DNA from: an uncultured Candidatus Saccharibacteria bacterium | GTDB taxonomy: Bacteria > Patescibacteriota > Minisyncoccia > UBA6257 > 2-01-FULL-56-20 | Direction of reading: 5' to 3' | Assembly: GCA_964484655.1 (NCBI GenBank) | Contig: CAZAFA010000003.1 | Coordinates: forward strand, 28,147-92,146 | Length of the DNA stretch: 64,000 nt | In this document: positions 1 through 64,000 of the stretch, piece after piece | How positions within the stretch are numbered: the first letter of the stretch is position 1 | Layout: every line of letters begins with the position of its first letter | Program-made: the position numbers and the translations under genes | The notes under the pieces: model-generated | Told to the model about the DNA's origin: nothing | The model's database searches: none | Seen by the model: the letters and a program-made list of their open reading frames with translations, nothing else

Positions 1-562
1 CGATTCCAATGGCCAGCATGGAGGCCGCTACTGCGCTCATGATCAGAATTAGTACAGAGCTAGAGGCTACATATTTCCAAGTTATACCTTCGAACTTCCT
101 ATAGAGTTTTTCGAGAATTCCCCAATAGATAAGGAACAACAAAGTTGAAAAGCCTGGGGAAACAAGGCGAGCAAATTTATGCCATTCATCTCCGTATAAG
201 CTGATCGTGTATTTCCATGTGTTGTAAAGAAACCATGCAATAGATGCCAATACGACTGTGCTTATGCCCGATGTGATATCTAGTCCTGTTTTCTTTCTAT
301 AGTGCTCTTCAACTTTCCAAGTAAATTTGAGGAAAGAGAAGCCCAACCACACTGATGTCAAAGATATTATTAATATCCATAAGAATTGGAGATTGGATAA
401 AGCAATTTTTGCTGCTGTATTTTCTGGGATATTTATATTGAGGAAGATTGCCCCAGTAGCAAGTAGAAATCCTGCAAAGGTTAGCCCTTCTTTTTTTTCG
501 TCCCAAAAGAGCTGAAAGGTTCTTGACAGACTAGGTTTAGCGAAATCTCCGTTCTCTGTCAT
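1..562 (-). CDS. Integral membrane protein, 3'-truncated by window edge. Low-GC ORF, start ATG at 560-562, multiple hydrophobic segments (MTENGDFAKPSLSRTFQLFWDEKKEGLTFAGFLLATGAIFLNINI...)
   Basis: Hand translation of the minus strand gives an uninterrupted ORF from 562 to position 1. It is not in the ORF track because it runs off the edge. GC is about 38% against about 67% for the window. Several predicted TM helices. Confidence 0.55.
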   Translation of the reverse strand, partial: MTENGDFAKPSLSRTFQLFWDEKKEGLTFAGFLLATGAIFLNINIPENTAAKIALSNLQFLWILIISLTSVWLGFSFLKFTWKVEEHYRKKTGLDITSGISTVVLASIAWFLYNTWKYTISLYGDEWHKFARLVSPGFSTLLFLIYWGILEKLYRKFEGITWKYVASSSVLILIMSAVAASMLAIGI

Positions 563-594
563 AGCTCAATAGACGCTGTGCATTGTTGTTTCGG

Positions 595-665
595 CGGGGG
601 CACCAGGAATTGAACCCGGATTGGCGGTTTTGGAGACCGCTGTCCTACCATTGAACGATACCCCC
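595..665 (-). tRNA. trnW: tRNA-Trp (anticodon CCA)
   Basis: Cloverleaf on minus strand: acceptor GGGGGTA/TGCCCCC, T-loop GGTTCAATTCC, anticodon loop CUCCAAA. 3'-CCA not encoded (CCG follows). Confidence 0.8.
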
Positions 666-681
666 AGGACCAGCTCCTATT

Positions 682-864
682 TTACTTCTTGGAGCTGATC
701 TTCACCTCCTTGTGGACGGTGTGCGAGCGATCCCACGGGCAGAACTTCGTGAGCTCGATCTTCCGCGTGACCTTCTTCTTGTTGCGGTGCGTGTAGTAGT
801 TACGACGCTTGCACTCGACGCAACGGAGGCCGATGAGATTGTCTGCGTATTTGACCTTGGCCAT
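682..864 (-). CDS. rpmG: 50S ribosomal protein L33 (Zn-ribbon form)
   Basis: 60-aa ORF MAKVKYADNLIGLRCVECKRRNYYTHRNKKK...FCPWDRSHTVHKE, typical L33 with a CxxC...C motif. The conserved rpmG-tRNA-Trp neighbourhood is present. Confidence 0.85.
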   Translation of the reverse strand: MAKVKYADNLIGLRCVECKRRNYYTHRNKKKVTRKIELTKFCPWDRSHTVHKEVKISSKK

Positions 865-891
865 GTGAGTGATAATTGATTCTTCCGACCG

Positions 892-964
892 GAGCCGATG
901 ACAGGACTCGAACCTGCGACCCTTTCCTTACCATGGAAATGCTCTACCAGCTGAGCTACATCGG
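892..964 (-). tRNA. trnT: tRNA-Thr (anticodon GGU)
   Basis: Minus-strand cloverleaf GCCGATG...CATCGGC, D-arm GCTCAGCTGGTAGAGC, anticodon loop AUGGUAA, T-loop GGTTCGAGTCC. No encoded CCA. Confidence 0.8.
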
Positions 965-1021
965 CGAGTATCCAGGCCGGGCCATTGTGCCTCATCGCCC
1001 CTTGACGAGCAAGGCCTGATG

Positions 1022-1095
1022 AGCCGGAGGTGGGATTCGAACCCACGGCCTGCTGTTTACAAAACAGCCGCTCTGACCGCTAAAGCTACTCCGGC
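1022..1095 (-). tRNA. trnT: tRNA-Thr (anticodon UGU)
   Basis: Minus-strand cloverleaf GCCGGAG...CTCCGGC, anticodon stem GCTGT/ACAGC with loop UUUGUAA, T-loop GGGTTCGAATCCCAC. No encoded CCA. Confidence 0.75.
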
Positions 1096-1233
1096 TCGCT
1101 CCGGACGCACCTCACGCGCAACGGAGACGCGAGGAGGGTACCACGGCCGCTCCCGTCCGGGGAGGCCACGGGGCCACGGATGTGTATAGCAGTCGAGTTC
1201 CGGGAGGCGGCTGCGTCCCCTACACTAGGCTGC

Positions 1234-4200
1234 ATGAGGAGCCGGTTCGTCCATCTGCATACCCACTCCCACTATTCGCTGCTGGACGGACTCGGCAAGA
1301 TCCCTGACCTGATCGCTCGGGCGAAGGAACTCGGCATGGATGCCCTGGCGCTCACCGACCACGGCAACCTGTACGGGAGCATCGAGTTCTACGAGCAAGC
1401 CAAGAAGGCGGGCATCAGGCCGATCCTCGGCATGGAGGCGTACATGGCGCCGCGCAGCCGCTTCGACAAGTCCCCCGGCGAGAAGTACTACCACCTCGTC
1501 CTGCTCGTCGAGAACGAGACCGGCTGGCAGAATCTCGTGAAGCTCGCCTCGCGCGCGAACCTCGAAGGCTACTACTACAAGCCGCGCATAGACCGCGAGC
1601 TCCTGCGGGAGCACCACGAGGGCCTCATCGCGCTCTCGGCGTGCATCGGCGGCGAGGTGAACACGGCTCTCCTGCAAGGGCGCCTCGACGACGCCGAGTC
1701 GCTCGCGTACGAGTACCAGGAGATTTTCGGCGCGGGGAACTTCTTCCTCGAGATCCAGGACCACCCGAATCTGCCGGAAGCGATCACCGTGCGGGAGCGC
1801 GCGATCGCGCTCTCGCAGAAGACGGGCATCCCGCTCGTCGCGACCGCCGACCTCCACTACGTGAAGAGCACCGACGCGCCGTATCACGACGTGCTGCTCG
1901 CGGTGCAGACCGGGAGCCAGGTCGGCGACGCCAACCGCATGAGCATGGCGAGCGACGACTTCTCGATGGCTTCCCCCGACGCGATGGCCAATGCCTTCGC
2001 CGACGTGCCCGACGCGATCTCGAACACCGTGGCCATAGCCGAGCGCTGCGACCTGCAGCTCGAGCTCGGCACACCGCTCCTGCCGCGATTCCGCACCCCG
2101 GACGGGCAGAGCGCGAACGAGCACCTCGCCTCGCTGCTGACCGAACGCCTTCCCTCCCGCTATCCGGATCATGACTCCGACGCGCGCGTCCAGGAGCGCC
2201 TGGCGTACGAGCTCGGCGTCATCGAGCGCACGGGCTTCGCGGACTACTTCCTCATCGTCGCGGACCTCGTGAACTGGGCCAAGGAGCACGGCATCTCCGT
2301 CGGCCCCGGCCGCGGGTCCGCCGCCGGCTCGCTGGTCTCGTACGTCCTCGGCATCACGAACGTCGACCCCCTCCGCTGGGACCTCCTCTTCGAGCGCTTC
2401 CTCAACCCGGAGCGCATCGAGATGCCGGATATCGACCTCGACTTCGCCGACACGCGCCGCGACGAGGTCCTCGACTACGCCCGCCGCACGTACGGCGACG
2501 ACCACGTCGCGCAGATCATCACCTTCGGGACCATGGCCGCGCGCGCGGCCGTCCGTGACGCTGGTCGCGCCATGGGCATCCCGCTCCCGCTCTGCGACCA
2601 GATCGCCAAACTCATCCCGGGCGGGCCGAAGGGCCTCGACGTGAAGACGGCGCGGCGCACCATCCCTGATCTCCAGGCCCTCGAGAAGGAGGAGCCTGAC
2701 GCGACGCGCCTCCTGGACGTCGCCGAGCACCTCGAGGGCGTCGTGCGCCACGCGTCCGTCCACGCGTGCGGCACCGTGATCTCGGACCGCCCGCTCACCG
2801 ACGTCGTCCCGGTGCAGCTCGCGCCGCAGAACAAGGACGTGGTCATCACGCAGCTGGACATGCGGAACGTCGAGCGGCTCGGCCTCCTGAAGATCGACCT
2901 CCTCGGCCTCACCGGCCTGACCACGATCGAGGAGACCAAGAAGCTCATCCGCGAGCTCCGCGGCGAGGAGCTCGACCTCGACGGCATCCCGCTCGACGAC
3001 GAGGCGACGTTCGAGCTCTTCCGCAAGGCGGACATGACCGGCGTCTTCCAGTTCGAGTCCGGGGGCATGCGCAAGGTCATGCGCGAGCTGCAGCCGACGG
3101 TCTTCGAGGACCTCGTCGCCGTGGTGGCGCTCTTCCGCCCCGGCCCGATGGACCTGATCCCGAGCTTCATCGCGCGCAAGAAGGGCGAGGAGCCGGTGAC
3201 GTACCTCCACCCCCGCCTCCAGCCGATCCTCGAGAACACGTACGGCATCGGCGTCTATCAGGAGCAGATGATGCGCATCGCCACGGACCTCGCGGGCTAC
3301 ACGCTCCCGGAGGCGGACAAGCTCCGCAAGGCGATCGGCAAGAAGATCAAGTCCCTCCTCGACGAGCAGGAACAGAAGCTCGTGAAGGGCATGGTCGCAA
3401 ACGGCATCGACCAGCGCACGGCGCAGGCGATCTGGGAGATGTTCCCGCCCTTCGCGCGGTACGGCTTCAACAAGAGCCACGCGGTCTGCTACGCGCTCAT
3501 CGGGTACCAGACCGCGTACCTCCGCGCGCACTACCCGATCGAGTTCGCGACGGCGCAGTTCAACGCGGACCGGCACGACACGGAGCGCATCGCCATGCTC
3601 GCGCACGAGGCGGCGCTCTCCGGCATCCAGCTCCTCCCGCCGGACGTCAACGCGAGCGGCGTGGGCTTCCTGCCCGAGGACGGCGACGTGCGCTTCGGGC
3701 TCTCCGCAATCAAGAACGTCGGCGAGGGCATCGCTGAGGCGATCCACCGCGAGCGGCAGCAGAACGGCCCGTACAAGGACCTCGCGCAGTTCGTCGAGCG
3801 CCTGTGCAGCCACAAGGACCTCAACAAGCGCTCCCTCGAAAGCCTCGCCAAGGCCGGCGCGCTGGACTGCTTCGGCTTCGAGCGCGGCGAGCTCGTCGCG
3901 AACCTCGACTACGTCGTCCAGTGCGGTTCCGCGCAAAAGCGACGCATCGAGAGCCACAAGGCCTCTCTCTTCGGCTCCATGCAGCAGGTCGCCCCGCAGG
4001 TGCGCCTCGACAACTGGCTCTCGGCGCCGCCCGTGTCGAGCAAGGAGAAGCTCTCGTGGGAGAAGGAGCTCATCGGCCTCTACGTCTCAGACCATCCCCT
4101 CTCCGAGCACGAGGAGGAGCGCAAGCGCATCGGCGCCATCCCGATCGCAGAAGCGCGCGCACGGATGGCGGACGCTCAGGTGCGCGTCGTGGGCCTCGTC

Positions 4201-4425
4201 TCGCGCGTGCAGAGCATCACGACCAAGTCGGGAGAGCCGATGGCCTTCGCGCTCATCGAGGACCTCTCCCCGGAGCCTATCGAGGTCGTGGTGTTCACCC
4301 GCGTGTACGAGCAGACGCGCGCAGTATGGCAGCAGGACCAGATCATCGCGATCGCCGGGAGGATCCAGAAGCGCGACGACGAGGTGAAACTCATCGCGGA
4401 CAAGGCGAAGGCGCTCGTGATATGA
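1234..4425 (+). CDS. dnaE: DNA polymerase III alpha subunit (PHP-Pol3 catalytic core, about 1063 aa)
   Basis: ORF 1180..4425 trimmed to ATG at 1234 (MRSRFVHLHTHSHYSLLDGL PHP motif). Contains the polymerase core (GSAAGSLVSY...), fingers, HhH and OB regions. Confidence 0.9.
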   Translation: MRSRFVHLHTHSHYSLLDGLGKIPDLIARAKELGMDALALTDHGNLYGSIEFYEQAKKAGIRPILGMEAYMAPRSRFDKSPGEKYYHLVLLVENETGWQNLVKLASRANLEGYYYKPRIDRELLREHHEGLIALSACIGGEVNTALLQGRLDDAESLAYEYQEIFGAGNFFLEIQDHPNLPEAITVRERAIALSQKTGIPLVATADLHYVKSTDAPYHDVLLAVQTGSQVGDANRMSMASDDFSMASPDAMANAFADVPDAISNTVAIAERCDLQLELGTPLLPRFRTPDGQSANEHLASLLTERLPSRYPDHDSDARVQERLAYELGVIERTGFADYFLIVADLVNWAKEHGISVGPGRGSAAGSLVSYVLGITNVDPLRWDLLFERFLNPERIEMPDIDLDFADTRRDEVLDYARRTYGDDHVAQIITFGTMAARAAVRDAGRAMGIPLPLCDQIAKLIPGGPKGLDVKTARRTIPDLQALEKEEPDATRLLDVAEHLEGVVRHASVHACGTVISDRPLTDVVPVQLAPQNKDVVITQLDMRNVERLGLLKIDLLGLTGLTTIEETKKLIRELRGEELDLDGIPLDDEATFELFRKADMTGVFQFESGGMRKVMRELQPTVFEDLVAVVALFRPGPMDLIPSFIARKKGEEPVTYLHPRLQPILENTYGIGVYQEQMMRIATDLAGYTLPEADKLRKAIGKKIKSLLDEQEQKLVKGMVANGIDQRTAQAIWEMFPPFARYGFNKSHAVCYALIGYQTAYLRAHYPIEFATAQFNADRHDTERIAMLAHEAALSGIQLLPPDVNASGVGFLPEDGDVRFGLSAIKNVGEGIAEAIHRERQQNGPYKDLAQFVERLCSHKDLNKRSLESLAKAGALDCFGFERGELVANLDYVVQCGSAQKRRIESHKASLFGSMQQVAPQVRLDNWLSAPPVSSKEKLSWEKELIGLYVSDHPLSEHEEERKRIGAIPIAEARARMADAQVRVVGLVSRVQSITTKSGEPMAFALIEDLSPEPIEVVVFTRVYEQTRAVWQQDQIIAIAGRIQKRDDEVKLIADKAKALVI

Positions 4426-4426
4426 A

Positions 4427-4453
4427 GAGGCGGACCCGCAGGTCCGCCTCTCT
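4427..4453. terminator. Bidirectional hairpin between convergent dnaE and the 4458..4883 gene
   Basis: GAGGCGGACC-CGCA-GGTCCGCCTC perfect 10-bp stem immediately after the dnaE stop. Confidence 0.5.
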
Positions 4454-4457
4454 GTAA

Positions 4458-4883
4458 TCACTTCTCCTTCTTCGCCCGCCTGCCGAGCAGGTCTCTCGCG
4501 AGCTTGCCGCCGAGGATGACGCATCCCGCGAGCAGCACGTACCACGCGGTCGGCGCGACCCACCAGGGCATCGCGAAGCTGTCTGCGACCGCCTGCACGT
4601 CGTTCATCGCGCGCACGAGTATGAACACGAGCGCTGATGTGAACATCAGCCCGGCGAGGACGACGTTGAACGTCAGCCTCTTGAGGCGGTCCGAGCGTTC
4701 CTCGGCGTGGCTCACCCAGATAGCGAGGACCAGGATGCCGACGACGTAGGCGATGAGGATCCGCCAGTCGAGATACATCTGCGCGACGAACGCGTAGAGA
4801 AGACTCAGGACGACGATCCACGAGGCCAGGTACAGGAAGAGCCTGACGGGTTTCGAAGCGGCAGCGCCGCCTTTTTCAGCCAT
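4458..4883 (-). CDS. Small polytopic membrane protein (141 aa), function unknown
   Basis: ORF with 3-4 hydrophobic helices (LFLYLASWIVVLSLLYAFVAQMYL...). GGGAGG RBS 10 nt upstream of the ATG. Confidence 0.6.
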   Translation of the reverse strand: MAEKGGAAASKPVRLFLYLASWIVVLSLLYAFVAQMYLDWRILIAYVVGILVLAIWVSHAEERSDRLKRLTFNVVLAGLMFTSALVFILVRAMNDVQAVADSFAMPWWVAPTAWYVLLAGCVILGGKLARDLLGRRAKKEK

Positions 4884-4927
4884 AAACGAAATACCTCCCA
4901 GTTATTCGGATATCAGAGAACTCGCTA

Positions 4928-4956
4928 CTTATACGTATCTTTTGCTTATTTGACAA
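4928..4956 (-). promoter_or_regulatory. Sigma70-like promoter for the 4458..4883 gene: TTGTCA-17 nt-TATAAG on the minus strand
   Basis: AT-rich spacer. -35 TTGTCA (plus-strand 4951-4956) and -10 TATAAG (4928-4933) with a 17-nt spacer, followed by a GGGAGG Shine-Dalgarno. Confidence 0.45.
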
Positions 4957-6598
4957 TATCGGCTCCGAGGAGCGCGCGCACGCGGCTCTCGCCGAGCGAC
5001 AGGAAGAAGGTCGGCAGCCGCGGGCCGGTCTCGCTGTCGGTGAGGAGCAGGCGGTAGAGCGCCTTGAAGAAGTCGCGCTGAGCCGCCTTCACGGCTGGGG
5101 TCGGCTCGTCATCGGGGTCCTGGCCGGCGGCTTCCTTGGGGATGCCGTACAGGAGCGTCGTGAGGCCTTCCAAGGTCCAGGCCTCCCCCATCCGGTCGGC
5201 CAGGGTACGGACCTGCTCCTGCAGGTCAGGCGCGAGCGCCTCCCAGGCTTCCCGGGCGAATCCCTCGCGCACGTGCGTGCGCTCGTCCTCGGGGAGGTAA
5301 CGCGTGACCCAGGCGATCGCGCAGGTCAGGCGCGGCTCGGTCTCGCCCTCGGAGAGCTCCCGGCCCAGCTGGTCGCTCGCGACGCGGAGGATCTGCTCGC
5401 GATTGCCGAGCGTGACGTCCGCTGCGGAGGACAGCGTGCGGAACGGGACGGCGACGGGCGCATGCAGGACCGCGCCGGCGCTGGTCGCGAGACAGCGCTC
5501 ACGGACGAGCCGTTCGGCCTCGCTCGCCTGCCCAGCCGCCACCTTGTCGCCGAAGCTGTCCCACTCGTCGTAGAGGCGGATGACCTCCTTCCCGAAGTCG
5601 ATGTCGAAGTGCTTGCCGTAGTGCCGCCGCACGTAGAGCCAGCGGAGCATCGCGGGCTCCAGGATCTCGAGCGCCTGGCCCGGCGTCGGGCTGCCGCCGG
5701 CCGAGCTCGAGATCTTGGAACGGCCCGCCATGCCGACGAACGCGTACTGGACGAAGTACGGCGCCTCGTAGCCGAAGAGCTTCACGATCTCCTTGCCGAC
5801 GGTGTAGCTGCTGTTAGGCGCGGCATGATCCTCGCCGCCCGGCTCGAAGACGACGCCCTCGTGCGCCCAGCGCATCGGCCAGTCCACCTTCCAGACGAGC
5901 TTCCCTTGGATCTTCTCGTCCAGCGAGTAGCTCTCGCGATGGCCGCAGGCGCAGCGGTACGCGATCGTCGCCGTGGCCTCGTCGTAGCTCTCGACGACCG
6001 CGTCGTCCTTGCCGCACGTCGCGCAGTACGGCTTGAACGGGTAGTACGCCGCGCGGCGCTCCGCGAGGGGCCGGTCCTGCGGGTTAGCGGTCTGGTACCT
6101 CGCGAGGATGTCGAATATCTCGCTGCGCTTGGCCATGGCCGTACGGATACCCGCGCGGTAGTCGCCGCGCGGGTACGCTTCGGACTGGCGCACGTAGCGG
6201 ACGTTCTTTCCTGAGACGACGCCGAGCCGAGCCGCGGCCTGCTCGAAGTCGCGGATGTGCCGGTCCGCGTAGGACGGGAACTCTCCTCCCGGATCGGGGA
6301 CGGCGGCGAGGGGCTTGCCGATGTGCTCCGCCCAGCTCTCAGGGACGCCCTTCGGGACCTTGCGGAAGCGGTCGTAGTCGTCCCAGGAGTAGATATGCTC
6401 GACCTTCCTGCCGCGCCGGCGGAGCTCCTCGGCCACGAGATGGACCGTCATCAGCTCCCGGAGGTTGCCGAGATGGATCGCGCCGGACGGGCTGATGCCC
6501 GAGGCGCAGACGATCGTCTCCGGCATCTCGGGCTTCGTCGCCGCGAACGCCTCGACGGCGTCCGCGGTCTGCTCTATCCAGAAGCGCTCCTCGGCCAT
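4946..6598 (-). CDS. lysK: Lysyl-tRNA synthetase, class I (archaeal-type LysK)
   Basis: 550-aa ORF. N-terminal SGISPSGAIHLGNLRE (HIGH-like), Zn-binding cysteines (CATCG...CACGH) and a KISSS (KMSKS-like) motif. Confidence 0.8.
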   Translation of the reverse strand: MAEERFWIEQTADAVEAFAATKPEMPETIVCASGISPSGAIHLGNLRELMTVHLVAEELRRRGRKVEHIYSWDDYDRFRKVPKGVPESWAEHIGKPLAAVPDPGGEFPSYADRHIRDFEQAAARLGVVSGKNVRYVRQSEAYPRGDYRAGIRTAMAKRSEIFDILARYQTANPQDRPLAERRAAYYPFKPYCATCGKDDAVVESYDEATATIAYRCACGHRESYSLDEKIQGKLVWKVDWPMRWAHEGVVFEPGGEDHAAPNSSYTVGKEIVKLFGYEAPYFVQYAFVGMAGRSKISSSAGGSPTPGQALEILEPAMLRWLYVRRHYGKHFDIDFGKEVIRLYDEWDSFGDKVAAGQASEAERLVRERCLATSAGAVLHAPVAVPFRTLSSAADVTLGNREQILRVASDQLGRELSEGETEPRLTCAIAWVTRYLPEDERTHVREGFAREAWEALAPDLQEQVRTLADRMGEAWTLEGLTTLLYGIPKEAAGQDPDDEPTPAVKAAQRDFFKALYRLLLTDSETGPRLPTFFLSLGESRVRALLGADIVK

Positions 6599-6667
6599 GC
6601 AGGCATTGTATCGGAAGGAGGCCGAGATGCTACGCTGGGGGCAGATACTTCAGAAGGAGGTCAACCT

Positions 6668-7060
6668 ATGGCACGTAACGAGAGAGCGATGCTGGCCACC
6701 CGCATCAGGGGCATCGAGCTGCACGTAGCGCGCGAGCTAGCGAAGTTCCGCGAAAAGCTGGACTTCAGCGAGCGCTTCCATTGGATCATGCAGGATCGCG
6801 CGAACCTGCTCGATTCCCGGAGCGTCGTCATCGCGCTCAAGATCAGCGTCGCGCGCGACCTGCTCAGACAGACCGTGCGGAACATCCAGATCATGCTTGG
6901 ATACGCCCGGAAGGCTGAGGACCTCGGCAACAAGCTGCAGATCCTCGCGTCCCAGAAGCGGGCCTACAGCATGGCGCAATGCCTGCAGCAGGCGCTCCTC
7001 GAATCAGTCGCGGAGCTCATGTCCGACGAGCGATACCAGGACATCCTGTACGGAGAATAG
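6668..7060 (+). CDS. Hypothetical protein (130 aa), predicted helical
   Basis: ORF 6257..7060 trimmed to the ATG at 6668, which follows a strong AGGAGG RBS (GAAGGAGGTCAACCTATG). No recognisable domain. Confidence 0.5.
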   Translation: MARNERAMLATRIRGIELHVARELAKFREKLDFSERFHWIMQDRANLLDSRSVVIALKISVARDLLRQTVRNIQIMLGYARKAEDLGNKLQILASQKRAYSMAQCLQQALLESVAELMSDERYQDILYGE

Positions 7061-7061
7061 A

Positions 7062-7090
7062 AAAAGGCGGCCGGTCGGCCGCCTTTCCCG
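7062..7090. terminator. Bidirectional hairpin AAGGCGGCCGG-TCGG-CCGCCTT shared by the 6668..7060 gene and greA
   Basis: GC stem with A-tract and T-tract flanks between convergent genes. Confidence 0.5.
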
Positions 7091-7100
7091 CGCCTGCGGC

Positions 7101-7562
7101 TCAGGCTACCGAGACGATCGTGTAGTGCACGACGCCCGCGGGCGTGGTCACGGTCACCTTGTCGCCGGCCTTCGCGCCGAGGAAGGCGCGGCCGAGCGGC
7201 GACTCGTTGCTTACCTTGCCGGCAGCGGGATCCGCCTCCTCCGAGCCGACGATCTCGTACTCGGTCGCCTTCGCGCTCGCGCCGCGCTTGGCGGTGACGA
7301 TCGAGCCGATGACGGCGACGTCGCTCTTGGCGTGCTTGATGATCTCCGCGTGCTTGATCATCTCCTCGAGCTCGACGATGCGCATCTCGACGCGCTCCTG
7401 CTCGTTGCGCGCCTCGTCGTAGGCCGTGTTCTCGGAGAGGTCGCCGAGCTCCTTCGCCTCGCGGAGACGGTCCGCGACCTCGTGCCGCTTCTCGGTGCGG
7501 AACAGCTCGAGCTCCTGCTTGAGCTCGTCGAGACGCTTCTGGGTGACGTAGTACTTGTCCAT
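7101..7562 (-). CDS. greA: Transcription elongation factor GreA
   Basis: 153 aa. Coiled-coil N-terminus with ...LSENTAYDEARNEQ... and an FKBP-like C-terminal domain. Confidence 0.85.
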   Translation of the reverse strand: MDKYYVTQKRLDELKQELELFRTEKRHEVADRLREAKELGDLSENTAYDEARNEQERVEMRIVELEEMIKHAEIIKHAKSDVAVIGSIVTAKRGASAKATEYEIVGSEEADPAAGKVSNESPLGRAFLGAKAGDKVTVTTPAGVVHYTIVSVA

Positions 7563-7577
7563 TTCCTGAAAAGCGGC

Positions 7578-8513
7578 CTACCGCTTCGGGTAGGCGCCGA
7601 TGATCGAATTATACCGGATTCTAAGGTTCTCCCCCAGGGTCTGCAAGTATGCCCGGGCCCCCACGGTCGAGCCCGGCCGGTCGTGCCAGACGACCGGAAT
7701 CTCCTTGATTTTCAGGCCCAGGCGCCGGGCCAGCACGAGTGCCTCGATGTCGAATCCCCAGCGCCGGGTCCGCAGGTGCGGGAATACCGCCTCTGCCGCA
7801 TGGGCCGTGAACGCCTTGAAGCCGCACTGGGTGTCGTGGATGCCGGGCAGGTTGGTGGCCTGGATGAAGAGGTTGCCGAGGCGCCCGAGGAGCCTCCGCG
7901 GGAGCGGCTGCGGCGGGCGCATGACCGACCCCGGCAGCGCGCGCGAGGCGAAGGCGATATCCGCCCCCTCCTGCAGGGCTGCTGCGAGCTTCCCGAATTC
8001 CTCGAAAGGGGTCGCGCCGTCCGCGTCGGCGAACAGGCGGATCGCGCCGCGCGCCTCCTGCATGCCGCGCGCGACCGCGCTCCCCTTGCCCGCGTTCGGC
8101 TCCTGGCGGACCAGGCGCAGCTGCGGGAAATCCCGCATCATGCGCTCCACGATCTCCGCGGTCCGGTCGGTCGAGCCGTCGTCGACCACCAGCACCTCGA
8201 AGGGCTCGCTGCGCGTGAGGAAGTACGCGTGCGCGGCGACCAGGACCGGCGCGATGCGCTCCGCCTCGTTGTAGGCCGGGATGATGACCGACACCTCGGG
8301 CTGCATGCCGAGGAAGACGCTGTCCCCGGGAGGGGCCGGTCGCTCCTCGGCTACCGTGACCGGCACGGCCGCCTTCTTGCGCGTCGCGCGCTTCTTCGGC
8401 GCAGCCGCCGCTTCTGATGTCGCCGCCTTCGCGGGGCGCTTCCGCGGCGGCTTCGGCTTCTCGATAGCCGGGTCGGCGATCTGCTCGTCGAGGACTTTCT
8501 TCCGTCCGGGCAT
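7578..8513 (-). CDS. GT2 family glycosyltransferase (polyprenol-phosphate sugar transferase-like) with a basic N-terminal extension
   Basis: VSVIIPAYNEAERI...EVLVVDDGSTDRT (GT-A fold with a DxD motif). Lys/Pro/Ala-rich N-terminus. Confidence 0.7.
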   Translation of the reverse strand: MPGRKKVLDEQIADPAIEKPKPPRKRPAKAATSEAAAAPKKRATRKKAAVPVTVAEERPAPPGDSVFLGMQPEVSVIIPAYNEAERIAPVLVAAHAYFLTRSEPFEVLVVDDGSTDRTAEIVERMMRDFPQLRLVRQEPNAGKGSAVARGMQEARGAIRLFADADGATPFEEFGKLAAALQEGADIAFASRALPGSVMRPPQPLPRRLLGRLGNLFIQATNLPGIHDTQCGFKAFTAHAAEAVFPHLRTRRWGFDIEALVLARRLGLKIKEIPVVWHDRPGSTVGARAYLQTLGENLRIRYNSIIGAYPKR

Positions 8514-8531
8514 AGGGCCAGAGTATACCAG

Positions 8532-9302
8532 CTAGAGCGGGCAGTCCGTGACGGTCAGCACGACCGGCCCGTCCTCGGTGATCGCGACCGTGTGCTCGCT
8601 GTGCGCCGCGATGCTGCCGTCGAACGTCGCGAAGCTGTCATCGGGCATCTGGCGCACGATGCGGCTCCCGAGCGAGAACATCGGCTCGATGGCGATGACG
8701 AGCCCCGGCGTCAGGCGCATGCCCGCGCCCGGCTTCCCCGCGTTGGCCACGTACGGCGCCTCGTGCAGCTCGCGGCCGATGCCGTGGCCGCCGAGGCCCT
8801 CGACGACGCTCACCTTGCGCTTGCGCGCGACCTGGCTGACGGCGTGGCTGATGTCGCCGAGATGCCGTCCCGGCTGCGCCGCGGCGATGCCTGCGGCGAG
8901 GGCCTCCTCGGTCGCAAGGACGAGGTCGCGCACCTGCTCCGGAACCTCGCCGACGAGGAAGGTGCGCGCCGAATCCGAATGCCAGCCCTTGTGGACGAGT
9001 CCTAGGTCGACGGTCAGGACGTCCCCTTCCTTGAGGACGTACGCGCCCGGGAGGCCGTGCACCACCGTCTCGTTGACCGAGGCGCAGATCGTCGCGGGGA
9101 AGGGCCGCTCAGCCCCCGCAGGCGCGTATCCGAGGAAGGACGGCTCGTCGCCGCCCGCCTGGATGAGCTCGCGCGCGAGCGCGTCGAGCTCGCGCGTCGA
9201 GACGCCTGGCGCCACGCGCGCGGCGACCTGGTCGAGCACGCGCGCGAGGCGCCTCCCCGCCTCGGCCATGAGCGCGATCTCCTCGCGCGTCTTCGTCCGC
9301 AT
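8532..9302 (-). CDS. map: Methionine aminopeptidase type I
   Basis: ORF 8532..9551 trimmed to MRTKTREEIALMAEAGR. Pita-bread fold motifs. Its start overlaps the adk stop. Confidence 0.85.
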   Translation of the reverse strand: MRTKTREEIALMAEAGRRLARVLDQVAARVAPGVSTRELDALARELIQAGGDEPSFLGYAPAGAERPFPATICASVNETVVHGLPGAYVLKEGDVLTVDLGLVHKGWHSDSARTFLVGEVPEQVRDLVLATEEALAAGIAAAQPGRHLGDISHAVSQVARKRKVSVVEGLGGHGIGRELHEAPYVANAGKPGAGMRLTPGLVIAIEPMFSLGSRIVRQMPDDSFATFDGSIAAHSEHTVAITEDGPVVLTVTDCPL

Positions 9303-9976
9303 CACTCCCCGTCGAGCGCCTTGAGGATGTCCGTGAACACCATGACCGGCGCCTGGTCCCCGTCGATCGCCTGGACCGGGATGCCGAGCTTCTTCACGAA
9401 CTCGACGACCGGCAGCGTCTTCTCCTCGTACTCCTTGATCCGCGTTGCCGCCTTGTCGGCGTCGGCGCGGACGAAGAGCTCGCCGCCGCAGACGCGGCAC
9501 CGCTTGGGCGCTTCCTGCGCGGGGCCGGTCGCCAGCTGCGGGCGGCCGCATACCGTGCAGGTGGCGCGCCGGCTGTTGCGGATGTCGCCGACCTCCCGCG
9601 GGATCTCGATGACCACGCAGCGGACGTTCTCCGCGCCGTACCCGGCGACGAGCGTCGGCATTATGGCCTCCGCCTCGCCGAGCGTGCGCGGGCTCCCGCC
9701 GAGCACGCAGCTCGTACGGTGCTCCGCCAGCTGCGCGAGATGCTCGCTGAGGACGCCGATCACGAACGAAGGCGTCATGAGCAGGCCGCTGTCGTAGCGC
9801 TCGCGTTCGGCGGCGATCACCGGATCGGACTGGCGCTCCGGATCATGGACGATCTTGCCGACGAGCCTGCCGGTGTCGACGACCTCGAAGGCGAGGGTGT
9901 CGGCGAGCAGCATGGCCTGCGTGCTCTTCCCCGAGCCCGGGGGGCCGAAGATGATGACCGCGCGCGCCGCCTGCAT
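9302..9976 (-). CDS. adk: Adenylate kinase (Zn-lid form)
   Basis: P-loop GPPGSGKSTQA and a lid CTVCG...CRVCGG. Confidence 0.9.
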   Translation of the reverse strand: MQAARAVIIFGPPGSGKSTQAMLLADTLAFEVVDTGRLVGKIVHDPERQSDPVIAAERERYDSGLLMTPSFVIGVLSEHLAQLAEHRTSCVLGGSPRTLGEAEAIMPTLVAGYGAENVRCVVIEIPREVGDIRNSRRATCTVCGRPQLATGPAQEAPKRCRVCGGELFVRADADKAATRIKEYEEKTLPVVEFVKKLGIPVQAIDGDQAPVMVFTDILKALDGE

Positions 9977-9977
9977 G

Positions 9978-11263
9978 CTACCTGCGGTCGTATTCGCGGA
10001 CCTGGAGCTGCGAGTCGATCTGGCGCATGGACTCGAGCGCCACGGCGACCACGATGAGGATGGCGGTGCCGGAGAGCGAGAGCGCCGTCGAGGAGCCCGC
10101 GTTGACCCCGGTGATGGCGGCGACGAGCGCCTGCACGATCGCCGGCAGGATGGCGATGATCGCGAGCGCGAGCGCGCCGTAGAACGTGATGCGGCTGATG
10201 ACGTGCCGGAACGTGTTCTGGGTCTGCTCGCCCGGACGGACGCCGGGGATGAAGCCGCCGCTCCGCTGCAGGTTCTTGGAGATCTCCGCCGGATCGAACG
10301 TGACGGACGTGTAGAAGTACGTGAACGCGAAGACGAGGACGAAGTAGACGCTGTTGTGCGCCCACTGGTTGTTCAGGAAGGCGTTCGCCCACTCGTTCAC
10401 CCGGACGCCCCACTCGGGCGTGATGAGCGCGACCATCTGCGCGAAGAACTGCGGGAAGGTCAGGACCGAGATCGCGAAGATGAGCGGGATCATGCCCGCC
10501 TGGTTCACCTTGAGCGGGAGGTAGCTGGAGCTGCCGCCCATGAGGCGGTTGCCGCGCACCTGGCGCGCATAGGCGATGGGCATGCGCCGCTCCCCCTCCG
10601 TGAGATAGACCACGCCGAGCACGATCGCGAGGGTCAGGACGCCGAACCCGATGAGGATGTCCGGCGAGTAGTTCCGGAGGCCCTGGGTGATGGTGCCCGG
10701 AAGGCCCGCGAGGATGCCCGAGGCGATGATGAGCGAGATGCCGTTGCCGAGCTTCTGCTCGCTGATGATCTCGCCGATCCAGAGCGCGAGCATGGATCCC
10801 GCGACGATGATGAGCACGTTGCGGAGCATGTCGACCGGGCCGAGCGGGTCGATGATCCCCTGCGAGGTGAAGAGCATGAGGAAGCCGTACGCCTGGATGG
10901 CTGCGAGCGGCACCGTGATGTAGCGGCTGATGCGGTTGAACTTGGCCTGGCCGCGCGCGCCCTCCTCGTAGTACATCTCCTTGAGGCGCGGGAAGATGAT
11001 CGTCAGCAGCTGCATGATGATCGTGGCGGTGATGTACGGGCCGACGCCGAGCATGACCAGCGAGAGCGTCGAGAGGCCGCCTCCCGAGAAGAAGTCGAGG
11101 AAGCCGAGCAGCGTGCTGCCGCCGAAGAACGAGGCGAGCCGGGCCGGATCGATCTGTGGGATCGGGATGGCGGCGAGGACCCGGTACGCGACGAGGAGCC
11201 CCACCACCGTGAGGACACGGGTGCGGAGCTCGGGAATGGCGAAAAGCTTGGCGAAGCGCTGCA
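9978..11263 (-). CDS. secY: Preprotein translocase SecY
   Basis: 10-TM protein, ORF trimmed to MQRFAKLFAIPELRTRV. Conserved spc-operon position after rplO. Confidence 0.9.
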
Positions 11264-11271
11264 TGGGAGGA

Positions 11272-11691
11272 TCAGGCGACCGAGCCGCCCGCTGCCTCAA
11301 TCTTAGCACGCGCGCCTTCGGATACCTGGAGGCCCGAAAGCACCAGCTTGCCGGTCACCGAGCCGTTCGCGAGCACCTTGATGGGACCCTTGTGGCGCGC
11401 CGGGACGAGCTTGAGCTCGCGGAGCACCTCGGGCGTCACCTGGTCGCGTCCTGCGGCCTTCTTGCTCAGCGGGCCGACGTTGACCACGAACGCCTCTGCG
11501 GACGTCGGCTTGTTCGCGAAGCCGCGACGCTTCGGGATGCGCGAGATGAGGTCGCGGATCGCCGGGCGCATGGACGTGCCCGCGCGCGACTTCTGGCCCT
11601 TCTGGCCGCGGCCGCCGGTCTTGCCGCGCTTGCCGCCGCGGCCGATCCGCTGAGCGCGCTGCTTCTTGTATCCGATCTCGTGGAGCTGCAT
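11272..11691 (-). CDS. rplO: 50S ribosomal protein L15
   Basis: MQLHEIGYKKQRAQRIGRGGKRGKTGGRGQKGQ... Confidence 0.9.
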   Translation of the reverse strand: MQLHEIGYKKQRAQRIGRGGKRGKTGGRGQKGQKSRAGTSMRPAIRDLISRIPKRRGFANKPTSAEAFVVNVGPLSKKAAGRDQVTPEVLRELKLVPARHKGPIKVLANGSVTGKLVLSGLQVSEGARAKIEAAGGSVA

Positions 11692-11701
11692 GGGAGTGGT
11701 G

Positions 11702-12184
11702 TTAGGCGTCGGCGCGCTTCGGCTTCTCCGACTTGATGCTCTTGAGCGCCTCGACGGCCGCCCAGGCGTTGGTGAGCTTGTTCGGCGTGCGGCCGAGCAC
11801 CTTCGCGGTGGCGTCCTTCACGCCGGCGAGCGCGAGCACGGAGCGCACGGCGGAGCCGGCGCGGAGGCCATGGCCGTGCGGCGCCGGCTTGATGCGGACC
11901 TTCGCCGCGGAGTACTTGGCCTCGGTCTCGTGCGCGATGGTGCGCTTCTCGCGGAGGGGCACGGTGACGAGCTCGCGGTTCGCCTTGGCCTTCGCCTTGG
12001 CGATCGCCTGCTGGACGTCGAGGCCCTTGCCGACCCCGATGCCGACCTTCCCCGCCTCGTCGCCGACCACGACGGTCGCGCGGAAGCGGAAGCGCTTTCC
12101 GCCCGCGACCACGCGCGTCACGCGGCGCATGTCGAGCACCTTCTCCTTGAGTTCCGCCTTGGGCTGGGTGAATTCGCGTGCCAT
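11702..12184 (-). CDS. rpsE: 30S ribosomal protein S5 (directly followed by rplO, no rpmD/L30 between)
   Basis: MAREFTQPKAELKEKVLDMRRVTRVVAGGKRFRF... Confidence 0.9.
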   Translation of the reverse strand: MAREFTQPKAELKEKVLDMRRVTRVVAGGKRFRFRATVVVGDEAGKVGIGVGKGLDVQQAIAKAKAKANRELVTVPLREKRTIAHETEAKYSAAKVRIKPAPHGHGLRAGSAVRSVLALAGVKDATAKVLGRTPNKLTNAWAAVEALKSIKSEKPKRADA

Positions 12185-12191
12185 GTGCGTG

Positions 12192-12545
12192 TTAGATAGT
12201 GAGTCCTGCTGCGCGGGCGCCTTCGGCGAGGGCTTTCACGCGGCCGTGGTAGCGGTAGCTGCCGCGGTCGAAGACCGCGGAGGTGACGCCGGCGGCCTTC
12301 GCTTTCTCGGCGATGAGCGCCCCGAGGAGCGCGCCCTGCTCGACGCGCGCGGCCTTCTGGTCGACCTGCTTGGTCGAAGCCGCGGCCAGCGTCACGTGCG
12401 AGCTGTCGTCGATCAGCTGCGCGTAGAGCGCCGCGTTGCTGCGGAATACGGTCAGGCGCGGGCGCTCGGCGCTGCCGCGCACCTTGGCGCGCGTGCGGCC
12501 GGCCCGGCGGAGACGCTTCACGGTAGGAGACTTGGTGCGGTTCAT
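12192..12545 (-). CDS. rplR: 50S ribosomal protein L18
   Basis: Sequence and spc-operon order. Confidence 0.9.
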   Translation of the reverse strand: MNRTKSPTVKRLRRAGRTRAKVRGSAERPRLTVFRSNAALYAQLIDDSSHVTLAAASTKQVDQKAARVEQGALLGALIAEKAKAAGVTSAVFDRGSYRYHGRVKALAEGARAAGLTI

Positions 12546-12557
12546 GGGTTCGGTGGT

Positions 12558-13091
12558 TTACTTGCCGGCCTTCTTGCCTGCCTTCATACGGACGAACTCG
12601 CCCTGGTAGCGGATGCCCTTGCCCTTGTACGGCTCCGGCTTACGGAACTTGCGGATGAGCGCAGCCGTCTGGCCGACGTCCTCCTTGCTCGTGCCCGAGA
12701 CCGTGATGAGGTTCTTCTCGACCGCGACGGTCACGCCGGCAGGCGGGTCGAACTTCACCGGATGCGAGAAGCCGAGCGCGAGGCTGAGCGTAGCGCCTTC
12801 CATGGCGGCGCGATAGCCGACGCCCTGGATCTCGAGGGTCTTGCTGTACCCCTCGGTGACGCCGATCGCGGCGTTGCGCAGCAGCGACCACTGGGTGCCG
12901 AGGTTGGCGGCGGCCTGGCGGTCAGTGCCGGTCAGGGTCACGGCGACGCCTTCCTCGCCCTGCGCGACCGAGACGCCGGCGAGCTTCTGGACGCGGAGCT
13001 CGCCCTTCGGACCGCTCACCGAATACGCGCCGTCCTTCTCGGTGAAGGTCGCGCCGTTGAGCGGGATGGGCTTGCGTGCGAGTCGTGACAT
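12558..13091 (-). CDS. rplF: 50S ribosomal protein L6
   Basis: MSRLARKPIPLNGATFTEKDGAYSVSGPKGEL... Confidence 0.9.
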   Translation of the reverse strand: MSRLARKPIPLNGATFTEKDGAYSVSGPKGELRVQKLAGVSVAQGEEGVAVTLTGTDRQAAANLGTQWSLLRNAAIGVTEGYSKTLEIQGVGYRAAMEGATLSLALGFSHPVKFDPPAGVTVAVEKNLITVSGTSKEDVGQTAALIRKFRKPEPYKGKGIRYQGEFVRMKAGKKAGK

Positions 13092-13102
13092 GGGAGTGGA
13101 GA

Positions 13103-13483
13103 TTACCAGATCTGGAAGAGATATTCGCCGCCGGCCTTCTTGTCGCGGGCCTCGGCGTTGCTGAGCACGCCCTGCGGAGTCGTGAGGACGCCGATGCCGT
13201 AGCCCTGGCGGACCGCCTTGATGTCCCGGTAGCCGGAATACAGGCGACGGCTCGGCTTGCTCACGATCTTGAAGTCCTGGAAGCGCGGCTTGCCGTCGTC
13301 GTAGGCGAGCTTGATGTCGAGGTAGAGCTTCTTGTCGGAGACGCGCTTCTGCACCTCCTTGATGAAGCGGTAGCGGACCAGGAGCTTGGCGATCTCATGG
13401 TTGAGCTTGCTGTACGGCGTCTGGAAGCCCTCCTTCCGGGCGGCGTAGGCGTTCTTGATCTTGGCGAGCAGGTCGTAGTGCAT
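13103..13483 (-). CDS. rpsH: 30S ribosomal protein S8
   Basis: Sequence and operon order. Confidence 0.9.
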   Translation of the reverse strand: MHYDLLAKIKNAYAARKEGFQTPYSKLNHEIAKLLVRYRFIKEVQKRVSDKKLYLDIKLAYDDGKPRFQDFKIVSKPSRRLYSGYRDIKAVRQGYGIGVLTTPQGVLSNAEARDKKAGGEYLFQIW

Positions 13484-13491
13484 GGCTTCGG

Positions 13492-13677
13492 TTACCAGGA
13501 GGACTTGCGGATGCCCGGGATGAGGCCGGCGGAGGCCATCTCGCGGAAGCAGATGCGGCAGAGACCGAAGTCGCGGATGTAGCCGTGCTTGCGGCCGCAG
13601 CGGAAGCAGCGCCGGACGACCCTCGTGCTGAACTTGGGCTTCTTCTTGCTGCGGGCGATGAGTGACTGGCGTGCCAT
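13492..13677 (-). CDS. rpsN: 30S ribosomal protein S14, Z-type (61 aa, Zn-binding)
   Basis: [46 protein letters not shown]. Confidence 0.9.
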
Positions 13678-13678
13678 C

Positions 13679-14233
13679 TTACTTTGCGAACGGGAACCCG
13701 ATCTTCTTGAGGACCTCGATGGTCGCTGCGCGGTCGTGGACCTTGGGGACGGCGGTGATGCCGAGCGAGAAGGCGCTCTGCGAGCGCTCCGCGTTGATCT
13801 CGGGGAACACGTACTGCTCCTTCACGCCCACGTTGAGCGCGCCGCCCTGGTCGACCTTGCTCTCCGGGATGCCGGAGAAATCGCGTACGCGAGGCAGGAC
13901 CATCCTAGTGAAGCGGACCAGGAAATCAACCATCTTCCGGCCCCTGAGCGTCACCACGACGCCTACGACCTGGCCCTCGCGGACCTTGAATCCGGCGATG
14001 GACTTCTTCGCCGCGGTGGTGTGCGGCTGCTGCCCGGTCAAGTCCGCGACGTCGCGGATGACCTGCGGGAGGTACTTGTCCTCGAAGTTCGCCATGTTCC
14101 CGGCCCGGCCGACGCCGACCTGGATGATGACCTTGGCGAAGTGCGCGCCGAGGAGAGCAGCCTCGGGGGAAGCGTGCTCGGTCTTCGCGTGCTTGTGTGC
14201 GGTCTTCGTAGTCATGGCGTTAGAGTGCGGCAT
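13679..14233 (-). CDS. rplE: 50S ribosomal protein L5 (with an N-terminal extension of about 25 aa, or a later start)
   Basis: ...[18 protein letters not shown]...FRGL-type motifs. Its start overlaps the rplX end. Confidence 0.85.
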
Positions 14234-14540
14234 CGCACTTCTTGCAGAAGCGGACTTTGTTGTCGCCGTCCATGCGGTAGCCGACGCGGCCGGCCTTCTT
14301 GCAGCTCGGGCATACGAGCGCGACGTTGCTCACGTCGATCGGGCGCGGGATCTCGACCTGCTGCATGGTCGGCTTCGCCTGGCGGGTCGCCTGGCTCCGG
14401 ACGAACTTCTTGTACAGGTTGACGCCGTCGATCTGCACGCGGCCGGTCTCGGCGATGACGCGCGCGACCGTGCCGGTCTGCCCCTTCGCCCTCCCTGCGG
14501 TTACGAGGACCGTGTCCCCTTTCTTGATGCGGTACTTCAT
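14220..14540 (-). CDS. rplX: 50S ribosomal protein L24 with a C-terminal CxxC...CxxC zinc ribbon
   Basis: MKYRIKKGDTVLVTAGRAKGQTG (KOW) ... [30 protein letters not shown]. Confidence 0.85.
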   Translation of the reverse strand: MKYRIKKGDTVLVTAGRAKGQTGTVARVIAETGRVQIDGVNLYKKFVRSQATRQAKPTMQQVEIPRPIDVSNVALVCPSCKKAGRVGYRMDGDNKVRFCKKCDAAL

Positions 14541-14544
14541 GGCG

Positions 14545-14913
14545 TTAGACGATATCAGAGACCATGGTCATGAGCTTGTCGTGCCCCATCGCCTTGAGGT
14601 CGCGCGGGAACGGGCCGAAGACGCGGGTGCCCACCGGCTCCTTCTTTGCATCGAGCACGACGGCGGCGTTGTCGTCGAAGCGGACGTAGCTGCCGTCCGG
14701 GCGGCGCATGGCGTTGCGGGAGCGCACGACGAGCACCTTCACGATGTCCTTCTTCTTCACGTTCTTGCGCGGCTCCGCGGTCTGGACGGAGGCCACCACG
14801 ACGTCGCCGATGGAGGCGTAGCGCTTGCGGCTGCCGCCGAGCACGCGGAAGACGCGGACGACCTTGGCGCCGCTGTTGTCCGCAACCTTGAGGAGTGAGC
14901 GTTCCTGGATCAT
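14545..14913 (-). CDS. rplN: 50S ribosomal protein L14
   Basis: MIQERSLLKVADNSGAKVVRVFRVLGGS... Confidence 0.9.
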   Translation of the reverse strand: MIQERSLLKVADNSGAKVVRVFRVLGGSRKRYASIGDVVVASVQTAEPRKNVKKKDIVKVLVVRSRNAMRRPDGSYVRFDDNAAVVLDAKKEPVGTRVFGPFPRDLKAMGHDKLMTMVSDIV

Positions 14914-14915
14914 GG

Positions 14916-15170
14916 CTAGCTGTTGTTGGGGACGATCTCCCAGCGCTTCGTCTTCGAGAGCGGGCGCGCTGCCCGGATCGTGACGACGTCGCCGACCTTG
15001 GAGCTGTTCGCCTCATCATGCGCGGCGAACGTGGTGGTCACCTTGTAGTACTTGAGGTACTTCGGGTGCTTCTTCATGCGCGAGACAGCCACAATACGCG
15101 TCTTGTCCATCTTGTCGGACGTGACGGTGCCCGTGAACGAGCGCTGGTGGATGGTCTTGTTATCGGTCAT
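14916..15170 (-). CDS. rpsQ: 30S ribosomal protein S17
   Basis: ORF 14916..15248 trimmed to MTDNKTIHQRSFTGTVTSDKMDKTRIV... Confidence 0.85.
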   Translation of the reverse strand: MTDNKTIHQRSFTGTVTSDKMDKTRIVAVSRMKKHPKYLKYYKVTTTFAAHDEANSSKVGDVVTIRAARPLSKTKRWEIVPNNS

Positions 15171-15174
15171 GGCT

Positions 15175-15375
15175 TCAGGCGCGCGGCTCGCGGGCGACGG
15201 TGAGCGCGCGAGCGATGTCGCGCTTGATCTTCGCGACAGCCGCGCCATTCTTGCTCTTTCCCGTCATGATGTCCAGGCGCGTCACGCGGAGCTTCTCCTT
15301 GAGGTCCGCGACGACCTTGGCCAGCTCGCCTGCTGACTTCGTGCGGTAATCGGCGATAGTCTTGGAATGCTTCAT
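15175..15375 (-). CDS. rpmC: 50S ribosomal protein L29
   Basis: 66 aa helical protein in the conserved position. Confidence 0.85.
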   Translation of the reverse strand: MKHSKTIADYRTKSAGELAKVVADLKEKLRVTRLDIMTGKSKNGAAVAKIKRDIARALTVAREPRA

Positions 15376-15377
15376 GT

Positions 15378-15794
15378 TCAGGATACGCGGCTGATGACCT
15401 TGACCTTGAAGGGCAGCTTGTGGCCGGCGCGGCGGAAGGCCTCGCGCGCGAGCTCCTCGGCGACGCCGTCCATCTCGAAGATGACGCGGCCGGGCTTGAC
15501 CGGGAACACGTAGTGATCCACCGGCCCCTTGCCGCCGCCGAGGGTCTTCTCAGGCGGGCGCTTGGTCACCGGCTTGTCCGGGAAGACGCGGATCCAGACG
15601 CGGCCCTGGCGCTTGATGTAGCCGGTGATGGTCCGGCGCGCCGCCTCGATCTGGCGGGAGTTGAGCCATGCCGGCTCGAGCGCCTGGATGCCGATGCTGC
15701 CGTACTGCAGGTCGGTGCCGCGCGTCTCGACGAGGCGCTCGCGGGAGCGTCCCTTGTGCCACTTGCGGTGCTTTACTTTCTTCGGGATAAGCAT
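15378..15794 (-). CDS. rplP: 50S ribosomal protein L16
   Basis: MLIPKKVKHRKWHKGRSRE... Confidence 0.9.
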   Translation of the reverse strand: MLIPKKVKHRKWHKGRSRERLVETRGTDLQYGSIGIQALEPAWLNSRQIEAARRTITGYIKRQGRVWIRVFPDKPVTKRPPEKTLGGGKGPVDHYVFPVKPGRVIFEMDGVAEELAREAFRRAGHKLPFKVKVISRVS

Positions 15795-15798
15795 AGGT

Positions 15799-16485
15799 CT
15801 AGTCGCGGTCGAAGACGTCTCCCTTGTAGATCCAGACCTTCACGCCGACGGTGCCGTAGGTCGTGAACGCGGTCGCCTGCGCGTAGTCGATGTCCGCGCG
15901 CAGGGTCTGGAGCGGCAGGCTGCCGCGGACCTTCCACTCGCGGCGCGCGATCTCCGCGCCGTCGAGGCGGCCGGAGAGCAGGATCTTCGCTCCCTTCACG
16001 TCCTTGTTCTGCATGAGGGCGTCGAGCTGCTTGCGCATGGACTGGCGGAAGCGGATGCGGCGCTGGATGTCCTGGACGATGTTATGCGCCGTGGCGGCCG
16101 CCGAGACCTCGCTCCGCTTGAGCTCCTCGACGTTGAGACTGAGCGGCACCTGCTGGTAGCCGGGCGTCGCCTTGAGCGCCTTGTCGAGCGCCGCCGTCAG
16201 GTCCTGGATGCCCTTGCCGCCGCGACCGATGACCACGCCGGGACGCGCCGCCTTGATGACGACGCGCAGGCCGCCCGTGGTGCGCTCGATGTCGAGGCTC
16301 GCGATGCCAGCGGAGCCGACGCGCTTGTACACCGTATTGCGGATCGCCTCGTCCTGCATCAGGTACGTGCGGTACTGGGCGCGGTCGTTGAGCTTCGCGT
16401 TCGCGCGCACGCCGAAGAACCAGCGCGACGACCACGGCCTGCTGACTCCTACGCGGAACCCGACTGGATTGATCTTCTGTCCCAT
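15799..16485 (-). CDS. rpsC: 30S ribosomal protein S3
   Basis: MGQKINPVGFRVGVSRPWSSRWF... (KH domain). Confidence 0.9.
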   Translation of the reverse strand: MGQKINPVGFRVGVSRPWSSRWFFGVRANAKLNDRAQYRTYLMQDEAIRNTVYKRVGSAGIASLDIERTTGGLRVVIKAARPGVVIGRGGKGIQDLTAALDKALKATPGYQQVPLSLNVEELKRSEVSAAATAHNIVQDIQRRIRFRQSMRKQLDALMQNKDVKGAKILLSGRLDGAEIARREWKVRGSLPLQTLRADIDYAQATAFTTYGTVGVKVWIYKGDVFDRD

Positions 16486-16525
16486 GGTGTTGGATGACGA
16501 TACGTGAGGTGGTGGTCAGGGGCAA

Positions 16526-17047
16526 CTACGCGTCGCCGGTCTTGCGGCTGAAGAACTTCGACTTCTTCGCTGTCGTCTCCTTGACCTTCTTGTCGTCGGC
16601 GTGCTCGTGCGCCTTCGGCTTCTCGACCTTCTTCTCCTCGACCTTCGCCGGAGCCGTCTTCTTCTGGCGGCGCGGCATGACGAACGGAACGGCCTTGAGG
16701 CCCTCCTTCTCGCCGAGCACTAGGCTGACGTGGCTGCTGATCTTCTGGATCACGGTGCCGCGGCCGCGGGCCTTCGGGAGCATGCGCTTGATCATCGGGC
16801 CGTTGTCCACGCGGATGCTGGCGACGTAGAGCTTCTCCATGGCCATATCGGCGGCCTCCGCGTTGGCGATGGCGGACTGGAGGAGCTTGGCGAGCGGGGT
16901 CGCTGCGCGGCGCGTCTGCACCATGAGCTGCGCCTGCGCGTCCGGGACGGACTTGCCGCGGATGAGATCGGCGACGTTACGCACCTTGCGGGGCGCGACG
17001 CGGAGATGACGGAGGTTTGCCTTGGCGGTCTTCATGGTCGTGGTCAT
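16526..17047 (-). CDS. rplV: 50S ribosomal protein L22 with a Lys/Glu-rich C-terminal extension of about 60 aa
   Basis: L22 core ...LIRGKSVPDAQAQL...SAIANAE... followed by KKTAPAKVEEKKVEKPKAHEHADDKKVKETTAKK. Confidence 0.85.
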   Translation of the reverse strand: MTTTMKTAKANLRHLRVAPRKVRNVADLIRGKSVPDAQAQLMVQTRRAATPLAKLLQSAIANAEAADMAMEKLYVASIRVDNGPMIKRMLPKARGRGTVIQKISSHVSLVLGEKEGLKAVPFVMPRRQKKTAPAKVEEKKVEKPKAHEHADDKKVKETTAKKSKFFSRKTGDA

Positions 17048-17325
17048 TACTTCTTGCCCTTCGCGGCCTCCTTCATGAGCTTGCCGCCGTGACGGATGAA
17101 CTTCTTGGTCGGCGCGAACTCGCCCAGGCGATGGCCGACCATCTCCTCGGTGACGCGGACCGTCGTGAAGCCCTTGCCCATGTGGACGTCGAAGGCGTGC
17201 CCGACGAACTCAGGCGCGATCTCGGAGTCGCGCGCCCAGGTCTTGATGGGCTCGGGCTGGCCAGCCTCGATCTTCTTGAGGAGCTTGGCGTAGACGTACG
17301 GAGGCTTCTTGAGAGAACGTGACAT
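17047..17325 (-). CDS. rpsS: 30S ribosomal protein S19
   Basis: [20 protein letters not shown]... Confidence 0.9.
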
Positions 17326-17326
17326 G

Positions 17327-18172
17327 TTACTTGGACTGGCGGCCGGGGCGGCGCTTCACGATGAACTTGGTGGACGGCTTGGTCTTGCTGCGGGTCTTGC
17401 GGCCGCCGGTGATGTTGCCCCAGATGTCCTTGGGCTTGCGGGTACCGCGCGGCTGCCGGCCTTCGCCGCCTCCGTACGGATGGTCCACGGGGTTCATCGC
17501 CGAGCCGCGGACGGTCGGGCGGACGCCCATGTGACGGTTGCGGCCAGCCTTGCCGATGACCACGAGGCTGTGCTCGCCGTTGCTGACCTCGCCGAGGGAG
17601 GCGAAGCAGGTGGAGAGGACCTTGCGGACCTCGCCCGAGGCGAGCTTGAGGTTGGTGTAGCCGGCCTCGTGCGCCATGACCTCCATCGAGGTGCCGGCGC
17701 TCCGGGCGAGCTGGCCGCCCTTACCGGGCTGGAGCTCCACGTTGTAGACCTTGAAGCTGGTCGGGAAGTTGCCGAGGCGCATGCGATTGCCCGTGGTCAG
17801 CGGCACCTGCTCGTCGGCGACGATGGTGTCCCCCACCTTGAGGTCCTTCGGCGCGATCACGTAGCTGTACTCGCCGGTCTCGTACTTGATGAGCGCGATG
17901 AACGCCGTGCGGTACGGGTCGTACTGGAGCGACTCGACCACGGCAGGAACGCCGAGATGCGCGGTCTGCTTGAAGTCGACCAGGCGGTACCGGCGCTTGT
18001 TGTGGCCGCCCTGGTGGCGCATGGTGATGCGCCCGGTGCTGTTGCGGCCGGCGTGGTTCTTCAGCGTCACCAGGAGCGACTTCTTCGGCTTGGCGCCCTT
18101 GGTGAGCGTCTTGCCGTAGGAAACCGTCGTCATCTGACGGCGCGAAGGCGAGGTCGGCGAGTACTTCTTCAT
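17327..18172 (-). CDS. rplB: 50S ribosomal protein L2
   Basis: 281 aa with typical L2 motifs (...[10 protein letters not shown]...). Confidence 0.9.
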
Positions 18173-18176
18173 GGGA

Positions 18177-18452
18177 TTACTGGATGGTGATGGTCTGGCC
18201 GGCCTTGAGGGTGACGGTCGCCTTCTTGATCGCAGGCTTGGTGCCCGCGAGGCGTCCCCAGCCCTTCCGCTTTGCGGGACGGGTCGTGATGGTCACGTCG
18301 ATCGGGTCCACCTTGTAGAGCTCCTTCACGAGCTTCTTCACCTCGGTCTTCGTGGCCTCGGGGCGGACGAGGAAGGTGTACTTGCCCTTGCCCGAAGCCA
18401 TGGCCGTCTTCTCGGTCACCCAGATGCGCTTGATGAGGGTACGATCCAGCAT
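18177..18452 (-). CDS. rplW: 50S ribosomal protein L23
   Basis: Sequence and operon order. Confidence 0.9.
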   Translation of the reverse strand: MLDRTLIKRIWVTEKTAMASGKGKYTFLVRPEATKTEVKKLVKELYKVDPIDVTITTRPAKRKGWGRLAGTKPAIKKATVTLKAGQTITIQ

Positions 18453-18453
18453 G

Positions 18454-19107
18454 TTACTTGGTGAGGGAATAGCGCTCGGCGATGACGGGCAGGGCCTTCT
18501 GGTCGACGAGGATGTTCTTGTAGTTGAGCAGATCGTAGACGTTGAGCGACACCGGGGAGACGATCTTCGCCTTCACGAGGTTGCGGCCGATGCGGGTCAC
18601 GGTCGTGTCCTCGGGGTTGCGCACGATCAGAACGTCCACTTTCTTATGGTTCTTCGGCAGCGCGAGGAACGAGGAGAGCCGCGCGAAGAGCTCCTTCGTC
18701 TTCGGGGTCTCGACCTCGAAGTCCGTCATGACCTTCAGCTCCTGATCGGCGAGCCGCTTGGAGAGGATGGACTTGATGGCGGTGCTGCGCATCTTGCTGT
18801 TGACCTTCTGCGAGTAGTCGCGGTCCTTGCGGGGGCCGTGGCTGACGCCGCCGCCGACCCAAATCGGGCTGCGGCGGGAGCCGTGGCGGGCGCGGCCGGT
18901 GCCCTTCTGCTGCCAGGGCTTGGCGCCGGTACCGGAGACCTCGCCGCGGTTCTTCACGTGCGCCCACGGGCGGCGGGCGTTCGCCTGCTGCGCGACGAGC
19001 ACCTGCTTGACCAGGGCCGGCTTCCACTCCGTGTCGAAGACGCCCTCGGGGAGGGAGACCTTCCCCTTGGGGTCGGCGGAGGCGAGGGAGTAGAGCTGTG
19101 CGTCCAT
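18454..19107 (-). CDS. rplD: 50S ribosomal protein L4
   Basis: Sequence and operon order. Confidence 0.9.
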   Translation of the reverse strand: MDAQLYSLASADPKGKVSLPEGVFDTEWKPALVKQVLVAQQANARRPWAHVKNRGEVSGTGAKPWQQKGTGRARHGSRRSPIWVGGGVSHGPRKDRDYSQKVNSKMRSTAIKSILSKRLADQELKVMTDFEVETPKTKELFARLSSFLALPKNHKKVDVLIVRNPEDTTVTRIGRNLVKAKIVSPVSLNVYDLLNYKNILVDQKALPVIAERYSLTK

Positions 19108-19653
19108 TTACTTCGTGATGAGGATGAGGGCGCCGCGAGCGCCAGGAACGGCGCCCTTGATGAGGATGAAGCGGCCGTCCGCGTCGACCTCGACGACCTT
19201 CAGGCCCTTGATGGTGTTCCGCTCGTTGCCCATGCGGCCGGCCATCTTGCGGCCCGGCACGACGCGCTGCGGCGCGGTGCTGCCGATGGAGCCCGGATGG
19301 CGCTGGCGGTTCTTCTGGCCATGGCTAGCCATGCCGACGCCCGCGAAGCCGTGGCGCTTGACCACGCCCTGGAAGCCGCGGCCCTTGGAGTAGCCGGTGA
19401 TCTTCACCTTGTCGCCGGGCTTGAACTCCTCCAGAGAAACAGGAGCGCCCACCTCGTAGGTGGACGCGTCCTCAATGCGGAACTCGCGCTTCGTCGTGCC
19501 GGCTACGAGCTGGATGGCGGAATAGCCGTCCTTCTCGACGGTGCGGACCTGCGAGACGGCGGTCTCGGGGATGTCGAGGCGGGTCACCGGGGTAACCTTA
19601 TCGCCGTCCCAGACCTGGGTCATCGCGACTTTGCGGGCGAGCAGGAAGCTCAT
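19108..19653 (-). CDS. rplC: 50S ribosomal protein L3
   Basis: MSFLLARKVAMTQVWDGDKVTPVT... Confidence 0.9.
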   Translation of the reverse strand: MSFLLARKVAMTQVWDGDKVTPVTRLDIPETAVSQVRTVEKDGYSAIQLVAGTTKREFRIEDASTYEVGAPVSLEEFKPGDKVKITGYSKGRGFQGVVKRHGFAGVGMASHGQKNRQRHPGSIGSTAPQRVVPGRKMAGRMGNERNTIKGLKVVEVDADGRFILIKGAVPGARGALILITK

Positions 19654-19837
19654 CGGGGTAAAAAAATAAGGTGTTCCTTACCTTGTGCGCCGAACGGGAC
19701 ACAAAATGCTCGGCAAGTGTAACCAGGGGTTCACGCATTGGCAAGAGGCTGGCTCCCAGAAAGGGGCGGGGATTCAACGATCCTTCTCCTCCCCGCCTGG
19801 CTGGCTTGGGCGATCGAATAGTTCGTCCGCTAACCAA

Positions 19838-19867
19838 GGAGAAGCCCCGCCTGCGCGGGGCTTCTCC
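19838..19867 (-). promoter_or_regulatory. Perfect 13-bp GC-rich hairpin (GGAGAAGCCCCGC-CUGC-GCGGGGCUUCUCC) inside an unusual 233-nt rpsJ-rplC spacer. Candidate attenuator or r-protein leader element.
   Basis: Inverted repeat read directly from the sequence. The rest of the S10 operon has intergenic gaps of 0-12 nt. Confidence 0.4.
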
Positions 19868-19886
19868 AGGACAGGGTCTCCCCTGC

Positions 19887-20210
19887 TCAGATCATCTTCA
19901 GCTCAACGTCCACGCCTGCAGGCAGGTTGAGGTTGCTGAGAGACTCGATGATCTTCGGGTTCGGGTTGAGAATGTCGACGAGCCGCTTATGCACGCGGAG
20001 CTCGAACTGCTCGCGCGAGTTCTTGTCGATGTTCTGCGCCCGGTTGACCGTGTACTTCCGCAGCGATACCGGCAGCGGGATCGGTCCCTTGAGGTCGGCT
20101 TCGTTACGCTCGGCAGTCTCGATGATCTGCTTGGCGGTGTTGTCGACGAGCTTGTGGTCGTACGACTGAATCCGGAGCCGGAGCTTGGGGCCTGCTGCCT
20201 CTTTCGCCAT
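19887..20210 (-). CDS. rpsJ: 30S ribosomal protein S10
   Basis: MAKEAAGPKLRLRIQSYDHKLVDNTAKQI... Confidence 0.9.
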   Translation of the reverse strand: MAKEAAGPKLRLRIQSYDHKLVDNTAKQIIETAERNEADLKGPIPLPVSLRKYTVNRAQNIDKNSREQFELRVHKRLVDILNPNPKIIESLSNLNLPAGVDVELKMI

Positions 20211-20212
20211 GG

Positions 20213-21409
20213 TTACTTGATGATCTTGGTGACGACACCTGCGCCGACCGTGCGACCACCCTCGCGGATGGCGAAGCGCTGCTTGTCCTCGAGCGCGATC
20301 GGGCTGATGAGCTTGACCGTGACGCCGTTGACGGAGTCTCCCGGCATGGCCATCTCGGTGCCCTCAGGCAGGAAGAGCTCGCCGGTCACGTCCGTGGTGC
20401 GGACGTAGAACTGCGGCTTGTAGCCCTTGAAGAACGGGGTGTGGCGGCCGCCCTCGTCCTTGGTGAGGACGATGATGTCGGCGGTGAACTCCGAGTGCGG
20501 GGTCACCGTGCCCGGCTTGGCGAGCACCTGGCCGCGCTCAACCTGCTCCTTCTTGAGGCCGCGGATGAGCAGGCCGGCGTTGTCGCCCGCCTGGCCCTGG
20601 TCGAGGCTCTTGTTGAACATCTCGACGCCCGTGACGACGGTCTTCTGGGTGTCGCGGAGGCCGACGATCTCGATCTCCTCGTTCACCTTGATGACGCCGC
20701 GCTCGATGCGGCCCGTGACGACGGTGCCGCGGCCTTCGATCGAGAAGATGTCCTCGACCGGCATGAGGAACGGCTTGTCGAGCTCGCGGACCGGGTCCGG
20801 GATGTACTCGTCGACCGCGTCCATGAGGTCCTTGATGGGCTTGACCGCTTCATCGTCAGCGCTGCCGGCCTCGAGGGCCTTGAGGGCGGAACCGCGGATG
20901 ACCGGGGTCTTCTCGCCGTCGTAGCCGTACTTGGTCAGGAGGTCGCGGATCTCCGCCTCGACGAGGTCGAGGAGATCGGCGTCGTCGACCATGTCGCACT
21001 TGTTCATGAATACGACGAGCGCAGGGACGCCGATCTGCTTCGCGAGCAGGATGTGCTCACGGGTCTGCGGCATCGGGCCGTCCGTCGCGGCGACCACGAG
21101 GATCGCGCCGTCCATCTGGGCGGCACCCGTGATCATGTTCTTGATGTAGTCCGCGTGGCCAGGGGCGTCTACGTGGGCGTAGTGGCGCTTGGCGGTCTCG
21201 TACTCCGAGTGGTGGAGCGAGATGGTGATACCGCGGGCCTTCTCCTCAGGCGCGCTGTCGATAGCGTTGACGTCCTCGGCCTTCTTGGCGAGGCCCATCT
21301 TGAAGAGCGTGTTGGTGATAGCGGCAGTAAGGGTCGTCTTCCCGTGATCGACGTGGCCGATCGTACCGATGTTGACGTGAGGCTTACTGCGCTCGAACTG
21401 GTCTGCCAT
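20213..21409 (-). CDS. tuf: Elongation factor Tu
   Basis: [23 protein letters not shown]-motifs. 398 aa. Confidence 0.95.
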
Positions 21410-21487
21410 GGGTGTTCGAGTGGTAGTTGGTGATTGTTGTACGACTTAGGGAATAAGCGGCTTTCTAAAGCGGAGTTATAGTACGCG

Positions 21488-21946
21488 TCAAGCCGCCGGG
21501 GTGTCAACGTGGCGAGGCCGCATGCGCGCGCGGATGGCCGCCTCTACCTCGTGGCAGTCCCTGATTCCCGGGAAGACGATCTCCTTGGTATGGCCGCCCG
21601 CCGTGTTGATATGGAGGGTGCCGATGCCAAGCAGCCGCTCCACGAGGCTCTGGCTCACCTGGGTGTCCTGGATGCTCTCATACTCGGCGAACGTCTGGCT
21701 CGTCGAGAGCAGACGGTATTCCCGGGCGATGCCGTGCTCGTAGAGCGCGAGCCGATCAGCCCTGCGGACCACCTCGAGCATGATCAGGCCGACCGCTACC
21801 GCGGCCACGAGGAAGAGACCGAACCAGATGTTGAAATAGAAGCCTACCAGCGAGAGCAGCGCGACGAACGCCAGTCCCGCGTAGCCGCCTACATGGACCG
21901 CCGGACTCGCGTAGATGGCGCGGAGCGGGGCCTCATGCTGGTCCAT
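21488..21946 (-). CDS. Membrane protein with a bacterial PH (YdbS/YdbT-like) domain, inserted between fusA and tuf
   Basis: Two TM helices followed by a bPH-like region (...YRLLSTSQTFAEYESIQDTQVSQSLVERLLGIGTLHINTAGGHTKEIVFPGI...). Confidence 0.55.
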   Translation of the reverse strand: MDQHEAPLRAIYASPAVHVGGYAGLAFVALLSLVGFYFNIWFGLFLVAAVAVGLIMLEVVRRADRLALYEHGIAREYRLLSTSQTFAEYESIQDTQVSQSLVERLLGIGTLHINTAGGHTKEIVFPGIRDCHEVEAAIRARMRPRHVDTPAA

Positions 21947-21950
21947 GGCT

Positions 21951-24050
21951 TTAGCGGCGATCCGCGACGATGGAGGCCTCGATGTTCTTCGGCACCTCCT
22001 CGTAGTGGTCGAACTCCATGGTCGGCGCGCCGCGGCCCTGCGTGATGGAGCGGAGCTTCGTGATGTAGCCGAAGAGCTCGGAGAGCGGCACGAAGGCGTT
22101 GATCACCTTGATCATGCCGCGATCCTCGATCGAGTCCACCCGGCCGCGCTTGCCGGAGATGTCGCCGGTGACGTCGCCCATGAACTCCTGAGGAGCGCTG
22201 ACCTGCAGCTTCATGATCGGCTCGAGGAGAGCAGGATTGGCCTTCTTGGCCGCCTCCTGGAACGCCATCGAGCCGGCCATCTTGAACGCCATCTCGGACG
22301 AGTCGACGTCGTGGTAGCTGCCGTCGTAGAGGTCCACCGCGATGTCGACCATCGGGAATCCTGCGATGACGCCCCGGTCCATGGCCTCCTTCACGCCCTT
22401 CTCGATCGGGTTGATGAATTCCTGCGGGATGGCGCCGCCCTTCACGGAGTTCGTGAAGACGAAGCCGGAGCCCGGCTCGCCCGGCTTGATGCGGATCTTC
22501 GCATGGCCGTACTGGCCGCGGCCGCCGGACTGCTTGACGTATTTCCCGTCCCCTTCCGCCTCGGCGCGGATGGTCTCCTTGTACGCCACCTGCGGGCGGC
22601 CGACGTTGGCCTCGACGGAGAACTCGTCCTTCATGCGGCGCACGAGCACCTCGAGGTGCAGCTCGCCCATGCCCGCGATGAGCGTCTCGCCCGAATCCGG
22701 GTCCGAGGATACGCGGAAGGTCGGGTCCTCGTCCGCGAGGCGGCGGAGCGCGCCTCCCATCTTCTCCTGGTCAGCCTTGGTCTTCGGCTCGATCTTGATG
22801 GAGATGACCGGCTCCGGCGCGTCGATGCCGTCGAGGACGATCGGATGGGCCGGGTCGCAGAGCGTGTTGCCGGTCGTCGTGACTTTCATGCCCACGAGCG
22901 CGGCAATCTCGCCCGCGTACACCTCGCTGACCTCCTCGCGGTTGTTCGCGTGCATGCGCACGATGCGGCTCACGCGCTCCTGCTCCTCCTTGGTGGAGTT
23001 GAGGATGTACGAGCCCGTCTTGAGCGTGCCCGAGTAGACGCGGAAGAAGCAGAGGGAGCCGACGTACGGGTCGGTGGCGATCTTGAACGCGAGGCCGGTA
23101 AACGGCGCCTTGTCGTCGGTGGCACGCGTCACCTCCTGGTCGGTCTTCGGGTCCATGCCGACTACCGGCGGGATGTCGAGCGGGCTCGGCAGGTACTTGA
23201 TGACCGCGTCGAGCACGAGCTGCACGCCCTTGTTCTTGAGAGCCGAGCCGCAGAAGACCGGGACGATCTCGTTGGCGATGACGCCCTTGCGCAGCGCCTT
23301 GACGAGCGCCTCGTACGGGAGCTCCTCGCCGCCGAGGTACTTCTCCATGAGCGCCTCGTCCTGCTCGACGATCTTCTCGACGAGCATCTGGCGCCGGCGC
23401 TCCGCCTCCTCCTTGAGGTCAGCCGGGATCTCGAGGTCGACGATCTTCTCGCCGTTGTCCCCCTCGAAGCCGTACGCCTTCATCTTGAGCAGGTCGATCA
23501 CGCCCTTGTGGTCGGACTCGAGACCGATCGGCAGCTGCGCCATGACCGCGTTCTTGGTCAGGCGCTCGGTGATGGAGTCGAAGCTGCGCTCGAAGCTCGC
23601 GCCCATGCGGTCGAGCTTGTTGATGAAGCAGATGCGCGGGACGCGGTAGTCGTCCGCGTAGCGCCAGTTCGTCTCGGACTGCGGCTCGACGCCCGCGACG
23701 CCGTCGAAGACGGAGACGCCGCCGTCGAGGACGCGCAGTGAGCGCTTCACCTCGATGGTGAAGTCCACGTGGCCCGGCGTGTCGATGAGGTTGATGCGGT
23801 GCTCGTTTTCCTTGCCCGGCGCGTCGGTCGGGGTCCAGAACGCGGTCGTCGCCGCGGACGTGATGGTGATGCCGCGCTCCTGCTCCTGGGTCATCCAATC
23901 CATCGTGGCCGCGCCCTCGTGCACCTCGCCGATCTTATGGCTGACGCCGGTGTAGTAGAGGATGCGCTCGGAGACCGTGGTCTTTCCGGCGTCGATGTGC
24001 GCGAAGATGCCGATGTTGCGGATTTTCTCGAGAGGATGGGATCGAGGCAT
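21951..24050 (-). CDS. fusA: Elongation factor G
   Basis: 699 aa. [21 protein letters not shown] motifs. Confidence 0.95.
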
Positions 24051-24083
24051 ATAGGAGGTACGGGTTGATGCGGGTGCCGCTGC

Positions 24084-24551
24084 CTAGCGGGCGAAGTGGG
24101 CGAAGGCGCGGTTCGCCTCGGCCATGCGGTGCATGTCCTGCTTCTTCTTGATGGCGGCGCCGTCGTTGTTGGCCGCCGCGACGAGCTCGTCGGCGAGCTT
24201 GCGGGACATGGGCTTGCCGCTCTTCTTGCGAGCGGAATCGATGATCCAGCGGATCGCGAGCATGAAGCGGCGCGCCGGTCGCACCTCGCGGGGCACCTGG
24301 TAGTTGGCGCCGCCGACGCGGCGGGAAGCCACCTCGAGGAGCGGGCTGGCGTTCTCGATCGCCTTCTCGAAGACCTCCACCGGCTCCTGGCCGGTCTCGC
24401 TCTTCACGAGCTCGAAGGCGTCGTAGACGACCTTCTCGGCGACCGACTTCTTGCCGTCGTGCATGACGGCGTTGATGAAGCGGCCGATGTCGACCCGGTC
24501 GTAGACCTGGTCAGGGGTGTGGAACTTCTTGTAGACGCGGTTGCGACGCAT
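24084..24551 (-). CDS. rpsG: 30S ribosomal protein S7
   Basis: Sequence and str-operon order. Confidence 0.9.
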   Translation of the reverse strand: MRRNRVYKKFHTPDQVYDRVDIGRFINAVMHDGKKSVAEKVVYDAFELVKSETGQEPVEVFEKAIENASPLLEVASRRVGGANYQVPREVRPARRFMLAIRWIIDSARKKSGKPMSRKLADELVAAANNDGAAIKKKQDMHRMAEANRAFAHFAR

Positions 24552-24557
24552 TGGATT

Positions 24558-24977
24558 TTACTTGGCGGCCTTCGGGCGCTTCGCGCCGTACTTGGAGCGG
24601 CCCTGCTTGCGGTCGGTGACGCCGGCCGTGTCGAGCACGCCGCGGACGACGTGATAGCGGACGCCCGGGAGGTCCTTCACGCGGCCGCCGCGGATCATCA
24701 CGATGGAGTGCTCCTGGAGGTTGTGCTTCTCGCCGCCGATGTACGCCGTCACTTCGGTGCCGTTGCTCAGGCGGATGCGCGCGACCTTGCGGAGCGCGGA
24801 GTTCGGCTTCTTCGGGGTCTGGGTGAAAACCTTCACGCAGACGCCGCGCTTGAACGGCGCGGCGCCGTACACCGGCTTGTTATGGATGGTGTTGAAGTAG
24901 AAGCCGAAAGCAGGCGACTTGGTCTTCGCCTTCGCGGTCGTCCGCGACTTCTTGATGAGCTGATTGAGGGTCGGCAT
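24558..24977 (-). CDS. rpsL: 30S ribosomal protein S12
   Basis: [24 protein letters not shown]...[19 protein letters not shown]... Confidence 0.9.
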
Positions 24978-24990
24978 TAGTGCCCGGGCA

Positions 24991-25019
24991 TTCTGCCTAG
25001 CATTTACGAGGCCGTCAAC
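24991..25019 (-). promoter_or_regulatory. Candidate promoter of the str operon: TTGACG-17 nt-CAGAAT on the minus strand, overlapping the stop of the upstream M50 protease gene
   Basis: Hexamers read from the minus strand, 12 nt upstream of the rpsL ATG. Confidence 0.3.
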
Positions 25020-25635
25020 CGCCGAGGGGCAGGCCGGTCACCAGCCCGACCAGGAACGCGATCGCCTGGTAGAGCGCGCCGCCGGCGACGTAGAGCAGGA
25101 GGAAGACGACGAGGATGCCGCTGAACCCGATTCCCTCGAACCAGCGGTCGAGACGCGGCGAGAACAGGCCGACCAGCTTGCTGCCGTCGAGGGGCGGGAT
25201 CGGGATGAGATTGAACAGCCCGAGTGACGCGTTCACGAACGCGACGAGCACGAACCCGGCAACGAGGTCGCCGTCGAGCCTCCCGTACGAGAAACGCGCC
25301 GCGAGGCCGAATATCACCAGCAAAGCGAGGTTGGTCAGCGGTCCGGCAAGCGCTACCTTCAGCGGGCCCCATTGCCGGTCCTTCCAGAGGTTTGCCGGAT
25401 TATAGGGAACGGGCTTCGCCCACCCGATGATCGGCACCTGCGTGATCGCGCCGATGATCGGCAGGAGCACGGAGCCGATCGGATCGAGGTGCGGGATAGG
25501 ATTGAGCGTCAGGCGGCCGGCGCGCTCGGCGGTATCGTCGCCGAGCATGCGCGCGGCGTAGCCGTGCGCGACCTCGTGCAGGACCACGGAGAAGACCGAG
25601 ACCGCGACGAGCAGGATGATGACGGAGACGTCCAT
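25015..25635 (-). CDS. Site-2 protease family zinc metalloprotease (peptidase M50)
   Basis: HEVAHG (HExxH) in TM1 and [10 protein letters not shown] in a later TM. 206 aa polytopic. Confidence 0.75.
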
Positions 25636-25697
25636 GGACTGCAGTATACCCTCACTCCGGACGCATGCGGATGATCCGGTTTACACTATGGCTGTCC

Positions 25698-25769
25698 GCT
25701 CCTGTGGTGAAACGGATATCACAACGGTCTTCGGAACCGTCGTTGGGGGTTCGAATCCCTCCGGGAGCA
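25698..25769 (+). tRNA. trnR: tRNA-Arg (anticodon UCG)
   Basis: GCTCCTG...CGGGAGC acceptor, D-stem GTGA/TCAC, anticodon stem ACGGT/ACCGT with loop CUUCGGA, T-loop GGGGGTTCGAATCCCTC. No encoded CCA. Confidence 0.7.
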
Positions 25770-25865
25770 CACTTGACCGACGCATTTAAAATGGCGAAAA
25801 TGGGACTTAGGCCATCCGGCCATCTCCCTGAAAGACCAATACTGAAGATAAGGAGGGCTTCGCCT

Positions 25866-26549
25866 ATGAAGCACAATCAGCCGCCACGGCGTTACGAATT
25901 CGCCGGCGGCACCGTCTCCGGCATCACGAGAACGGACATCTACGTTCTCATGGATGACGGCACCGTCGTCCGCTCGCTCCCGATACAAGGGAAGCCGCCA
26001 TTCCGGCTTGCTGAAGGGATGCGCGTAACCTGCTCGTGGTATTGCCGCAGGAACGACGGGAGGATCATCCTCGATCCGACCGCCATCGAACCGTCCGACT
26101 ACTGGAGCCGCGCCCAGAAGCGCGTCACCAGGTTTCCCGAGCACGCATACACGCTCGGAAAGATCTGCGAGCCGTTCTTCGCCGAAGCGCTCGAGAAGCA
26201 CGGCGTCCGCGCCCACCAGGCGTCCATCTACGAGGACGAGTGCCTCCACGTGGATGTCTGGGTATTCCTCCGGATAGACGGCGTGTGGGACTGGTTCCCG
26301 CTCGACCTGACGCTCCGGAAGGTGCACGGGCCAGGATGCTCCGACAAGCTCGAGCGCGGCAAGCGCTACGGGGTCATCCCGCTGCAGATCACGTCTGAAA
26401 TCATTGACAGCGGAGCGACCATCGTTCCCTGGACCATCAAGAACGTCCTAGGCACCCTGCGGGGACCGCTCAAGGACATCGAACTCGTCTCCAGGCGCGC
26501 GGCCCTCATGCTCGAGGATTCCGTGCAGCCTGATCGCGTAACCATCTGA
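25866..26549 (+). CDS. Hypothetical protein (227 aa) in a lower-GC islet flanked by tRNA genes
   Basis: ORF 25665..26549 trimmed to the ATG at 25866, preceded by AAGGAGGG. No recognisable domain. Several Cys, His, Asp and Glu clusters. Confidence 0.5.
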   Translation: MKHNQPPRRYEFAGGTVSGITRTDIYVLMDDGTVVRSLPIQGKPPFRLAEGMRVTCSWYCRRNDGRIILDPTAIEPSDYWSRAQKRVTRFPEHAYTLGKICEPFFAEALEKHGVRAHQASIYEDECLHVDVWVFLRIDGVWDWFPLDLTLRKVHGPGCSDKLERGKRYGVIPLQITSEIIDSGATIVPWTIKNVLGTLRGPLKDIELVSRRAALMLEDSVQPDRVTI

Positions 26550-26601
26550 CCTAAGGCGGCCTCGGCCGCCTTAGCCCTTTGTAGGGGTATACTTATCCTC
26601 G

Positions 26602-26898
26602 ATGCATCACGGTTCCCACCACCTCGCGCGACGGCTGCGCGAATCGCCGAGCCTGTTCGACCGCTTCATGCTCGGAGTCAGCATCGCGGCGGCCTTCATG
26701 ACCCTGCCCCAGATCCTGGCAATCTGGCGCGACGGAGGGTCAGGCGTCTCGCTGGCATCATGGCTCGCGTACGCCCTCCACTCCTCACTGTGGCTCGTCT
26801 ACGGCATCAAGCATCGCGAGCGGACGCTCATCCTCGCGAACACGGTCTGGACCGCCATGAACCTCGTGGTCGTCGGCAGCGTCCTCGCGCTCCGTTGA
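26602..26898 (+). CDS. SemiSWEET-like PQ-loop sugar transporter (3-TM, about 77-98 aa). The true start is possibly ATG at 26668.
   Basis: MLGVSIAAAFMTLPQILAIW...SLASWLAYALHSSLWLVYGI...TLILANTVWTAMNLVVVGSVLAL matches the PQ motif and the W...Y pattern of the SemiSWEET triple-helix bundle. Confidence 0.55.
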   Translation: MHHGSHHLARRLRESPSLFDRFMLGVSIAAAFMTLPQILAIWRDGGSGVSLASWLAYALHSSLWLVYGIKHRERTLILANTVWTAMNLVVVGSVLALR

Positions 26899-26944
26899 CG
26901 GAGTTGCGCGCTTCCCGTCTGGAGGCATACAATCCCCCACGTCA

Positions 26945-27017
26945 GCCTCTATAGCTCAGTTGGTAGAGCAGCTCCCTCTTAAGGAGACGGTCCTAGGTTC
27001 GAGCCCTAGTGGAGGCA
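26945..27017 (+). tRNA. trnK: tRNA-Lys (anticodon CUU)
   Basis: GCCTCTA...TGGAGGC acceptor, D-arm GCTCAGTTGGTAGAGC, anticodon loop CUCUUAA, T-arm CTAGGTTCGAGCCCTAG. No encoded CCA. Confidence 0.75.
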
Positions 27018-27023
27018 CAGCGA

Positions 27024-27057
27024 GACAGAACGGGCGCCTGAAGGCGCCCGTTCTGTC
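27024..27057 (+). terminator. Perfect 15-bp hairpin GACAGAACGGGCGCC-UGAA-GGCGCCCGUUCUGUC immediately after tRNA-Lys
   Basis: Inverted repeat read directly from the sequence. No U-tract. Confidence 0.45.
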
Positions 27058-27085
27058 CTACCAGGGCGCGCGGTACACTCAGGGC

Positions 27086-29203
27086 ATGAAGCTCGAGACG
27101 CCGCTGTCTGCCGTACCCGGCATCGGGCCGCGCATGCTCGTGCCGCTGGCACGCCTGGGGCTCCATACGGTCCGGGACCTCCTCTGGCACTTCCCGGTCC
27201 GCTACGACGATTTCGTGGGCGTCGTGCCGATCGCCGAACTCGAGGCGGGCGCACAGGCGACCGTGTTCGCCGAGGTGACCGAGCTCGAGACCCGGCGCTC
27301 CTTCCGCAAGAAGCTGACCATCACCCAGGCGACCCTGACCGACGAGACCGGTTCGGTGCACGCGACCTGGTTCCAGCCCTACATGGCACAGCAGCTAGCG
27401 CCAGGCATCCGCGGGTACTTCGCCGGCAAGGTCGCCCAGCGGGACGGCCGGATTGAGCTGCCTGGTCCCGTCTTCGAGCGGGCGCGAGACCAGGGCGCGC
27501 AGCGCCATACCGGGCGCCTGGTACCGGTCTACCCCGAGACGCGCGGCATCACCTCGCGCGGCCTGCGCTACCTCATCATGCCGATCCTCGAGCAGATCGA
27601 CGCGCTTCTCGACCCGCTCGCCGGCGCGGCGGAGCAAGCCGGCTATCCGGACCGGCTCGAGGCCTTGCGCGCGGTGCACTTCCCGGACTCGCGCGACGAG
27701 GCGGCGCGCGCCCTGGACCGGTTCGCCTTCGAGGACCTGTTCGTCCTGCAGCTGGCGAACGCGCTCTCCAAGGCCGAGCTCGTCCAGAGCGCCGCGCGTC
27801 CGCTCGCCGTTCCCGTCGAGGAGCTCAAGGCGATGGTCGCGGCGCTCCCGTTCGCTCTGACGAAGCCGCAGAAGGCGGCGCTCTGGGAGGTCCTCCAGGA
27901 TATGGAGCGTCCGCATCCGATGAACCGCCTCGTGCAGGGGGACGTCGGCTCCGGCAAGACCGTCGTGGCCGTCCTCTCCTCCCACGTCGCGGCGCGCGCC
28001 GGAGCCCAGGCGGCGCTCATGGCCCCGACCGACGTCCTCGCGCGCCAGCATTTCGCCACGTTCACAAAGGCGCAGTCCTGGCTCGACGGGACCGGCGACC
28101 TCCCTACTGTCGCCCTCATCTCAGGTAATCACGGCGAGATCCTCTATCCTGAAGGCCTCCGCGCGGAGATGAAGCCCGCGAAGGTCCGCGCGCTGATCGC
28201 TGCCGGCTCGGTGGACATCGCGGTGGGAACCCACGCGCTCATCTCGGGAGGTACCGCCTTCCCGCGCCTGGGACTGGTCGTCATCGACGAGCAGCACCGG
28301 TTCGGCGTCGATCAGCGCAAGGCGCTCGTCGGCAGCGGCGCGAAGCTCCCCCACTTCCTGAGCATGACGGCCACGCCGATCCCGCGCACCGTCATGCTCA
28401 CGGCGTTCGGGGACCTCTCGACCTCGCTGATCACCGAGCTGCCGGCAGGGAGGCAGCCGATCCGGACGGTGATCGTCGAGCCTGGAGGCCGCGACGCCCT
28501 CTACCGGGAGCTCGACGCGCAGATCGGCGAAGGCAGGCAGGTGTTCCTGGTCTGTCCCCTGATCGAGCACGCCGAGCCGGACGAGACGCTCTCGCCTGCC
28601 GCCCGCGCGAAGCAGGAAGCGCTGCTCGAGGCCAGGTCGGTCGCCCAGGCCGCGGATCATGCCCGGGAAGCCCTCCCGCACCGGCACGTGGCAACGCTCC
28701 ACGGGAAGATGAAGGCCGCCGAGAAGGCGGAGGTCATGGCGGACCTCGTCGCCGGGCACATCGACGTGCTGGTAGCCACCACGGTCATCGAGGTCGGCGT
28801 CGACGTGCCGAACGCTTCCGTGATGGTCGTCGAGAGCGCGGACCGGTTCGGCCTCGCGCAACTCCATCAGCTCCGCGGCAGGATCGGCCGCGGCGGCCAC
28901 TCCTCGACCTGCTACCTCATCGCTGAGTCCGCCTCGAGGACTTCCCGGGAGCGGCTGCAGCTCCTCGCGACGACGTCGGACGGGTTCGCGCTCGCCGAGC
29001 ACGACCTGCGCCTGCGCGGTCCCGGCCAGCTTCTCGGCAGCCAGCAGAGCGGCCTGCCGGACCTGGCCATGCGTCACATGGGGAACGCGCGGCTGGTGAA
29101 GGCCGCCCGCGACGCGGTCGGCGCGACGCTCGCCTCGGGCGGCGTCACGCGCGACATGCTCCGCGAGGTCGCGCGCCTGCGCGCGCGGATGCATCGGGAA
29201 TAA
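27086..29203 (+). CDS. recG: ATP-dependent DNA helicase RecG
   Basis: ORF 26960..29203 trimmed to MKLETPLSAVPGIGPRM. Wedge domain, GDVGSGKT Walker A, DEQHRFG, helicase C motifs. Confidence 0.85.
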   Translation: MKLETPLSAVPGIGPRMLVPLARLGLHTVRDLLWHFPVRYDDFVGVVPIAELEAGAQATVFAEVTELETRRSFRKKLTITQATLTDETGSVHATWFQPYMAQQLAPGIRGYFAGKVAQRDGRIELPGPVFERARDQGAQRHTGRLVPVYPETRGITSRGLRYLIMPILEQIDALLDPLAGAAEQAGYPDRLEALRAVHFPDSRDEAARALDRFAFEDLFVLQLANALSKAELVQSAARPLAVPVEELKAMVAALPFALTKPQKAALWEVLQDMERPHPMNRLVQGDVGSGKTVVAVLSSHVAARAGAQAALMAPTDVLARQHFATFTKAQSWLDGTGDLPTVALISGNHGEILYPEGLRAEMKPAKVRALIAAGSVDIAVGTHALISGGTAFPRLGLVVIDEQHRFGVDQRKALVGSGAKLPHFLSMTATPIPRTVMLTAFGDLSTSLITELPAGRQPIRTVIVEPGGRDALYRELDAQIGEGRQVFLVCPLIEHAEPDETLSPAARAKQEALLEARSVAQAADHAREALPHRHVATLHGKMKAAEKAEVMADLVAGHIDVLVATTVIEVGVDVPNASVMVVESADRFGLAQLHQLRGRIGRGGHSSTCYLIAESASRTSRERLQLLATTSDGFALAEHDLRLRGPGQLLGSQQSGLPDLAMRHMGNARLVKAARDAVGATLASGGVTRDMLREVARLRARMHRE

Positions 29204-29220
29204 ACCCTATACTGAGGATC

Positions 29221-30561
29221 ATGGCACGCCGCACCGGCCCGCTGGTAGCGCTCGCAGGCATCGCCGCCCTCGCGGCGCTCTGCGTCGCCTCGCCGCGCTT
29301 CCTCGCCTTCTTCCATCACTACGCGAACTTCCTCGCCGTCGGGAGATCCTCGACGAAGCTGGCCGCGCTCGGCATCCTCGCGGCGATCGCCTGCGTCGCG
29401 CTCCTCATGCGTCCTCTGATGGCGGAATCACGTGCACGCAAGCTCCTCCACGGATGCCTCTACGCGCTGCTCGGCATCTCGCTGCTCTCCACGCTCGGCA
29501 TGGCTCTCCTGGGCGCGCGCATGGGCGTCCCCCTCAACACGACCTTCTACGCGGTCAACGACCGTGAGTTCAGCTTCAGCCACCTGACCCACAGCCATCT
29601 CCTCAGGCCAGTCAGCTATCCGGCACAGGCTGTCGTCAGCAACGAGGTCGGCACCGCATGGTTCGACGTGCTGCGTACGTTCTTCGGGATACCCCGTCCG
29701 GCGCTCGTCGCATTCTACGGCGCCTATGCGGCCTTCCTCGCCGTACTCGGCATCGCGAGCCTCGCGTACCTCCAGCACCTGCGCGGCGGCGCGCTCATCG
29801 CGCTCTATCTCGCCGGCATCGCCGCGGTCCTCAAGAGCGGCGTGGACGGCGCGTTCCTGGACCTCGCGGCGCTGCTCGGGATCCTCGTCATCGGATGGAT
29901 GCTGCGGGACCGCTTCCTGGCGCTGCTGCCGGTTCCCTTCCTCGTCTTGAACGCGTACGTCTGGTTCACGCCGACCTACGGCGCGCAGCTCGCCGTCAGC
30001 CTCATGCTCTTCGGATGCCTCGCGCTGATCCTCGCCGCGACGCGTTCCCGCGGCATCCTCCGCCTCGCCAGCTCCGGGGCAGCCCTGCTCGTCGCGCTCG
30101 CCTTCGTCTGGGGCGGGAGCCGGGTCTCCTTCTTCGGCGGCGACGCAGAAGCCGCGACGCCTTCGGACGAGCCTGTCATCCCGGCCCAGCAGGCCGTGTA
30201 CTTCCTCCCGCGCGGATCCGGCTTCCCGCAACGGGTCACGACGACCGCGACGACGAGCCCGGCTGCGTTCGTGCGCGCGCACGACGCGGTCTTCGAGAAC
30301 CTCCAGGAATCGCTGCGCATGCCAGACAGCACCTGCCGCGAAGGCCAGCGGCAGATGCTCCTCACGAGGATACGCATCTTCACGCCGGCTGCGGAAGCCG
30401 CGGAGTCGTTCAGCGTGCCCCCCTGGATCGAAGCTGCCTACAGCAACGGGTACTACCGCGTCACCATGGATTCCTGCATGCCGAACCTCCTGCCTTCGCT
30501 GGTCAGGACCGTGAAGACGAGGTTCCCTGACGAGGTCATCGTGATCGCCTTCCTGCGCTAG
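29221..30561 (+). CDS. Polytopic membrane protein (about 9 TM) with a C-terminal soluble domain, function unknown
   Basis: 446-aa ORF with many hydrophobic helices. Convergent with, and overlapping by 26 nt, the CarS-like gene. Confidence 0.5.
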   Translation: MARRTGPLVALAGIAALAALCVASPRFLAFFHHYANFLAVGRSSTKLAALGILAAIACVALLMRPLMAESRARKLLHGCLYALLGISLLSTLGMALLGARMGVPLNTTFYAVNDREFSFSHLTHSHLLRPVSYPAQAVVSNEVGTAWFDVLRTFFGIPRPALVAFYGAYAAFLAVLGIASLAYLQHLRGGALIALYLAGIAAVLKSGVDGAFLDLAALLGILVIGWMLRDRFLALLPVPFLVLNAYVWFTPTYGAQLAVSLMLFGCLALILAATRSRGILRLASSGAALLVALAFVWGGSRVSFFGGDAEAATPSDEPVIPAQQAVYFLPRGSGFPQRVTTTATTSPAAFVRAHDAVFENLQESLRMPDSTCREGQRQMLLTRIRIFTPAAEAAESFSVPPWIEAAYSNGYYRVTMDSCMPNLLPSLVRTVKTRFPDEVIVIAFLR

Positions 30562-31066
30562 CGGCGTGCAGGGCAGCAGAGCGGATGCCGAACGCCGCCG
30601 CCGCGGCGTTCGCGGTCGCCTGGAACCCGAAGACGAAGACGAGGTAATATACAGCTGAGAATCCTGGCGGATGCACGTCCAGGAGAGACAAGCCGATGAT
30701 CACCGCCAGCGCGTAGTCGACGTGGTCGAGTACCGACCGCGTGCCCTCCTTCATGCCCAGCCGGCGCTTGACGAAGCTGCTCGCGAGAGTGCCGGCAAGC
30801 GCGAAGAGCCCGAGCATGAAGCCGAGCCTCGGATCGCCTTGCAGCCATCCCACCGTCCCGGCGCAGAGTACAATGAACGCGGAACCGGCGACGGTACGGC
30901 TGTCCCCGAGGATGCGATGGCGGCCGAGACGTCGCCCGCCATCGAGCGGCGTCGCGGGCAGGATCCGCCAGCGCGCGATCAGGAAGTACCAGAAGACGGC
31001 GGTCGCGGCGTTCGCGATCCAAGCAGGAGCACCGTACCACACGGTGCTCATGAGCAGATCGATCAT
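30536..31066 (-). CDS. CDP-archaeol synthase-like (DUF46/CarS family) CTP-transferase membrane protein
   Basis: WRILPATPLDGGRRLGRHRILGDSRT and C-terminal SFVKRRLGMKEGTRSVLDHVD match the CarS/CdsA-superfamily signature. 176 aa, 4-5 TM. Its start overlaps the LamG gene stop (ATGA). Confidence 0.55.
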   Translation of the reverse strand: MIDLLMSTVWYGAPAWIANAATAVFWYFLIARWRILPATPLDGGRRLGRHRILGDSRTVAGSAFIVLCAGTVGWLQGDPRLGFMLGLFALAGTLASSFVKRRLGMKEGTRSVLDHVDYALAVIIGLSLLDVHPPGFSAVYYLVFVFGFQATANAAAAAFGIRSAALHAASAGRRSR

Positions 31067-32718
31067 CTAGGCGTCATCGGGTCTGGGGGTTCGTCGCCGC
31101 CGCCCGGAGGAGGCGCTCCAAAGTACAAATTATGCAAGGCGATGATATCGCTCTGGCTAAGGGCCCCGTTATAGATGCGCAGCTCGTCAATGGTGATGTC
31201 ACCATCTCCCTTGTTACCGAGGCTCATATAGTCTCCGAATATTGACGTTTCGCTCGATGCAGGATGCGAAGGATTGCTCCCATACGTCTCGAAGAGCAGG
31301 ATGCCATCCTGATACACCATGCCATGCCCACCCTCGCGAACAATGGTTATCATCTTCCAACTATACGGGGCAAGCGTGTTGGTATTAGCTGAAAGCCAGG
31401 TAGCCCATCCTCCGTCAGCTTTTGACTCACCAAAAAAGGACCAACCGCTTGGGTCTCCACCGTATCCCGAGATGCGACTTCCCGCCTGTAGGCGAATATG
31501 GTAATCGACCTGCAATCCGTCGAGGTCACCCTTCTTGAAGACATTCCATTGCCGAGATGAATCAGACACGGACCCGTCCGCGTTAACGTTCCATAGGAAG
31601 TTGATACTCATATCTCCAGGGAGCTGCATGGACGGTGAATCGGGCACGGTCATTCGATTGTTTGAAAAGAGCATACCTGTGTTGCTGAAGCCGGCTGGCC
31701 ACGAATTTATGTCGAAGGTGCCATAGTTCAAATATTCACTGTTGTCTCCAGCGGTATTGCCGCTACCCTCGTCAAAAGACCAATGTCCGACTAATGTCGC
31801 GATTACTCCGCAAGTATTGTTCGCGTTGTAGATGCTGTCATTACAGTCGATGCCTACCTGCTGTATATAGCGCCGCCTGCCGTTGGTAGGAGCGGAATCT
31901 TGCAGATACATCGTACTGGCCGCAGGATAACCGTCTGCATCAGAGTCAACCTGCCAGATGTTTGTCTGAAGGATGGCACAGCCGCCGCAGAGCGCGATAC
32001 TTCCGTTCGAAAGGATCGAAATTTGCATACCGCTGTTGAAAGCGAAGTTTGCATTAAGCGTCAAGGAATTATTGATGGTAACGTTGCCGTTATCGACTCC
32101 GTCCGCTGACGATATGACGCAGGGATCGTCCTTGTCCCCAAGGGTATAGTCGCCTCCTGGTGGAATACCGCAGGCGTCGGACCAAGCGAGAACCACTGAT
32201 GAGGAATCATTACCTGCCTCGGCCGTGATGGTCGTATAGTACTTGGTGTTATGCGTGTCGTGCACGACCCACTCTCCACGATAGCGTCCGCGAATAACCT
32301 CATCTGCAAAAGCATTCTGCGTATTGGTCTTTTCGCGACCAGCTACGAAGCCGGCAAGCCGATCCGGCACAGCCTCAGCAACTCCGACATAAGCTAGATT
32401 CAACCGAACGATCTTGTTGTCAGTCTCAATGTCAGCATAGACCGCAGTGACCGGTCCGCGAGATTCGATGACCGCCTCGATGACCTGCGTGTCGCCGACG
32501 TGCACATCAGGCGGGTTGATCGTCGCCTGGACGATCTTCGGCCATACCTCGGCCGCCTGTGCGATCGAGTAAGTCTGCTCGCCGCTCGGCAGGTTCGCGA
32601 GAGGTCCCGTTGGTGCAGGTTTGTCGAGCTTGTCGTAGTAGCTTATCGGGAGGAGTGCGAGCACCGCAATCGCGAGAAGGCTCCCCGCTCCTAAGCCGAA
32701 CATGAGTTTCCTATTCAT
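31063..32718 (-). CDS. Secreted or anchored protein with a C-terminal LamG/concanavalin-like lectin domain. Locally lower GC.
   Basis: N-terminal signal/TM (MNRKLMFGLGAGSLLAIAVLALL). C-terminal LVGHWSFDEGSGNTAGDNSEYLNYGT...LRIYNGALSQSDIIAL is typical of the Laminin_G_3 domain. Asn/Ser/Gly/Cys-rich middle. Confidence 0.6.
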   Translation of the reverse strand: MNRKLMFGLGAGSLLAIAVLALLPISYYDKLDKPAPTGPLANLPSGEQTYSIAQAAEVWPKIVQATINPPDVHVGDTQVIEAVIESRGPVTAVYADIETDNKIVRLNLAYVGVAEAVPDRLAGFVAGREKTNTQNAFADEVIRGRYRGEWVVHDTHNTKYYTTITAEAGNDSSSVVLAWSDACGIPPGGDYTLGDKDDPCVISSADGVDNGNVTINNSLTLNANFAFNSGMQISILSNGSIALCGGCAILQTNIWQVDSDADGYPAASTMYLQDSAPTNGRRRYIQQVGIDCNDSIYNANNTCGVIATLVGHWSFDEGSGNTAGDNSEYLNYGTFDINSWPAGFSNTGMLFSNNRMTVPDSPSMQLPGDMSINFLWNVNADGSVSDSSRQWNVFKKGDLDGLQVDYHIRLQAGSRISGYGGDPSGWSFFGESKADGGWATWLSANTNTLAPYSWKMITIVREGGHGMVYQDGILLFETYGSNPSHPASSETSIFGDYMSLGNKGDGDITIDELRIYNGALSQSDIIALHNLYFGAPPPGGGDEPPDPMTPR

Positions 32719-32721
32719 GCT

Positions 32722-35700
32722 CTACGGGATTATGAAGCCGGTCGCCTTGTCGGTTGTGCGGTTGCTCCACGAATCAGCATCGAACCGCGGCGCGGTAAAG
32801 CGATAGCTGACCTCGACCGAGTCGCGCTTCTCGAACGGGGTAGCGATGATGGTCAGCGTGCCGTCGCCCTTCTCGTAGCGTACGCGGCCGTCGAAGCCAG
32901 GAGTCAGGAGGATTGAGGCCTTCGGTAGATGCTTGCGGATGTCGGTCACCTTGCCGAAGAGCCAGAGATCGGAGCCATGGTCCTCCTTGGCGAAGTCGAT
33001 GAGCTTCACGCAGCGGCCGTCCACGCATGAAATCTCGAGATCGCCAGCGACCTCTTCCTTCACGCCGATCATACCGGCCATGTAGGTCGCGAACTTTTCG
33101 TTTCCAATCTGATAGATCGGGTCGATAGTACCGACGTTGATCTTTCCTGCGCCATCTCCGATGGTGAGCGTATCCCCTGAGCTGGTACCGATTCGCGCGG
33201 TCGTGCCGCCGGCGCTTGCGACGTCGAGCAGGTACCCCGGCGTCTTGGTGCCGATACCCACGTTGCCGCTCGCGAAGAAGGTGTAGACTCCGCCGCCGCC
33301 GCCTGACGCGAGAGCGATCTGGTTGGTGGTCGTGCCGAGATACCCGTTGCGGAACTGGATCGCCGACCACCAACTCCCCTCACCTTCGATCGTCAGGCCG
33401 TTGTAGCCGTTGTCATAGATCCGGTTGCTGATGCTGCCGTTGCTGTGCCAGGCAAGCGAGGATGAGGTGTTCATGATCAGGCGATCCGTGGATCCGAAGT
33501 TCGGGAAGGCAGAGGCGCCTGAGATTCCAAGTACTAAGTTTCCGCTCTGCGTGATGCTGGCGATTTCGTTGCCGCCTGTGTTGAAGATACCGAGGCGATT
33601 TGCTGGAAGGCTCACGTCGTTGCTGCCACGGTTATCGACGAACCAGGTGTTCGAATTGCTCGTGAAGTTGATGCCGGCGATACCAGATCCCGTGCTCGCG
33701 GCTATCCGCGCCTGGCTGCTGCCGGTTGTGCCGACGCTCAAGAGGTTACCGCTGGCGGTTGTACTCAGCGTCACAGTGCCTGGGAACGTGTAGTTCCCGC
33801 CGCCGGTGTTCGCGCCGAAACTTCCCGAAGAAACGTTGGCTGCCGCGATCGTGCCACTGCCGCTGGCTGCGGTTGTCTGTGTCGTGCCGTCCGGGAAACG
33901 GAATCCGCCCGACGAGCTATAGATGGTACCAGCGACTGTAAGCTTGTAGCCAGGCGTCGTTGTGGCAATACCTACGTTTCCGTTCGCTTGTATCTTCATC
34001 AAATTACCGCCACCCGCGCTTGTGAACTGCCAGTATTCATTAGTTCCACAGCCGGTCGAACCAAAGGTAACTTGCTGCGCTCCTGCTATGTACTGGGCGA
34101 ACATACCGCAGGAATCAGCAGCATTATTCGCGAAATAAAGTGCCCCACTTCCAATATCAAGGCGTCCACTTGGTGTAGCGATGCCAATACCGACGCTCCC
34201 GTCTGATCGAACGGTGAGGCGCTGCGTGCCACCAGTTGAAAGACTGATGGTGTCGCCTCCGCTCCAATACAAACCTGTATTGGTATCACCTATCGCGGCC
34301 AGCGACGGTGCTGCCGCGGATCCGTTCGTCATCCCAACCGTGCCGTCGGCCATGACGCCAAAGTTGGTGCCCGTTCCACCGACACCTCCATCACCCGCGG
34401 GACCGACGCAGAAGCGATATGTGCCACCATAGCATCCTATGCCGACCTGCTGACCGAGGAAATAGGTATCCCAGCCACCGCCTGCGCCGATCACCGTGTT
34501 GCTCGGATTGTTGCTGTTACCGATGACAAGTCTGCCGAGCGGCTGATTCGATACCGCATTGAGCGTGGTGAAGCCGGCACCTCCTGTTGCACTCACGTTG
34601 AAGTAGTAATTACCGCTGGCATCACCGTTGAAGCGTACACTGCCAGGGAAGGTATAAATGCCGCCGCCAGTATTTGCCCCAAACTGTCCGGATGAAACAT
34701 TTGCGGCAGACATTGTTCCCGCTGCCGCCGTCGTCTGAGTCGTACCATCGGGGAACCGGAACCCACCTGAGGAGCTATGAATAGTGCCTACTACTTGGAG
34801 CTTGTACTGGGGATCGCTGGTGCCTATGCCGACATTACTAGTGCTCCAGTCAATATTGAGAAGATCGACCCCGGCCGTCTCGTCCCGAATGATGAAATCG
34901 TAGTAACGCCCGGTCACTGCAGCTCCGCCGTACGGAGTAAGGATGCTGTACGTCTTTGTGTTGGAGCCGTTACCTGACGCGATCCGCATCGCAGCATCGT
35001 TCTGGTACGTATTTGATCCAAGCTGGAGTAAGGATCCGGGGCTTGTCGTTCCGATACCCGTGTTGCCGTTAGCCAGAATTGTCATACGTACGTTCGCGTT
35101 CGTGCCAAAACTCAAGGGATGATTCGAATATGTGCCAAGAATCATGCCCGCTGGTGCGCCCCACCAACCGATCTCATGCGCGAGAACGCGTGCATCGATA
35201 GCTGCAGTACGAACTGATAGCTTCGCGTGGCTGGCGCCAAGGATATCGAGTACGCGGCTCCAACCCTCACTATTCTCTGGCGAAGTGGTCCCCACTACGA
35301 CATGCGCAGGAAAGGCGTAATTTCCGCCTCCAGTGTTAGCGCCGAACGAACCAGCGGAGATGTTTGCTGCTGCCATAGTACTACTTCCAGAAACAGCTGC
35401 CGTCGACTGTGTCGTACCGTCAGGGAACATGATGTAGCCCGCGCTAGTGATCGAAAGAAGTCTGGTGCCCGCGCTATTCTGGGTATCGATGATGTTTGCC
35501 GACTGGCTGGCTGCTCCGCGCACAACCATGACTGGCTGCGTCGCGGTCCAGGCATTGCCGAAGAAGTTCGCTGCCGACTGCGCGCTGCCGACGCCGAAGT
35601 AGGAGCGCATATTGGCCGTGTCATAACCGAAATTCGTGCCAAGGATACCGGTCGTGGTAATTCGGAACTGTTCTGTTGAATTTGGCCTGAATACAAACGG

Positions 35701-36354
35701 AAGTGAAGCATTAGTATCAAACCAGAGTCCGGTGCCTCCGTATCCGAAGATGGTTCCGACCGGGGATCCGTTACCAACAAAGCTAATTGTAGGATAGTAG
35801 CCCCCTGCAGGAGCATAGAGTGTCAGACCCGGGTTTACTGAGGACACGTCGGCATAGATACGACTACCGCCCAAACTCGTCCTGTTAATATCGAGATTAT
35901 ATGAGGGAGCGGTACCGATACCGACGCTTGAAGGGAAGGTATAGTTCCCGCCACCCGTGTTCGCACCGAACTGGCCCGAGGAGACGTTCGGGGCTGACAT
36001 GGTGCTGCCCAGCGCGGTCCCGTTCACAGTCAGCGTCCCCTGGACGTTGGTCGTGCCGTCGTTGCGCACCCAGAAGAGCGAGGATCCGGCGGAGTTGTAG
36101 GCGTGGACGGCATACGCCGCGGAGGTCGTGCCGCTGCCGTAGACGTTCAGGCGGTTCGCCGACGCGACCGTGCTCGATCCGATAGCGACGTTGTTACTCG
36201 CATCGGTCGCGATTGCGCCGCTGCCGACGCCGCCAGAACCGGAAGGCCCGATGAACGCGTCAGCGACGCTGATCGCGATCACGCCCGCTGCGATGAGGCC
36301 GGATACGCCGAGCGCGATCAGCCCGAACGCTGGTGATGACTGCCGGAGGCGCAT
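32722..36354 (-). CDS. Giant (1210 aa) Gly/Ser/Thr/Asn-rich cell-surface repeat protein with fibre-like, beta-helical-looking repeats
   Basis: N-terminal signal/TM (FGLIALGVSGLIAAGVIAISVADA). Four copies of an (M/I)SAANVSSG(Q/S)FGANTGGGNYTFPG motif and three copies of FRFPDGTTQTTAA. A compact C-terminal domain of about 110 aa. Confidence 0.6.
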   Translation of the reverse strand: MRLRQSSPAFGLIALGVSGLIAAGVIAISVADAFIGPSGSGGVGSGAIATDASNNVAIGSSTVASANRLNVYGSGTTSAAYAVHAYNSAGSSLFWVRNDGTTNVQGTLTVNGTALGSTMSAPNVSSGQFGANTGGGNYTFPSSVGIGTAPSYNLDINRTSLGGSRIYADVSSVNPGLTLYAPAGGYYPTISFVGNGSPVGTIFGYGGTGLWFDTNASLPFVFRPNSTEQFRITTTGILGTNFGYDTANMRSYFGVGSAQSAANFFGNAWTATQPVMVVRGAASQSANIIDTQNSAGTRLLSITSAGYIMFPDGTTQSTAAVSGSSTMAAANISAGSFGANTGGGNYAFPAHVVVGTTSPENSEGWSRVLDILGASHAKLSVRTAAIDARVLAHEIGWWGAPAGMILGTYSNHPLSFGTNANVRMTILANGNTGIGTTSPGSLLQLGSNTYQNDAAMRIASGNGSNTKTYSILTPYGGAAVTGRYYDFIIRDETAGVDLLNIDWSTSNVGIGTSDPQYKLQVVGTIHSSSGGFRFPDGTTQTTAAAGTMSAANVSSGQFGANTGGGIYTFPGSVRFNGDASGNYYFNVSATGGAGFTTLNAVSNQPLGRLVIGNSNNPSNTVIGAGGGWDTYFLGQQVGIGCYGGTYRFCVGPAGDGGVGGTGTNFGVMADGTVGMTNGSAAAPSLAAIGDTNTGLYWSGGDTISLSTGGTQRLTVRSDGSVGIGIATPSGRLDIGSGALYFANNAADSCGMFAQYIAGAQQVTFGSTGCGTNEYWQFTSAGGGNLMKIQANGNVGIATTTPGYKLTVAGTIYSSSGGFRFPDGTTQTTAASGSGTIAAANVSSGSFGANTGGGNYTFPGTVTLSTTASGNLLSVGTTGSSQARIAASTGSGIAGINFTSNSNTWFVDNRGSNDVSLPANRLGIFNTGGNEIASITQSGNLVLGISGASAFPNFGSTDRLIMNTSSSLAWHSNGSISNRIYDNGYNGLTIEGEGSWWSAIQFRNGYLGTTTNQIALASGGGGGVYTFFASGNVGIGTKTPGYLLDVASAGGTTARIGTSSGDTLTIGDGAGKINVGTIDPIYQIGNEKFATYMAGMIGVKEEVAGDLEISCVDGRCVKLIDFAKEDHGSDLWLFGKVTDIRKHLPKASILLTPGFDGRVRYEKGDGTLTIIATPFEKRDSVEVSYRFTAPRFDADSWSNRTTDKATGFIIP

Positions 36355-36363
36355 GGGTACCGC

Positions 36364-36927
36364 TTAGCGCGACGCGACGACGAGATAGCCGATCGGGCCT
36401 TGCGAGGGACCGCCGAGGTTGCTGCAGAAGAACTGGTACTTGCCGGTCGCGGTCGCAGGCGGCGTCACTTCGATGAGCTGTTCGCGCTGCGACGTGAACG
36501 TTGCAGAGAGCCCGAGGTCGGGCTGCACGAACGAGCAGGTGCCGCTGGTCGTCTTGAAGCGGATCGAGGTCGTATCGCCAGCGTGCACGATAACATTCGC
36601 AGGTGAGAACGTGTTTCCGTTGAACGTAATGTCGAACGTGCGCCGCTTTGCCTCGACACCCGGCGCGGCCGGAGCGACGCTTACCGGCACGGCGACATCG
36701 CCGCTTACCTGTGCGCCCGCGTCAGGTACGACGATGTCGGTTGGGACTTCGGACCGGGTCGTCGTCGTCGCTACACCTTGGTTCTGGTTGCCGTTCTGAC
36801 CTCCCTGTCCGGCGGGAGCCTTACGGGCGATCGACCAGCCGATGAGCAAGCCCGCAGCGAGAACCGCGGCGAGGATAGCTATCTCGGCGACCGTCACGAG
36901 ACGAGAGCGAGTTTCGGGGTTGTTCAT
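36364..36927 (-). CDS. Membrane-anchored extracytoplasmic protein with a weak resemblance to a cupredoxin-like beta-sandwich
   Basis: ORF trimmed to MNNPETRSRLVTVAEIAILAAVLAAGLLIGW (TM anchor). Low-complexity Gln/Asn/Gly linker, then a beta-rich domain ...VIVHAGDTTSIRFKTTSGTCSF...KYQFFCSNLGG. Confidence 0.4.
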   Translation of the reverse strand: MNNPETRSRLVTVAEIAILAAVLAAGLLIGWSIARKAPAGQGGQNGNQNQGVATTTTRSEVPTDIVVPDAGAQVSGDVAVPVSVAPAAPGVEAKRRTFDITFNGNTFSPANVIVHAGDTTSIRFKTTSGTCSFVQPDLGLSATFTSQREQLIEVTPPATATGKYQFFCSNLGGPSQGPIGYLVVASR

Positions 36928-36970
36928 GGGAATATCATACCACAGCGGATATGCGATCCGCTGGGGATTA

Positions 36971-37798
36971 CTAGAGCGCGACCCAGACGTAGCTCGAGCT
37001 TGCGTTCCGCAGGCACGCCTCAATCGAGTCGCTCCCCGCTCCGGCCTGGGTCACCCAGAGCATGCCGCGGATGCTGCTGGTACAGCTCGGCTTCCCGGAA
37101 GCGGTGTTCAGGCGCACGCCGCCGTCCACCTCGAGCTTCGCGTTCGGGCTCGCCGAGCCGATGCCTACATTGCCCGAGGAGAAGTAGATGACGTCGTTGA
37201 TGTTGCTCCAGAGCTGTCCGCTCGCGCCGAGCTTGTACGCGTTGCTCGAGCTCGGGAGGACGTCCGCGTCGAAGCTCGCGGCGGAGACGCGCGTCACGAG
37301 GACGTCCAGGAAGCGCGCGACCTGGCGCGTCGTCGCCTGCGCGTTGCTGATCGTGAGGTTGACGCTGAGCGCGTCCTTGCCGCCCGGGTTGCTCCTCTTG
37401 GTGAACGTCGCGTTCGCGACGGTGACCGCGTCGGTGGTCAGCGCCTGCGCGGCGTCATTCCCCTGCTTCAGCCATACCTTGCTGTCGCTGACCCAGATGC
37501 TCGTCGGGTCCACCGACGAGCTCGCCATGCGCAGCATGACGCCCGAGGAAGCGACGGCGGACGTCCCCTCGATGTAGCTGCTCTGCTCGACGAGGCGCTG
37601 CACCTGCGCGAGCACGAAGTCGCTCTGCTGGTTCACCTCGTTGCTCGCGCTCTGCTTTGCCTGCACGCGGACGACCGCGACGAGGATCGAGATGAAGGAG
37701 ATGCTCACGAGCGCGAAGATCGCCGCGAACAGCAGCAGCTCGATCGTCGAGAATCCCTTTCGCGAGACGGTACGCTTCATGCCGGAAGTATACCGCAT
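36971..37798 (-). CDS. Type IV pilin or pseudopilin-like protein
   Basis: Class III leader with KG|FSTIELLLFAAIFALVSISF (prepilin peptidase site, E+5) and a C-terminal disulfide loop C-x22-C. The start is ATG at 37798 or 37780. Confidence 0.7.
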   Translation of the reverse strand: MRYTSGMKRTVSRKGFSTIELLLFAAIFALVSISFISILVAVVRVQAKQSASNEVNQQSDFVLAQVQRLVEQSSYIEGTSAVASSGVMLRMASSSVDPTSIWVSDSKVWLKQGNDAAQALTTDAVTVANATFTKRSNPGGKDALSVNLTISNAQATTRQVARFLDVLVTRVSAASFDADVLPSSSNAYKLGASGQLWSNINDVIYFSSGNVGIGSASPNAKLEVDGGVRLNTASGKPSCTSSIRGMLWVTQAGAGSDSIEACLRNASSSYVWVAL

Positions 37799-37806
37799 CC
37801 GCTCCC

Positions 37807-39356
37807 CTAGCTGCTCGCGGCGCCTCGCGTCTTCGGCGTCACCCAGAAGCCGAGCCGGAACCGGCCGCCGAGCGCGAGACGCGTCTGCGCCTCCAAGCCT
37901 GGGAAAGCGCCGAAGACGATCAGCGAGAGCGGGAGGAGGAGCCACTGCAGCACGAACCACGCGTACTGCCGCTTCCTGAAGTTGGCTGGACGCGGCGGAA
38001 GGAGCGTGATCGCCATGATCGCCGACGAGACGATCGTCACCATGGAGAGGGTGATGACGAAACGCGTGATGCGCGGGAGGTTGTACGAGAGGAGCGTGTT
38101 GTTGAACGCCTCACCGCCGAGCATGAGCGGGAGCCAGCCGAGCACGAAGATCATGATGCTGTTGGTCGCCCAAGAGTGGAATCCCTCGAGGCCGGAGAAG
38201 GTCCAATAGAGCTTCTTGCGCAGCGCGATGCGCTTGTTCTCGATGAATCCCTCGAGCATGTACGGCATGTTCTCGACGCCCCAGCCCCAGCGGCGCTGCT
38301 GCTTGTAGAGGTTGATCATGGTCTTCCAGAAGCTCGGGACGACGTTCGCGTCCATGTACACCGGGAAGTGGAGCGGTACCACCGAGAAGTCGCCGTCGTA
38401 GCGGAAGAACGCCTGCCAGAAGATGCGCGAGTCCTCTGAGACGACGTCCTTGTGCCAGTACCCGACGTCCATGAGGAGCCGCAGCGGGACCGCCTGCGAC
38501 GAGAAGGTCGTCAGGCGCTCCGGCCGGGACTGCTGCATCATCTGCCAGAACGTGCAGCTCCAGGCGATGACGCGCCCGAGCGCTGGCGTCTCGTACACGT
38601 TGTTGGTGAAGAACGGCACCGGCTGATAGATCTTCCGGAGCGGGTCGGGCGAGGTGAGGTAGGCGTGCGCGACGCGGCCGAAGTATCCGTTCGGGATCTG
38701 CGTGTCCACGTCGAAGACGGAGACGATGACGCGACGGGGGTCGACGCCCTTCTCGGTGATGAGCTTCGGCACCGCGATCGCCCCGGCGTACGCCTCGTTG
38801 CTCCCCTTCCCCTGGATCTCGCCAGGCAGGCCGTCCGGATGGACGGTGACGAGGAACGAGCCGAAGCGCGACCCGAACTCCTCCTCGATCAGACGCGCGG
38901 TCTCGAGCGGCGCGTCGCCTGCGCGCTCCTCGAGCGCGAGCACGACGTCGAACGACTCGAGCGGATAGCGCGCCTGCGTCAGGGAACGGAAGCTCTCGCG
39001 CACGAGCTCGTACGGCTCGGTGTACATCGGCAGCATGATGAGATGCCGGATATCGCGCCACGAGCCGATTCCCTCGACGGTGAGATCGTCCGGTTTGAGC
39101 TCGTCGAGCCGCGCTTCCCAGTCCACGTCGAGGTTCGCGCGCAGCTTCTTGTAGGTGGACCGGAGGTGGAACGCGAGGAAGACGGACTTCAGGAGCCAGT
39201 ACGTATCGAAGAGGATGATGAAGATGGCGGCCCAGACCGGCACGAGCCATGAGGCGAGGACCATGCCGACGAGTGTCGCCCAGGCGAGGATCGCCGGCAC
39301 TGTCTCGAAGAACCGCATGCGGCGGCTCTTCCTGGCGGGATACGCGTCGGCGTCCA
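37807..39356 (-). CDS. Processive family-2 glycosyltransferase (cellulose/chitin/NodC-type synthase-like). Integral membrane.
   Basis: ORF 37807..39651 trimmed to MDADAYP. Motifs VFDVDTQ (DxD) and QQRRWGWG (QxxRW). N- and C-terminal TM bundles. Confidence 0.65.
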
Positions 39357-39450
39357 TCTGATGCAATGGTAGCGCGCAGGGCGCTTGAAGCCTGGGGATA
39401 CTACGCCCGGCTTCACGGAGCGGCAAGGTGGCCATGCTATCCTCCTTTAT

Positions 39451-39804
39451 ATGAAGGACATACCGCCCATCGTATTCATAGCCGGAGCTGTCGTGCTCGG
39501 AGTCGTCGCCCTGGCCCTCCTCATCTTCTTCCGGCCGCGGACGGCGGTCGTGCAGACGCCGGCTCAACCCGGACTCCCCACGCAGACCCAGGGCGTCCTG
39601 AAGGGCTTCGACAGCTACAACCTGCCCGGATCTCCCGAGGGCATCTCCCAACCGAACACGACCCGTCTACCCGGGAAGCCTGCGCCGACCACGCAGCCGC
39701 AGGAACCGACATACTGCACGCAGGACGCGATGCTCTGCCCGGACGGCAGCTACGTCGGCCGCGTGCCGCCGAGCTGCCAGTTCGCGGCGTGCCCGGGGAG
39801 CTAG
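39451..39804 (+). CDS. Small membrane-anchored, Pro/Thr/Gln-rich protein with a C-terminal 4-Cys module
   Basis: ORF 39385..39804 trimmed to MKDIPPIVFIAGAVVLGVVALALLIFF. Ends with ...YCTQDAMLCPDGSYVGRVPPSCQFAACPGS. Confidence 0.45.
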   Translation: MKDIPPIVFIAGAVVLGVVALALLIFFRPRTAVVQTPAQPGLPTQTQGVLKGFDSYNLPGSPEGISQPNTTRLPGKPAPTTQPQEPTYCTQDAMLCPDGSYVGRVPPSCQFAACPGS

Positions 39805-39862
39805 CGTGTAAAAAATAAGCTCAGAAATTATTTGAGGGCATCATGCGATGCCCTCAAATACT

Positions 39863-40249
39863 TCATAGCGTCTCTTTTTCGGTTCCAAAGAATCTATGTA
39901 TAACCTCGTCGAAAGTATCGGCTCCTCCCGGCAGATGTTCCCTGACCGCCCAGGCGAAACCGACGAAGCCATTTCGAAACTTATTGCCGATGTATTCATC
40001 AGCAAGATCGGGATACAGATCCAGCTTGAAGATCGCGCTGAATGACCGAAGCATGACCTCTATTCCGCTCGCATACGGATTGCTCCGTATGAGGCAGGAC
40101 GCCTTGTGTTGGGCAGCATCGAGCATGGCTGCGACAACGTCGTCCTCGGTCATTCCGGCTGATTTTTTCTCTACAACCTCCAAGATTGCGGTTCGTAATT
40201 CCGATATCTTCTTTTCTCTCTCTTTCTGCTTTGCAGAAAAATTTCCCAT
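39863..40249 (-). CDS. Hypothetical protein (128 aa) in a low-GC islet
   Basis: ORF MGNFSAKQKEREKKISELRTAILEVV... Local GC is about 45% against about 67% background. Confidence 0.45.
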   Translation of the reverse strand: MGNFSAKQKEREKKISELRTAILEVVEKKSAGMTEDDVVAAMLDAAQHKASCLIRSNPYASGIEVMLRSFSAIFKLDLYPDLADEYIGNKFRNGFVGFAWAVREHLPGGADTFDEVIHRFFGTEKETL

Positions 40250-40347
40250 ATCCTATCTCCTTAGTTTCTAAATTGAGTGATAACACTCTTGCCGAATACA
40301 TTATACAACAAATTATGGAATTAGCAATATATCGCGTCCTTCCTCTC

Positions 40348-40425
40348 TGGTAGCCCCAACGGGATTCGAACCCGTGTTTTCGCCGTGAAAGGGCGACGTC
40401 CTGGACCGGGCTAGACGATAGGGCC
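40348..40425 (-). tRNA. trnE: tRNA-Glu (anticodon UUC), 3'-CCA encoded
   Basis: GGCCCTATCGTCTAGCCCGGTCCAGGACGTCGCCCTTTCACGGCGAAAACACGGGTTCGAATCCCGTTGGGGCTACCA closely resembles canonical bacterial tRNA-Glu. Confidence 0.75.
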
Positions 40426-40491
40426 GTATAGCGAAGGCAGTGTAGCCGAGCGCTCCCCTGCTCTCAACGCCTTTATATAAGGAGAAGCTCC

Positions 40492-41550
40492 GTGCATACT
40501 CCCTCCGTGATCAGGAGGATACTCGCCATCGAGACCAGCTTCGACGAGACGGGCATCGCCCTCGTCGAGCAGTCCGGCACCAAGGAGGCGCCGCGCTTCA
40601 AGGTGCTGCGCAACGCGCTCGCCACGCAGATCGAGAAGCACCGCCCCGCGGGCGGCGTCATCCCCAACCTCGCACGCAACGAGCATCTGAAGAACTTCCC
40701 CGTGATGCTCGCGCTCGCGGGCGGCGACGAGCCCGGATTCTGGGACGAGGTAGACATGATCGCAGTCACGGTATGCCCCGGCCTCGAGCCCGCGCTCTGG
40801 GTCGGCATCGAGGCCGCGAAGGCGCTCGCCGCTGAGAAGGGCAAGCCGCTCATGGGCGTGCACCACATGCAGGGACACCTCTACAGCCCGCTCATGGAGA
40901 TGCCCGAGGACGATTCGGTGCCGGCGCCGAGCGCGGGCATCCGCTTCCCCGCGATCGCGCTCGTCGTCTCCGGCGCGCATACCATGCTGCTTCACATGCC
41001 GGACCTGCATTCGTGGCAGCTGCTGGGCGAGACGCGCGACGACGCAGTCGGCGAAGCGTACGACAAGGTCGCGCGCATGCTCGGCCTCAGCTATCCCGGC
41101 GGGCCGGAGATCCAGAAGCTGGCGCAGGACGGCGACCCGCACGCTATCGCCTTCCCCCGACCCATGGTCCACGAGAAGAACTGGGACTTCAGCTTCTCGG
41201 GACTCAAGACCGCCGTGCTCTACCACCTCCGCAATAACCCGGCAGCGCCGAAGGCGGACGTTGCCGCATCCTTCCAGGAGGCGGCCGTCGACGTGCTCGC
41301 GACGAAGCTCTTCCGCGCCGCGGACGAGTTCGCCGCGCCGAGCATCCTGCTCGCGGGCGGCGTCGCCGCGAACGCGGCGCTCCGCGCGCGGCTGCAGGCG
41401 GGCGCCGACGAGCGCGGCATCGCCTTCCTCATGCCGCCGATGGCGTACAACACCGATAACGCGGCCATGATCGCGGTCGCCGCGCACATGGCGCTCTTGC
41501 GGGGCGCCGACCCGCTCCCGCTCGAGGCGCGCGGACGCGTACCGATGTGA
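40492..41550 (+). CDS. tsaD: tRNA N6-adenosine threonylcarbamoyltransferase TsaD (Kae1/YgjD family)
   Basis: GTG start after AAGGAG. ...ILAIETSFDETG..., HMQGHLYS, and the GGVAAN C-terminal region. Confidence 0.8.
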   Translation: MHTPSVIRRILAIETSFDETGIALVEQSGTKEAPRFKVLRNALATQIEKHRPAGGVIPNLARNEHLKNFPVMLALAGGDEPGFWDEVDMIAVTVCPGLEPALWVGIEAAKALAAEKGKPLMGVHHMQGHLYSPLMEMPEDDSVPAPSAGIRFPAIALVVSGAHTMLLHMPDLHSWQLLGETRDDAVGEAYDKVARMLGLSYPGGPEIQKLAQDGDPHAIAFPRPMVHEKNWDFSFSGLKTAVLYHLRNNPAAPKADVAASFQEAAVDVLATKLFRAADEFAAPSILLAGGVAANAALRARLQAGADERGIAFLMPPMAYNTDNAAMIAVAAHMALLRGADPLPLEARGRVPM

Positions 41551-41552
41551 CG

Positions 41553-41583
41553 AGAGGCGCTCCGCAGGAGCGCCTCTTCTTTA
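41553..41583. terminator. Hairpin AGAGGCGCUCC-GCA-GGAGCGCCUCU plus T-tract after tsaD. Bidirectional, also abuts the minus-strand gene end.
   Basis: Perfect 11-bp stem followed by TCTTT. Confidence 0.5.
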
Positions 41584-41886
41584 GTGGTTGCCGTTGTACA
41601 CGGGCTCGGGCAGCTGCCCGGAACGGATGCGCCTGAGCGTCTTCCACGCCGTATCGGCGAACTGCTTGATCGTCTCGATCGCGAGCGGCTTGCCGCCGTC
41701 GTGCTCGAGGGCGGGATTGATCATGTCGCGCGCGCCCCGCGCGGCGACGTCGATCTCGATGTCGCTCGGCGGGACGTCCAGCCGCAATCCTGATCCGGCG
41801 CTCAGCCGCACCTGCTCGAGCGTCAGCGCGAGCACTGACACGATGCTCGTCACGACCGTCGCCCTGTTCTTGATGATGTCCGTCAT
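41581..41886 (-). CDS. Hypothetical small protein (101 aa)
   Basis: ORF MTDIIKNRATVVTSIVSVLALTLEQVRL... No confident family. Confidence 0.4.
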   Translation of the reverse strand: MTDIIKNRATVVTSIVSVLALTLEQVRLSAGSGLRLDVPPSDIEIDVAARGARDMINPALEHDGGKPLAIETIKQFADTAWKTLRRIRSGQLPEPVYNGNH

Positions 41887-41995
41887 ATGCGGTTTTCGCC
41901 TCCTGGCGGCAGGAGAACATACGGGAGCCGGTTTGTAAACGGAGCCTTATCCGGCACGAGTAGCTGAAGCCCCCGAAAGGCCTATAATTCCGCCT

Positions 41996-44164
41996 ATGGA
42001 GCCCCGCTTCGACCACGATACGGAGGAGTCCCGGCTCTACGCGGCCTGGGAAGCCGCCGGATGCTTCACCCCCGAGCGCAACGTGGCCTCGGGCCTCGCG
42101 CAGAAGGACAGCAAGGCGTTCTCGATCGTGCTGCCGCCGCCGAACGTGACCGGCACGCTCCACACCGGCCACGCGATGATGCTCGCCGTCGAGGACATCC
42201 TGGTGCGCTATCACCGCATGAAGGGCGACCGCACCCTCTGGATCCCGGGAACCGACCATGCGGCCATCGCGACGCAGGAGAAGGTGGAGAAGGAGCTGTA
42301 CAAGTCTGAGAAGCTCACGCGCCACGACCTCGGCCGCGAGGTGTTCCTCAAGCGCGTCGAGGAGTTCGCCCAGGAAAGCCACGACACCATCGCGGACCAG
42401 ATCCGCGCCATGGGCGCGTCCGTGGACTGGACGCGCGAGGCGTACACACTCGACGCGACGCGCAACCGCGCGGTCGTGGAGATGTTCTGCCGCATGCACG
42501 AGGACGGCCTCATCTACCGCGGCGCGCGCATCGTCAACTGGGACCCGAAGATGCAGACCACCGTCTCCGACGAGGAGATCGAATGGGTCGAGGAGAAGGC
42601 ACCCCTCTACTACCTCCAGTACGGCCCCTTCGAGATCGCCACGGCGCGGCCGGAGACCAAGTTCGGCGACAAGTACGTGGTGGTCCATCCGGACGACCCG
42701 CGGTACGCGCAGTACGCGGACCGGCAGACCTTCGAGCTCGAGTGGATCAACGGCCCGGTGACGGCGACCCTCGTTAAGGATCCGGTCATCGACATGGAAT
42801 TCGGCACCGGCGCCATGACGATCACGCCGTGGCACGACGCGGTGGACTTCGAGATCGCGGAGCGACACGGCCTCGACAAGGAGCAGATCATCGACGAGTA
42901 CGGGAAGCTCCGGGAGGTCGCGGGCGACCTCGCCGGCATGAAGATCGGCCCGGCGCGCGAGGCGGTGGTCGAGAAGCTGCGCGCGAAGGGGCTCGTCACG
43001 CGCGTCGACGAGGACTACGTGCATCGCACCGCGCGCAGCAGCCGCGGCGGCGGCAAGATCGAGCCGCAGATCAAGGAGCAGTGGTTCGTCGCGGTGCACG
43101 AGCCGTTCCTCCTGCGCCAGAGCGTCATCGACGGCGTGCCGCCCGGGAGCGAGGTCACGCTCGCGCAGCTGATGGAGCACGTGGTCGAGCGCGGACTGGT
43201 GGAGATCATCCCCGAGTACGCCGCGAAGACGTACTTCCACTGGATCCGCAACCTCCGCGACTGGTGCATCAGCCGCCAGATCTGGTACGGGCACCGCATC
43301 CCCGCCTGGTACCGGGACGGCAAGACGTACGTCGGCCGCACCGCTCCCGAAGGAGACGGCTGGTCGCAGGATCCGGACACGCTCGACACCTGGTTCTCGT
43401 CGGGCATGTGGACGTTCTCGACGCTCGGATGGCCGGAGGACACCGAGGACCTGCGGACCTACCACCCGACCGCGGTCCTCGAGACCGGCACCGACATCCT
43501 CTTCTTCTGGGTGGCGCGCATGATCCTCATGAGCACGTACGCCCTCGGCGACGTCCCCTTCCGCACGGCCTACCTGCACGGCCTCGTCCTCGACGCGAAG
43601 GGGCAGAAGATGAGCAAGTCGAAGAACAACGGCATCGACCCGCGCGACATGATCGAGCTCTACGGCGCCGATGCGCTCCGCATGGCGCTTGTCGTCGGCG
43701 TGACGCCTGGGAGCGAGCAGCGCCTGACCGAGGACAAGATCCGCGGCTACCGGAACTTCACGACCAAGGTATGGAACCTGGGGCGCTTCGTCCTGAGCAG
43801 CAAGCCGGACGGCTTCGAGGCCTCGTCGGTGGCTCTCACCGAGGCCGACGAGGCGAGGATCGCCGAGGCTCGCGCGATGCGGGACGAGATCGCGCAGCAC
43901 CTGGACCGCTTCGAGCTGCATCTCGCGGGCGAGAAGGCGTACCACTACGTCTGGCACACCTTCGCGGACAAGGTCGTCGAGGAAGCCAAGCCGCGCCTGC
44001 GCGGCGACGATCCCGCGGACGCGGCGGCGGCCTGGGCGATGCTCGAGGAGGTGCTCGAGACCTGCCTCGGATTCCTGCATCCGTTCATGCCCTTCGTCAC
44101 CGAGCAGGTGCACCAGCACGTCCGCGACGGCGGCTGGCTCATGACACGCCGCTGGAACGCATGA
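41996..44164 (+). CDS. valS: Valyl-tRNA synthetase (short form, 722 aa, no C-terminal coiled coil)
   Basis: PPPNVTGTLHTGHA (HIGH), KMSKS, and the editing CP1 region. TATAAT 6 nt upstream of the ATG. Confidence 0.85.
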   Translation: MEPRFDHDTEESRLYAAWEAAGCFTPERNVASGLAQKDSKAFSIVLPPPNVTGTLHTGHAMMLAVEDILVRYHRMKGDRTLWIPGTDHAAIATQEKVEKELYKSEKLTRHDLGREVFLKRVEEFAQESHDTIADQIRAMGASVDWTREAYTLDATRNRAVVEMFCRMHEDGLIYRGARIVNWDPKMQTTVSDEEIEWVEEKAPLYYLQYGPFEIATARPETKFGDKYVVVHPDDPRYAQYADRQTFELEWINGPVTATLVKDPVIDMEFGTGAMTITPWHDAVDFEIAERHGLDKEQIIDEYGKLREVAGDLAGMKIGPAREAVVEKLRAKGLVTRVDEDYVHRTARSSRGGGKIEPQIKEQWFVAVHEPFLLRQSVIDGVPPGSEVTLAQLMEHVVERGLVEIIPEYAAKTYFHWIRNLRDWCISRQIWYGHRIPAWYRDGKTYVGRTAPEGDGWSQDPDTLDTWFSSGMWTFSTLGWPEDTEDLRTYHPTAVLETGTDILFFWVARMILMSTYALGDVPFRTAYLHGLVLDAKGQKMSKSKNNGIDPRDMIELYGADALRMALVVGVTPGSEQRLTEDKIRGYRNFTTKVWNLGRFVLSSKPDGFEASSVALTEADEARIAEARAMRDEIAQHLDRFELHLAGEKAYHYVWHTFADKVVEEAKPRLRGDDPADAAAAWAMLEEVLETCLGFLHPFMPFVTEQVHQHVRDGGWLMTRRWNA

Positions 44165-44874
44165 GCCTCCTCTCGGTAGCCATCGGCCTCCTGCCCGGCA
44201 TGACCTGGCTCCTGTTCTACCTCCGCGAGGACGGCAAGCGCGAGCCGTTCTTCGCCATCGTAAGAGTCTTCGTCGCCGGCGCGGTCGCCGCGTTCGCCGG
44301 GCTCGCCGTCCAGCTCCTGATCCGCGGGCAGCTCGCCGGAGACAACCTGGGCATAGCGAGCAGCGGTCACACGTTCCTGTACGCGAGCATCGAGGAGATC
44401 GTGAAATTCGGCGCGGCGTTCCTCGCGATCCGCTACTCGCGGGCGCTCGACGAGCCGGTCGACGCCATCTTCTATCCGATCGTCGCGGCGCTCGGGTTCG
44501 CCAGCGTGGAGAACATCTCGGTCGCGTACACCCTCATCGCAGGCGGCTCGATCTCTGGCGCGTTCGAGGTCATCACGCTCCGATTCGTAGGCGCGACGTT
44601 CATCCATACGGTCGCGAGCGGCACCGCCGGCTTCTTCTGGGGACACTCCCTCATGCGTTACGGCAACTCGCTCCTCGCGCTCGTCGGCCTCGTCGTCGCT
44701 TCCGCGTTGCACGGCACGTTCAACCTTCTTATACTTTGGTACGGAAACACCGTGTACACGTTCGCGTTCCTCGCCGGCGCCGTGATGCTCGTCCTGTACG
44801 ACTTCCGCGAGATCCGCAGCGAGGAACGCAAGCTCGGTCTCCTGCCACCGCTCACCACCTCCCGTGTCCGATAA
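44161..44874 (+). CDS. PrsW-family intramembrane protease-like protein
   Basis: Start overlaps the valS stop (ATGA). Motifs SIEEIVKFG (EExxK), FASVEN, FIHTVAS, HGTFN in TM helices. Confidence 0.55.
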   Translation: MSLLSVAIGLLPGMTWLLFYLREDGKREPFFAIVRVFVAGAVAAFAGLAVQLLIRGQLAGDNLGIASSGHTFLYASIEEIVKFGAAFLAIRYSRALDEPVDAIFYPIVAALGFASVENISVAYTLIAGGSISGAFEVITLRFVGATFIHTVASGTAGFFWGHSLMRYGNSLLALVGLVVASALHGTFNLLILWYGNTVYTFAFLAGAVMLVLYDFREIRSEERKLGLLPPLTTSRVR

Positions 44875-45430
44875 CCTCTTCCCTTACACCGTGAACGAAG
44901 CCGGCTACGTCGACGATCCGAACTTCCGGGAGCCTTCCTTCTTCGCGGAGCTCGCGAAGGCGAGCGACCCGGTCCCGATGCCGGTCGCCGAGCCCGCGGT
45001 CGCGCGCACCGCGACGCACGTGCACGAGCTTCCCGTCATCGAGGTGGGAGCCGGAGAGGACGAGAGCGACGACGACGAAGAGGACGAGGGCCCGGACGGA
45101 CAGCTCGCGATCGACGTCTATCAGACGCCGACGGACATCATCATCCGCGCGCCCATCGCCGGCGTCGCCAAGCCGGAGGACATCGAGATCCACATCGCCC
45201 ACGACGTCGTGACGATCCGCGGCGAGCGCAAGCCGGACGTGAAGGTAGCAGAGAGCGACTACCTCTACCAGGAATGCTACTGGGGGCGGTTCTCCCGGAG
45301 CGTGGTCCTGCCCCAGGAGGTGGACGCGGCGGCGGCGGTTGCAAATTTCTCGCGCAACGGTATCCTCTCCCTACGTCTGCCGAAGCTCGTCCGCGAGAAG
45401 GCACGCAAGGTCTCGGTCCGGTTCAGCTAA
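44864..45430 (+). CDS. Small heat-shock protein (Hsp20/alpha-crystallin family)
   Basis: GTG start. ACD region ...AIDVYQTPTDIIIRAPIAGV...IHIAHDVVTIRGERK...GRFSRSVVLP...GILSLRLPK. Confidence 0.8.
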   Translation: MSDNLFPYTVNEAGYVDDPNFREPSFFAELAKASDPVPMPVAEPAVARTATHVHELPVIEVGAGEDESDDDEEDEGPDGQLAIDVYQTPTDIIIRAPIAGVAKPEDIEIHIAHDVVTIRGERKPDVKVAESDYLYQECYWGRFSRSVVLPQEVDAAAAVANFSRNGILSLRLPKLVREKARKVSVRFS

Positions 45431-45470
45431 ATCAAGGCTTTTCCGGCCTGCCCCCTCTCTCAACACGCCA

Positions 45471-45656
45471 ATGCGCCAGTGCATGCTCTGCCTCAAGGGA
45501 TCGGTCATCCGCGGGAAGCGGCGTCTTCTGCGCGGCCACTACAACCCGGTCTCGAAGTCGCGCAAGTACCCCAACCTCCAGAAGACGAAGGTCCTCGGCA
45601 TCACGGTGAAGGCCTGCACCAAGTGCATGCGCACCCTCGCCCGGACGGACCGGTAG
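45471..45656 (+). CDS. rpmB: 50S ribosomal protein L28 (Zn-binding form)
   Basis: ORF 45339..45656 trimmed to MRQCMLCLKG...YPNLQKTKVLGITVKACTKCMRTLAR. Confidence 0.7.
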   Translation: MRQCMLCLKGSVIRGKRRLLRGHYNPVSKSRKYPNLQKTKVLGITVKACTKCMRTLARTDR

Positions 45657-45661
45657 CGAAG

Positions 45662-45735
45662 CGGGCTGTAGTATACCGGTAGTACGCATGCATGGGGTGC
45701 ATGTAGACCGGGTTCAATTCCCGGCAGCCCGACCA
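45662..45735 (+). tRNA. trnP: tRNA-Pro (anticodon GGG), 3'-CCA encoded
   Basis: CGGGCTG...CAGCCCG acceptor (C1-G72), anticodon stem CATGC/GCATG with loop AUGGGGU (G37), T-arm CCGGGTTCAATTCCCGG, ACCA end. Confidence 0.7.
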
Positions 45736-45740
45736 GGCAA

Positions 45741-45771
45741 CGCGAAAGCCGCTCATCGAGCGGCTTTCGCG
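45741..45771 (+). terminator. Perfect 14-bp hairpin CGCGAAAGCCGCUC-AUC-GAGCGGCUUUCGCG after tRNA-Pro
   Basis: Inverted repeat read directly from the sequence. Confidence 0.45.
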
Positions 45772-45894
45772 TACCCCGTAGAGATTGACCCGGCCAGAAG
45801 CCAGGTGGGAGAGCTCAGCGTACGGCCCACGGGCCGAAGCGATTCGCAATCCCCTTTCATTAGCAGTCGAGAATCTCTACGGGGCTGCCTTACC

Positions 45895-45914
45895 CTACCA
45901 TGCCGGCATGGTAG
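45895..45914 (+). promoter_or_regulatory. Perfect 20-nt palindrome CTACCATGCC|GGCATGGTAG overlapping a TAGAAT -10-like hexamer, 9 nt upstream of the ATG of the 45927 gene. Candidate operator.
   Basis: Palindrome and hexamer read directly from the sequence. Confidence 0.4.
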
Positions 45915-45926
45915 AATGCACCCTGC

Positions 45927-47234
45927 ATGACGCTCCGCACGCGCCGCATATTCTTCTGGTCGCTTATCCCCTGCTTCGTCGTGGGCGGGGCGGCCGCGGT
46001 GCTCTACTCCCAGGGATACCGTATCGACACCGAGACCCGGCAGGTCGCCAAGGTCGGTGCCCTTTTCGTGCGCGGCTTCCCGAAGACGGCGCACATCACG
46101 CTCGACGGCGAGACGCTCAACACGGGATCGTGGTGGCCCCTCCAGAGCGGCACGCTCGTCGGCAGTCTCGTGCCCGGAACATACAGCCTCCATGCCGAAG
46201 CGCCCGGCTTCCGGACCTGGGACGCGGAGGTGGTGATCCGTCCCGCGCTCGTCACCGAGCGCAAGTCGCTCATCCTCTTCCCTGACCGGCAGGTCCCGCT
46301 CGTCATGGCTACCGGCACGGCTGCCGCGGACATCGACGCTCCGGACGACTTCGAGCGCCCGGTCGTGATCACCGGCGCGGACAATCCGCGCGCGGTCGTC
46401 GGGACCGCGGCGGTGCCAGGCACGTACGTGGGCACGGTGAACGGGAAGCTCGCGCTCACCTCGGCGGTGCGCCGCGGCAAGGTCACCGGCCAGATCCTCA
46501 CCCTCCAGGCCCCGACTGAACCCGCGGCCACGACCGTCACCCTGCAGGGCGAGGGCGAGACCGCCGTCATGGCCGATTCCGTGCTCCACCGCGAGAGCAG
46601 CCGCCTGATCGCTGCTTACGACGGCTCCACTGGCCGCCGTACGGTGTTCGCCTCCTCTACGGACCCGATCGGCGCCTATATCCGGACGTCCTCCGTGGAC
46701 GCCTGGCAGACGCTGGGCGCCCGCCCGCAGCTGCAGATCCGCCGCAGAGGAGCCACCTCCGTCATCGCTATCCCCCTGGGCGAGATCGCGTCCATACAGC
46801 GCTCCGGGGCGGCCCTGGGAATCGCCGGCAAGAACGGCAGCCTCTGGCTCGTCAACCCCGACTCGGGCGCCATCCAGGAGATCGGACACCGCGCGGCGCA
46901 CGCCTCCTGGAAGGATGATGGGAGCGCCGTCGCCGCCATCATCGACGACCAGATCGAGGTCATCCCGCTCAAGCGCGACGTGCCGCACGGCAGGCTCTCC
47001 GGAATCCTCGATCGCGCGGACAAGGTCCGCCGCATCGCCTGGTACCCGGACGGCGAGCATCTCTTCGTCGAGACCTCGGAGGCGCTCCTGTTCGCCGACG
47101 TCATCGACGGAAGCACAGCAGAGCAGCACGCATACCGACTGCCCCTTCCGGACGCATGGTCCTATTCCGACAGGAACAAGGCGCTCTACGTCATCCGCGG
47201 CGGCGCCGCGCTCAGCTACGTGTTCCCCGACTAG
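45927..47234 (+). CDS. Membrane-anchored protein with a PEGA-like domain and a C-terminal beta-propeller-like (TolB/WD40-like) region
   Basis: N-terminal TM IFFWSLIPCFVVGGAAAVLY. VRGFPKTAHITLDGETLNTGSW...GTYSL resembles PEGA. C-terminal ...IAWYPDGEHLF... The opposite-strand ORF 45753..47129 looks like a GC-driven artefact. Confidence 0.5.
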   Translation: MTLRTRRIFFWSLIPCFVVGGAAAVLYSQGYRIDTETRQVAKVGALFVRGFPKTAHITLDGETLNTGSWWPLQSGTLVGSLVPGTYSLHAEAPGFRTWDAEVVIRPALVTERKSLILFPDRQVPLVMATGTAAADIDAPDDFERPVVITGADNPRAVVGTAAVPGTYVGTVNGKLALTSAVRRGKVTGQILTLQAPTEPAATTVTLQGEGETAVMADSVLHRESSRLIAAYDGSTGRRTVFASSTDPIGAYIRTSSVDAWQTLGARPQLQIRRRGATSVIAIPLGEIASIQRSGAALGIAGKNGSLWLVNPDSGAIQEIGHRAAHASWKDDGSAVAAIIDDQIEVIPLKRDVPHGRLSGILDRADKVRRIAWYPDGEHLFVETSEALLFADVIDGSTAEQHAYRLPLPDAWSYSDRNKALYVIRGGAALSYVFPD

Positions 47235-47669
47235 GCCGGAGATACGCCCACGCGGCCGTCAAAGCGCCTCCGAGCAGGTCCAGCGCGAGATCCTTCATCG
47301 TGTCCCATCGCAGGTTGAACGGCGGCTGGTCGAGAAGGCGGGGCACGTCGGCCCAGGTGGCTCCCCAGGCCCGCAGGCGCGACGCATCGGCCGCCAGTTC
47401 CAGGAACTCCCAGAGGATGCCGACGAGCGCGACGAAGCAGACGAGGCCGAATGCCTGCGCCCACCGCGGCAGCGCCGCGTAGCCGCGGATGCGGTCCCGG
47501 TACGCATACGCGAGCCATGCCACGAGGACGCCGCCGCCGAGGTGCGCGACGATATCGATCCACGGATAGTCGTAATACCAGCCGCGCTGGTTCGCGAGCA
47601 GGTGCAGGAAAGCGAAACCCGCCACGTACGCTCCAAGCGATACGGGCGGGCTCTTGCGGGATACAGCGC

Positions 47670-47685
<16 letters not shown>
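47212..47685 (-). CDS. Hypothetical membrane protein (up to 157 aa, start uncertain)
   Basis: Hydrophobic ORF upstream of rpsI. No family assigned. Confidence 0.4.
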
Positions 47686-48060
<375 letters not shown>

Positions 48061-48074
<14 letters not shown>

Positions 48075-48408
48075 TGAAAGAAAGCTGGTTCATGCGGCGC
48101 GCGTTCAGGAAGTTCTTGGGGAGCATGCGGCGGACGGCCTCGCGGATGACCTTCTCCGGGCTCTTGGCGAAGGCCTCGGCATACGTGCGCTCCTTGAGGT
48201 GGCCCATGTAGCCGGTGTGGCGGTAGTAGACCTTCGTCTCTTCCTTGGTGCCGCCGATCTCGATCTTGGACGGGTTCTCGATCACGACCGTGTCCTCGGT
48301 GACGCGGTTCGGCTGGTAGTCCGGGCGATGCTTGCCCTGCAGGATCTTAGCGGCTTCCGTCGCGAGACGGCCGAGGCGCTTCCCTGATGCGTCGATGCGG
48401 TACTCCAT
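48061..48408 (-). CDS. rplM: 50S ribosomal protein L13
   Basis: MEYRIDASGKRLGRLATEAAKILQGKH... Confidence 0.85.
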
Positions 48409-48410
48409 GG

Positions 48411-48764
48411 TTATACGAACTCGATGATGGCACGGGAGGCGCCGTCGCGCTTGCGCGCGCCCATGAGCTTCTGGATGCGGAGGTAGCCCCCCGGACGCTC
48501 CTTGTAGCGGGGCGCGATGTCCTCGACGAGGCGGCGCGCCGTCTCGGCGTTGGCGAGACGTGAGATCACCTCGCGGCGGCTGGCGAGATCCCCGCGGCGG
48601 GCGATGCTCACGAGGCGCTCGACCATGGGACGGATGGCCTTAGCGCGCGTCTCCGTGGTCTCGATGCGGCCCGAGCGGATCAGGTTGCTCGCGAGGCCGC
48701 GCATGAAAGCCACGCGCTGACCCTTCAGGCGATGGAACTTGCGGCCGACGCGGCGATGCTGCAT
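48411..48764 (-). CDS. rplQ: 50S ribosomal protein L17
   Basis: MQHRRVGRKFHRLKGQRVAFMRGLASNLI... Confidence 0.9.
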   Translation of the reverse strand: MQHRRVGRKFHRLKGQRVAFMRGLASNLIRSGRIETTETRAKAIRPMVERLVSIARRGDLASRREVISRLANAETARRLVEDIAPRYKERPGGYLRIQKLMGARKRDGASRAIIEFV

Positions 48765-48794
48765 GGGATGCGGTTACGTGATTGCCGGGGTACC

Positions 48795-49499
48795 TTACTC
48801 GGTATCTGCGGACTTGGCCAGGATGCGCTCGAAGTGCTCCCGGAGGACCTTGGCGGCATGCTCGACGGCTGCCGACGGGGCGACCGTGCCGTCCGTCTCG
48901 ACGTCGAGCTTCACGCGGTTGAAGTCCGTCCGTTTGCCGACGCGCATGTCCTCGACGGACACGTTCGCCGAGACGACCGGGGAGAAGATGCCGTCCACGC
49001 CGATGGCGCCGATCGGGAGCTTCTCCTGGTGATGCACCTCGCTCGGGACGTAGCCCATGCCGCGCTCGACCGTGATCTCGACGTTGAGGTCGGCCGACTT
49101 CGCGGTCAGGTGCCCGAGGACGAGGTCGGGGTTCGCGAGCGTGACGTCGCTGGTGAGCTTGATGTCGGCGCCGGTGATCGGGCCCTCACCCTTCTTGTGC
49201 AGGACGAGCACGACCGGCTCCTGGCTGTGCGAGGCGAAGCGGAGCTTCTTGAAGTTGAGCGAGAACTCCACGAGGTCCTCCTTGAGGCCAGGGAAGGTCG
49301 AGAACTCGTGGTTCGCGTTCTTCACCTTGATCATGGTGACGGCAGCGCCCGGGAGCGAGGTCAGGAGCACGCGGCGCAGCGCCGTGCCGATGGTGAGGCC
49401 GTAGCCAGCCTCGAGACCCTCAATGGCGAAGGAGCCGCGGGAGGCGTCCTCGGAAAGGGTCTTGAGTACGACGTGGTCGCTGAGGTGTGAGGTATCCAT
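48795..49499 (-). CDS. rpoA: DNA-directed RNA polymerase alpha subunit, N-terminal domain only (234 aa, no alpha-CTD)
   Basis: Alpha-NTD motifs (...IEGLEAGYGLTIGTALRRVLLTSLPGAAVT...). The ORF stops 30 nt before rplQ. No linker or CTD is encoded. Confidence 0.8.
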   Translation of the reverse strand: MDTSHLSDHVVLKTLSEDASRGSFAIEGLEAGYGLTIGTALRRVLLTSLPGAAVTMIKVKNANHEFSTFPGLKEDLVEFSLNFKKLRFASHSQEPVVLVLHKKGEGPITGADIKLTSDVTLANPDLVLGHLTAKSADLNVEITVERGMGYVPSEVHHQEKLPIGAIGVDGIFSPVVSANVSVEDMRVGKRTDFNRVKLDVETDGTVAPSAAVEHAAKVLREHFERILAKSADTE

Positions 49500-49518
49500 G
49501 GGAATAAGTATAGAGGGA

Positions 49519-50136
49519 CTACTTGGAGAATGATTCGACGACGAGCGGGATCTGGAACGTGACCTCGATGTCGCTCGGGAGCGCCGTGACCTGCGCAGCC
49601 AGGTCGCCCGCCTTAACCTGGAGCCAGTACGGGGACTCGTGCTTCTCGAGCGAGCCCTTGAGCTCGCGGAACGCGGCGCGCTCGCGCGAGTTCGGGTAGA
49701 CCGCGATGACGTCGCCGACCTTCACGACGAAGTTCGGGGACTTGGTGCGCACGCCGTTGACGGCGATATGACCGTCGAGCACGTACTTGCGCGCGACCGA
49801 GCGTCCCGGCGCGATGCCGGCGCGGTAGACGGCGTTGTCGAGCCGACGCTCGAGGAGCTCCACCAGCTTGCGGCTGACGTCTCCCTTCGCCTTGCTCGCG
49901 AGCTTCATGACCGAGCGGAGGCCGCCTTCGTCGATGCGGTACGTGAGCTTCACCTTCTGCTTCTCTTGGAGCTGGAGGCCGAAGTCGGACACGTTCCGGC
50001 GGCGGCGGCTGTTGCCGTGCTGGCCGGGCTTGTACGGGCGCCGATGGAGCGCCGACTTCGGGCCGATGGAGCGCTCCGCCTTGAGCTGCAGCGATTCGCC
50101 GAGCGCGCGTTCCTTCCTTTGCTTGGGTCCCATCAT
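49519..50136 (-). CDS. rpsD: 30S ribosomal protein S4
   Basis: Sequence and alpha-operon order. Confidence 0.9.
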   Translation of the reverse strand: MMGPKQRKERALGESLQLKAERSIGPKSALHRRPYKPGQHGNSRRRRNVSDFGLQLQEKQKVKLTYRIDEGGLRSVMKLASKAKGDVSRKLVELLERRLDNAVYRAGIAPGRSVARKYVLDGHIAVNGVRTKSPNFVVKVGDVIAVYPNSRERAAFRELKGSLEKHESPYWLQVKAGDLAAQVTALPSDIEVTFQIPLVVESFSK

Positions 50137-50148
50137 GTCTTTGGTGTG

Positions 50149-50565
50149 TTATACGCGGCGGACTTTCTTCGGCTTCGGACCGTTGTGCGGGACCGGCGTG
50201 ACGTCCTTGAATGAGGCGATGTTGAAGCCCTGCGCGACGAACGAGCGCATGGCGGAATCGCGTCCTCCCCCGCTTCCCTTCACGAGGATCTCGAGGTCGG
50301 TGATCTTCTTCTGCTTCAGCTTCTCGGTGAGGGTCGCCACGATCTTCGACGAGGCGAATGGGGTCGCCTTCTTCGGGCCGCTGAACCCGAGGCTGCCCGC
50401 GGTCGCCCAGGCGATCACCCCGCCCTTGAGGTCCGTGACGGTCACCACCGTGTTGTTGTACGAGGCGTTGATATAGACACGCGCCGAGCCGCCCTTCTTC
50501 GGGACGCGGACCGGAGCGGCCTGCTCCTGGTTCTCGGCGACGGGGGTGGTGATCTCTTCTGCCAT
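50149..50565 (-). CDS. rpsK: 30S ribosomal protein S11
   Basis: Sequence and alpha-operon order. Confidence 0.9.
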   Translation of the reverse strand: MAEEITTPVAENQEQAAPVRVPKKGGSARVYINASYNNTVVTVTDLKGGVIAWATAGSLGFSGPKKATPFASSKIVATLTEKLKQKKITDLEILVKGSGGGRDSAMRSFVAQGFNIASFKDVTPVPHNGPKPKKVRRV

Positions 50566-50569
50566 GGGA

Positions 50570-50950
50570 TTACTTCAGTGCGACCTTCCGCTTGCCGCTG
50601 CCTGCGGTCTTGCGGACGTTGCCGCGGACGGTACGGGAGTTGGTCTTGGTGCGCTGGCCGCGCGTCGGGAGGCGGCGGGAATGCCTGCTGCCACGATAGG
50701 TGCCCAGGTCCTTGAGGCGCTGGACGTTCGTCTTCACGTACTGGCGGAGCTCGCCCTCCACGCGCACGTTCTCGAGGCTGTTCTGGATCTTCGTGATCTC
50801 GTCGGTGGTCAGGTCCGCGGCCCGCTTCTTCGGGTCGATCTTGGTCGATTCCACGATGCGCGTCGCCGTCACCGGACCGATGCCGTACACGTACGTCAGC
50901 GCGATGGTGACGCGCTTGTTGTCCGGGATGTTGACGCCGAGGAGACGCAT
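50570..50950 (-). CDS. rpsM: 30S ribosomal protein S13
   Basis: MRLLGVNIPDNKRVTIALTYVYGIGPVTA... Confidence 0.9.
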   Translation of the reverse strand: MRLLGVNIPDNKRVTIALTYVYGIGPVTATRIVESTKIDPKKRAADLTTDEITKIQNSLENVRVEGELRQYVKTNVQRLKDLGTYRGSRHSRRLPTRGQRTKTNSRTVRGNVRKTAGSGKRKVALK

Positions 50951-50971
50951 GGGTGTGTAGTGAGGTGTTGG

Positions 50972-51088
50972 CTAGCCCTGACGCTGCTTATGCTTGGGGT
51001 TCTTCTTGCAGATGACGAAAAGGACGCCCTCGCGCTTAACCACCTGGCAGGCGTTGCACATCGTCTTAATGGAGCTGCGTACCTTCAT
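50972..51088 (-). CDS. rpmJ: 50S ribosomal protein L36 (38 aa, zinc ribbon)
   Basis: Hand-translated [38 protein letters not shown]. Below the ORF-track length cutoff. Confidence 0.8.
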
Positions 51089-51103
51089 GGATGGTCAGGG
51101 GGG

Positions 51104-51337
51104 TCAGTGACGCCGCACGATGCGGCCGCGCTTACGGTCCGGCGCCAAGACCACGGCGACGCGGTCTCCGGCCAGAACCCGGATACGGTTGATCTTCATC
51201 CTTCCGGCGATCTTGGCGATCACGGGATGCTGGATGCCGGGAATCTCAATGAGGAACTCGAGGCCCGGCAGCGCCTCCTTCACGATACCGTCCACCGCTT
51301 CTGCGGGGACATTGATCGCGAGTCGGGGACGAGGCAT
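51104..51337 (-). CDS. infA: Translation initiation factor IF-1
   Basis: ORF 51104..51496 trimmed to MPRPRL... S1-like ...VIAKIAGRMKINRIRVLAGDRVAVVLAPDRKRGRIVRR. Confidence 0.75.
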   Translation of the reverse strand: MPRPRLAINVPAEAVDGIVKEALPGLEFLIEIPGIQHPVIAKIAGRMKINRIRVLAGDRVAVVLAPDRKRGRIVRRH

Positions 51338-51387
51338 ATAGGGCGTAAGCGGGGTGAGAGTACCGTGGACGTTCGGATGCGTCAACT

Positions 51388-53076
51388 CTACTTGATCTCC
51401 AGGCGTACCTTCGCGGGGTCGGCCGGCAGCGTGAAGCGCCAGAAGGGCCTGACCGACACCGAGCCCTCCTTGAACTGCTCCTGCGAGCGTAGCCATTCGG
51501 CCGCCTCGCCGCGGCTCTTGCCCGCCACCTCCGCGCGGATGCTTTCCTCGGTCGCCTGGCCGATCACGCTCCCCCGGACGGTCACCTTGAAGGTGAGGCG
51601 GCCGTTGGCGAGATCCGGCTGCACGTCGCTGTAACCGACCTCGTAGCTGCGGAACGTCGCTGGGTAGTTGATGCCCTTCTCGGACGTGGCGCGCTTGAGA
51701 AGGAGGGCCTTGAGGTCGTCCTCCTTGAAGGCGAGGCCGCGGAGCGTCGCCTGGCCGACGACATTGAAGTTGCCTGACGCGTCCACCTCCTTGTTGACCG
51801 TCAGCTGACGCTGCTCGATCTGGATCGCACCCTCGATGAGCGCGAGCGCCTCCGGCTTCGAGGAGAGCAGCTTCGTCTTGAACGTGCCGATGAGGATGTC
51901 GTTGATCTTCGCGAGCGCGCCTTCGGCATCGGCGTCGGTCACGACCCGCTCGCTCGGCGGCGTGGTCGACTGCGCAGGCTTGGCCTCGGGCGCCGCCGGC
52001 TTGCTCAGAACGCCGTAGAAGAGGTTCGCTTTCGGCGAGCCCGCGAGGCCCGGGACCGTCAGCCGCTCGCCGTCGCTGCTTCCCGTGAGGACCGCCTCTG
52101 AATCGGGTGTCACCTCGACCGACGCCGTGCCCGGCGTCAGCTTGTCGCCGTCCTTCTTCGCCGCCGGGATCGCGACGGCCGTCGCGGCGCGGAATACGCC
52201 CGCCTTGCCCTGGAAGCGGGTCCGTACCACGAACGTCTCCGCCTCGAGGCTCTCGTTGTAGACGGTCACCTTCGGACGCGCGCCGGCCGGCACGCTGCTC
52301 GCGCCTGGCTCGCCGGTCGCCGGGAACGGCTGCGCGACATTCAGGGGCGGGCTCGTCTCGAAGAGCTGGCCCGGGATCGAGCCCGTCTCGACGGTCGTCG
52401 TCGTGACCGACGTCGCGGCGACCACGGTGCCCGAATACTCCCAGGGCGTCTCAGCCAGCGTCACCGCTACCGATCCCGAGCGCATGAAACCCTCGCCGAT
52501 GCCAACGACTAGCGCGATGGCGATCAGGGCGGCGGCGATGGCGCGCGGGCGCGAGAGGCGCATGCGGCGCTCCTTGCGCGGCCGGTCCTCGACCGTCACC
52601 GGCTGCGCCTCGTACGAAGGGCGCGCGGCGACCGGCGTCGGCACCGGATGGTCGTGCGGCGGCAGCGGGTTCTCTTCGGCGTCGTCGTCATGCACGATCA
52701 CCGGCTGCAGCTCCGCGCGATGCGGGCGTGGCGCGTGCTCCGCATGCCGCGCGGCGACCGCGGGATGACGCGTCGTGTGCTTGGTCGCCTGCACGCCGTC
52801 GAGCGCCAGATGGCGCTTGTCAGCGCGGAAGAACGGATGCACCGTCTCGAGATGCGCCGCGTGCGCGAGCGAGAGCAGCTCCTCGTCCACCGACTCGATG
52901 GCGACGGCGATGCCGCGCTCGGCGGCCAGGTCGCCGATCTGGGAAAGCTGCTCGCGGTCGGCGAGCGCAGATCCGCGCGGCGCGACCACCGTCAGGGCGC
53001 TCTCATTGAACGCGTTGAGTGCTTCGATGACGCGTTCAGCGGTCTCGTCGCGCGTCAGGATGAGTTTTCGTGCCAT
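51388..53076 (-). CDS. Hypothetical 562-aa protein with a central TM segment and Ala/Pro/Thr-rich linkers
   Basis: ORF only. No recognisable catalytic motif. Lies between infA and the mraY-proximal gene. Confidence 0.45.
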   Translation of the reverse strand: MARKLILTRDETAERVIEALNAFNESALTVVAPRGSALADREQLSQIGDLAAERGIAVAIESVDEELLSLAHAAHLETVHPFFRADKRHLALDGVQATKHTTRHPAVAARHAEHAPRPHRAELQPVIVHDDDAEENPLPPHDHPVPTPVAARPSYEAQPVTVEDRPRKERRMRLSRPRAIAAALIAIALVVGIGEGFMRSGSVAVTLAETPWEYSGTVVAATSVTTTTVETGSIPGQLFETSPPLNVAQPFPATGEPGASSVPAGARPKVTVYNESLEAETFVVRTRFQGKAGVFRAATAVAIPAAKKDGDKLTPGTASVEVTPDSEAVLTGSSDGERLTVPGLAGSPKANLFYGVLSKPAAPEAKPAQSTTPPSERVVTDADAEGALAKINDILIGTFKTKLLSSKPEALALIEGAIQIEQRQLTVNKEVDASGNFNVVGQATLRGLAFKEDDLKALLLKRATSEKGINYPATFRSYEVGYSDVQPDLANGRLTFKVTVRGSVIGQATEESIRAEVAGKSRGEAAEWLRSQEQFKEGSVSVRPFWRFTLPADPAKVRLEIK

Positions 53077-53091
53077 GTGCTGGTAAGTTGG

Positions 53092-54219
53092 TTAGATGCC
53101 TTCCGCGGTGCCGAGCCAGGCGATGCGCCTGCGCAGCCACGCGTTCAGGCCGCTATAGCGCTCACTATAATAGAACTCCGCGAACGCGGCCAGGGCGAGC
53201 ACGCTCGCCTCGCCGTCGAACTCGAGCCCGGTGGCGCGCAGCGCGGCCTGCGCATCCAGATCCTCGAGGACGACGCTCCCCTCGGTGGACGGGATGCGGA
53301 TATCGCTCGCGACCGGCAGCGGACCCCTAGCGCGCGCCTTGCGCAGCTCCTCGTCGAGCGCGGCTCGCGGCGCAGCGATCGCCTCGTCGACAGCACGGCG
53401 CACCGACCCGGCAGTCAATCCGGCAACGTGCACCGCGAGCAGGTCGGCGGCAGCCCTGCGCGAGAGGCCCCAGCGCAGCTCGAGTTCGCGCGCGAGGTCG
53501 TTCGGCGACCAGGAAAGCGGACTGCGCGCGATCTCGCGCACCGCGTCGCGGCGCGCATCGGCCGCGAGCACGACCGGATTCCCCTGCGCGAGCAGCACCG
53601 CCGGCGCAACGGCGCTGTGCCCGGCGACCAGCGACCACGCCGGGTCTGCGAAATACGGCGCCGGCGCCGCTTCGCGCGCGCGCTCGAATGTCTCGCGCGC
53701 GACGAAGCGCACGGTCACGTCGAGCTCCACCGGGCTCCCGGTCAGGTCGCTCGGGTCGAGGACCTCGGCGCCGTTGACGCGCACCGAGTCAACGCGGAAC
53801 GAGGCGAGGACCGCGTCTATCGGATCGACGCCGAGCTGAGCGGCGACGCGCGGGCGCTGCTCCGCCCAGAGCGAGACCTGCAGCTTCTTGAGAGCCTCCT
53901 GGAACTCGGCCAGGTGCACCCGCATCAGCGGATGCTCGCGCTCGAAGGACACGGGCAGCGAGAGCGTGACCACGCCGAGCGCCGGACTCGCGACCACCGC
54001 CGGCGGCAGGTAGCGCGCGATGGCGGGGTGCATCGGCCGGAGCCGGTCCCACGGAACGTCCGTTTCCGACTCGAGGAGCTGCAGGCGATGGCCGTCGCGC
54101 GCTATGGCGAACAGGTACGCGTCGGCGGACGGCCCGTTCGGCACGAGCACGAGCGCGCGGTCGCGCCTGTTCGTTGCGAGGCGCGCGTGCCGGATGATGC
54201 TGTGCAGCGTACGTATCAC
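53092..54219 (-). CDS. Hypothetical 375-aa protein (GTG start) directly downstream of mraY
   Basis: ORF MIRTLHSIIRHARLATNRRDRALVLVPNGPSADAYLFAIARDG... No confident family. Confidence 0.45.
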   Translation of the reverse strand: MIRTLHSIIRHARLATNRRDRALVLVPNGPSADAYLFAIARDGHRLQLLESETDVPWDRLRPMHPAIARYLPPAVVASPALGVVTLSLPVSFEREHPLMRVHLAEFQEALKKLQVSLWAEQRPRVAAQLGVDPIDAVLASFRVDSVRVNGAEVLDPSDLTGSPVELDVTVRFVARETFERAREAAPAPYFADPAWSLVAGHSAVAPAVLLAQGNPVVLAADARRDAVREIARSPLSWSPNDLARELELRWGLSRRAAADLLAVHVAGLTAGSVRRAVDEAIAAPRAALDEELRKARARGPLPVASDIRIPSTEGSVVLEDLDAQAALRATGLEFDGEASVLALAAFAEFYYSERYSGLNAWLRRRIAWLGTAEGI

Positions 54220-54223
54220 GCTA

Positions 54224-55267
54224 TCAGAAGAAGCGGGCGAGGAAGTAGAGCAGCAGGCCGAGGACGCTCGCGATCGCCGAGACGATCCAGAAGCGCATCG
54301 TCACCTGGGTCTCCGGCCATCCGAGCGCCTCGAAGTGGTGGTGCACCGGAGCGGAGCGGAAGACCTTCCGCTTGAACACCTTCTTGCTGAAGACCTGGAT
54401 GATGACCGACAGCGACTCGAAGACGAGGATTATCGCGAACAGCGGCAGGAAGAGCGCCGAGTTGGTCAGCATCGCGATCGTGCCGATGGTGATGCCGATC
54501 GCCATCGATCCCGTATCGCCCATGAAGAACCGCGCGGGATAGATGTTGTACCAGAGGAACGCGAGCAGCGCGCCCACGAGCGCGCCGCCGAATACCGCGA
54601 GGTCGAAGCGGCCGATCGAGAAGGCCACGGCCACGAGCGCGAGGATCGTGAACAGGGAGGTGCCGCCGAGCAGGCCGTCCAGGCCGTCCGTCTCGTTCGC
54701 GGAGAAGGCCGAGGCGATCAGGACGAGCATGAACAGCGGCACGTACCACCAGCCGATCGCGAACGAGCCGAGGAACGGCACCTGGATCACGTCGAAGCCC
54801 AGACGGACGTAGAACCACCATGCGCCGAGCGCGGCGAGCGCGGTGTAGACCAGGATCTTGTGCTTGACCGTCAGTCCCCCGCCCTTGCCCCCGCCCTTGC
54901 GCCGGGCATTGAACCAGTCGTCGAGGAATCCGAGCGTGCCCGCGAGCACGAGCGCCGCGAGCGGCAGGTAGGTCTCGGCGCGCGAGACGAAGTTCAGGTA
55001 CTCGAAGATGCCGTCGAAGACGGTGCCGAACGCCCAGAGGATGAGCGCGATCCCGGTCACGGTCCCCCAGATGATGACGCCGCCGCCGTTGAGCGTTCCC
55101 GCCTTCTTCTGGTGCAGTTGGCTGAACACCGGCGTCTCCTCGCCGGTGCGGATGCTCTTGCCGAAGCCGAGACGCTCGAGGATCTCGAGCCAGAAGGGCG
55201 TCGCGATGAGCGCTACGAGGAACGCGAGCGTCGTGACGGAGATGATGCGGATGCCTTCGGCGATCAC
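54224..55267 (-). CDS. mraY: Phospho-N-acetylmuramoyl-pentapeptide transferase MraY
   Basis: ORF 54224..55516 trimmed to a GTG that overlaps the upstream stop (GTGA). MGDTGS, HHHFE motifs. Confidence 0.85.
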   Translation of the reverse strand: MIAEGIRIISVTTLAFLVALIATPFWLEILERLGFGKSIRTGEETPVFSQLHQKKAGTLNGGGVIIWGTVTGIALILWAFGTVFDGIFEYLNFVSRAETYLPLAALVLAGTLGFLDDWFNARRKGGGKGGGLTVKHKILVYTALAALGAWWFYVRLGFDVIQVPFLGSFAIGWWYVPLFMLVLIASAFSANETDGLDGLLGGTSLFTILALVAVAFSIGRFDLAVFGGALVGALLAFLWYNIYPARFFMGDTGSMAIGITIGTIAMLTNSALFLPLFAIILVFESLSVIIQVFSKKVFKRKVFRSAPVHHHFEALGWPETQVTMRFWIVSAIASVLGLLLYFLARFF

Positions 55268-56187
55268 GGGTTCTGCTTGAGTGTCTTGAGGAGCCTGCGG
55301 GTATCGCCGAAGCGATCGTCGCTCCCGAGCACGATCAGGGCCTCGATCCGCGGCCCGACCTGGAAGAGGGAGAGGAGGTTGCCTCGCGCCTCGTCCGTGT
55401 AGCCCGTCTTGCCGCCCAGGAAACCCGGGTCGCGGACGAGCTCGTGCGTCGCGTAGGCAGTATACGCCACCCCGGTGCCCTGCGCATGCACGGTGACCGA
55501 CCCGCGCCGGGTCCATTGGAAAACCTCAGGGAACTCGGCATGTATCCGCTGCACGAGCGTCAGGAGCTCGCGCCCCGTGCTCTTGTTGCCGGGCGAGAGG
55601 CCGGACGCGTCCGCGTACGCGGTGCGCTGCAGGCCCCAGGCGCGCGCGGCCGCGTTCATCTCCCCGAGGAAGCGCTCGCGGCCGACGTGCGCGGCGAGGC
55701 TCTCGGCCGCCTCGTTCGAGGACGCGACGAGCATGACGGCGAGGACGTCCCGCATGGCGAACGTCTCGCCTGCGGGCAGGACGGGCCGCGACGGATTCCC
55801 GCCGGGCACCGGGACGATGACGATCGGCTCGTCGGCCGCGATGTCGCGCAGCGCGATCGTCGCGGTCATGAGCTTGGTCAGCGAGGCCATCGGCCACGCA
55901 TCCGTGCTCCTGCGGCTCGCGAGCACCTGGTCGGCGGCGAGGTCGCCGGCCACGAAGATGCGCGCGCCGATGACGTCGGGCGGCGTGCTCGACGCGGTGC
56001 TGGTCGCCGTGCTCGTGGCCGTCGCGACCGTGGAGGTCGCCTCCGGGACCTGCGCCGTGGAGGTCGCCGCGACCGGATCGCCCGGCTGCTCCGCGCGGCG
56101 CGCGGCCGCGCTCATCGTGCCGGCGATCGCGATCACCAGGAGCAGGGCGGCTCCGCCGCCGAAGAGCGCCGCCTGACGCTGCGTCAT
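55264..56187 (-). CDS. D-alanyl-D-alanine carboxypeptidase (PBP5-like, peptidase S11)
   Basis: Signal/TM. SxxK (ASLTKLMTA), SxN (SSNEAA), KTG (GGKTGYT). Confidence 0.8.
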   Translation of the reverse strand: MTQRQAALFGGGAALLLVIAIAGTMSAAARRAEQPGDPVAATSTAQVPEATSTVATATSTATSTASSTPPDVIGARIFVAGDLAADQVLASRRSTDAWPMASLTKLMTATIALRDIAADEPIVIVPVPGGNPSRPVLPAGETFAMRDVLAVMLVASSNEAAESLAAHVGRERFLGEMNAAARAWGLQRTAYADASGLSPGNKSTGRELLTLVQRIHAEFPEVFQWTRRGSVTVHAQGTGVAYTAYATHELVRDPGFLGGKTGYTDEARGNLLSLFQVGPRIEALIVLGSDDRFGDTRRLLKTLKQNP

Positions 56188-56768
56188 GCCCCCGGTGCTT
56201 CCTGCGCCTGCTCGGCCGGAGCCGGCTCGCGCGCGGCGAGGCTGCGCGCGAGGAGCGCGCCGAGCTCCTCGAAGTCCGGGAGGTCCTCCCGCGCCGTGAT
56301 ACCCATCTCGCGGAGCAGCTCCGGCGTGACCTGGTACTGGTGCTCGCCCTTCCCCTGCCGCGTTCGCTCGACGAGCCCGCGCACCATGAGCGTGCGGAGG
56401 CTCAGCGCCGAGCTGACGCCGCGGACGTGATCGATGACGCTGCGCGGCACCGGGCCGAAGTACGCTACCAGCGCGAGCGTCTCCACCGCTGCCGGACCGA
56501 GGTCCTGGCTCATCTCGCCGCGCAGCAGCTCGGCGACCGCCGCCTCGTGCCGCGGATGCGTCACCAGCTGCGCGCTCGCGCCGTGGCGCAGCAGCGCGAG
56601 CCCGCGGGCTGCATCTGACTCCAGGCCGGCCCCGAGCTCGTCGACCGCGGCTTCGACCTCGCCGAACGAGGCGCCCGTGAGCGCCGCGAGCCGCTCGAGC
56701 GGCATCGGCTCGCCGTAGGCGAACAGCAGCGCCTCAACCGCCCCGATCAGATCACGCTGCGCTCCCAT
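56184..56768 (-). CDS. scpB: Segregation and condensation protein B
   Basis: ...GAVEALLFAYGEPMPLERLAALTG... Two winged-helix domains. Confidence 0.8.
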   Translation of the reverse strand: MGAQRDLIGAVEALLFAYGEPMPLERLAALTGASFGEVEAAVDELGAGLESDAARGLALLRHGASAQLVTHPRHEAAVAELLRGEMSQDLGPAAVETLALVAYFGPVPRSVIDHVRGVSSALSLRTLMVRGLVERTRQGKGEHQYQVTPELLREMGITAREDLPDFEELGALLARSLAAREPAPAEQAQEAPGA

Positions 56769-57486
56769 GCTCGAGGACTATATCGGAGAAGGCCTCCTCC
56801 TGCACCAGCACGACCTTCTGGTCGCGCGCGAGATGGAGCGCGGCGAGGAACACGACGATGCGGTCCCCCGCGCTGCGTCCCGCGACCAGCTCGGAGAAGC
56901 GCGCCGCGCCGCCGCTCGCGAGACGGTGCACGAGGTCCGAGATCGCCTTCTGCAGCGAGATGACCCGGTGCCGGACCTCCGCGACCTCCTTGGCTACCTG
57001 CGTCGCCAGCTGCAGCACGCGCGCCGCCGTCGCGTGCAAATCGGCAATGGCGAGCCCGTCGGGCGGCGCGAACACGCGCGCCGAGCCGCGCATCCCCTTG
57101 AGGTAGGGCCGCGCCACGAGCGGCCGCCGCTTGGCGTACGCGCGCCGGAACGCGAGGAGCGCCGGCTTCACCGCCTGGTACGCGCGCAGCTGCTCCGCCA
57201 GCAGCTGCGGATCCTCCGCCTCGTCTTCCGCCTCGTCGCCCGGCAGCAGCGAGCGCGACTTGAGCAGCAGGAGGCGCGTCGCGACCGTCAGGAAATCGGC
57301 GATCGCGTGCACCACGGACACCGTCCGCGGCTCCGGCGTACGCGCGAGCTCGTTCACGTAGCGGAGGAAGTCCGCCGTGACGTGCGCGAGGCTCACCTCG
57401 GTGATGTCGAGCTTGTCCCGCTCGACGAGCTCGAGGAGCGCCTCGAGCGGCCCCGAGAAGGTCCCGACCTCGACCTCGTACCTCAT
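56752..57486 (-). CDS. scpA: Segregation and condensation protein A
   Basis: ...FSGPLEALLELVERDKLDITEVSLAHVTADFLRYV... Confidence 0.8.
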   Translation of the reverse strand: MRYEVEVGTFSGPLEALLELVERDKLDITEVSLAHVTADFLRYVNELARTPEPRTVSVVHAIADFLTVATRLLLLKSRSLLPGDEAEDEAEDPQLLAEQLRAYQAVKPALLAFRRAYAKRRPLVARPYLKGMRGSARVFAPPDGLAIADLHATAARVLQLATQVAKEVAEVRHRVISLQKAISDLVHRLASGGAARFSELVAGRSAGDRIVVFLAALHLARDQKVVLVQEEAFSDIVLEHGSAA

Positions 57487-58803
57487 GGCGCGAGCCAGGA
57501 CGCCGCTGCGGCGATGTCAGCGATAGAGGTCGCGGCGACGACCACGTGACGCTTCTCGCCTCCGATCGGCAGCGTCAGGGTTGCTACGGCCGGCCCTTCG
57601 CCGGCGCCCCCGAAGAAGCCCGGGAGCGCGAGCAGCTCGTCCGAGAACCGCAGGTCGCTCCAGATCGGCGGATCGTACGCGAGGTTGCCGCGCGCGGCCT
57701 TCGTCAGGCCGAGCACGAAGCTGCGGTTCTCGGCGAGGTAGCGCGCGAGCACGGCGAGGTCCGCGATGGTCGTGGTATTGCCCGGATCTGCGGCATCGAC
57801 GGAGACCACCTGCGTATGCCCCATGCCGATCGCCGACGCCTTGGCGTTCATATACTTCACGAACGCCTGCTCGTTGCGCGCGCCCGCGATGGCGTGCGCC
57901 GCGCCCGCGTCGTGCTCAGAGAGCATGAGGCGTAGCAGGTCGAGAACGCTCGCGCTGCCGAGCCCTGCGAGGCGAGGCGAGCCCGGCTGATCCACGTTCA
58001 CCCGGCTCTCAATGTTGATGTAGTCGACCGCGGTCAGCGCGGTTAGCAGGTCGATCGCCTGCCCGAACGGGATCTGCGCGCCTGCCTCGCGCGAGCGGAT
58101 CGTCGCGCCGCTCGGGACGTCCACGATCGCGTAGGTGCCCGCCGCATCCGGACTGCCGGAAAACGTGGGGAGCTCGGGAGCCTCGATCGGCGACTTGTAG
58201 ACGAGCACCGGCGTGCCGACCTCGACCGCCTCGTACACGAGCTGGGCGTTCTCGTCGCTCAGGCGGATGCATCCGCCCGAGTACTGGCTGCTGACCGGCG
58301 TGCCGTCCGGGTAATACGGCCATCCGTGGATGAAGAAGTTGCCCTGGAAGACGAGGCTCCAGGGCTGGTACACGTGCCCAAAGGTGGAGAAGTGGTTCCG
58401 CGCCTTGCTCTTCACGCTGTAGACGCCGACCGGCGTCTCCCACCACGAGCCTTCCTTTCCCTTCGTCTTGATCGGGACGTCGATGACCACCTCGCCGTCC
58501 TTGTAGACCTTGAGCTGCATGTCGCTGAGGTCGGCTTCCACGAAGGTGCGCCGCTCCGCCACGTACTGGTCGCGGACGGTGAGCACGTACGAGCCGGACG
58601 CCGGCGTCGACGAGGCGAGATCCTCGTCGTCGGGGAAGACCGCGGCGACCGCGCCTATCGCCTGCTGGACCTTGTCCCCCGCCGCCTGCGCACGGAACAG
58701 GTCCGGCAGCAGCGCCGACGCCGCGAGCAGGAGCCCTGTGAAGAGCAGGGCGGCGAGGCCGAGGACGAGCGGCAGGGAAGGGTGGGTTAGCAGGCGCTTC
58801 ACG
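57483..58803 (-). CDS. Membrane-anchored L,D-transpeptidase (YkuD domain) fused to a C-terminal PBP5/S11-like domain
   Basis: ORF 57483..59249 trimmed to the GTG at about 58803 (VKRLLTHPSLPLVLGLAALLFTG), because the upstream part is antisense to dnaX. Motif HGWPYYPDGTPVSSQYSGGCIRL. Confidence 0.65.
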
Positions 58804-58887
58804 GGGCTATTATGCCGATTCGAACCCGACGGTTCTACCCTTCGGGCGCGCTTTGCCAATTCCCGGCCTGCGGCGATAATGCGCCCG

Positions 58888-59988
58888 ATGGCCTCCTTGT
58901 ACCGCGCGCACCGCCCGAAGACGCTTGCCGACCTCGTCGGCCAGGACCAGGTGACGGCGGTGCTCCGCAACGCTGCCGCACAGGGGCAGCTCGGGCACGC
59001 GTACCTCTTCTCGGGGCCGCGCGGGACTGGCAAGACCACGACGGCGCGCATCCTCGCGAAGCTCCTCGTGTGCCGGAAGCGGGAGGAGGACCCCGCGTTC
59101 GCCCTCGCGGGCGAGGCCTGCAACGCCTGCGACCGGTGCGCGGCCGTGGATAGCGGTTCGCTCCTCGACGTGGTGGAGATCGACGCCGCGAGCAACCGCG
59201 GCATCGACGAGATCCGCGAGCTGCGCGAGCGCATCCGCGCCGTGCCCACGCAGGCTCCGAAGAAGGTCTACATCGTCGACGAGGCGCACATGCTCACGAC
59301 GCAAGCATGGAACGCGCTCCTGAAGACCCTCGAGGAGCCGCCGGCGCACGGGGTCATCGTGCTCGCCACGACCGACCACGAGAAGCTGCCCGCCACCATC
59401 ACCTCGCGCGTGCAGCGGTTCCGGTTCCGTAAGCCGGGCAAGAAGGACCTCCTCGCGAAGCTCGGCGCCGTCGCGGAGAAGGAAGGCATCGCCATCGAGC
59501 CGGCGGCCCTCGAGCTCATCGCCGCGGTCTCCGGCGGCAGCTTCCGCGACGCCGAGTCGCTCCTCGAGCAGGCGCGCGGCCTGAGCCAGCCCGTCACCGC
59601 TGCCTCCGTCGCCGAGCTGATCGGACGCTCCGCCGTCGGACGCGTGCAGGCCCTCGCCGAGGCGATCGCTTCGTCGGACGCAGCCGCGGCGCTCTCGCTC
59701 CTCAAGGAGGCGGAGGCCTCGGGGGCGAACCTCACCGAGCTCGCCCGCGAGCTCGTGCACGCGTTCAAGCGCGCGACGGCGCTCGCGGCGGACGCGTCCC
59801 TGTCCTCGCTCTACGAGGACGAGCTCACCGCCGAGGAGCTCGACGGCATCCGCCGCCTCGCCGCGTCCCTCTCGCCGGAGCGCGGTGCGGCGGTCACGCG
59901 CGCCTTCCTAGAGGCGTTCCGCGAGATGCGCACGAGCCCGTTCGAGGCCGTGCCGCTGGAGATCGCGATACTGGAGGTCACCCGCTGA
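58888..59988 (+). CDS. dnaX: DNA polymerase III subunit gamma/tau, short form (about 367 aa, domains I-III)
   Basis: ORF 58510..59988 trimmed to MASLYRAHRPKTLADLVGQ (alternative ATG at 58879). GPRGTGKTT Walker A, Zn module CRKREEDPAFALAGEACNACDRC, SRC motif region. Confidence 0.8.
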   Translation: MASLYRAHRPKTLADLVGQDQVTAVLRNAAAQGQLGHAYLFSGPRGTGKTTTARILAKLLVCRKREEDPAFALAGEACNACDRCAAVDSGSLLDVVEIDAASNRGIDEIRELRERIRAVPTQAPKKVYIVDEAHMLTTQAWNALLKTLEEPPAHGVIVLATTDHEKLPATITSRVQRFRFRKPGKKDLLAKLGAVAEKEGIAIEPAALELIAAVSGGSFRDAESLLEQARGLSQPVTAASVAELIGRSAVGRVQALAEAIASSDAAAALSLLKEAEASGANLTELARELVHAFKRATALAADASLSSLYEDELTAEELDGIRRLAASLSPERGAAVTRAFLEAFREMRTSPFEAVPLEIAILEVTR

Positions 59989-60934
59989 TCGTCGTCAGCA
60001 GGCCGCCGAGGCGCTTGATCGAGGCGTCGTCGATGATCGACGTCGCGAGCACGTCGCCGCCGCAGGCTCGCGCCAGCCGCTGCCGCTTCTCCTCGAGCTC
60101 GGCGGCGTCGAGCTCGTCCGCCTTGGTCAGGAGGACGTGCTCGGGCTTCGCGGCGAGCTCCGCGCTGTACTTGCCGAGCTCCGCGCGGATCGCCTCGTAG
60201 TCCGCGACGGGATCGTCGCTGGTCGCGGCGACGCAGTGCAGGATGACGCGCGTCCGCACGATGTGGCGCAGGAACTTGGTGCCGAGACCCTTCCCTTCGG
60301 ACGCGCCCTCGATGATGCCCGGGATGTCCGCGAGCACCAGGTCGTGGAACACGCCGAGGTGCGGCTCGAGCGTCGTGAAGGCGTAGTTGGCCACGCGGCT
60401 GCTCGCGCGCGTGAGCGCGTTGAGCAGGCTCGACTTGCCGACGTTCGGGTAGCCGACGAGCCCGACGTCGGCGATCAGCCGGAGCTCGAGCCGCACGTCG
60501 GTCTCCTCGCCCGGCTTGCCCGCCTGGAACTGGCGGGGCGCGACGTTGGTAGAGGACCGGAAGAGGAAGTTGCCCTTGCCGCCCCGGCCGCCCTCGGCGA
60601 CCGTGATGCGGTCTCCGACGCGGACGAGCTCGGCTGGCTCGCGCCCCTCGATGTGGACCACCGTGCCGCGCGGCACGGGGAGCACGAGGTCGTCGCCATC
60701 GCGGCCGTCCCGGAACTTGCTGCGGCCGTCGCGGCCCGCTTCGGCCTTGAACTTCTTGACGGCGCGGTACTTGCGGAGCGCGCCGAGGTCCGCGACCGCC
60801 TCGAGGATCACGTTGCCGCCGTGGCCGCCGCTGCCGCCGTCCGGGCCGCGGCTGCTGATGCCGTTGCCGAAGGTGGCGGTGCCGGAGCCGCCGGGTCCGG
60901 CGGACACATGGATGGTGACGTCGTCTATGAGCAC
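59978..60934 (-). CDS. obg: GTPase Obg (no C-terminal TGS/Obg-CT domain)
   Basis: Gly-rich Obg fold. GYPNVGKSS, DIPGIIEGA, TKAD motifs. Confidence 0.85.
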   Translation of the reverse strand: MLIDDVTIHVSAGPGGSGTATFGNGISSRGPDGGSGGHGGNVILEAVADLGALRKYRAVKKFKAEAGRDGRSKFRDGRDGDDLVLPVPRGTVVHIEGREPAELVRVGDRITVAEGGRGGKGNFLFRSSTNVAPRQFQAGKPGEETDVRLELRLIADVGLVGYPNVGKSSLLNALTRASSRVANYAFTTLEPHLGVFHDLVLADIPGIIEGASEGKGLGTKFLRHIVRTRVILHCVAATSDDPVADYEAIRAELGKYSAELAAKPEHVLLTKADELDAAELEEKRQRLARACGGDVLATSIIDDASIKRLGGLLTTISG

Positions 60935-60959
60935 GGGACGAGCCTAGCAGAAACGTGAA

Positions 60960-60994
60960 AGAGGACGCCATACGGCGTCCTCTCTTCTTTTTCT
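60960..60994. terminator. Hairpin AGAGGACGCC-AUAC-GGCGUCCUCU with a T-tract, between the 60999..61574 gene and obg
   Basis: 10-bp perfect stem followed by CTTCTTTTTCT on the plus strand. Confidence 0.45.
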
Positions 60995-60998
60995 CTCG

Positions 60999-61574
60999 TT
61001 ACGCTTCCGCGCCCAGGATCTCCCGCGCGAGACCGGCGTAGAACGGATTGCCCGTTCGCGCGACGATCTGCGCGCACCGCTCGCGGACGGCCGCGCCCCG
61101 GTCGTAGCGCCTGCCCAGGAGGAGGCAGAACGCCTCGTCGGCGTATTCCGGCAGCCCGCTCAGGGACAGGATGGTCTCCGTGCCCAGGAGCGGCAGCACG
61201 ACCGCGCCCCCGTAGCGATCCTTCTCGGGATCGCGCGTCTCCCAGGAAGCGACGTAGGAGCGGTCCAGCCCCGACTCGAGGCGGAGCGCCTTCTCGCCGA
61301 CCAGCTCGAGGTACTTCATCCGCTTCTCGTAGTTCGGCCCCTCGCCGCCGAGGAACTTCACGAACATGAGCTCCCGGTCCATGCCGAACATCGCCGGCAT
61401 GACCTGCAGGACCGCGCAGGAGCGGTTGAGCCAGCCTGGCTCATCGTCGCCGAACATGCTTCCGCCGAGGCGGAGCACCTTCGGAAATAGTTCGAGCGCC
61501 ATCTCGATCAGCGCCTTCTCGTCGAAGATACCCGCTGGCTGCGGGATCCCCGTCATGCACATACCCATAGTCAC
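60999..61574 (-). CDS. Hypothetical protein (191 aa)
   Basis: ORF with a GAGAGGTGA RBS. No family recognised. Confidence 0.45.
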   Translation of the reverse strand: MTMGMCMTGIPQPAGIFDEKALIEMALELFPKVLRLGGSMFGDDEPGWLNRSCAVLQVMPAMFGMDRELMFVKFLGGEGPNYEKRMKYLELVGEKALRLESGLDRSYVASWETRDPEKDRYGGAVVLPLLGTETILSLSGLPEYADEAFCLLLGRRYDRGAAVRERCAQIVARTGNPFYAGLAREILGAEA

Positions 61575-61691
61575 CTCTCATTTTCAGATATCAACGGACG
61601 GATCCGTCTGCACGAGTCATACCGCGTATCCACGCGTGCGGCAAACGGAAACGCCCGCGATGCGGGCGTTTCCTTCGAGGTTCTCGGGATG

Positions 61692-62069
61692 CTAGTAGCG
61701 TCCGCCGCCGCCGAAGCCGCGCGAGGCGCGCGCCTTGGCGTGACAGTCGCGGCAGGTGACCGGACGATCCCCGCTCGGCATGAACGGGAGCTCGGTGATC
61801 TCCTTGCCGCACTCGCCGCAGGTCCAGTTGCCCTGGACCATCTGGCGCGGGCCCCGGTCTCCGCCGCCAAAGCTGTCGCGCGCCGGCCGGTTCTGCATGT
61901 GGCAGTCGCGGCAGAGCACGTTCTCAGCATCGCGCGGGGAGAACGGGAGCTCGGTGATCTCCTTGCCGCAGTTCTTGCAGGTCCAGTTGCCCTGGACCAT
62001 CTGGCGCGGGCCGCCGAAGCCGCCACCGCCGCCGCGGTTTCCGCCGAAACCTCCTCCGTTGTTGTACAT
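61692..62069 (-). CDS. Tandem zinc-ribbon protein with glycine-rich (RGG-like) termini
   Basis: Two copies of RQMVQGNWTCxxCGKEITELPF(S/M)P...V(L/T)CRDCH(M/A), flanked by GGGFGGNRGGGGGFGG and GFGGGGRY. Confidence 0.6.
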   Translation of the reverse strand: MYNNGGGFGGNRGGGGGFGGPRQMVQGNWTCKNCGKEITELPFSPRDAENVLCRDCHMQNRPARDSFGGGDRGPRQMVQGNWTCGECGKEITELPFMPSGDRPVTCRDCHAKARASRGFGGGGRY

Positions 62070-62205
62070 GGAGTGTTCTGACTTTCTCTTTTCTGACGAC
62101 CTTGATGATTTTCCGTTTCAGGTCGCCTTCAGGCGCGCTTCGCGCCTACCACGTACTTGAACCGTGCCATAAGCCTAGCAGGCCCGCCGGCCTTGGCAAT
62201 GACTA

Positions 62206-62676
62206 TTGGAGGACGCAGGAGACGTCCCGTCCGGAAGCGTCCTGGAGCCGGGCTTCGGGGCCGACCAGGGTCAGGACGAGGTCGCCGTCCCCGTACTGCA
62301 TGATGTTCGCGGCCGGATCCACTTTGCTGAGCTCACGGGTGGTGGCCGCATCCTGCTGGTAGCTCATGCGGCCCTGGTCGATCTCGCGCAGCGTAAACTG
62401 CGTCCCGTCGCCGCAGCGATAGGCCGTCTGCCCCGCCGGCGCGGCGCTCGCCGGCGCCTCCCGCTTCTCGATGCAGAGTCCGCGTCCGGCATCCCACTCC
62501 CCTTCCTTGGCGGCGCACGCGTCCGCGAGGCCCGTGCGGGTCACGGTCGTGCCGGTCACGAAGCCGGCGGCGAACGCGACCACGAGCATGAACGCGCCGA
62601 ATCCGAGCGCCACCACGGCGGCGATGAGCTTCGTCTTCAGGCTGAACCGCCGTCCTTCTCCGCGCATGGTCATGGC
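62206..62676 (-). CDS. Membrane-anchored small protein with a 4-Cys extracytoplasmic domain
   Basis: ORF 62203..62883 trimmed to MTMRGEGRRFSLKTKLIAAVVALGFGAFMLVV (TM). The upstream extension is Arg-rich and GC-driven. Confidence 0.45.
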
Positions 62677-63206
62677 GTCATCGTACCATGCGCGAGCTCG
62701 TACGCGATGCCGTCCCTGCCCGTCATCGGCTTGAGGGCGATCACCTGTCCCGGCATGCCGCCGCCCGGCAGGCAGACGAAGTAGCAGCCGCGGAACCAGA
62801 TCTTTTCCTGGTCCCAGCCGAGCCCGCGCGGATCGATGATGCAGCTCTTGGTCTTCCAGATCAGGAGGACCAGCTGCTCGCACGTCGCGCGGCCGTACCG
62901 CTCCTGCTTCCGCTCGATGGCGGCGGCTATGTCGTAGGGCGTGGTGAGGTCGATGACGTTGCCGGCGTTCCTCCGGAAGTTACGCCCCAGCACCGATCCC
63001 CCTTCGTGGGGCAGGCCGTTGTCCGCGTAGGTGACCTGGAAGTTGAGCGGCGGCTCGTTCGGTGCCGCGGAGCGGCCGCGCGTGTCGATGCGCGTGTGCT
63101 CGTTATACACAGCCTCGCCCGCGTAATGCGTGCCGTACGCGGCATTGAGCTTCGCCAGGAAGAAATCGGTGATGAGGAGCTCCTCGCGCTTCTTCGTTCC
63201 CTGCAT
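62670..63206 (-). CDS. Hypothetical soluble protein (178 aa)
   Basis: ORF MQGTKKREELLITDFFLAKLNAAYGTHYAGEAVY... Overlaps the downstream gene by 7 nt. Confidence 0.45.
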   Translation of the reverse strand: MQGTKKREELLITDFFLAKLNAAYGTHYAGEAVYNEHTRIDTRGRSAAPNEPPLNFQVTYADNGLPHEGGSVLGRNFRRNAGNVIDLTTPYDIAAAIERKQERYGRATCEQLVLLIWKTKSCIIDPRGLGWDQEKIWFRGCYFVCLPGGGMPGQVIALKPMTGRDGIAYELAHGTMTP

Positions 63207-63232
63207 GCGCGCCTATTCTAGCGCACAACGCG

Positions 63233-63703
63233 TCAGCGGTCCGCCTCGAACGCGCTTATGACCCAGCGGCCGTCCTGCTCGACGAGCGTCGCCACGACCG
63301 GATACCGGTTCGCCGCGCCGCCGTTGACCAGCTCCTCGCTCGTGATCTCGAGCACGTCGCCCCGGATCACGAACGAGCCGTTCTCCTGCGATACGGTCTG
63401 CGGCTCGATGCCGTCCGGCCACGGGCTCGACGTGCGACGTCCCGGCGCGCGCTCGGGATCCTGCTGCCACTCGGACAGGAGCTCGCGAGTGAGATACGGC
63501 TTGTAGTGCAGCCGCATGGCGGCGCGCACCGCTTCGGGCTCGCTGGCGAGCGGCACCATCTTCAGCACCTTGCCGAACCCGACGAGAGTCGAGACCGCTT
63601 TGTCGAGCTCGCTGTCGGGAGCCTGCTGCGGCAGCCACCAGTACTGGTACGCGCCGAAGACTGCCGCGACGAGGACGAGGAGGATGACCAGGGCCTTGAA
63701 CAT
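63233..63703 (-). CDS. Membrane-anchored hypothetical protein (156 aa)
   Basis: ORF 63233..63760 trimmed to MFKALVILLVLVAAVFGAYQYWW. Its start overlaps the upstream stop (ATGA). Confidence 0.45.
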   Translation of the reverse strand: MFKALVILLVLVAAVFGAYQYWWLPQQAPDSELDKAVSTLVGFGKVLKMVPLASEPEAVRAAMRLHYKPYLTRELLSEWQQDPERAPGRRTSSPWPDGIEPQTVSQENGSFVIRGDVLEITSEELVNGGAANRYPVVATLVEQDGRWVISAFEADR

Positions 63704-63704
63704 C

Positions 63705-64000
63705 AGAGCCGCTCGAGCGAGGCCGCGTTGATCACGCCGACGATCGCGTAGCGCTGCCATTCGGAATTCGAGGACGCCTCGACGGGGACGACGCTGCCGG
63801 TGACCCGGACGCGCGCGCCCGTGGGCGTCGTGGCGCTCGCCGATTCGGCGCTCGCGCCGCTCCCTACGACCGCGTAGTGGCTGCCGTCATCGGTACGCAA
63901 TCCGAGCGCGCACTCGAGCGTCTGCGGTCCGCCCGTATCGCGGTGCGGGAGGCAGACGTACGTGCCTTCGAGCGATTCGCGGGAGCCGCTCCCGTCTTCC
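63705..64000 (-). CDS. Hypothetical protein, 5'-truncated by window edge (C-terminal fragment)
   Basis: Open minus-strand frame continues past position 64000. Ends ...SNSEWQRYAIVGVINAASLERL*. Confidence 0.35.

What the first reader, a model, noticed from the sequence alone, without database searches (positions are those of the whole stretch)
1..562. Low-GC membrane-protein gene where the rpmG/tRNA-Trp neighbourhood usually continues into secE-nusG
The first 560 nt are about 38% GC and encode an uninterrupted polytopic membrane protein on the minus strand, which runs off the window. It begins directly downstream of tRNA-Trp and rpmG. In many bacteria secE-nusG-rplK follow at this position. Instead an AT-rich gene with many Lys, Asn, Ile and Phe codons sits here, which suggests horizontal acquisition or a strongly divergent membrane gene. 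It is missing from the ORF track because it is edge-truncated.
Basis: seen in the sequence. Interest (0 to 1): 0.55.

Follow-up and report, generated by a model that had tools for sequence, protein, structure and literature searches.

The report
Foreign membrane gene beside tRNA-Trp
A small, recently imported AT-rich gene for an uncharacterised membrane protein sits directly after tRNA-Trp in a GC-rich ultra-small (CPR) bacterium; its distant relatives sit inside restriction-modification and other defence gene clusters, so it is an ordinary kind of horizontally acquired islet carrying an unstudied, probably defence-linked, protein family.

Summary
Window 1-562 (minus strand) is an uninterrupted 187-codon reading frame from the ATG at 562. 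It is 40% GC with GC3 0.41, against host genes at GC3 0.87-0.95, and it starts 30 nt after tRNA-Trp.

Identical contigs from the same strain complete the gene. It encodes 227 aa with 5-6 transmembrane helices. The low-GC patch is only about 768 bp and ends just before the promoter of a 23S rRNA gene.

Synteny with the closest relative stops 8 nt past the tRNA. A 99.6%-identical strain carries different low-GC DNA from that same nucleotide onward.

The protein has no Pfam, NCBIfam, PHROG, PADLOC or PDB match. An exhaustive HMMER search nevertheless finds about 110 distant relatives (25-38% identity). Two of these lie next to hsdS: one between hsdM and hsdS, one just upstream of hsdS on a short contig. 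One lies upstream of a type II restriction enzyme in Ca. Azambacteria. One lies next to an integrase and a candidate defence gene.

The secE-nusG expectation does not apply. No Paceibacterota relative examined has those genes after tRNA-Trp.

Verdict: a recently acquired single-gene islet at a tRNA-flank hotspot. A defence-related role is inferred, not shown. Moderate-to-low interest.

The parts
1..562 (-). First 187 of 227 codons of the low-GC membrane-protein gene (P0001). The remaining 40 codons and the stop lie beyond window position 1, at L001 10865-10986.
   Evidence: Translation. Completed by contigs L001 and L002, both 100% identical. GC and GC3 both 0.41. Belongs to a family of 111 representatives. 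AlphaFold pLDDT 93.5.
563..592 (-). 30-nt junction between the tRNA-Trp 3' end and the start codon. This is the left boundary of the islet. Synteny with relatives and with strain L003 ends here.
   Evidence: L003 diverges after L001 10273, which is window 592. The L010 alignment ends at window 585. No promoter-like site was found here.
593..665 (-). tRNA-Trp (CCA). The foreign DNA begins at its 3' end.
   Evidence: ARAGORN. Rfam tRNA, 59.7 bits.
682..864 (-). rpmG (ribosomal protein L33), a native high-GC3 gene upstream in the same orientation.
   Evidence: Pfam Ribosomal_L33, E = 2.3e-18. GC3 0.87.
891..1095 (-). tRNA-Thr(GGT) at 891-965 and tRNA-Thr(TGT) at 1021-1095. These are the native tRNA genes heading the tRNA-rpmG-tRNA cluster.
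   Evidence: ARAGORN and Rfam. The same order occurs in relatives L005 and L010.

Best explanation
Window 1-592 is the larger part of a 768-bp single-gene islet of foreign, unameliorated DNA. It lies between the 3' end of tRNA-Trp and the promoter of a 23S rRNA gene in a high-GC Candidatus Paceibacterota (CPR/Patescibacteria) genome.

**Shown.**
- The gene is intact and encodes a 227-aa all-helical integral membrane protein with 5-6 membrane-spanning segments.
- The protein belongs to a real but uncharacterised family.
- The islet is strain-specific.
- The tRNA-Trp 3' flank is a variable site, both between near-identical strains and across the lineage.
- Family members elsewhere lie within or next to restriction-modification and other defence genes, or next to an integrase.

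**Inferred.**
- The gene arrived recently by horizontal transfer from a low-GC donor, probably another Patescibacterium. It came either as a fragment or as the remnant of a defence or mobile island, through recombination or integration at the tRNA flank.
- It is probably transcribed by read-through from the tRNA-rpmG-tRNA unit, because it has no recognisable promoter of its own.
- Its most likely role is that of an envelope-located accessory of defence islands. It could hinder entry of foreign DNA, or act as a membrane partner or effector alongside restriction systems.
- In this genome it stands alone, without any adjacent restriction gene.

My estimates: about 0.9 for 'recent horizontal acquisition at a tRNA-flank hotspot', and about 0.4 for 'defence-related function'.
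For: **Composition.** GC3 is 0.41 against 0.87-0.95 in host genes, z = -5.7.

**The junctions are real.** Three assemblies give the same sequence across them: the window itself, and L001 and L002 from two different sequencing runs, 100% identical over 10,864 and 3,170 bp. They span dnaE through the tRNAs and the gene into 23S rRNA.

**Strain variability.** L003 is 99.6% identical up to the nucleotide after tRNA-Trp. After that it is unrelated DNA of 42% GC carrying a different ORF.

**Lineage comparison.**
- L010 is syntenic with window 585-10619 and then diverges.
- High-GC relatives L005 and L010 have high-GC native genes after tRNA-Trp.
- The cargo after tRNA-Trp differs in every relative examined.

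**A real family.**
- 111 representatives at E <= 1e-3 and 57 at E <= 1e-10, mostly about 200-260 aa (a few short fragments and two longer proteins of 588 and 705 aa), 25-38% identical.
- The conserved motifs are FW..KK, G.(L/I)FL.I..P.N..A..AL...Q..WL and NLW.Y...LY. P0001 keeps every invariant and near-invariant residue.
- With this alignment the AlphaFold model reaches pLDDT 93.5 and pTM 0.80.

**Genomic contexts of family members.**
- L038 and L039: hsdM - X - 287-aa TM protein - hsdS - Shedu SduA - hsdR, tightly packed.
- L037: X overlaps the start of an hsdS gene, Methylase_S E = 4.5e-25.
- L047 (Ca. Azambacteria): X lies 9 nt upstream of an Eco47II-like type II REase and a C5 methylase. 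Type III res, GIY-YIG and DpnI genes are nearby.
- L042 and L043: X sits beside an integrase, HTH_17 and the candidate defence gene PDC-M36A, E = 5e-28.
- Three of six informative contexts are directly adjacent to restriction-modification genes. The binomial P is 1.5e-4 to 1.6e-2 for assumed background rates of 2-10%.

**Published background.** Patescibacteria carry many genomic islands, exchange genes mostly within the phylum, and have acquired a type I R-M system on an island (PMC12455944).
Against: **Mechanism of insertion.**
- There is no integrase, transposase or att-like direct repeat of the tRNA 3' end in the 768-bp islet or its flanks, so the mechanism is unknown.
- It is unclear what lay here ancestrally. 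The flank on the other side is a 23S rRNA gene rather than the genes seen in relatives, so a larger rearrangement is also involved.

**Defence role.**
- No restriction or defence gene adjoins the gene in this genome.
- The defence association rests on only six informative neighbourhoods out of about 110 family clusters. One neighbourhood (L045, between dnaK and dnaJ, with DUF87/TraG-like ATPases) shows no defence gene.
- No PADLOC model matches the protein (E = 0.32 at best).
- No structural analogue was found in the PDB or BFVD, so the biochemical activity is entirely inferred.

**Expression.** Expression is untested, and no own promoter was detected.
Confidence: 0.6

Rival explanations
1. 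Decayed remnant. The gene is the last surviving passenger of a larger integrative or defence island, for example a type I R-M island, that was otherwise deleted. It now has no function in this host.
For: - The islet is only 768 bp, with no mobility gene and no partner genes.
- Relatives of the protein normally sit inside multi-gene R-M operons or next to an integrase.
- Strain L003 has different low-GC DNA of the same GC (0.42) at the same junction, which could be another part of a larger island.
Against: - The ORF is intact over 227 codons and keeps all family-invariant residues.
- The sequence is identical in three assemblies, so there is no sign of decay.
- GC3 shows no amelioration, which argues for a recent event rather than long neutral residence.
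Confidence: 0.22
2. Phage-derived gene of the moron or superinfection-exclusion type, left by a prophage that integrated at tRNA-Trp.
For: - tRNA 3' ends are classic phage attachment sites (established knowledge).
- Small membrane proteins are typical superinfection-exclusion factors.
- One family member lies beside an integrase and an excisionase-like HTH_17 gene.
Against: - There is no relative in 2.9 million IMG/VR contigs.
- There is none in 50,697 GenBank phage records.
- There is no PHROG hit, best E = 0.2.
- There is no structural match in BFVD.
- No phage genes and no att repeat flank it.
Confidence: 0.08
3. Native, lineage-specific and fast-evolving membrane protein gene. Its AT-richness would simply reflect its amino-acid composition.
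For: - Membrane proteins are rich in Phe, Ile and Leu codons.
- Family members are somewhat lower in GC than their flanks in other genomes too.
Against: - GC3, which is nearly free of amino-acid constraint, is 0.41 against 0.87-0.95. The native membrane protein SecY has GC3 0.95.
- The gene is absent from the closest relatives and from a 99.6%-identical strain.
- There is no paralogue in the window or in any related locus.
Confidence: 0.03
4. Assembly or binning artefact: a chimeric join between a high-GC CPR contig and a low-GC contaminant.
For: - The compositional switch at a tRNA gene is abrupt.
- The far side ends in a 23S rRNA gene, where assemblies often break or misjoin.
Against: - The low-GC segment is enclosed on both sides by high-GC sequence within single contigs.
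- Two independent runs (SRR11845619, SRR11845634) and the source contig of the window give base-identical sequence across both junctions.
Confidence: 0.03
5. One reading: a Wzy/O-antigen ligase or EpsG-type polysaccharide polymerase, or a SecE fusion replacing secE.
For: It is a polytopic membrane protein. A glycosyltransferase gene lies about 7 kb away, at window 7578-8513.
Against: - No Pfam or NCBIfam match at E <= 1, either for the protein or as a family-wide hit.
- At 227 aa with 5-6 helices it is far smaller than Wzy or EpsG proteins.
- No relative in this lineage has secE at this position.
Confidence: 0.02

Closest known systems
tRNA-flanking genomic islands or islets (integrase-mediated insertion at tRNA 3' ends; strain-variable 'hotspots')
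   Same: - Foreign composition.
- An exact start at the 3' end of a tRNA gene.
- Presence or absence, and different cargo, among near-identical strains.
- Cargo drawn from the defence and mobile gene pool.
   Different: - Only 768 bp and a single gene.
- No integrase.
- No duplicated tRNA 3' segment (att repeat).
- The distal boundary abuts an rRNA promoter, and synteny beyond it is also changed.
Accessory genes embedded in type I restriction-modification operons (for example the anticodon nuclease PrrC between hsd genes in E. coli; Abi or Shedu-type genes in R-M islands)
   Same: One homologue of the protein sits between hsdM and hsdS, and another sits directly upstream of hsdS. Both are co-oriented and tightly packed. 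A third precedes a type II REase. This is the same 'guest gene inside an R-M cluster' architecture.
   Different: - The protein is an integral membrane protein with no nuclease, ATPase or other recognisable domain.
- No functional link to R-M has been shown.
- The window copy has no R-M neighbour.
Membrane proteins that block incoming DNA or act as membrane effectors in abortive infection (phage Sie/Imm-type exclusion proteins; TM effectors such as SLATT domains)
   Same: It is a small multi-pass membrane protein found in defence contexts. Its conserved residues cluster in the TM1-loop-TM2 region and at the end of TM3.
   Different: - No sequence or structural similarity: PADLOC SLATT E = 0.32, PHROG E = 0.2, Foldseek E > 0.3.
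- It has not been found in any phage collection.

Membership tests
tRNA-linked integrative genomic island | Insertion begins at or within the 3' end of a tRNA gene | tested here: met
   Identity with strain L003 stops 1 nt after tRNA-Trp, and the alignment with relative L010 stops 8 nt after it.
tRNA-linked integrative genomic island | Atypical base composition and codon usage | tested here: met
   GC 0.40 and GC3 0.41 against host GC 0.66 and GC3 about 0.92; z = -5.7.
tRNA-linked integrative genomic island | Variable presence among close relatives | tested here: met
   Absent from L003 (99.6% identical flank), L005 and L010, and absent from all 27 related loci.
tRNA-linked integrative genomic island | Integrase or recombinase gene in the island | tested here: not met
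   The islet holds one 227-aa membrane-protein ORF only. The next feature is the 23S rRNA gene.
tRNA-linked integrative genomic island | Direct repeat of the tRNA 3' segment at the distal boundary (attL/attR) | tested here: not met
   The repeat finder on L001 10150-11450 gives no direct repeat of the tRNA end. It gives only a 12-nt inverted match, 92% complementary, which is likely chance.
Type I restriction-modification operon component | Co-located with hsdM, hsdS or hsdR | tested here: not met
   The window copy is flanked by tRNA-Trp and 23S rRNA. Homologue P0018 lies between hsdM and hsdS, and P0017 lies directly upstream of hsdS.
   There are 0 Pfam and 0 NCBIfam families at E <= 1 for the fragment or the full protein. 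No shared Pfam family was found among 80 relatives.
Known anti-phage defence proteins (PADLOC-DB 2.0) | Significant match to a defence-system model | tested here: not met
   The best hit is RTasSLATT at E = 0.32. P0018 and P0029 give none.
Uncharacterised ~210-aa membrane-protein family defined here (alignment A2) | Full-length HMMER similarity plus the conserved motifs FW..KK / G..FL.I..P.N..A..AL...Q..WL / NLW.Y...LY | tested here: met
   There are 111 representatives at E <= 1e-3, with a best non-self E of 2.6e-28. P0001 carries all 2 invariant and 12 near-invariant residues.
Phage-encoded protein family | Relatives present in phage or viral sequence collections | tested here: not met
   No relatives in IMG/VR, INPHARED, PHROGs or BFVD.

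The most novel reading that the evidence does not exclude
The family is a previously unrecognised, genuine component of restriction-based immunity in CPR/Patescibacteria. It would be a membrane protein that works with type I and type II R-M enzymes, for example by positioning them at the site of DNA entry, by sensing or blocking incoming DNA at the envelope, or by acting as an abortive-infection effector. The window copy would be a mobile 'solo' version captured at a tRNA-flank hotspot, and small single-gene low-GC islets 3' of tRNA genes would be a recurrent way these tiny genomes sample defence genes. A second such islet sits 3' of tRNA-Glu at window 39810-40347.
Probability: 0.25. Interest if true: 0.6.

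Novelty: new member of a known kind. Interest (0 to 1): 0.35.

Why it matters
The phenomenon itself is textbook: a recently acquired islet at a tRNA flank.

It matters modestly for three reasons.

1. It is a clean, base-resolved example of very recent horizontal transfer into a streamlined CPR genome. The GC3 gap is 0.41 against 0.92, and two different cargoes occupy the same nucleotide position in near-identical strains.
2. It corrects an expectation of gene order. In this Paceibacterota lineage rpmG-tRNA-Trp is not followed by secE-nusG. It borders a variable region instead.
3. It exposes a membrane-protein family of about 110 clusters that is absent from Pfam, NCBIfam, PHROGs and PADLOC and recurs inside restriction-modification clusters of uncultured bacteria. 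CPR bacteria mostly lack CRISPR and are thought to rely on R-M-type defences, so an R-M-linked membrane partner would be worth testing.

Tried and rejected
**Searches that found nothing or too little.**
- The word-indexed homology search found only the protein itself, which at first suggested an ORFan. The exhaustive HMMER search overturned that.
- A repeat of the word-indexed search with the family profile recovered only 4 proteins.
- Pfam, PHROGs, PADLOC and NCBIfam gave nothing significant for the protein.
- Pfam across 80 family members gave only scattered single weak hits.
- A PDB sequence-profile search gave a best E of 0.045, to SbtA, which is not credible.
- The single-sequence AlphaFold model was poor (pLDDT 58.6). 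The alignment-based model was good, but Foldseek against the PDB and BFVD gave nothing at E < 0.3.
- Two metagenome contigs pattern scans, one for the rpmG/tRNA-Trp junction and one for the tRNA-Trp 3' half, returned nothing, so no further strain variants were recovered.
- Viral-contig scans (one search failed for lack of a conserved block) and phage and plasmid tblastn searches gave no matches.
- A search for an att-like direct repeat was negative.

**Other checks.**
- The alternative cargo ORF of strain L003 has no detectable homologue or family.
- I looked for a shared partner gene among family neighbourhoods: the 287-aa, 238-aa and 225-aa neighbours and the C-terminal domain of the 588-aa fusion P0091. 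None are related to each other. The P0091 C-terminal domain has no Pfam or PADLOC hit, and its only PDB matches are short WD40-repeat stretches that do not pass the threshold on their own.
- I looked for NusG, L11, L1, L10 and L12 in the window and in all loci. The first three are absent everywhere examined.
- A literature search found no description of this family.

Full report
**1. The observation**

On the minus strand, window 1-562 reads as 187 codons without a stop, beginning at the ATG at 560-562. The mechanical ORF list omits it only because it runs off the window edge.

Composition:
- The first 500 bases are 39.4% GC. The rest of the window is mostly 60-75%.
- The completed gene has GC1 = GC2 = GC3 = 0.41.
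- Nine host genes in the window, including the membrane protein SecY, have GC3 of 0.87-0.95.
- Against all 684-bp windows the gene lies 5.7 SD below the mean.
- No shuffle of the islet (0 of 2000) gives a stop-free run as long.

Directly upstream in the same orientation are tRNA-Trp(CCA) at 593-665, rpmG at 682-864, tRNA-Thr(GGT) at 891-965 and tRNA-Thr(TGT) at 1021-1095. Two details need correcting: Asn is not enriched, and the gene turns out to be short.

**2. Extending beyond the window**

An exact look-up of the rpmG product returned contigs from two sequencing runs. L001 and L004 come from SRR11845619, and L002 comes from SRR11845634. Both are 100% identical to the window, over 10,864 bp and 3,170 bp respectively.

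These contigs show the following, in L001 coordinates:
- The ORF ends 40 codons past the window edge, giving 227 aa (10303-10986).
- It is followed by about 55 nt of AT-rich spacer.
- Next comes a perfect 10-bp GC-rich hairpin (11048-11072).
- Next comes the only sigma-70-like promoter in the region, TTGACT-16-TATACT (11085-11112).
- From 11416 onward there is a bacterial 23S rRNA gene, Rfam E = 4.8e-116.

The low-GC patch is therefore only about 768 bp at 40.4% GC and holds one gene. It is enclosed by high-GC sequence on both sides in independent assemblies, so it is not a chimera.

**3. Lineage and comparative context**

A genome-collection scan with L33 places the window in Candidatus Paceibacterota (CPR/Patescibacteria). 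The closest species representative, L010, has 88% L33 identity.

Breakpoint evidence:
- L010 aligns with window 585-10619 at 71-85% nucleotide identity, from secY through adk, map, greA, lysS, dnaE, the tRNAs and rpmG to tRNA-Trp. The alignment stops 8 nt after the tRNA.
- Contig L003, from another metagenome, is 99.6% identical (2 mismatches in 557 bp) up to the nucleotide after the tRNA-Trp 3' end. It then continues with unrelated DNA of 42% GC carrying a different, unidentifiable ORF.

What relatives carry after tRNA-Trp:
- High-GC relatives (L005, L010) have high-GC native genes: SRPBCC/AHSA1-like, thioredoxin-like, DsbB, SDR and then rplJ-rplL.
- More distant relatives each carry something different: an A4 peptidase, an AIR-synthase-like protein, UDG, or proteins of unknown function.
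- L006-L009 have an extra ORF between rpmG and tRNA-Trp.

No NusG, L11 or L1 is detectable within 10 kb of rpmG in any of the 27 loci, nor anywhere in the 64-kb window.

The tRNA-Trp 3' flank is thus a lineage-wide synteny breakpoint and, at strain level, a swap site.

**4. What the protein is**

No model in Pfam, NCBIfam, PHROGs or PADLOC matches it. The word-indexed search of 5.8 billion proteins found only the protein itself.

The exhaustive HMMER scan of 1.84 billion cluster representatives found 111 relatives at E <= 1e-3, of which 57 are at E <= 1e-10. The best non-self hit is at 2.6e-28. Most are about 200-260 aa and 25-38% identical.

An 80-sequence alignment shows conserved motifs:
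- FW..KK before helix 1.
- G.(L/I)FL.I..P(E/D)N..A..AL.N.Q..WL across helix 1, the loop and helix 2.
- NLW.Y...LY after helix 3.

The window protein keeps every invariant and near-invariant residue, which argues that it is functional.

With the alignment, AlphaFold gives a confident all-helical model: pLDDT 93.5, pTM 0.80, five long helices. Hydropathy suggests six hydrophobic segments. The distribution of Lys and Arg fits an N-in/C-in topology, but that is my inference. The model's 58-residue third helix leaves 5 versus 6 spans open.

Other negative results:
- Foldseek finds nothing in the PDB or BFVD at E < 0.3.
- The family profile finds nothing credible among PDB sequences.
- The family is absent from IMG/VR, GenBank phages and PLSDB plasmids.

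One member is annotated by NCBI as a hypothetical protein from Candidatus Azambacteria, in the Parcubacteria group. All member loci examined are 25-46% GC. That matches the GC of the islet and points to a low-GC donor, probably patescibacterial.

**5. Where relatives live**

Ten loci from eight family members were retrieved. Six members gave informative neighbourhoods. 'X' is the family member.

| Locus | Neighbourhood |
|---|---|
| L038 / L039 | hsdM - X - 287-aa membrane protein - hsdS - Shedu SduA (PADLOC 3e-14) - hsdR, with gaps of a few nt or overlaps |
| L037 | a 21-codon gene end - X - hsdS (Methylase_S 4.5e-25), with the starts of X and hsdS overlapping |
| L047, Ca. Azambacteria | X, then 9 nt later an Eco47II-type REase (PADLOC REase_II 7e-52) and a C5 methylase; a type III res-like helicase/endonuclease, GIY-YIG and DpnI genes nearby |
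| L042 / L043 | tyrosine integrase and HTH_17 on one side of X; a 225-aa ORF and a PDC-M36A candidate defence gene (5e-28) on the other |
| L045 / L046 | dnaK - X - 238-aa ORF - DUF87/TraG-like ATPases ... dnaJ; this looks like an insertion into dnaK-dnaJ, with no defence gene recognised |
| L041 | a 588-aa fusion of X with an unidentifiable soluble C-terminal domain |

L040 and L044 are too short to judge.

Three of six neighbourhoods are directly adjacent to R-M genes. This is unlikely by chance: the binomial P is 1.5e-4 to 1.6e-2 for assumed backgrounds of 2-10%. The sample is small, however. No common partner gene is shared between these loci.

Published work on aquifer Patescibacteria reports many genomic islands, mostly intra-phylum transfer, and an island-borne type I R-M system (PMC12455944). 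This fits the pattern.

**6. Most likely explanation**

Shown:
- An intact gene with foreign composition lies exactly at the tRNA-Trp 3' end.
- It is strain-variable.
- It belongs to a real family that recurs in R-M, defence and mobile contexts.

Inferred:
- It was recently acquired from a low-GC patescibacterial donor, at a recombination or integration hotspot.
- It is transcribed by read-through from the tRNA-rpmG-tRNA unit, since it has no promoter of its own.
- It has an envelope-level role linked to defence.

The insertion mechanism is unresolved. There is no integrase and no att repeat, and the distal flank (23S rRNA) differs from relatives, so a rearrangement accompanied or followed the insertion.

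The main rival is that it is merely a stranded remnant of a larger island, about 0.2. Phage origin, a native gene, an assembly artefact and the Wzy/EpsG/SecE ideas are each disfavoured by specific tests, listed under the rival explanations.

**7. Novelty and score**

The kind of feature, a tRNA-flank islet of horizontally acquired DNA, is well known. The specific family is undescribed, and its R-M association is a lead rather than a result.

Interest is 0.35. The most novel reading still open is a bona fide R-M-associated membrane component of CPR immunity. I give it about 0.25 probability, and it would merit about 0.6.

Noticed in passing
window 39810-40347: A second small low-GC islet (GC 0.35-0.53 against 0.66) lies immediately 3' of tRNA-Glu(TTC), which is at 40348-40425 on the minus strand. 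It holds one ORF, 39863-40249 (-), of 128 aa. That ORF has a strong Shine-Dalgarno sequence (AAGGAGATAGGATATG), unlike host genes, and a perfect terminator-like hairpin at about 39823-39862. It has no Pfam hit. The architecture is the same as at tRNA-Trp, which suggests that tRNA 3' flanks are recurrent entry points in this genome.
   Followed up: partly
window 31063-36354 (-): Two large adjacent ORFs, one of 551 aa with a Laminin_G_3/ConA-like domain and one of 1210 aa with no domain. Their GC is 0.54-0.58 and GC3 0.61-0.67, against about 0.92 for host genes. This is another block of foreign-looking composition, possibly surface proteins.
   Followed up: partly
L001 11085-11981 (just beyond window position 1): A 23S rRNA gene starts 430 nt after the membrane-protein gene. 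It has its own TTGACT-16-TATACT promoter and no 16S rRNA gene upstream, so the rRNA genes appear unlinked in this CPR genome. Contigs L001 and L002 both end inside it.
   Followed up: partly
L006 6225-6707 (also L007-L009): In a related Paceibacterota species, a 160-aa ORF of lower GC (0.53-0.56 against 0.66-0.72), with no Pfam domain, is inserted between rpmG and tRNA-Trp. So both sides of this tRNA accept insertions in the lineage.
   Followed up: partly
L045 794-6950: Family member P0019 lies between dnaK and dnaJ, together with a 238-aa ORF, two DUF87/TrwB/TraG-like ATPases and an oppositely oriented RsmE-like methyltransferase. This appears to be a mobile or type-IV-like block splitting the chaperone operon. 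The gene itself is 25% GC against 36% for its flanks.
   Followed up: partly
L038 6419-15343: A type I R-M operon carries three guest genes: the family member, a 287-aa protein with a soluble N-terminal part and C-terminal TM helices, and a Shedu SduA nuclease. It is followed by a 231-aa ORF of unknown function. This is a composite defence operon on a 160-kb metagenomic contig.
   Followed up: partly
L001 11041-11052 vs 10238-10249: A 12-nt inverted copy (92% complementary) of a tRNA-Trp internal segment sits exactly at the distal edge of the islet, overlapping the GC-rich hairpin. It is probably chance, being one of 15 such pairs in 1.3 kb, but its position is notable.
   Followed up: no
window 4946-6598 (-) vs L005/L006: The window genome and L010 carry a class I lysyl-tRNA synthetase (tRNA-synt_1f) next to dnaE. 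Relatives L005 and L006 instead have a class II tRNA-synt_2 enzyme in the corresponding neighbourhood.
   Followed up: no

Follow-up and report, generated by a model that had tools for sequence, protein, structure and literature searches.

A predicted transcription-unit boundary between rpsJ and rplC, with a conserved terminator-like hairpin, candidate promoter and leader, in a genome placed in the Paceibacteria

Why should rpsJ and rplC, the genes for the ribosomal proteins uS10 and uL3, be held apart in a gene cluster whose other junctions are nearly all tight? The question arises from an earlier note on a 64-kb stretch of DNA (the window), which described a structured spacer interrupting an otherwise gap-free S10 operon. 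On the minus strand the end of rpsJ (19887) and the start of rplC (19653) leave between them a spacer, 19654-19886, of exactly 233 nt, the length given in that note; the rplC start is supported by homologues of 181-186 aa, whose alignments span the full length and begin at the identical start. The accompanying statement that every other junction from tuf to rpsE measures 0-12 nt holds with one exception seen, the 40 nt between rplV and rpsC (16486-16525). Read along the minus strand, the genes are rpsL, rpsG, fusA, an ORF for a 152-aa membrane protein, tuf, rpsJ, the spacer and rplC, and as rpsJ starts 2 nt past the tuf stop we take it to be the last gene of a tuf-rpsJ unit. By its S10 and L3 protein sequences we place the source genome, whose G+C content is 62-65%, in the Paceibacteria (Parcubacteria), a lineage of the candidate phyla radiation; the closest species-level genome, JALHNY010000006, has an S10 that is 90% and an L3 that is 80% identical. 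We consider it likely that the spacer is the boundary of two transcription units, at which a hairpin (T1) would end tuf-rpsJ, and a conserved promoter and leader would start the rplC operon (Table 1).

Table 1. Coordinates of genes and predicted elements at and around the rpsJ-rplC junction
Feature	Position in window	Strand	Basis or remark
Predicted promoter-like TTGACA-18-TACTAT 5' of tuf	21478..21507	-	promoter scan; would drive tuf-rpsJ
rpsJ (uS10, 107 aa)	19887..20210	-	ORF and translation
Small hairpin CAGGG-GAGA-CCCUG, directly 3' of the rpsJ stop	19872..19885	-	fold
T1, 13-bp perfect hairpin, GCAG loop	19838..19867	-	inverted repeat, fold and covariation
Tail after T1, UUGGUUAGCGGA, imperfect U tract	19826..19837	-	sequence
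T2, 8-bp stem GGCGGGGA/UCCCCGCC, 17-nt loop, then CCUUUCU	19765..19797	-	inverted repeat
Putative -35 hexamer TTGCCA, rplC promoter	19739..19744	-	promoter scan and conservation
Putative -10 hexamer TACACT, rplC promoter	19716..19721	-	promoter scan and conservation
Predicted rplC 5' UTR, about 57 nt	19654..19710	-	conserved in 14 relatives
P1 leader hairpin UGUGUC-CCGUUC-GGCGCA, near the leader 5' end	19686..19703	-	RNAalifold
UAAGGAACACC motif	19670..19680	-	GAACAC invariant in subclade
U7 run on the mRNA	19660..19666	-	sequence
rplC (uL3)	19108..19653	-	ORF and translation
T1-like intergenic terminator hairpins in the window	4426-4451, 41553-41577, 60960-60983, 7063-7086		

The junction was compared across relatives, of which 80 species-level genomes were gathered via S10 (67-90% identical to the rpsJ product over its full length) and 13 closer ones via L3; a metagenome scan with uL3 returned distant relatives only (at most 50% identity), which were of no use for comparing spacers. 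The rpsJ-rplC distance ranges from 68 to 2086 nt (median about 757) in the 48 Paceibacteria genomes with both genes, at least 14 further genomes do not have rplC within about 2.5 kb of rpsJ, and a tight junction was found in none of the relatives examined. Within the close subclade the two genes are 223-1222 nt apart, and the interval holds zero to two small, poorly conserved hydrophobic ORFs. These inserted ORFs are small membrane-protein genes, often followed by a second terminator-like hairpin just before the promoter, and they are missing only in the window (233 nt) and in one relative, L173 (223 nt). The most economical reading is that the small genes were lost in the lineage of the window. 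The junction distances and the inserted genes together lead us to group rpsJ with tuf, and to regard rplC as heading an operon of its own. The spacer had rightly been called structured, and it appears to separate rpsJ from rplC functionally; it does not interrupt one S10 operon as had been proposed, since rpsJ closes the tuf unit and rplC opens the next, as in the relatives. A literature search found no publication on the rpsJ-rplC junction in Paceibacteria or candidate-phyla bacteria.

The 3' boundary of the tuf-rpsJ unit is marked by T1, the perfect 13-bp GC hairpin already reported after the rpsJ stop, which begins 19 nt past that stop and has the form GGAGAAGCCCCGC/GCAG/GCGGGGCTTCTCC (19867-19838). 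Four distinct perfect hairpins of 13 bp or more, T1 among them, occur in the window, as against none in 30 first-order Markov random sequences, and the T1 region together with the small hairpin upstream of it folds with a dG of -41.4 kcal/mol (z -5.8 relative to shuffles). A small hairpin between the rpsJ stop and the predicted terminator is also present in several close relatives. T1 itself is found at the matching position in 11 of 11 close relatives, with the core CCCCGC-loop-GCGGGG, and the RNAalifold consensus of these relatives contains 13 pairs, seven of them with compensatory changes and almost none broken. More widely, most of 48 relatives have a strong hairpin 3' of rpsJ, usually accompanied by a U run, and in the nearest species-level genome the equivalent of T1 is followed by U5. 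T1 is also built like the other gene-end hairpins of the window, in which a GC core is flanked by purine-rich sequence on the 5' side and by pyrimidine-rich sequence on the 3' side.

In having a GC-rich perfect stem-loop straight after the last stop of a unit, with a conserved position and compensatory changes, T1 resembles intrinsic terminators, but it differs from them in that the U tract of its tail, UUGGUUAG, is degenerate (UUGGUU). The 3' arm and the tail together are pyrimidine-rich (CUUCUCCUUGGUU), and the tails in relatives vary, from a clear U5 in L001 to some that are as degenerate as the one in the window. With too few U in its tail, T1 was missed by a consensus terminator scan that requires at least 5 T in 8. 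From its structure and conservation, T1 is best read as a putative intrinsic terminator of tuf-rpsJ, which may at the same time stabilise the 3' end of the mRNA. The GC stem had been suspected of being a riboregulator or a non-coding RNA; its presence in the 11 relatives and its seven compensatory pairs point instead to a conserved terminator hairpin.

Beyond T1, similarity of the spacer to relatives is limited to 19748-19655, a segment that corresponds to a predicted promoter and the rplC leader. The sequence TTGCCA-17-TACACT (19744-19716) agrees with a sigma-70-type consensus at 9 of 12 positions. To our knowledge, the promoter preferences of candidate-phyla RNA polymerases have not been characterised. 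TTGC.A and TACACT are invariant in all 14 relatives compared, and the 17-18 nt between the hexamers vary, a pattern that is hard to explain without promoter function. Most likely, the hexamers form a sigma-70-type promoter, predicted from the sequence, of a separate rplC operon, and would start the long rplC-rplD-rplW-rplB-... transcript at about 19710-19709, i.e. 6-7 nt past the -10 hexamer. Within that operon the genes for uL4, uL23 and uL2 lie at 18454-19107, 18177-18452 and 17327-18172. The preceding unit, tuf-rpsJ, would be transcribed from the promoter-like site 5' of tuf, and perhaps also by read-through from rpsL-rpsG-fusA; the region upstream of tuf, including GTTGACAC and a leader, is conserved in five relatives.

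As the U tract of T1 is not canonical, some read-through from T1 into rplC is possible, and this makes it conceivable that tuf, rpsJ and rplC share a single transcript in which T1 is an internal attenuator, or a processing and stability element, that tunes stoichiometry, the promoter-like site being unimportant. Such an arrangement is consistent with five of the wider relatives, in which the spacer measures 68-86 nt and no promoter pattern was seen between the hairpin and rplC; these imply that read-through must feed rplC in some Paceibacteria. We nevertheless regard a single transcript as quite improbable here, given the invariant -35 and -10 hexamers around a variable spacer, and given that in many close relatives the interval contains two terminator-like hairpins in succession as well as unrelated small genes. 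In these relatives rplC needs a promoter of its own, and the conserved sequence at that place is the same as in the window.

Between T1 and the predicted promoter lies a segment of about 90 nt (19837-19750) for which no conservation was found in relatives. The possibility raised in the earlier note that the spacer is not conserved thus applies to its middle third and is untrue of the terminator, the promoter and the leader. This segment contains the second stem of that note, T2, which does exist as an 8-bp stem at 19765-19797 (arms GGCGGGGA/TCCCCGCC, 19765-19772 pairing with 19790-19797), but for which neither special stability nor conservation could be upheld: its stability does not exceed that of shuffles (z -0.8, with 40 of 200 folding equally well) and no sequence similarity to relatives was found, so that we rejected T2 as a conserved element. 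T2 and T1 have the words CAGGCGGGG, GGAGAAG and CCCCGCC in common, and at the relative position of T2, after the inserted small ORFs, a terminator-like hairpin is present in most close relatives. The loss of the small genes would explain both the lack of conservation in the middle of the spacer and a decayed T2; T2 is probably a decayed terminator left by this loss, or else an incidental stem, and the segment of about 90 nt that includes it may be a remnant of the place occupied in close relatives by one or two genes for small membrane proteins and a terminator of their own. The sole ORF in the spacer, of 79 aa (19598-19837), has a GC3 of 0.51 as against 0.85-0.96 in real genes, and was on this ground rejected as spurious.

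The earlier note had also entertained a small non-coding RNA. An independent RNA of this kind might end at T1 or at T2, either of which could act as its terminator, and the whole spacer region (19640-19900) does fold better than shuffles (z -3.2). However, no promoter-like site was found within the spacer upstream of T1 or T2, so that there is no sign of a small RNA gene of its own here; moreover, T1 starts just 19 nt past the rpsJ stop, and the segment 19837-19750 is not conserved in any relative. Nor did the search for a known RNA family produce one: with Rfam 15 at gathering thresholds the whole 64-kb window yields tRNAs only (there is no rRNA gene within it), and around the spacer (19500-20000, E <=10) the matches are to unrelated small RNA models, lie below threshold and cover the T1 hairpin only, none of them reaching half of a family's gathering score. 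We therefore hold a separate small RNA to be very improbable.

The predicted leader folds with a dG of -15.0 (z -2.6), and a covariance model of it (R2) has one match in the window and otherwise matches in the close subclade only. P1 is the only consensus helix that RNAalifold detects in the leader. Of its cells 95% are paired, but its covariation is weak: one pair is compensatory, and most changes affect one side only (U-G to C-G). Both flanks of P1, GCAUUUUGUG and CAUUUCUAAGGAACACC, are conserved beyond the needs of a purely stabilising hairpin, which would allow for a specific binding partner. On the 3' side the conserved CAUUUCUAAGGAACACC reads CACAAGGUAAGGAACACC in the window and includes the invariant GAACAC.

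The note had placed a ribosome-binding site before rplC, but no recognisable Shine-Dalgarno sequence was found there; such sites are almost absent from the real genes of the window, and the genome is largely without them. One candidate, UAAGGA, was rejected as a Shine-Dalgarno sequence both because genes of this genome generally lack such sites and on the ground of its position, which in the subclade is 12-21 nt away from the AUG, with ACGUCG in its place in L174. Leader words that resemble the 3' end of 16S rRNA (ACAAGGUAA, GGAAC) were likewise set aside, a 9-nt match being within chance (about 0.3 expected by our own estimate). A different signal is suggested by AACACC: of its 23 occurrences, five lie no more than 30 nt 5' of a gene start (those of tuf, rplC, rpsC, rplO and the gene at 50950), compared with about 0.35 expected, an enrichment of about 14-fold. 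The tuf leader ends in GAACACCC-AUG in the window and in GAACCAC(C)-AUG in relatives. On the basis of the scarcity of Shine-Dalgarno sites, the enrichment of AACACC and the end of the tuf leader, the rplC leader may be read as a 5' hairpin followed by an A/C-rich segment that loads ribosomes, that is, as a leader for stability and translation initiation, in which P1 would lie near the 5' end and the A/C-rich stretch would contain GAACACC. The same motif recurs before the starts of other highly expressed genes in this Shine-Dalgarno-poor genome. GAACACC is 16 nt from the AUG at rplC and 0-13 nt from it at the other four genes, and a role in initiation is for this reason less clear at rplC.

The tail adjoining rplC had been called A-rich, which is true of the plus strand only; the transcribed strand has a run of U7 (19666-19660), present in 5 of the 14 relatives and absent from 9. 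We rejected an attenuator at this site, since the hairpin next to the run is weak (-5 to -7 kcal/mol) and the run itself is missing in those nine relatives. Together with the preceding UA, the U run forms TATTTT, ending 9 nt before the rplC ATG, and this belongs to a wider pattern: boxes of the form TAnnnT pile up 6-9 nt before starts, with 15 matches over 62 genes and 0-1 at any other distance, which indicates that many mRNAs here are leaderless. TATTTT might thus be the -10 box of a second promoter giving a leaderless rplC mRNA, and in four relatives that share the U run (L167, L161, L170 and L175) a TAYTTT or TAACTT box ends 7-9 nt before the ATG. This seems improbable to us, as the box is missing from 9 of the 14 relatives, no acceptable -35 element accompanies it, TATTTT is poor as a -10 hexamer, and the conserved promoter upstream already explains expression.

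A further question is whether the leader does more than stabilise the message and assist initiation. It could be an autoregulatory site, comprising P1 and the UAAGGAACACC region, at which a ribosomal protein of the operon represses translation or stability of the rplC operon mRNA, an idea that would add to the terminator and promoter described above and not replace them. The note had considered a site of this kind for the spacer; it stays a candidate only in the leader of about 57 nt, to which the note had not drawn particular attention. The default candidate for the protein is uL4, by analogy with Escherichia coli and a candidate in Archaeoglobi. The leader is under purifying selection in the 14 relatives and the adjacent spacer is not; it is unique in the window, and it heads the operon that encodes uL4. 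Candidate ribosomal protein leaders 5' of rplC are also found elsewhere, in Archaeoglobi (PMC7247131), in cyanobacteria (PMC12873609) and, as the model R1 described below, in other Paceibacteria. Against this, the leader has a single small helix with weak covariation (one compensatory pair), its invariant GAACACC is not specific to it and recurs before other start codons, it has no strong structure masking the start codon and no strong attenuator (its best 3' hairpin being that beside the U run), and it shows no similarity to R1 or to the ribosomal protein leaders of Rfam. We accordingly rate autoregulation as doubtful.

The S10 leader of E. coli, which is controlled by uL4, lies 5' of rpsJ; one of its five hairpins is a NusA-dependent attenuator, and this type is confined to Gammaproteobacteria (PMC3616713; PMC10931766). 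The leader in the window is comparable to it in heading an operon that encodes uL4 and in being a candidate feedback site, but lies 3' of rpsJ and has one hairpin of 6-7 bp without a strong terminator; multiple hairpins with an attenuator, as in the E. coli type, were not found in the window, the hairpin by the U run reaching just -5 to -7 kcal/mol. An L4 leader candidate directly upstream of rplC has been reported in Archaeoglobi (PMC7247131) and a conserved structure upstream of rplC in cyanobacteria (PMC12873609). These share with the window a conserved RNA directly 5' of an rplC that heads its unit, whereas the leader in the window has no Rfam match in sequence or structure and far weaker structural support.

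Other Paceibacteria have a rplC leader of a different kind. An RNA of about 90 nt, which we modelled as R1, lies between a promoter and rplC in 21 of the 80 species. It consists of a helix P0, in which RUCnCUU pairs with AAGGAY, an internal loop with invariant UAAUGG and UUCAC, and a variable and covarying helix P1, followed by a terminator hairpin with U5-7; its invariant elements are CUUUAAUGG and CAYAAGG. In an alignment guided by the model, 95% of cells are paired and eight pairs (42 cells) show compensatory changes, covariation values that were reached by none of 500 shuffles, and R1 has no match in Rfam. Judged by eye, pairing of CAAGG and UAGCC with the CCUUG and GGCUA of the terminator could constitute an antiterminator/terminator switch. 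R1 has in common with the leader in the window the order promoter, leader, rplC and the same phylum-level lineage, but differs in its two covarying helices and its terminator with a U run. Homology of the two, which a common CACAAGG might suggest, was rejected: the R1 model gave no match at E <=10 with default filters in the window and 13 subclade loci, with filters off its best score in the window and the subclade was 2.5 bits and covered the U run only, and CACAAGG occurs within the subclade only in the window and L167. It is possible, though on the whole unlikely, that the leader in the window is an undescribed, lineage-restricted and probably uL4-responsive autoregulatory leader of a narrow high-GC subclade of Paceibacteria, one of several unrelated rplC leaders that would have arisen in the candidate phyla radiation after rpsJ and rplC were uncoupled.

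The uncoupling itself has parallels. The str operon of cyanobacteria and plastids has the order rps12-rps7-fus-tufA-rps10, with rps10 after tufA. In Archaea, uS10 is as a rule separate from uL3-uL4-uL23 (PMC10833476). As in these groups, uS10 is set apart in the window from uL3-uL4-uL23-uL2, with rpsJ closing the unit after tuf and rplC heading the next; unlike them, the window has its two units still adjacent, 233 nt apart, and in its relatives the units are split by variable small genes and not relocated. The element in the window is ordinary, and is new only as an undescribed instance in an uncultivated group.

For annotation, the "S10 operon" of this genome and its relatives should be represented as a tuf-rpsJ unit and a second unit that begins with rplC, and the GC hairpin T1 annotated as a terminator, not a riboregulator. 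As far as literature searches show, the expression signals of candidate-phyla bacteria are largely undescribed, and the locus offers a concrete candidate promoter and leader for the main ribosomal protein operon of an uncultivated member of this group. The rpsJ-rplC junction emerges as a clade-wide break and insertion site, at which subclades of the Paceibacteria have evolved different rplC leaders, and these may serve as a starting point for the study of ribosomal protein feedback in reduced genomes.

In 21 of the 80 Paceibacteria species collected by means of S10, rplC is preceded by a structured, roughly 90-nt leader that is not present in the window. Its two helices show strong covariation, with 8 compensatory pairs, a level equalled by none of 500 shuffles. 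Invariant in it are CUUUAAUGG and CAYAAGG; the element also has a terminator hairpin, which carries a U run. A search of Rfam yielded no match to this leader, which looks like a transcription attenuator and is possibly an r-protein leader.

Besides this leader, two more conserved sequence patterns were observed upstream of rplC in other Paceibacteria subclades (see Table), and the rplC leaders seem to differ between subclades. The shortest rpsJ-rplC spacers, of 68-86 nt, contain as their sole element AAGGNUAGC, followed by a hairpin with GCUAA in the loop, to which UUAGC in these spacers is complementary, and then a U run. No promoter pattern was seen in these short spacers, and rplC may depend at these loci on regulated read-through. 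In close relatives of the window genome, one or two small hydrophobic ORFs (about 90-140 aa) lie between rpsJ and rplC. These have no match in Pfam and most of them show no obvious similarity to each other; a 97-aa homologue is common to L001 and L162, two of these relatives. The junction behaves as a spot of insertion and turnover.

Besides the hairpin that follows rpsJ, the window has three others with a perfect stem of 13 bp or more. Two of them are located just past the ends of tRNA genes, and are therefore presumably terminators.

The str cluster of the window contains an unusual yet conserved insert between fusA and tuf, in the form of a 152-aa membrane ORF, whose same-position counterparts in relatives contain the Pfam domain bPH_2 (PF03703). 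The tuf gene itself is preceded by a conserved leader of about 60 nt, with the order AAGCCGCUUAUU..., AAGUCGUAA, a CA-rich stretch and GAAC(A)C(C)-AUG. Two words of this leader, AAGUCGUAA and AUCACC, are shared with the conserved 3' terminus of 16S rRNA, an overlap which may be due to chance.

Coordinates of the features (window positions, or loci of relatives, L-numbers, with positions in the locus after the colon)
Feature	Window	Relatives
About 90-nt rplC leader		L023:3287-3379; L061:3361-3450; L079:3443-3531; L067:3894-3982; 17 more loci
CUGGAUUYCC-hairpin-GGRACGAUCAAGAnnAUG, about 70 nt before rplC		L009, L010, L017, L024, L028, L030, L038, L055
...CAUUAUUCAAAGCGAUG, preceded by terminator-like hairpin, about 50 nt before rplC		L011, L047, L062
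Shortest rpsJ-rplC spacers		L054, L042, L064, L065, L078
Small hydrophobic ORF regions		L001:2838-3604; L161:1018-1952; L162:2550-2843; L165:2509-2811; L167:462-1213; L168:2012-2832; L169:75-380; L174:151-426; L175:94-941
Hairpin past tRNA gene 26945-27017	27024-27057	
Hairpin past tRNA gene 45662-45732	45740-45772	
Third hairpin	39829-39860	
Membrane ORF	21488-21946 (-)	
tuf leader	21410-21477 (-)	tuf upstream regions of L001, L162, L163, L165, L168
TAnnnT boxes (examples)	8513, 25635, 26602, 29221, 41996, 49499, 63206	
AACACC sites	21420-21411 (tuf); 16492-16486 (rpsC); 11704-11699 (rplO); 19675-19670 (rplC); about 50970 (gene 50570-50950)	

Across the window, boxes resembling a -10 element (TAnnnT, in many cases TATACT) have their ends 6-9 nt upstream of start codons: 15 hits over the 62 predicted genes fall at these distances, compared with 0-1 at any other. 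The same genes have almost no Shine-Dalgarno motifs. A further motif, AACACC, is found repeatedly in front of highly expressed translation genes, at a distance of 0-16 nt from the start codon. Of its 23 occurrences in the window, 5 are placed upstream of start codons in this way, versus 0.35 expected. It is a candidate Shine-Dalgarno-independent translation-initiation motif. The window genome appears to be rich in leaderless mRNAs and to initiate translation without Shine-Dalgarno pairing.

Follow-up and report, generated by a model that had tools for sequence, protein, structure and literature searches.

The genes that run from the GT2 glycosyltransferase (GT) to the CarS-like gene in this 64-kb window (the whole stretch of DNA that was analysed) appear to form three layers rather than one module: a core GT2 synthase, a four-gene surface-fibre cassette and a lineage-specific pair of genes. 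We place this reading at slightly better than even odds (about 0.55). The middle four genes, encoding a chimeric type IV pilin, a membrane-anchored cupredoxin-fold protein, a large fibre protein and a modular surface protein with a LamG head, constitute a conserved, fast-evolving cassette of Patescibacteria, at least partly present in dozens of genomes. We found no description of this cassette in the literature.

Table 1 Features of the array and its convergent neighbour
Feature	Coordinates	Strand	Basis or remark
Polytopic membrane protein, 446 aa	29221..30561	+	About nine or ten TM segments by hydropathy
Divergent CarS-like CTP-transferase-family protein, 176 aa, polytopic	30536..31066	-	PF01864
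Anchored modular surface protein (LamG protein), 551 aa	31063..32718	-	Conserved N-module plus Laminin_G_3 head
N-module, aa 1-303	31810-32718	-	TM helix, Ig-like part, short beta-helix-like part, Cys-rich DxDxDGY part
Laminin_G_3 head, aa 411-525	31144-31488	-	PF13385
Sec-exported fibre protein, 1210 aa	32722..36354	-	8ond and PHROG tail-fibre matches, motif positions
Fibre stalk segment, aa 654-862	33769..34395	-	Residue-level alignment to the Bd2133 beta-helix stalk
Fibre C-terminal domain, aa 1061-1210	32725..33174	-	Pattern TIDPxYxI..GSDLWLF..LTPxFDG..VSYRLTAPRFD
Membrane-anchored cupredoxin-fold protein, 187 aa	36364..36927	-	PF13473 Cupredoxin_1
Chimeric type IV pilin, 269 aa	36971..37780	-	Alternative start 37798
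Membrane-integrated GT2 synthase	37807..39435	-	542 aa from ATG 39435; core backbone gene, not cassette-specific

Our ORF reading of the window places six minus-strand ORFs, all co-directional, at 30536-39435, and the genes called independently on two identical public contigs have this layout too (Table 1). The intergenic gaps along the array are 26, 43, 9 and 3 nt, and the CarS-like and LamG genes share an ATGA stop/start overlap at 31063-31066. An earlier, sequence-only reading of the same DNA had described six head-to-tail minus-strand genes with gaps of 0-45 nt and an overlap at this position, and both are seen here; the span it gave, 30536-39356, has the right layout but ends 1 nt off within the GT gene, where the ATG lies at 39357. 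Every motif it listed is present, the GT containing FDVDT, SED and QQRRW and the pilin KG↓FSTIELL, and the transmembrane prediction it had proposed returned, by hydropathy, a single N-terminal hydrophobic segment in each of the four middle proteins. Its claim that the lowest-GC coding DNA lies at 31-32.7 kb is true of the LamG gene among large genes (53.8% GC), but a 387-nt ORF at 39863-40249 is lower (49%). The window is compact and tight co-directional packing is ordinary in it (the ribosomal run at 4.4-25.6 kb is an example), so spacing alone is no evidence of a functional unit; what rises above chance is the recurrence of the middle-four gene order in other genomes. Third-position GC (GC3) is 0.93 for GT, typical of the window, and 0.94 for the pilin gene, against 0.61-0.77 for the cupredoxin, fibre and LamG genes (fibre 0.67, LamG 0.61), a contrast that is present but weaker in relatives.

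Synteny comparison, which had been suggested as a check, showed the order of the middle four genes again in other genomes. Two loci, L003 and L007, carry GT, pilin, cupredoxin, fibre and N-module protein genes in identical order, and unbiased clustering of neighbours at fibre loci recovered the N-module family at 33 loci, the cupredoxin family at 20 and two pilin families at 15 and 8. Identity to L003 is 79% for GT, 70% for RecG and 67% for TsaD; for the cassette proteins it is 56% (cupredoxin), 55% (pilin) and 48% (N-module), and the fibre is mosaic. In several lineages the cassette occupies this same chromosomal site, flanked by GT and RecG. The idea of one dedicated six-gene module finds support in the middle four genes, which recur as a unit, but not in GT, which mostly lacks such company (8 of 51 loci with a pilin gene), nor in the CarS-like gene, present in 0 of 160 loci. 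Similarly, the proposal of an attachment or surface-appendage module is upheld for the middle four by homology and gene neighbourhood, and nothing was found that ties the cassette to polysaccharide, the other link that had been proposed.

The GT start at ATG 39435 is preceded by a perfect AAGGAGG Shine-Dalgarno sequence and gives a 542-aa protein; the alternative at ATG 39357 (37807-39357) gives 516 aa and is the point at which conservation among homologues begins. The motifs D216/D218 (FDVDT), S307-E308-D309 and Q353-Q-R-R-W357 (QxxRW) are invariant across 21 homologues. Hydropathy segments fall at aa 16-63 and 400-490, and the AF2 model has pLDDT >85 over the GT domain, with helical N- and C-terminal regions. 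Foldseek matched the model best to Chlorella virus hyaluronan synthase (HAS; 7sp8, E 5.7e-10), BcsA (5ej1), XlHAS1 (8smp) and Chs1 (8k3t), while a sequence-level PDB search gave no match. PF13632 (Glyco_trans_2_3) scored 22.0 bits, under its gathering score of 27, and many homologues bear a precomputed match to this family. On the evidence of the model we class GT as a processive-synthase-type GT2 with a hyaluronan/cellulose-synthase-like fold and predicted processivity, in keeping with its initial annotation as a QxxRW-type processive enzyme. Like the HAS enzymes of Chlorella virus and Xenopus, BcsA and chitin synthase, it places a GT-A domain between TM helices at its two termini and carries the DxD, [ST]ED and QxxRW motifs; unlike them, it has no PilZ or other regulatory domain and belongs to a highly conserved, Patescibacteria-specific subfamily.

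GT is a very conserved core gene of a TsaD-GT-RecG backbone, usually found without the other five genes. It has more than 3,900 homologues, with sequence identities of about 60%, and their labels are Patescibacteria, Paceibacterota or Minisyncoccia. Among 51 sampled loci with enough downstream sequence, the gene directly downstream was RecG in 21, an unrelated housekeeping gene in 20 and a pilin gene in 8; the pilin gene was divergent to GT in 3 further sampled loci, and GT-pilin adjacency also occurs in several GTDB genomes. Of 80 fibre loci, only 6 have a GT no more than 10 kb away. The statement that no gene of the array has a housekeeping role fails for GT, which we read as a housekeeping sugar-polymer synthase; in 41 of 51 loci RecG or unrelated housekeeping genes follow it.

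The fibre protein begins with an aligned signal peptide (AxA↓F-x-G-P), which supports its predicted export by Sec, followed by a conserved N-domain at about aa 44-156. Its middle comprises four beta-helix-type modules punctuated by the motifs G.FGANTGGG.Y.FP and FPDGTTQTTAA, and the gene contains four copies of a DNA repeat family (D1). Residues 654-862 match the Bdellovibrio MAT fibre Bd2133 (PDB 8ond) with an E-value of 1.5e-13, including the near-identical block GNVGI..T.P..KL.VAGTI.S.SGG..FPDG..QTTAASG., and the protein matches the PHROG tail-fibre families 18345 and 9942 (E about 1e-13); its first description as a giant fibre-like protein is borne out by these hits. Homologues resemble the fibre in a mosaic fashion: the ends are conserved, whereas the middle varies and evolves fast. 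The C-domain, a beta-sandwich, is conserved more strongly than any other part of the protein (74% identity to L003). No Pfam model matched it, and it defines a conserved, unnamed family of about 1,240 clusters at 50% identity, whose fold resembles tailspike and tail-fibre termini. Neither the S74 chaperone nor PF13884 was matched in the fibre. A scan of GTDB representative genomes for the C-domain returned 107 relatives, whose credible organism names are all Patescibacteria, and a search of 2.9 million IMG/VR contigs yielded no member of the family.

Bdellovibrio MAT fibres have been shown to be surface-displayed and trimeric and to bind prey glycans (PMC10769870). In both systems the protein is exported and large (~1,000 aa) and starts with a signal peptide, followed by an N-domain conserved within its own family (about 130 aa in MATs). 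They also share a beta-helix stalk homologous by sequence and mosaic domain shuffling among paralogues or homologues, and both occur in bacteria that live on other bacteria. The fibre described here differs in having no S74 chaperone and a private, conserved C-domain in place of a variable tip, in its pairing with genes for a cupredoxin-fold anchor, a modular downstream protein and a pilin, none of which is described for MATs, and in a Patescibacteria-type envelope rather than a Gram-negative outer membrane. With phage tail fibres and tailspikes (PHROG 18345/9942, the Pam1 tailspike 7eea, R-pyocin fibres) it has in common repeat motifs and a terminal beta-sandwich of similar fold. In MAT and tail fibres the variable part is the tip. 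Because the C-domain is, on the contrary, the most conserved part of this family, it may bind something conserved, even part of the cell's own envelope.

The cupredoxin-fold protein consists of an N-terminal TM helix, a low-complexity linker and a Cupredoxin_1 domain (PF13473, E 7.8e-10, 39.2 bits, cut-off 27), which gives a family to what had been read as a membrane-anchored beta-sandwich. Across 46 aligned family members the type-1 copper ligand set (His, Cys, His, Met) is not retained: neither His nor Met is kept, and conservation is confined to C168 and, usually, a CxxC. The gene always adjoins a fibre gene on the same strand and is duplicated along with it in tandem cassettes (L012, L015, L016, L029, L032, L036, L039, L044 and L048). 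An upstream cupredoxin gene accompanies 12 of 14 fibres with an N-domain of the type seen in the window, versus 6 of 41 others (Fisher p = 3e-6, uncorrected for shared ancestry). The cupredoxin gene is a dedicated partner of the fibre gene.

The pilin N-terminus, MKRTVSRKG↓FSTIELLLFAAIFALVSISFISILVAVV, carries a class III signal with Phe at +1 and Glu at +5 (KG↓FSTIELL), followed by a hydrophobic alpha1 helix. Most of 17 aligned family members keep a G-F-T-[LI]-[IL]-E N-terminus, and the conservation of this signal across the family supports the original pilin assignment. PF07963 (N_methyl) gave no match even at E <=10 and TIGR02532 none at E <=0.01; the NCBIfam-level match is weak (HpsC pseudopilin, E 0.006). 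Short pilin N-terminal profile models often miss true members. The C-terminal module contains a fibre-type rung (GNVGIG..P.AKLEV.GG) and two conserved Cys, which in the family lie about 23 residues apart near the C-terminus and are predicted to form a disulfide; aa 190-229 match the beta-helix motif of Bd2133 (8ond, E 5e-4) and of two other MAT structures. Many cupredoxin-fibre cassettes, for example L008 and L012, have no pilin gene, and long fibres of other lineages are instead followed by two or three small pilin-like genes. Modular minor pilins with grafted lectin modules are known from Streptococcus sanguinis (PilB/PilC), as are PilY1-type tip adhesins. As in these type IV pilus adhesin systems, a canonical class III pilin with an extra C-terminal module and a lectin-type (LamG/ConA-like) domain occur in one cluster. 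Here, however, LamG resides on a separate anchored, non-pilin protein and what the pilin bears as its extra module is a tail-fibre rung; for those systems neither a comparable fibre nor a cupredoxin partner has been described, and pilus assembly genes are absent nearby, no type IV pilus machinery (prepilin peptidase, assembly ATPase or platform) being found in the 64-kb window. The type IV pili of Saccharibacteria (PMC12206443) are another such adhesin system, and host binding through pili is established in cultivated Patescibacteria.

The last protein of the cassette matches PF13385 at aa 411-525 (E 2e-8, 35.0 bits, cut-off 27.6), in agreement with its earlier LamG annotation. Its N-module family lies directly downstream of the fibre for 31 of the 86 fibre ORFs with enough flank, and occurs at 33 loci overall. 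The heads carried by N-module relatives are Bact_surface_Ig-like (9), PG_binding_1 (7), LamG (5), Hint (4) and fn3 (2); in L003 and L007 the N-module alone is shared with the LamG protein. Judged from these domain assignments, proteins of this type carry interchangeable heads with a predicted binding role. PG_binding_1 heads could bind the cell's own wall, not that of a host.

The CarS-like protein passes PF01864 (42.5 bits, cut-off 22) and matches A. pernix CarS (PDB 5guf, E 2e-5), retaining SFVKRRLG and LDxxD, so the DUF46/CarS-like label stands. Family and length are those of the CDP-archaeol synthase, but the score against the equivalog NF003114 is far under the cut-off (64.4 versus 148 bits), the organism is a bacterium and the protein is nearly an orphan. 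All 28 homologues found bear PF01864; a single one is close (61% identity) and has the same context of LamG, CarS-like and 449-aa protein genes (L090). No archaeal ether-lipid pathway genes were found in the 64-kb window, and the substrate probably differs from that of CarS. The CarS-like gene was found in none of 80 fibre loci and none of 80 GT loci, and just one other contig was seen to have it next to a fibre gene. The gene for the 446-aa protein converges on it, overlapping its 3′ end by 26 nt, and the pair recurs in L090; neither L003 nor L007 has the 446-aa gene, nor does any of the 160 scanned loci (80 fibre and 80 GT), and its product has no match in Pfam, NCBIfam or PDB. The CarS-like gene is a lineage-specific addition outside the conserved cassette.

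Coupling of all six genes in one operon or attachment machine, which would join polysaccharide synthesis, a CarS-like lipid-carrier step and a pilus/fibre appendage, strikes us as improbable. Such a unit would account for the single strand, the gaps of <=43 nt and the ATGA overlap, for the lack of a terminator-like site on the minus strand within the array, for products that are all membrane or exported proteins and for the GT-pilin adjacency, seen in at least 8 sampled metagenome loci, divergently in 3 more and in several GTDB genomes. It is at odds with the genes downstream of GT in 41 of 51 loci, with the rarity of GT near fibre genes (6 of 80), with the absence of the CarS-like gene from all 160 loci and with a codon composition that divides native (GT, pilin) from atypical (cupredoxin, fibre, LamG) genes.

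More serious, if still unlikely, is the suggestion that the cassette is a structural system of the cell's own envelope, such as a scaffold associated with the wall or S-layer, or a connection joining sister cells, rather than one for host recognition. The C-domain is strongly conserved phylum-wide rather than variable, PG_binding_1 is frequent in relatives of the downstream protein and the cupredoxin partner is membrane-anchored. Yet the fibre middle is mosaic and fast-evolving and the cassettes are tandem-duplicated and diversified, a pattern typical of recognition proteins; the heads of the downstream protein are swapped among lineages, and the nearest characterised homologues are prey- or host-binding fibres. 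We consider it very improbable that the fibre genes are a prophage remnant or domesticated tail-fibre module with no cellular role. The PHROG matches, the tailspike-like fold of the C-domain and a GC3 below that of the rest of the genome point that way, but no other phage genes occur in the window or in inspected related loci, each of the four middle proteins carries a signal or anchor segment at its N-terminus, the GT-RecG location is common to several lineages and the IMG/VR search yielded no member of the C-domain family.

In the three-layer reading, GT, part of the TsaD-GT-RecG backbone of Paceibacteria-like Patescibacteria, probably acts apart from its neighbours, producing an envelope polysaccharide or glycolipid. 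The accessory cassette lying between GT and RecG would build a fibre that contacts a host cell or substrate. After Sec export, the 1210-aa protein, whose stalk is homologous to that of MAT fibres, may trimerise into a beta-helix fibre like those of MATs and phage tails, with the C-terminal beta-sandwich as a trimer cap or lectin-like tip and the variable middle modules perhaps carrying specificity. The one-to-one gene pairing and co-occurrence suggest that the cupredoxin-fold anchor holds the fibre N-domain at the membrane or chaperones it. Through its C-terminal fibre-type rung the pilin may connect the fibre with a type IV pilus or pseudopilus whose machinery is encoded elsewhere, and the downstream anchored protein would supply a binding head of the interchangeable kind, in this genome a LamG lectin domain. 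The CarS-like and convergent 446-aa proteins are probably a lipid- or carrier-lipid-modifying pair, whose tie to the cassette is positional. We infer that the cassette most likely provides a surface fibre, associated with a pilus, that touches a host or substrate, and we regard these four genes as a good candidate for host contact.

The six minus-strand genes of the array are flanked by RecG and a 446-aa membrane protein gene on one side and by tRNA-Glu and TsaD on the other, within a window of ~66% GC that also encodes ribosomal protein operons, EF-Tu/EF-G, SecY and ValRS. Our calls for the six genes agree with those on two identical public contigs. Successive intergenic gaps are 26, 43, 9 and 3 nt, and the last two genes share an ATGA overlap; such tight spacing is normal for this compact genome, so spacing alone does not define a functional unit. 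A terminator scan detected no terminator-like site on the minus strand within the array, and the promoter and terminator scans of the locus were uninformative, with counts no better than chance. Rfam and tRNA scans returned tRNAs only, and no RNA element in the locus. The families proposed for the six genes by the sequence-only reading were right. Homologues that bear a name are labelled Patescibacteria group, Candidatus Paceibacterota or Minisyncoccia, and that reading's picture of a reduced genome, possibly of an episymbiont, also fits.

Features of the array, its surroundings and related loci (window positions unless a locus is named; GC3 of typical window genes, 0.85-0.96)
Feature	Position	Strand	GC3	Remarks
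Low-GC region	1-590			46% GC; upstream of tRNA-Trp and rpmG
446-aa polytopic membrane protein	29221-30561	+		~9-10 TM segments
CarS-like protein	30536-31066	-	0.80
LamG protein	31063-32718	-	0.61
1210-aa fibre protein	32722-36354	-	0.67
Cupredoxin-like protein	36364-36927	-	0.77
Pilin	36971-37780	-	0.94
GT2 synthase (GT)	37807-39357 or 39435	-	0.93	start at 39435 preceded by perfect AAGGAGG Shine-Dalgarno
Small TM protein	39385-39804	+		Cys-rich C-terminus; divergent from GT
Hairpin and T-run	~39810-39860			perfect hairpin; after 128-aa ORF
128-aa ORF	39863-40249	-	0.54	49% GC; strong Shine-Dalgarno
tRNA-Glu	40348-40425
Glycos_transf_4 (MraY/WecA-type) protein	54224-55516	-
YkuD L,D-transpeptidase fused to Peptidase_S11 fragment	57483-59249	-
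bAvd/23S_rRNA_IVP-like gene, L009	295-672
LamG-protein relative downstream of fibre, L069	2604-5186
LamG-protein relative downstream of fibre, L072	3743-6355
LamG-protein relative downstream of fibre, L075	11231-13762
LamG-protein relative downstream of fibre, L078	11235-13880

The first gene, encoding a membrane-integrated GT2 synthase (GT), has motifs FDVDT, SED and QQRRW that are invariant across 21 homologues. The best fold matches of its AF2 model are the Chlorella virus and Xenopus hyaluronan synthases, BcsA and Chs1; the score against Pfam PF13632 was under the gathering threshold, and a profile search against PDB at the sequence level gave nothing useful. Its homologues number more than 3,900, at ~60% identity and with a mean column identity of 70%. 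One relative with GT at 63% identity has a convergent RecG directly after it and none of the other array genes. We sampled 80 metagenome loci and scored the downstream gene in the 51 with at least 1.5 kb of downstream sequence: RecG took this position in 21 of them, unrelated housekeeping genes in 20, a pilin-like gene in 8 and TsaD in 2, and in 3 sampled loci a pilin gene lies divergently upstream of GT. These usual neighbours and the many conserved homologues place GT in a TsaD-GT-RecG backbone, in which the gap between GT and RecG holds the cassette in about a fifth of sampled genomes, a neighbourhood that is recurrent and not obligate. Pilin glycosylation by GT was dropped as a candidate function, since GT folds like a processive synthase and mostly occurs without a pilin. 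A small TM protein gene divergent from GT is kept at the same place in the related loci L003 and L007, and the GT start region and any GT promoter must overlap it. One sampled contig (L168) is a palindrome, GT-RecG / RecG-GT, and is probably an assembly artefact.

The middle four genes, encoding the pilin, cupredoxin-fold protein, fibre and LamG protein, form a cassette. L003 (GT 79% identical) and L007 (81%) share the order GT, pilin, cupredoxin, fibre, downstream protein. Relative to L003, backbone genes are 67-79% identical and cassette genes 48-56%, with the fibre mosaic, and the GC3 trend along the array is also present, in weaker form, in relatives. These rates and compositions fit an accessory, exchangeable, fast-evolving cassette; they do not prove horizontal transfer.

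The 1210-aa fibre has a Sec signal peptide (cleavage context AxA|F-x-G-P) and four modules marked by 'G.FGANTGGG.Y.FP' and 'FPDGTTQTTAA'. Its sequence is homologous to the crystallised stalk of Bd2133 (E 1.5e-13), one of the mosaic adhesive trimer (MAT) fibres of Bdellovibrio, and also matches PHROG tail-fibre families; the S74 domain is absent. Members of the family range from ~170 to >3,700 aa, with a conserved N-terminus (~156 aa) and C-terminus (~150 aa) around a mosaic middle. The C-terminal domain (C-domain, aa 1061-1210) has no Pfam model and is confidently predicted to fold as a beta-sandwich, whose best structural matches, all weak, are tailspike and tail-fibre termini and H-type lectins. 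A full HMM search recovered 1,242 representatives of 50% clusters (1,004 with E ≤ 1e-30), and the domain is usually at the protein C-terminus among the best 150 of the 1,242 matches. Scanning GTDB genomes with the C-domain gave 107 relatives, from which 80 loci were kept; relatives with a credible lineage name are Patescibacteria of many lineages, the closest being a Paceibacterota MAG (L010, 76% identity). A diversity-generating retroelement was rejected for the window, as 29-41 kb contains no template/variable repeat pair and the four internal fibre motifs are the sole repeat family. An Avd-like gene sits amid tandem cupredoxin-fibre cassettes in locus L009 (same contig as L048; GCA_023380415.1) and could hint at such an element acting on fibres; no reverse transcriptase was seen in the surrounding 21 kb.

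Neighbours of the fibre were found by HMM mapping and by unbiased clustering of all neighbouring ORFs. The cupredoxin-fold protein is built from a TM helix and a linker that leads into a Cupredoxin_1 domain (E 8e-10). Among 46 family members neither His nor Met is conserved, which makes a type-1 copper site unlikely, and a role in copper binding or electron transfer was rejected on the same grounds. In the 20 loci with cupredoxin genes, these always adjoin a fibre gene on the same strand, and they are often duplicated with it in tandem. An upstream cupredoxin gene accompanies 12 of 14 fibres with the window-type N-domain versus 6 of 41 others (Fisher p = 3e-6, uncorrected for phylogeny).

The pilin has a canonical class III signal (KG|FSTIELL, with Glu at +5) that is conserved within its family. 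Near the C-terminus, aa 190-229 match a rung known from Bdellovibrio MAT fibres, 'GNVGIG..P.AKLEV.GG' (8ond, E 5e-4), and two conserved Cys come after it. The sequence-only reading had called it an orphan, and no pilus machinery lies within the 64-kb window. Among the 80 GTDB fibre loci, this 270-aa family is upstream of the fibre in 8, and a 205-aa pilin family occurs in 15, just downstream on the opposite strand, beside very long fibres. A second architecture was observed in seven loci (L017, L025, L035, L061, L068, L071 and L081): very long fibres of 2,000-3,000 aa share the C-terminal domain, and behind them, on the opposite strand, come two or three small genes for pilin-like proteins of 170-240 aa, with no cupredoxin or N-module gene present.

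The LamG protein is anchored at its N-terminus and carries a Laminin_G_3 domain (aa 411-525); sequence-level comparison with PDB gave nothing useful. Its conserved N-module (aa 1-303) occurs across 33 loci and is the immediate downstream neighbour of the fibre in 31 of 86 cases. The family keeps this module and swaps heads (Bact_surface_Ig-like, PG_binding_1, LamG, Hint, fn3), and the LamG head is missing from the downstream proteins of L003 and L007. Four relatives (L069, L072, L075, L078) carry PG_binding_1, LamG and Bact_surface_Ig-like in that order, then Hint/PT-HINT at the extreme C-terminus with no toxin domain beyond.

The last gene of the array encodes a PF01864 member that resembles A. 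pernix CarS (5guf, E 2e-5) and keeps SFVKRRLG and LDxxD, scoring far under the equivalog cut-off. It was found in none of the 160 related loci. A single close homologue (61% identity) lies in the same fibre-LamG-CarS order with a convergent 449-aa membrane protein; the CarS-like gene and its convergent partner are a lineage-specific pair, and the CarS-like gene is an add-on to the array. The 446-aa protein of the window has no Pfam, NCBIfam or PDB match; its gene converges on the CarS-like gene with a 26-nt overlap. L090 has this gene pair too, and the two proteins may form a lipid or carrier-lipid modifying pair. Elsewhere in the window, the 128-aa ORF between tRNA-Glu and GT has no family match, is absent from L003 and L007, and looks like a recent horizontal acquisition beside a tRNA gene. 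The low-GC region at the window start has no convincing ORF and no Rfam match. Further envelope genes of the window are those for the Glycos_transf_4 protein and the YkuD L,D-transpeptidase fusion listed in the table.

The array had been proposed to act as a single six-gene module. This is contradicted at both ends, as GT mostly occurs without the other genes and the CarS-like gene was found in 0 of 160 related loci. Operon-like spacing calls for caution: in compact genomes it can make a housekeeping gene, a cassette of accessory genes and a lineage-specific addition pass for one module. A prophage remnant is unlikely: phage genes are lacking nearby, the proteins have Sec signals, the chromosomal site is recurrent and IMG/VR yielded no relative of the C-domain. 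A self-directed structural role for the cassette is possible.

The sequences establish that the fibre stalk is homologous to MAT and tail fibres, that export signals are present, and that the genes pair and recur. MAT proteins are trimeric surface fibres that bind prey glycans (PMC10769870), and in Saccharibacteria host binding is mediated by type IV pili (PMC12206443). In the proposed mechanism, the fibre would trimerise and project from the cell, the cupredoxin-fold protein would anchor or chaperone its N-domain, the chimeric pilin would couple it to a pilus, and the LamG protein would supply a second binding head. The C-domain is conserved and not variable, so either the middle modules or the head of the partner would have to confer specificity, or the target of the system may itself be conserved.

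These features are also compatible with a more speculative reading, to which we assign a probability of roughly 0.3: that Patescibacteria own a phylum-wide, undescribed host-recognition apparatus. It would comprise a Sec-exported trimeric fibre, kin of Bdellovibrio MAT and phage tail fibres and capped by a private C-domain family of ~1,240 clusters; a membrane protein of cupredoxin fold, copper-less and dedicated to docking it; a chimeric pilin, bearing a fibre rung, that displays it on type IV pili or next to them; and a partner protein whose heads (lectin, peptidoglycan-binding or Ig) can be exchanged. The cassette is not described in the literature searched on cupredoxins and Patescibacteria, MAT proteins outside Bdellovibrio, or CPR pilins, fibres and giant proteins. 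The individual parts are of known kinds; their fixed combination and the private C-domain family appear to be undescribed.

Outside a few cultivated Saccharibacteria, in which type IV pili are implicated, little is known of how these ultrasmall episymbionts locate their hosts and stay attached. With its tail-fibre-like protein, fixed partner genes and genomic link to pilins, the locus offers a concrete candidate that is widespread. Because a sharply bounded C-domain marks the cassette, host-range hypotheses become testable by comparative genomics, complex structures, glycan binding and genetics. The locus also takes the MAT/tail-fibre principle beyond predatory Bdellovibrio, to a second and unrelated bacterial group that lives on other cells. 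If the host-recognition reading is true, episymbiont host range would be set by cassette swapping and tandem duplication.
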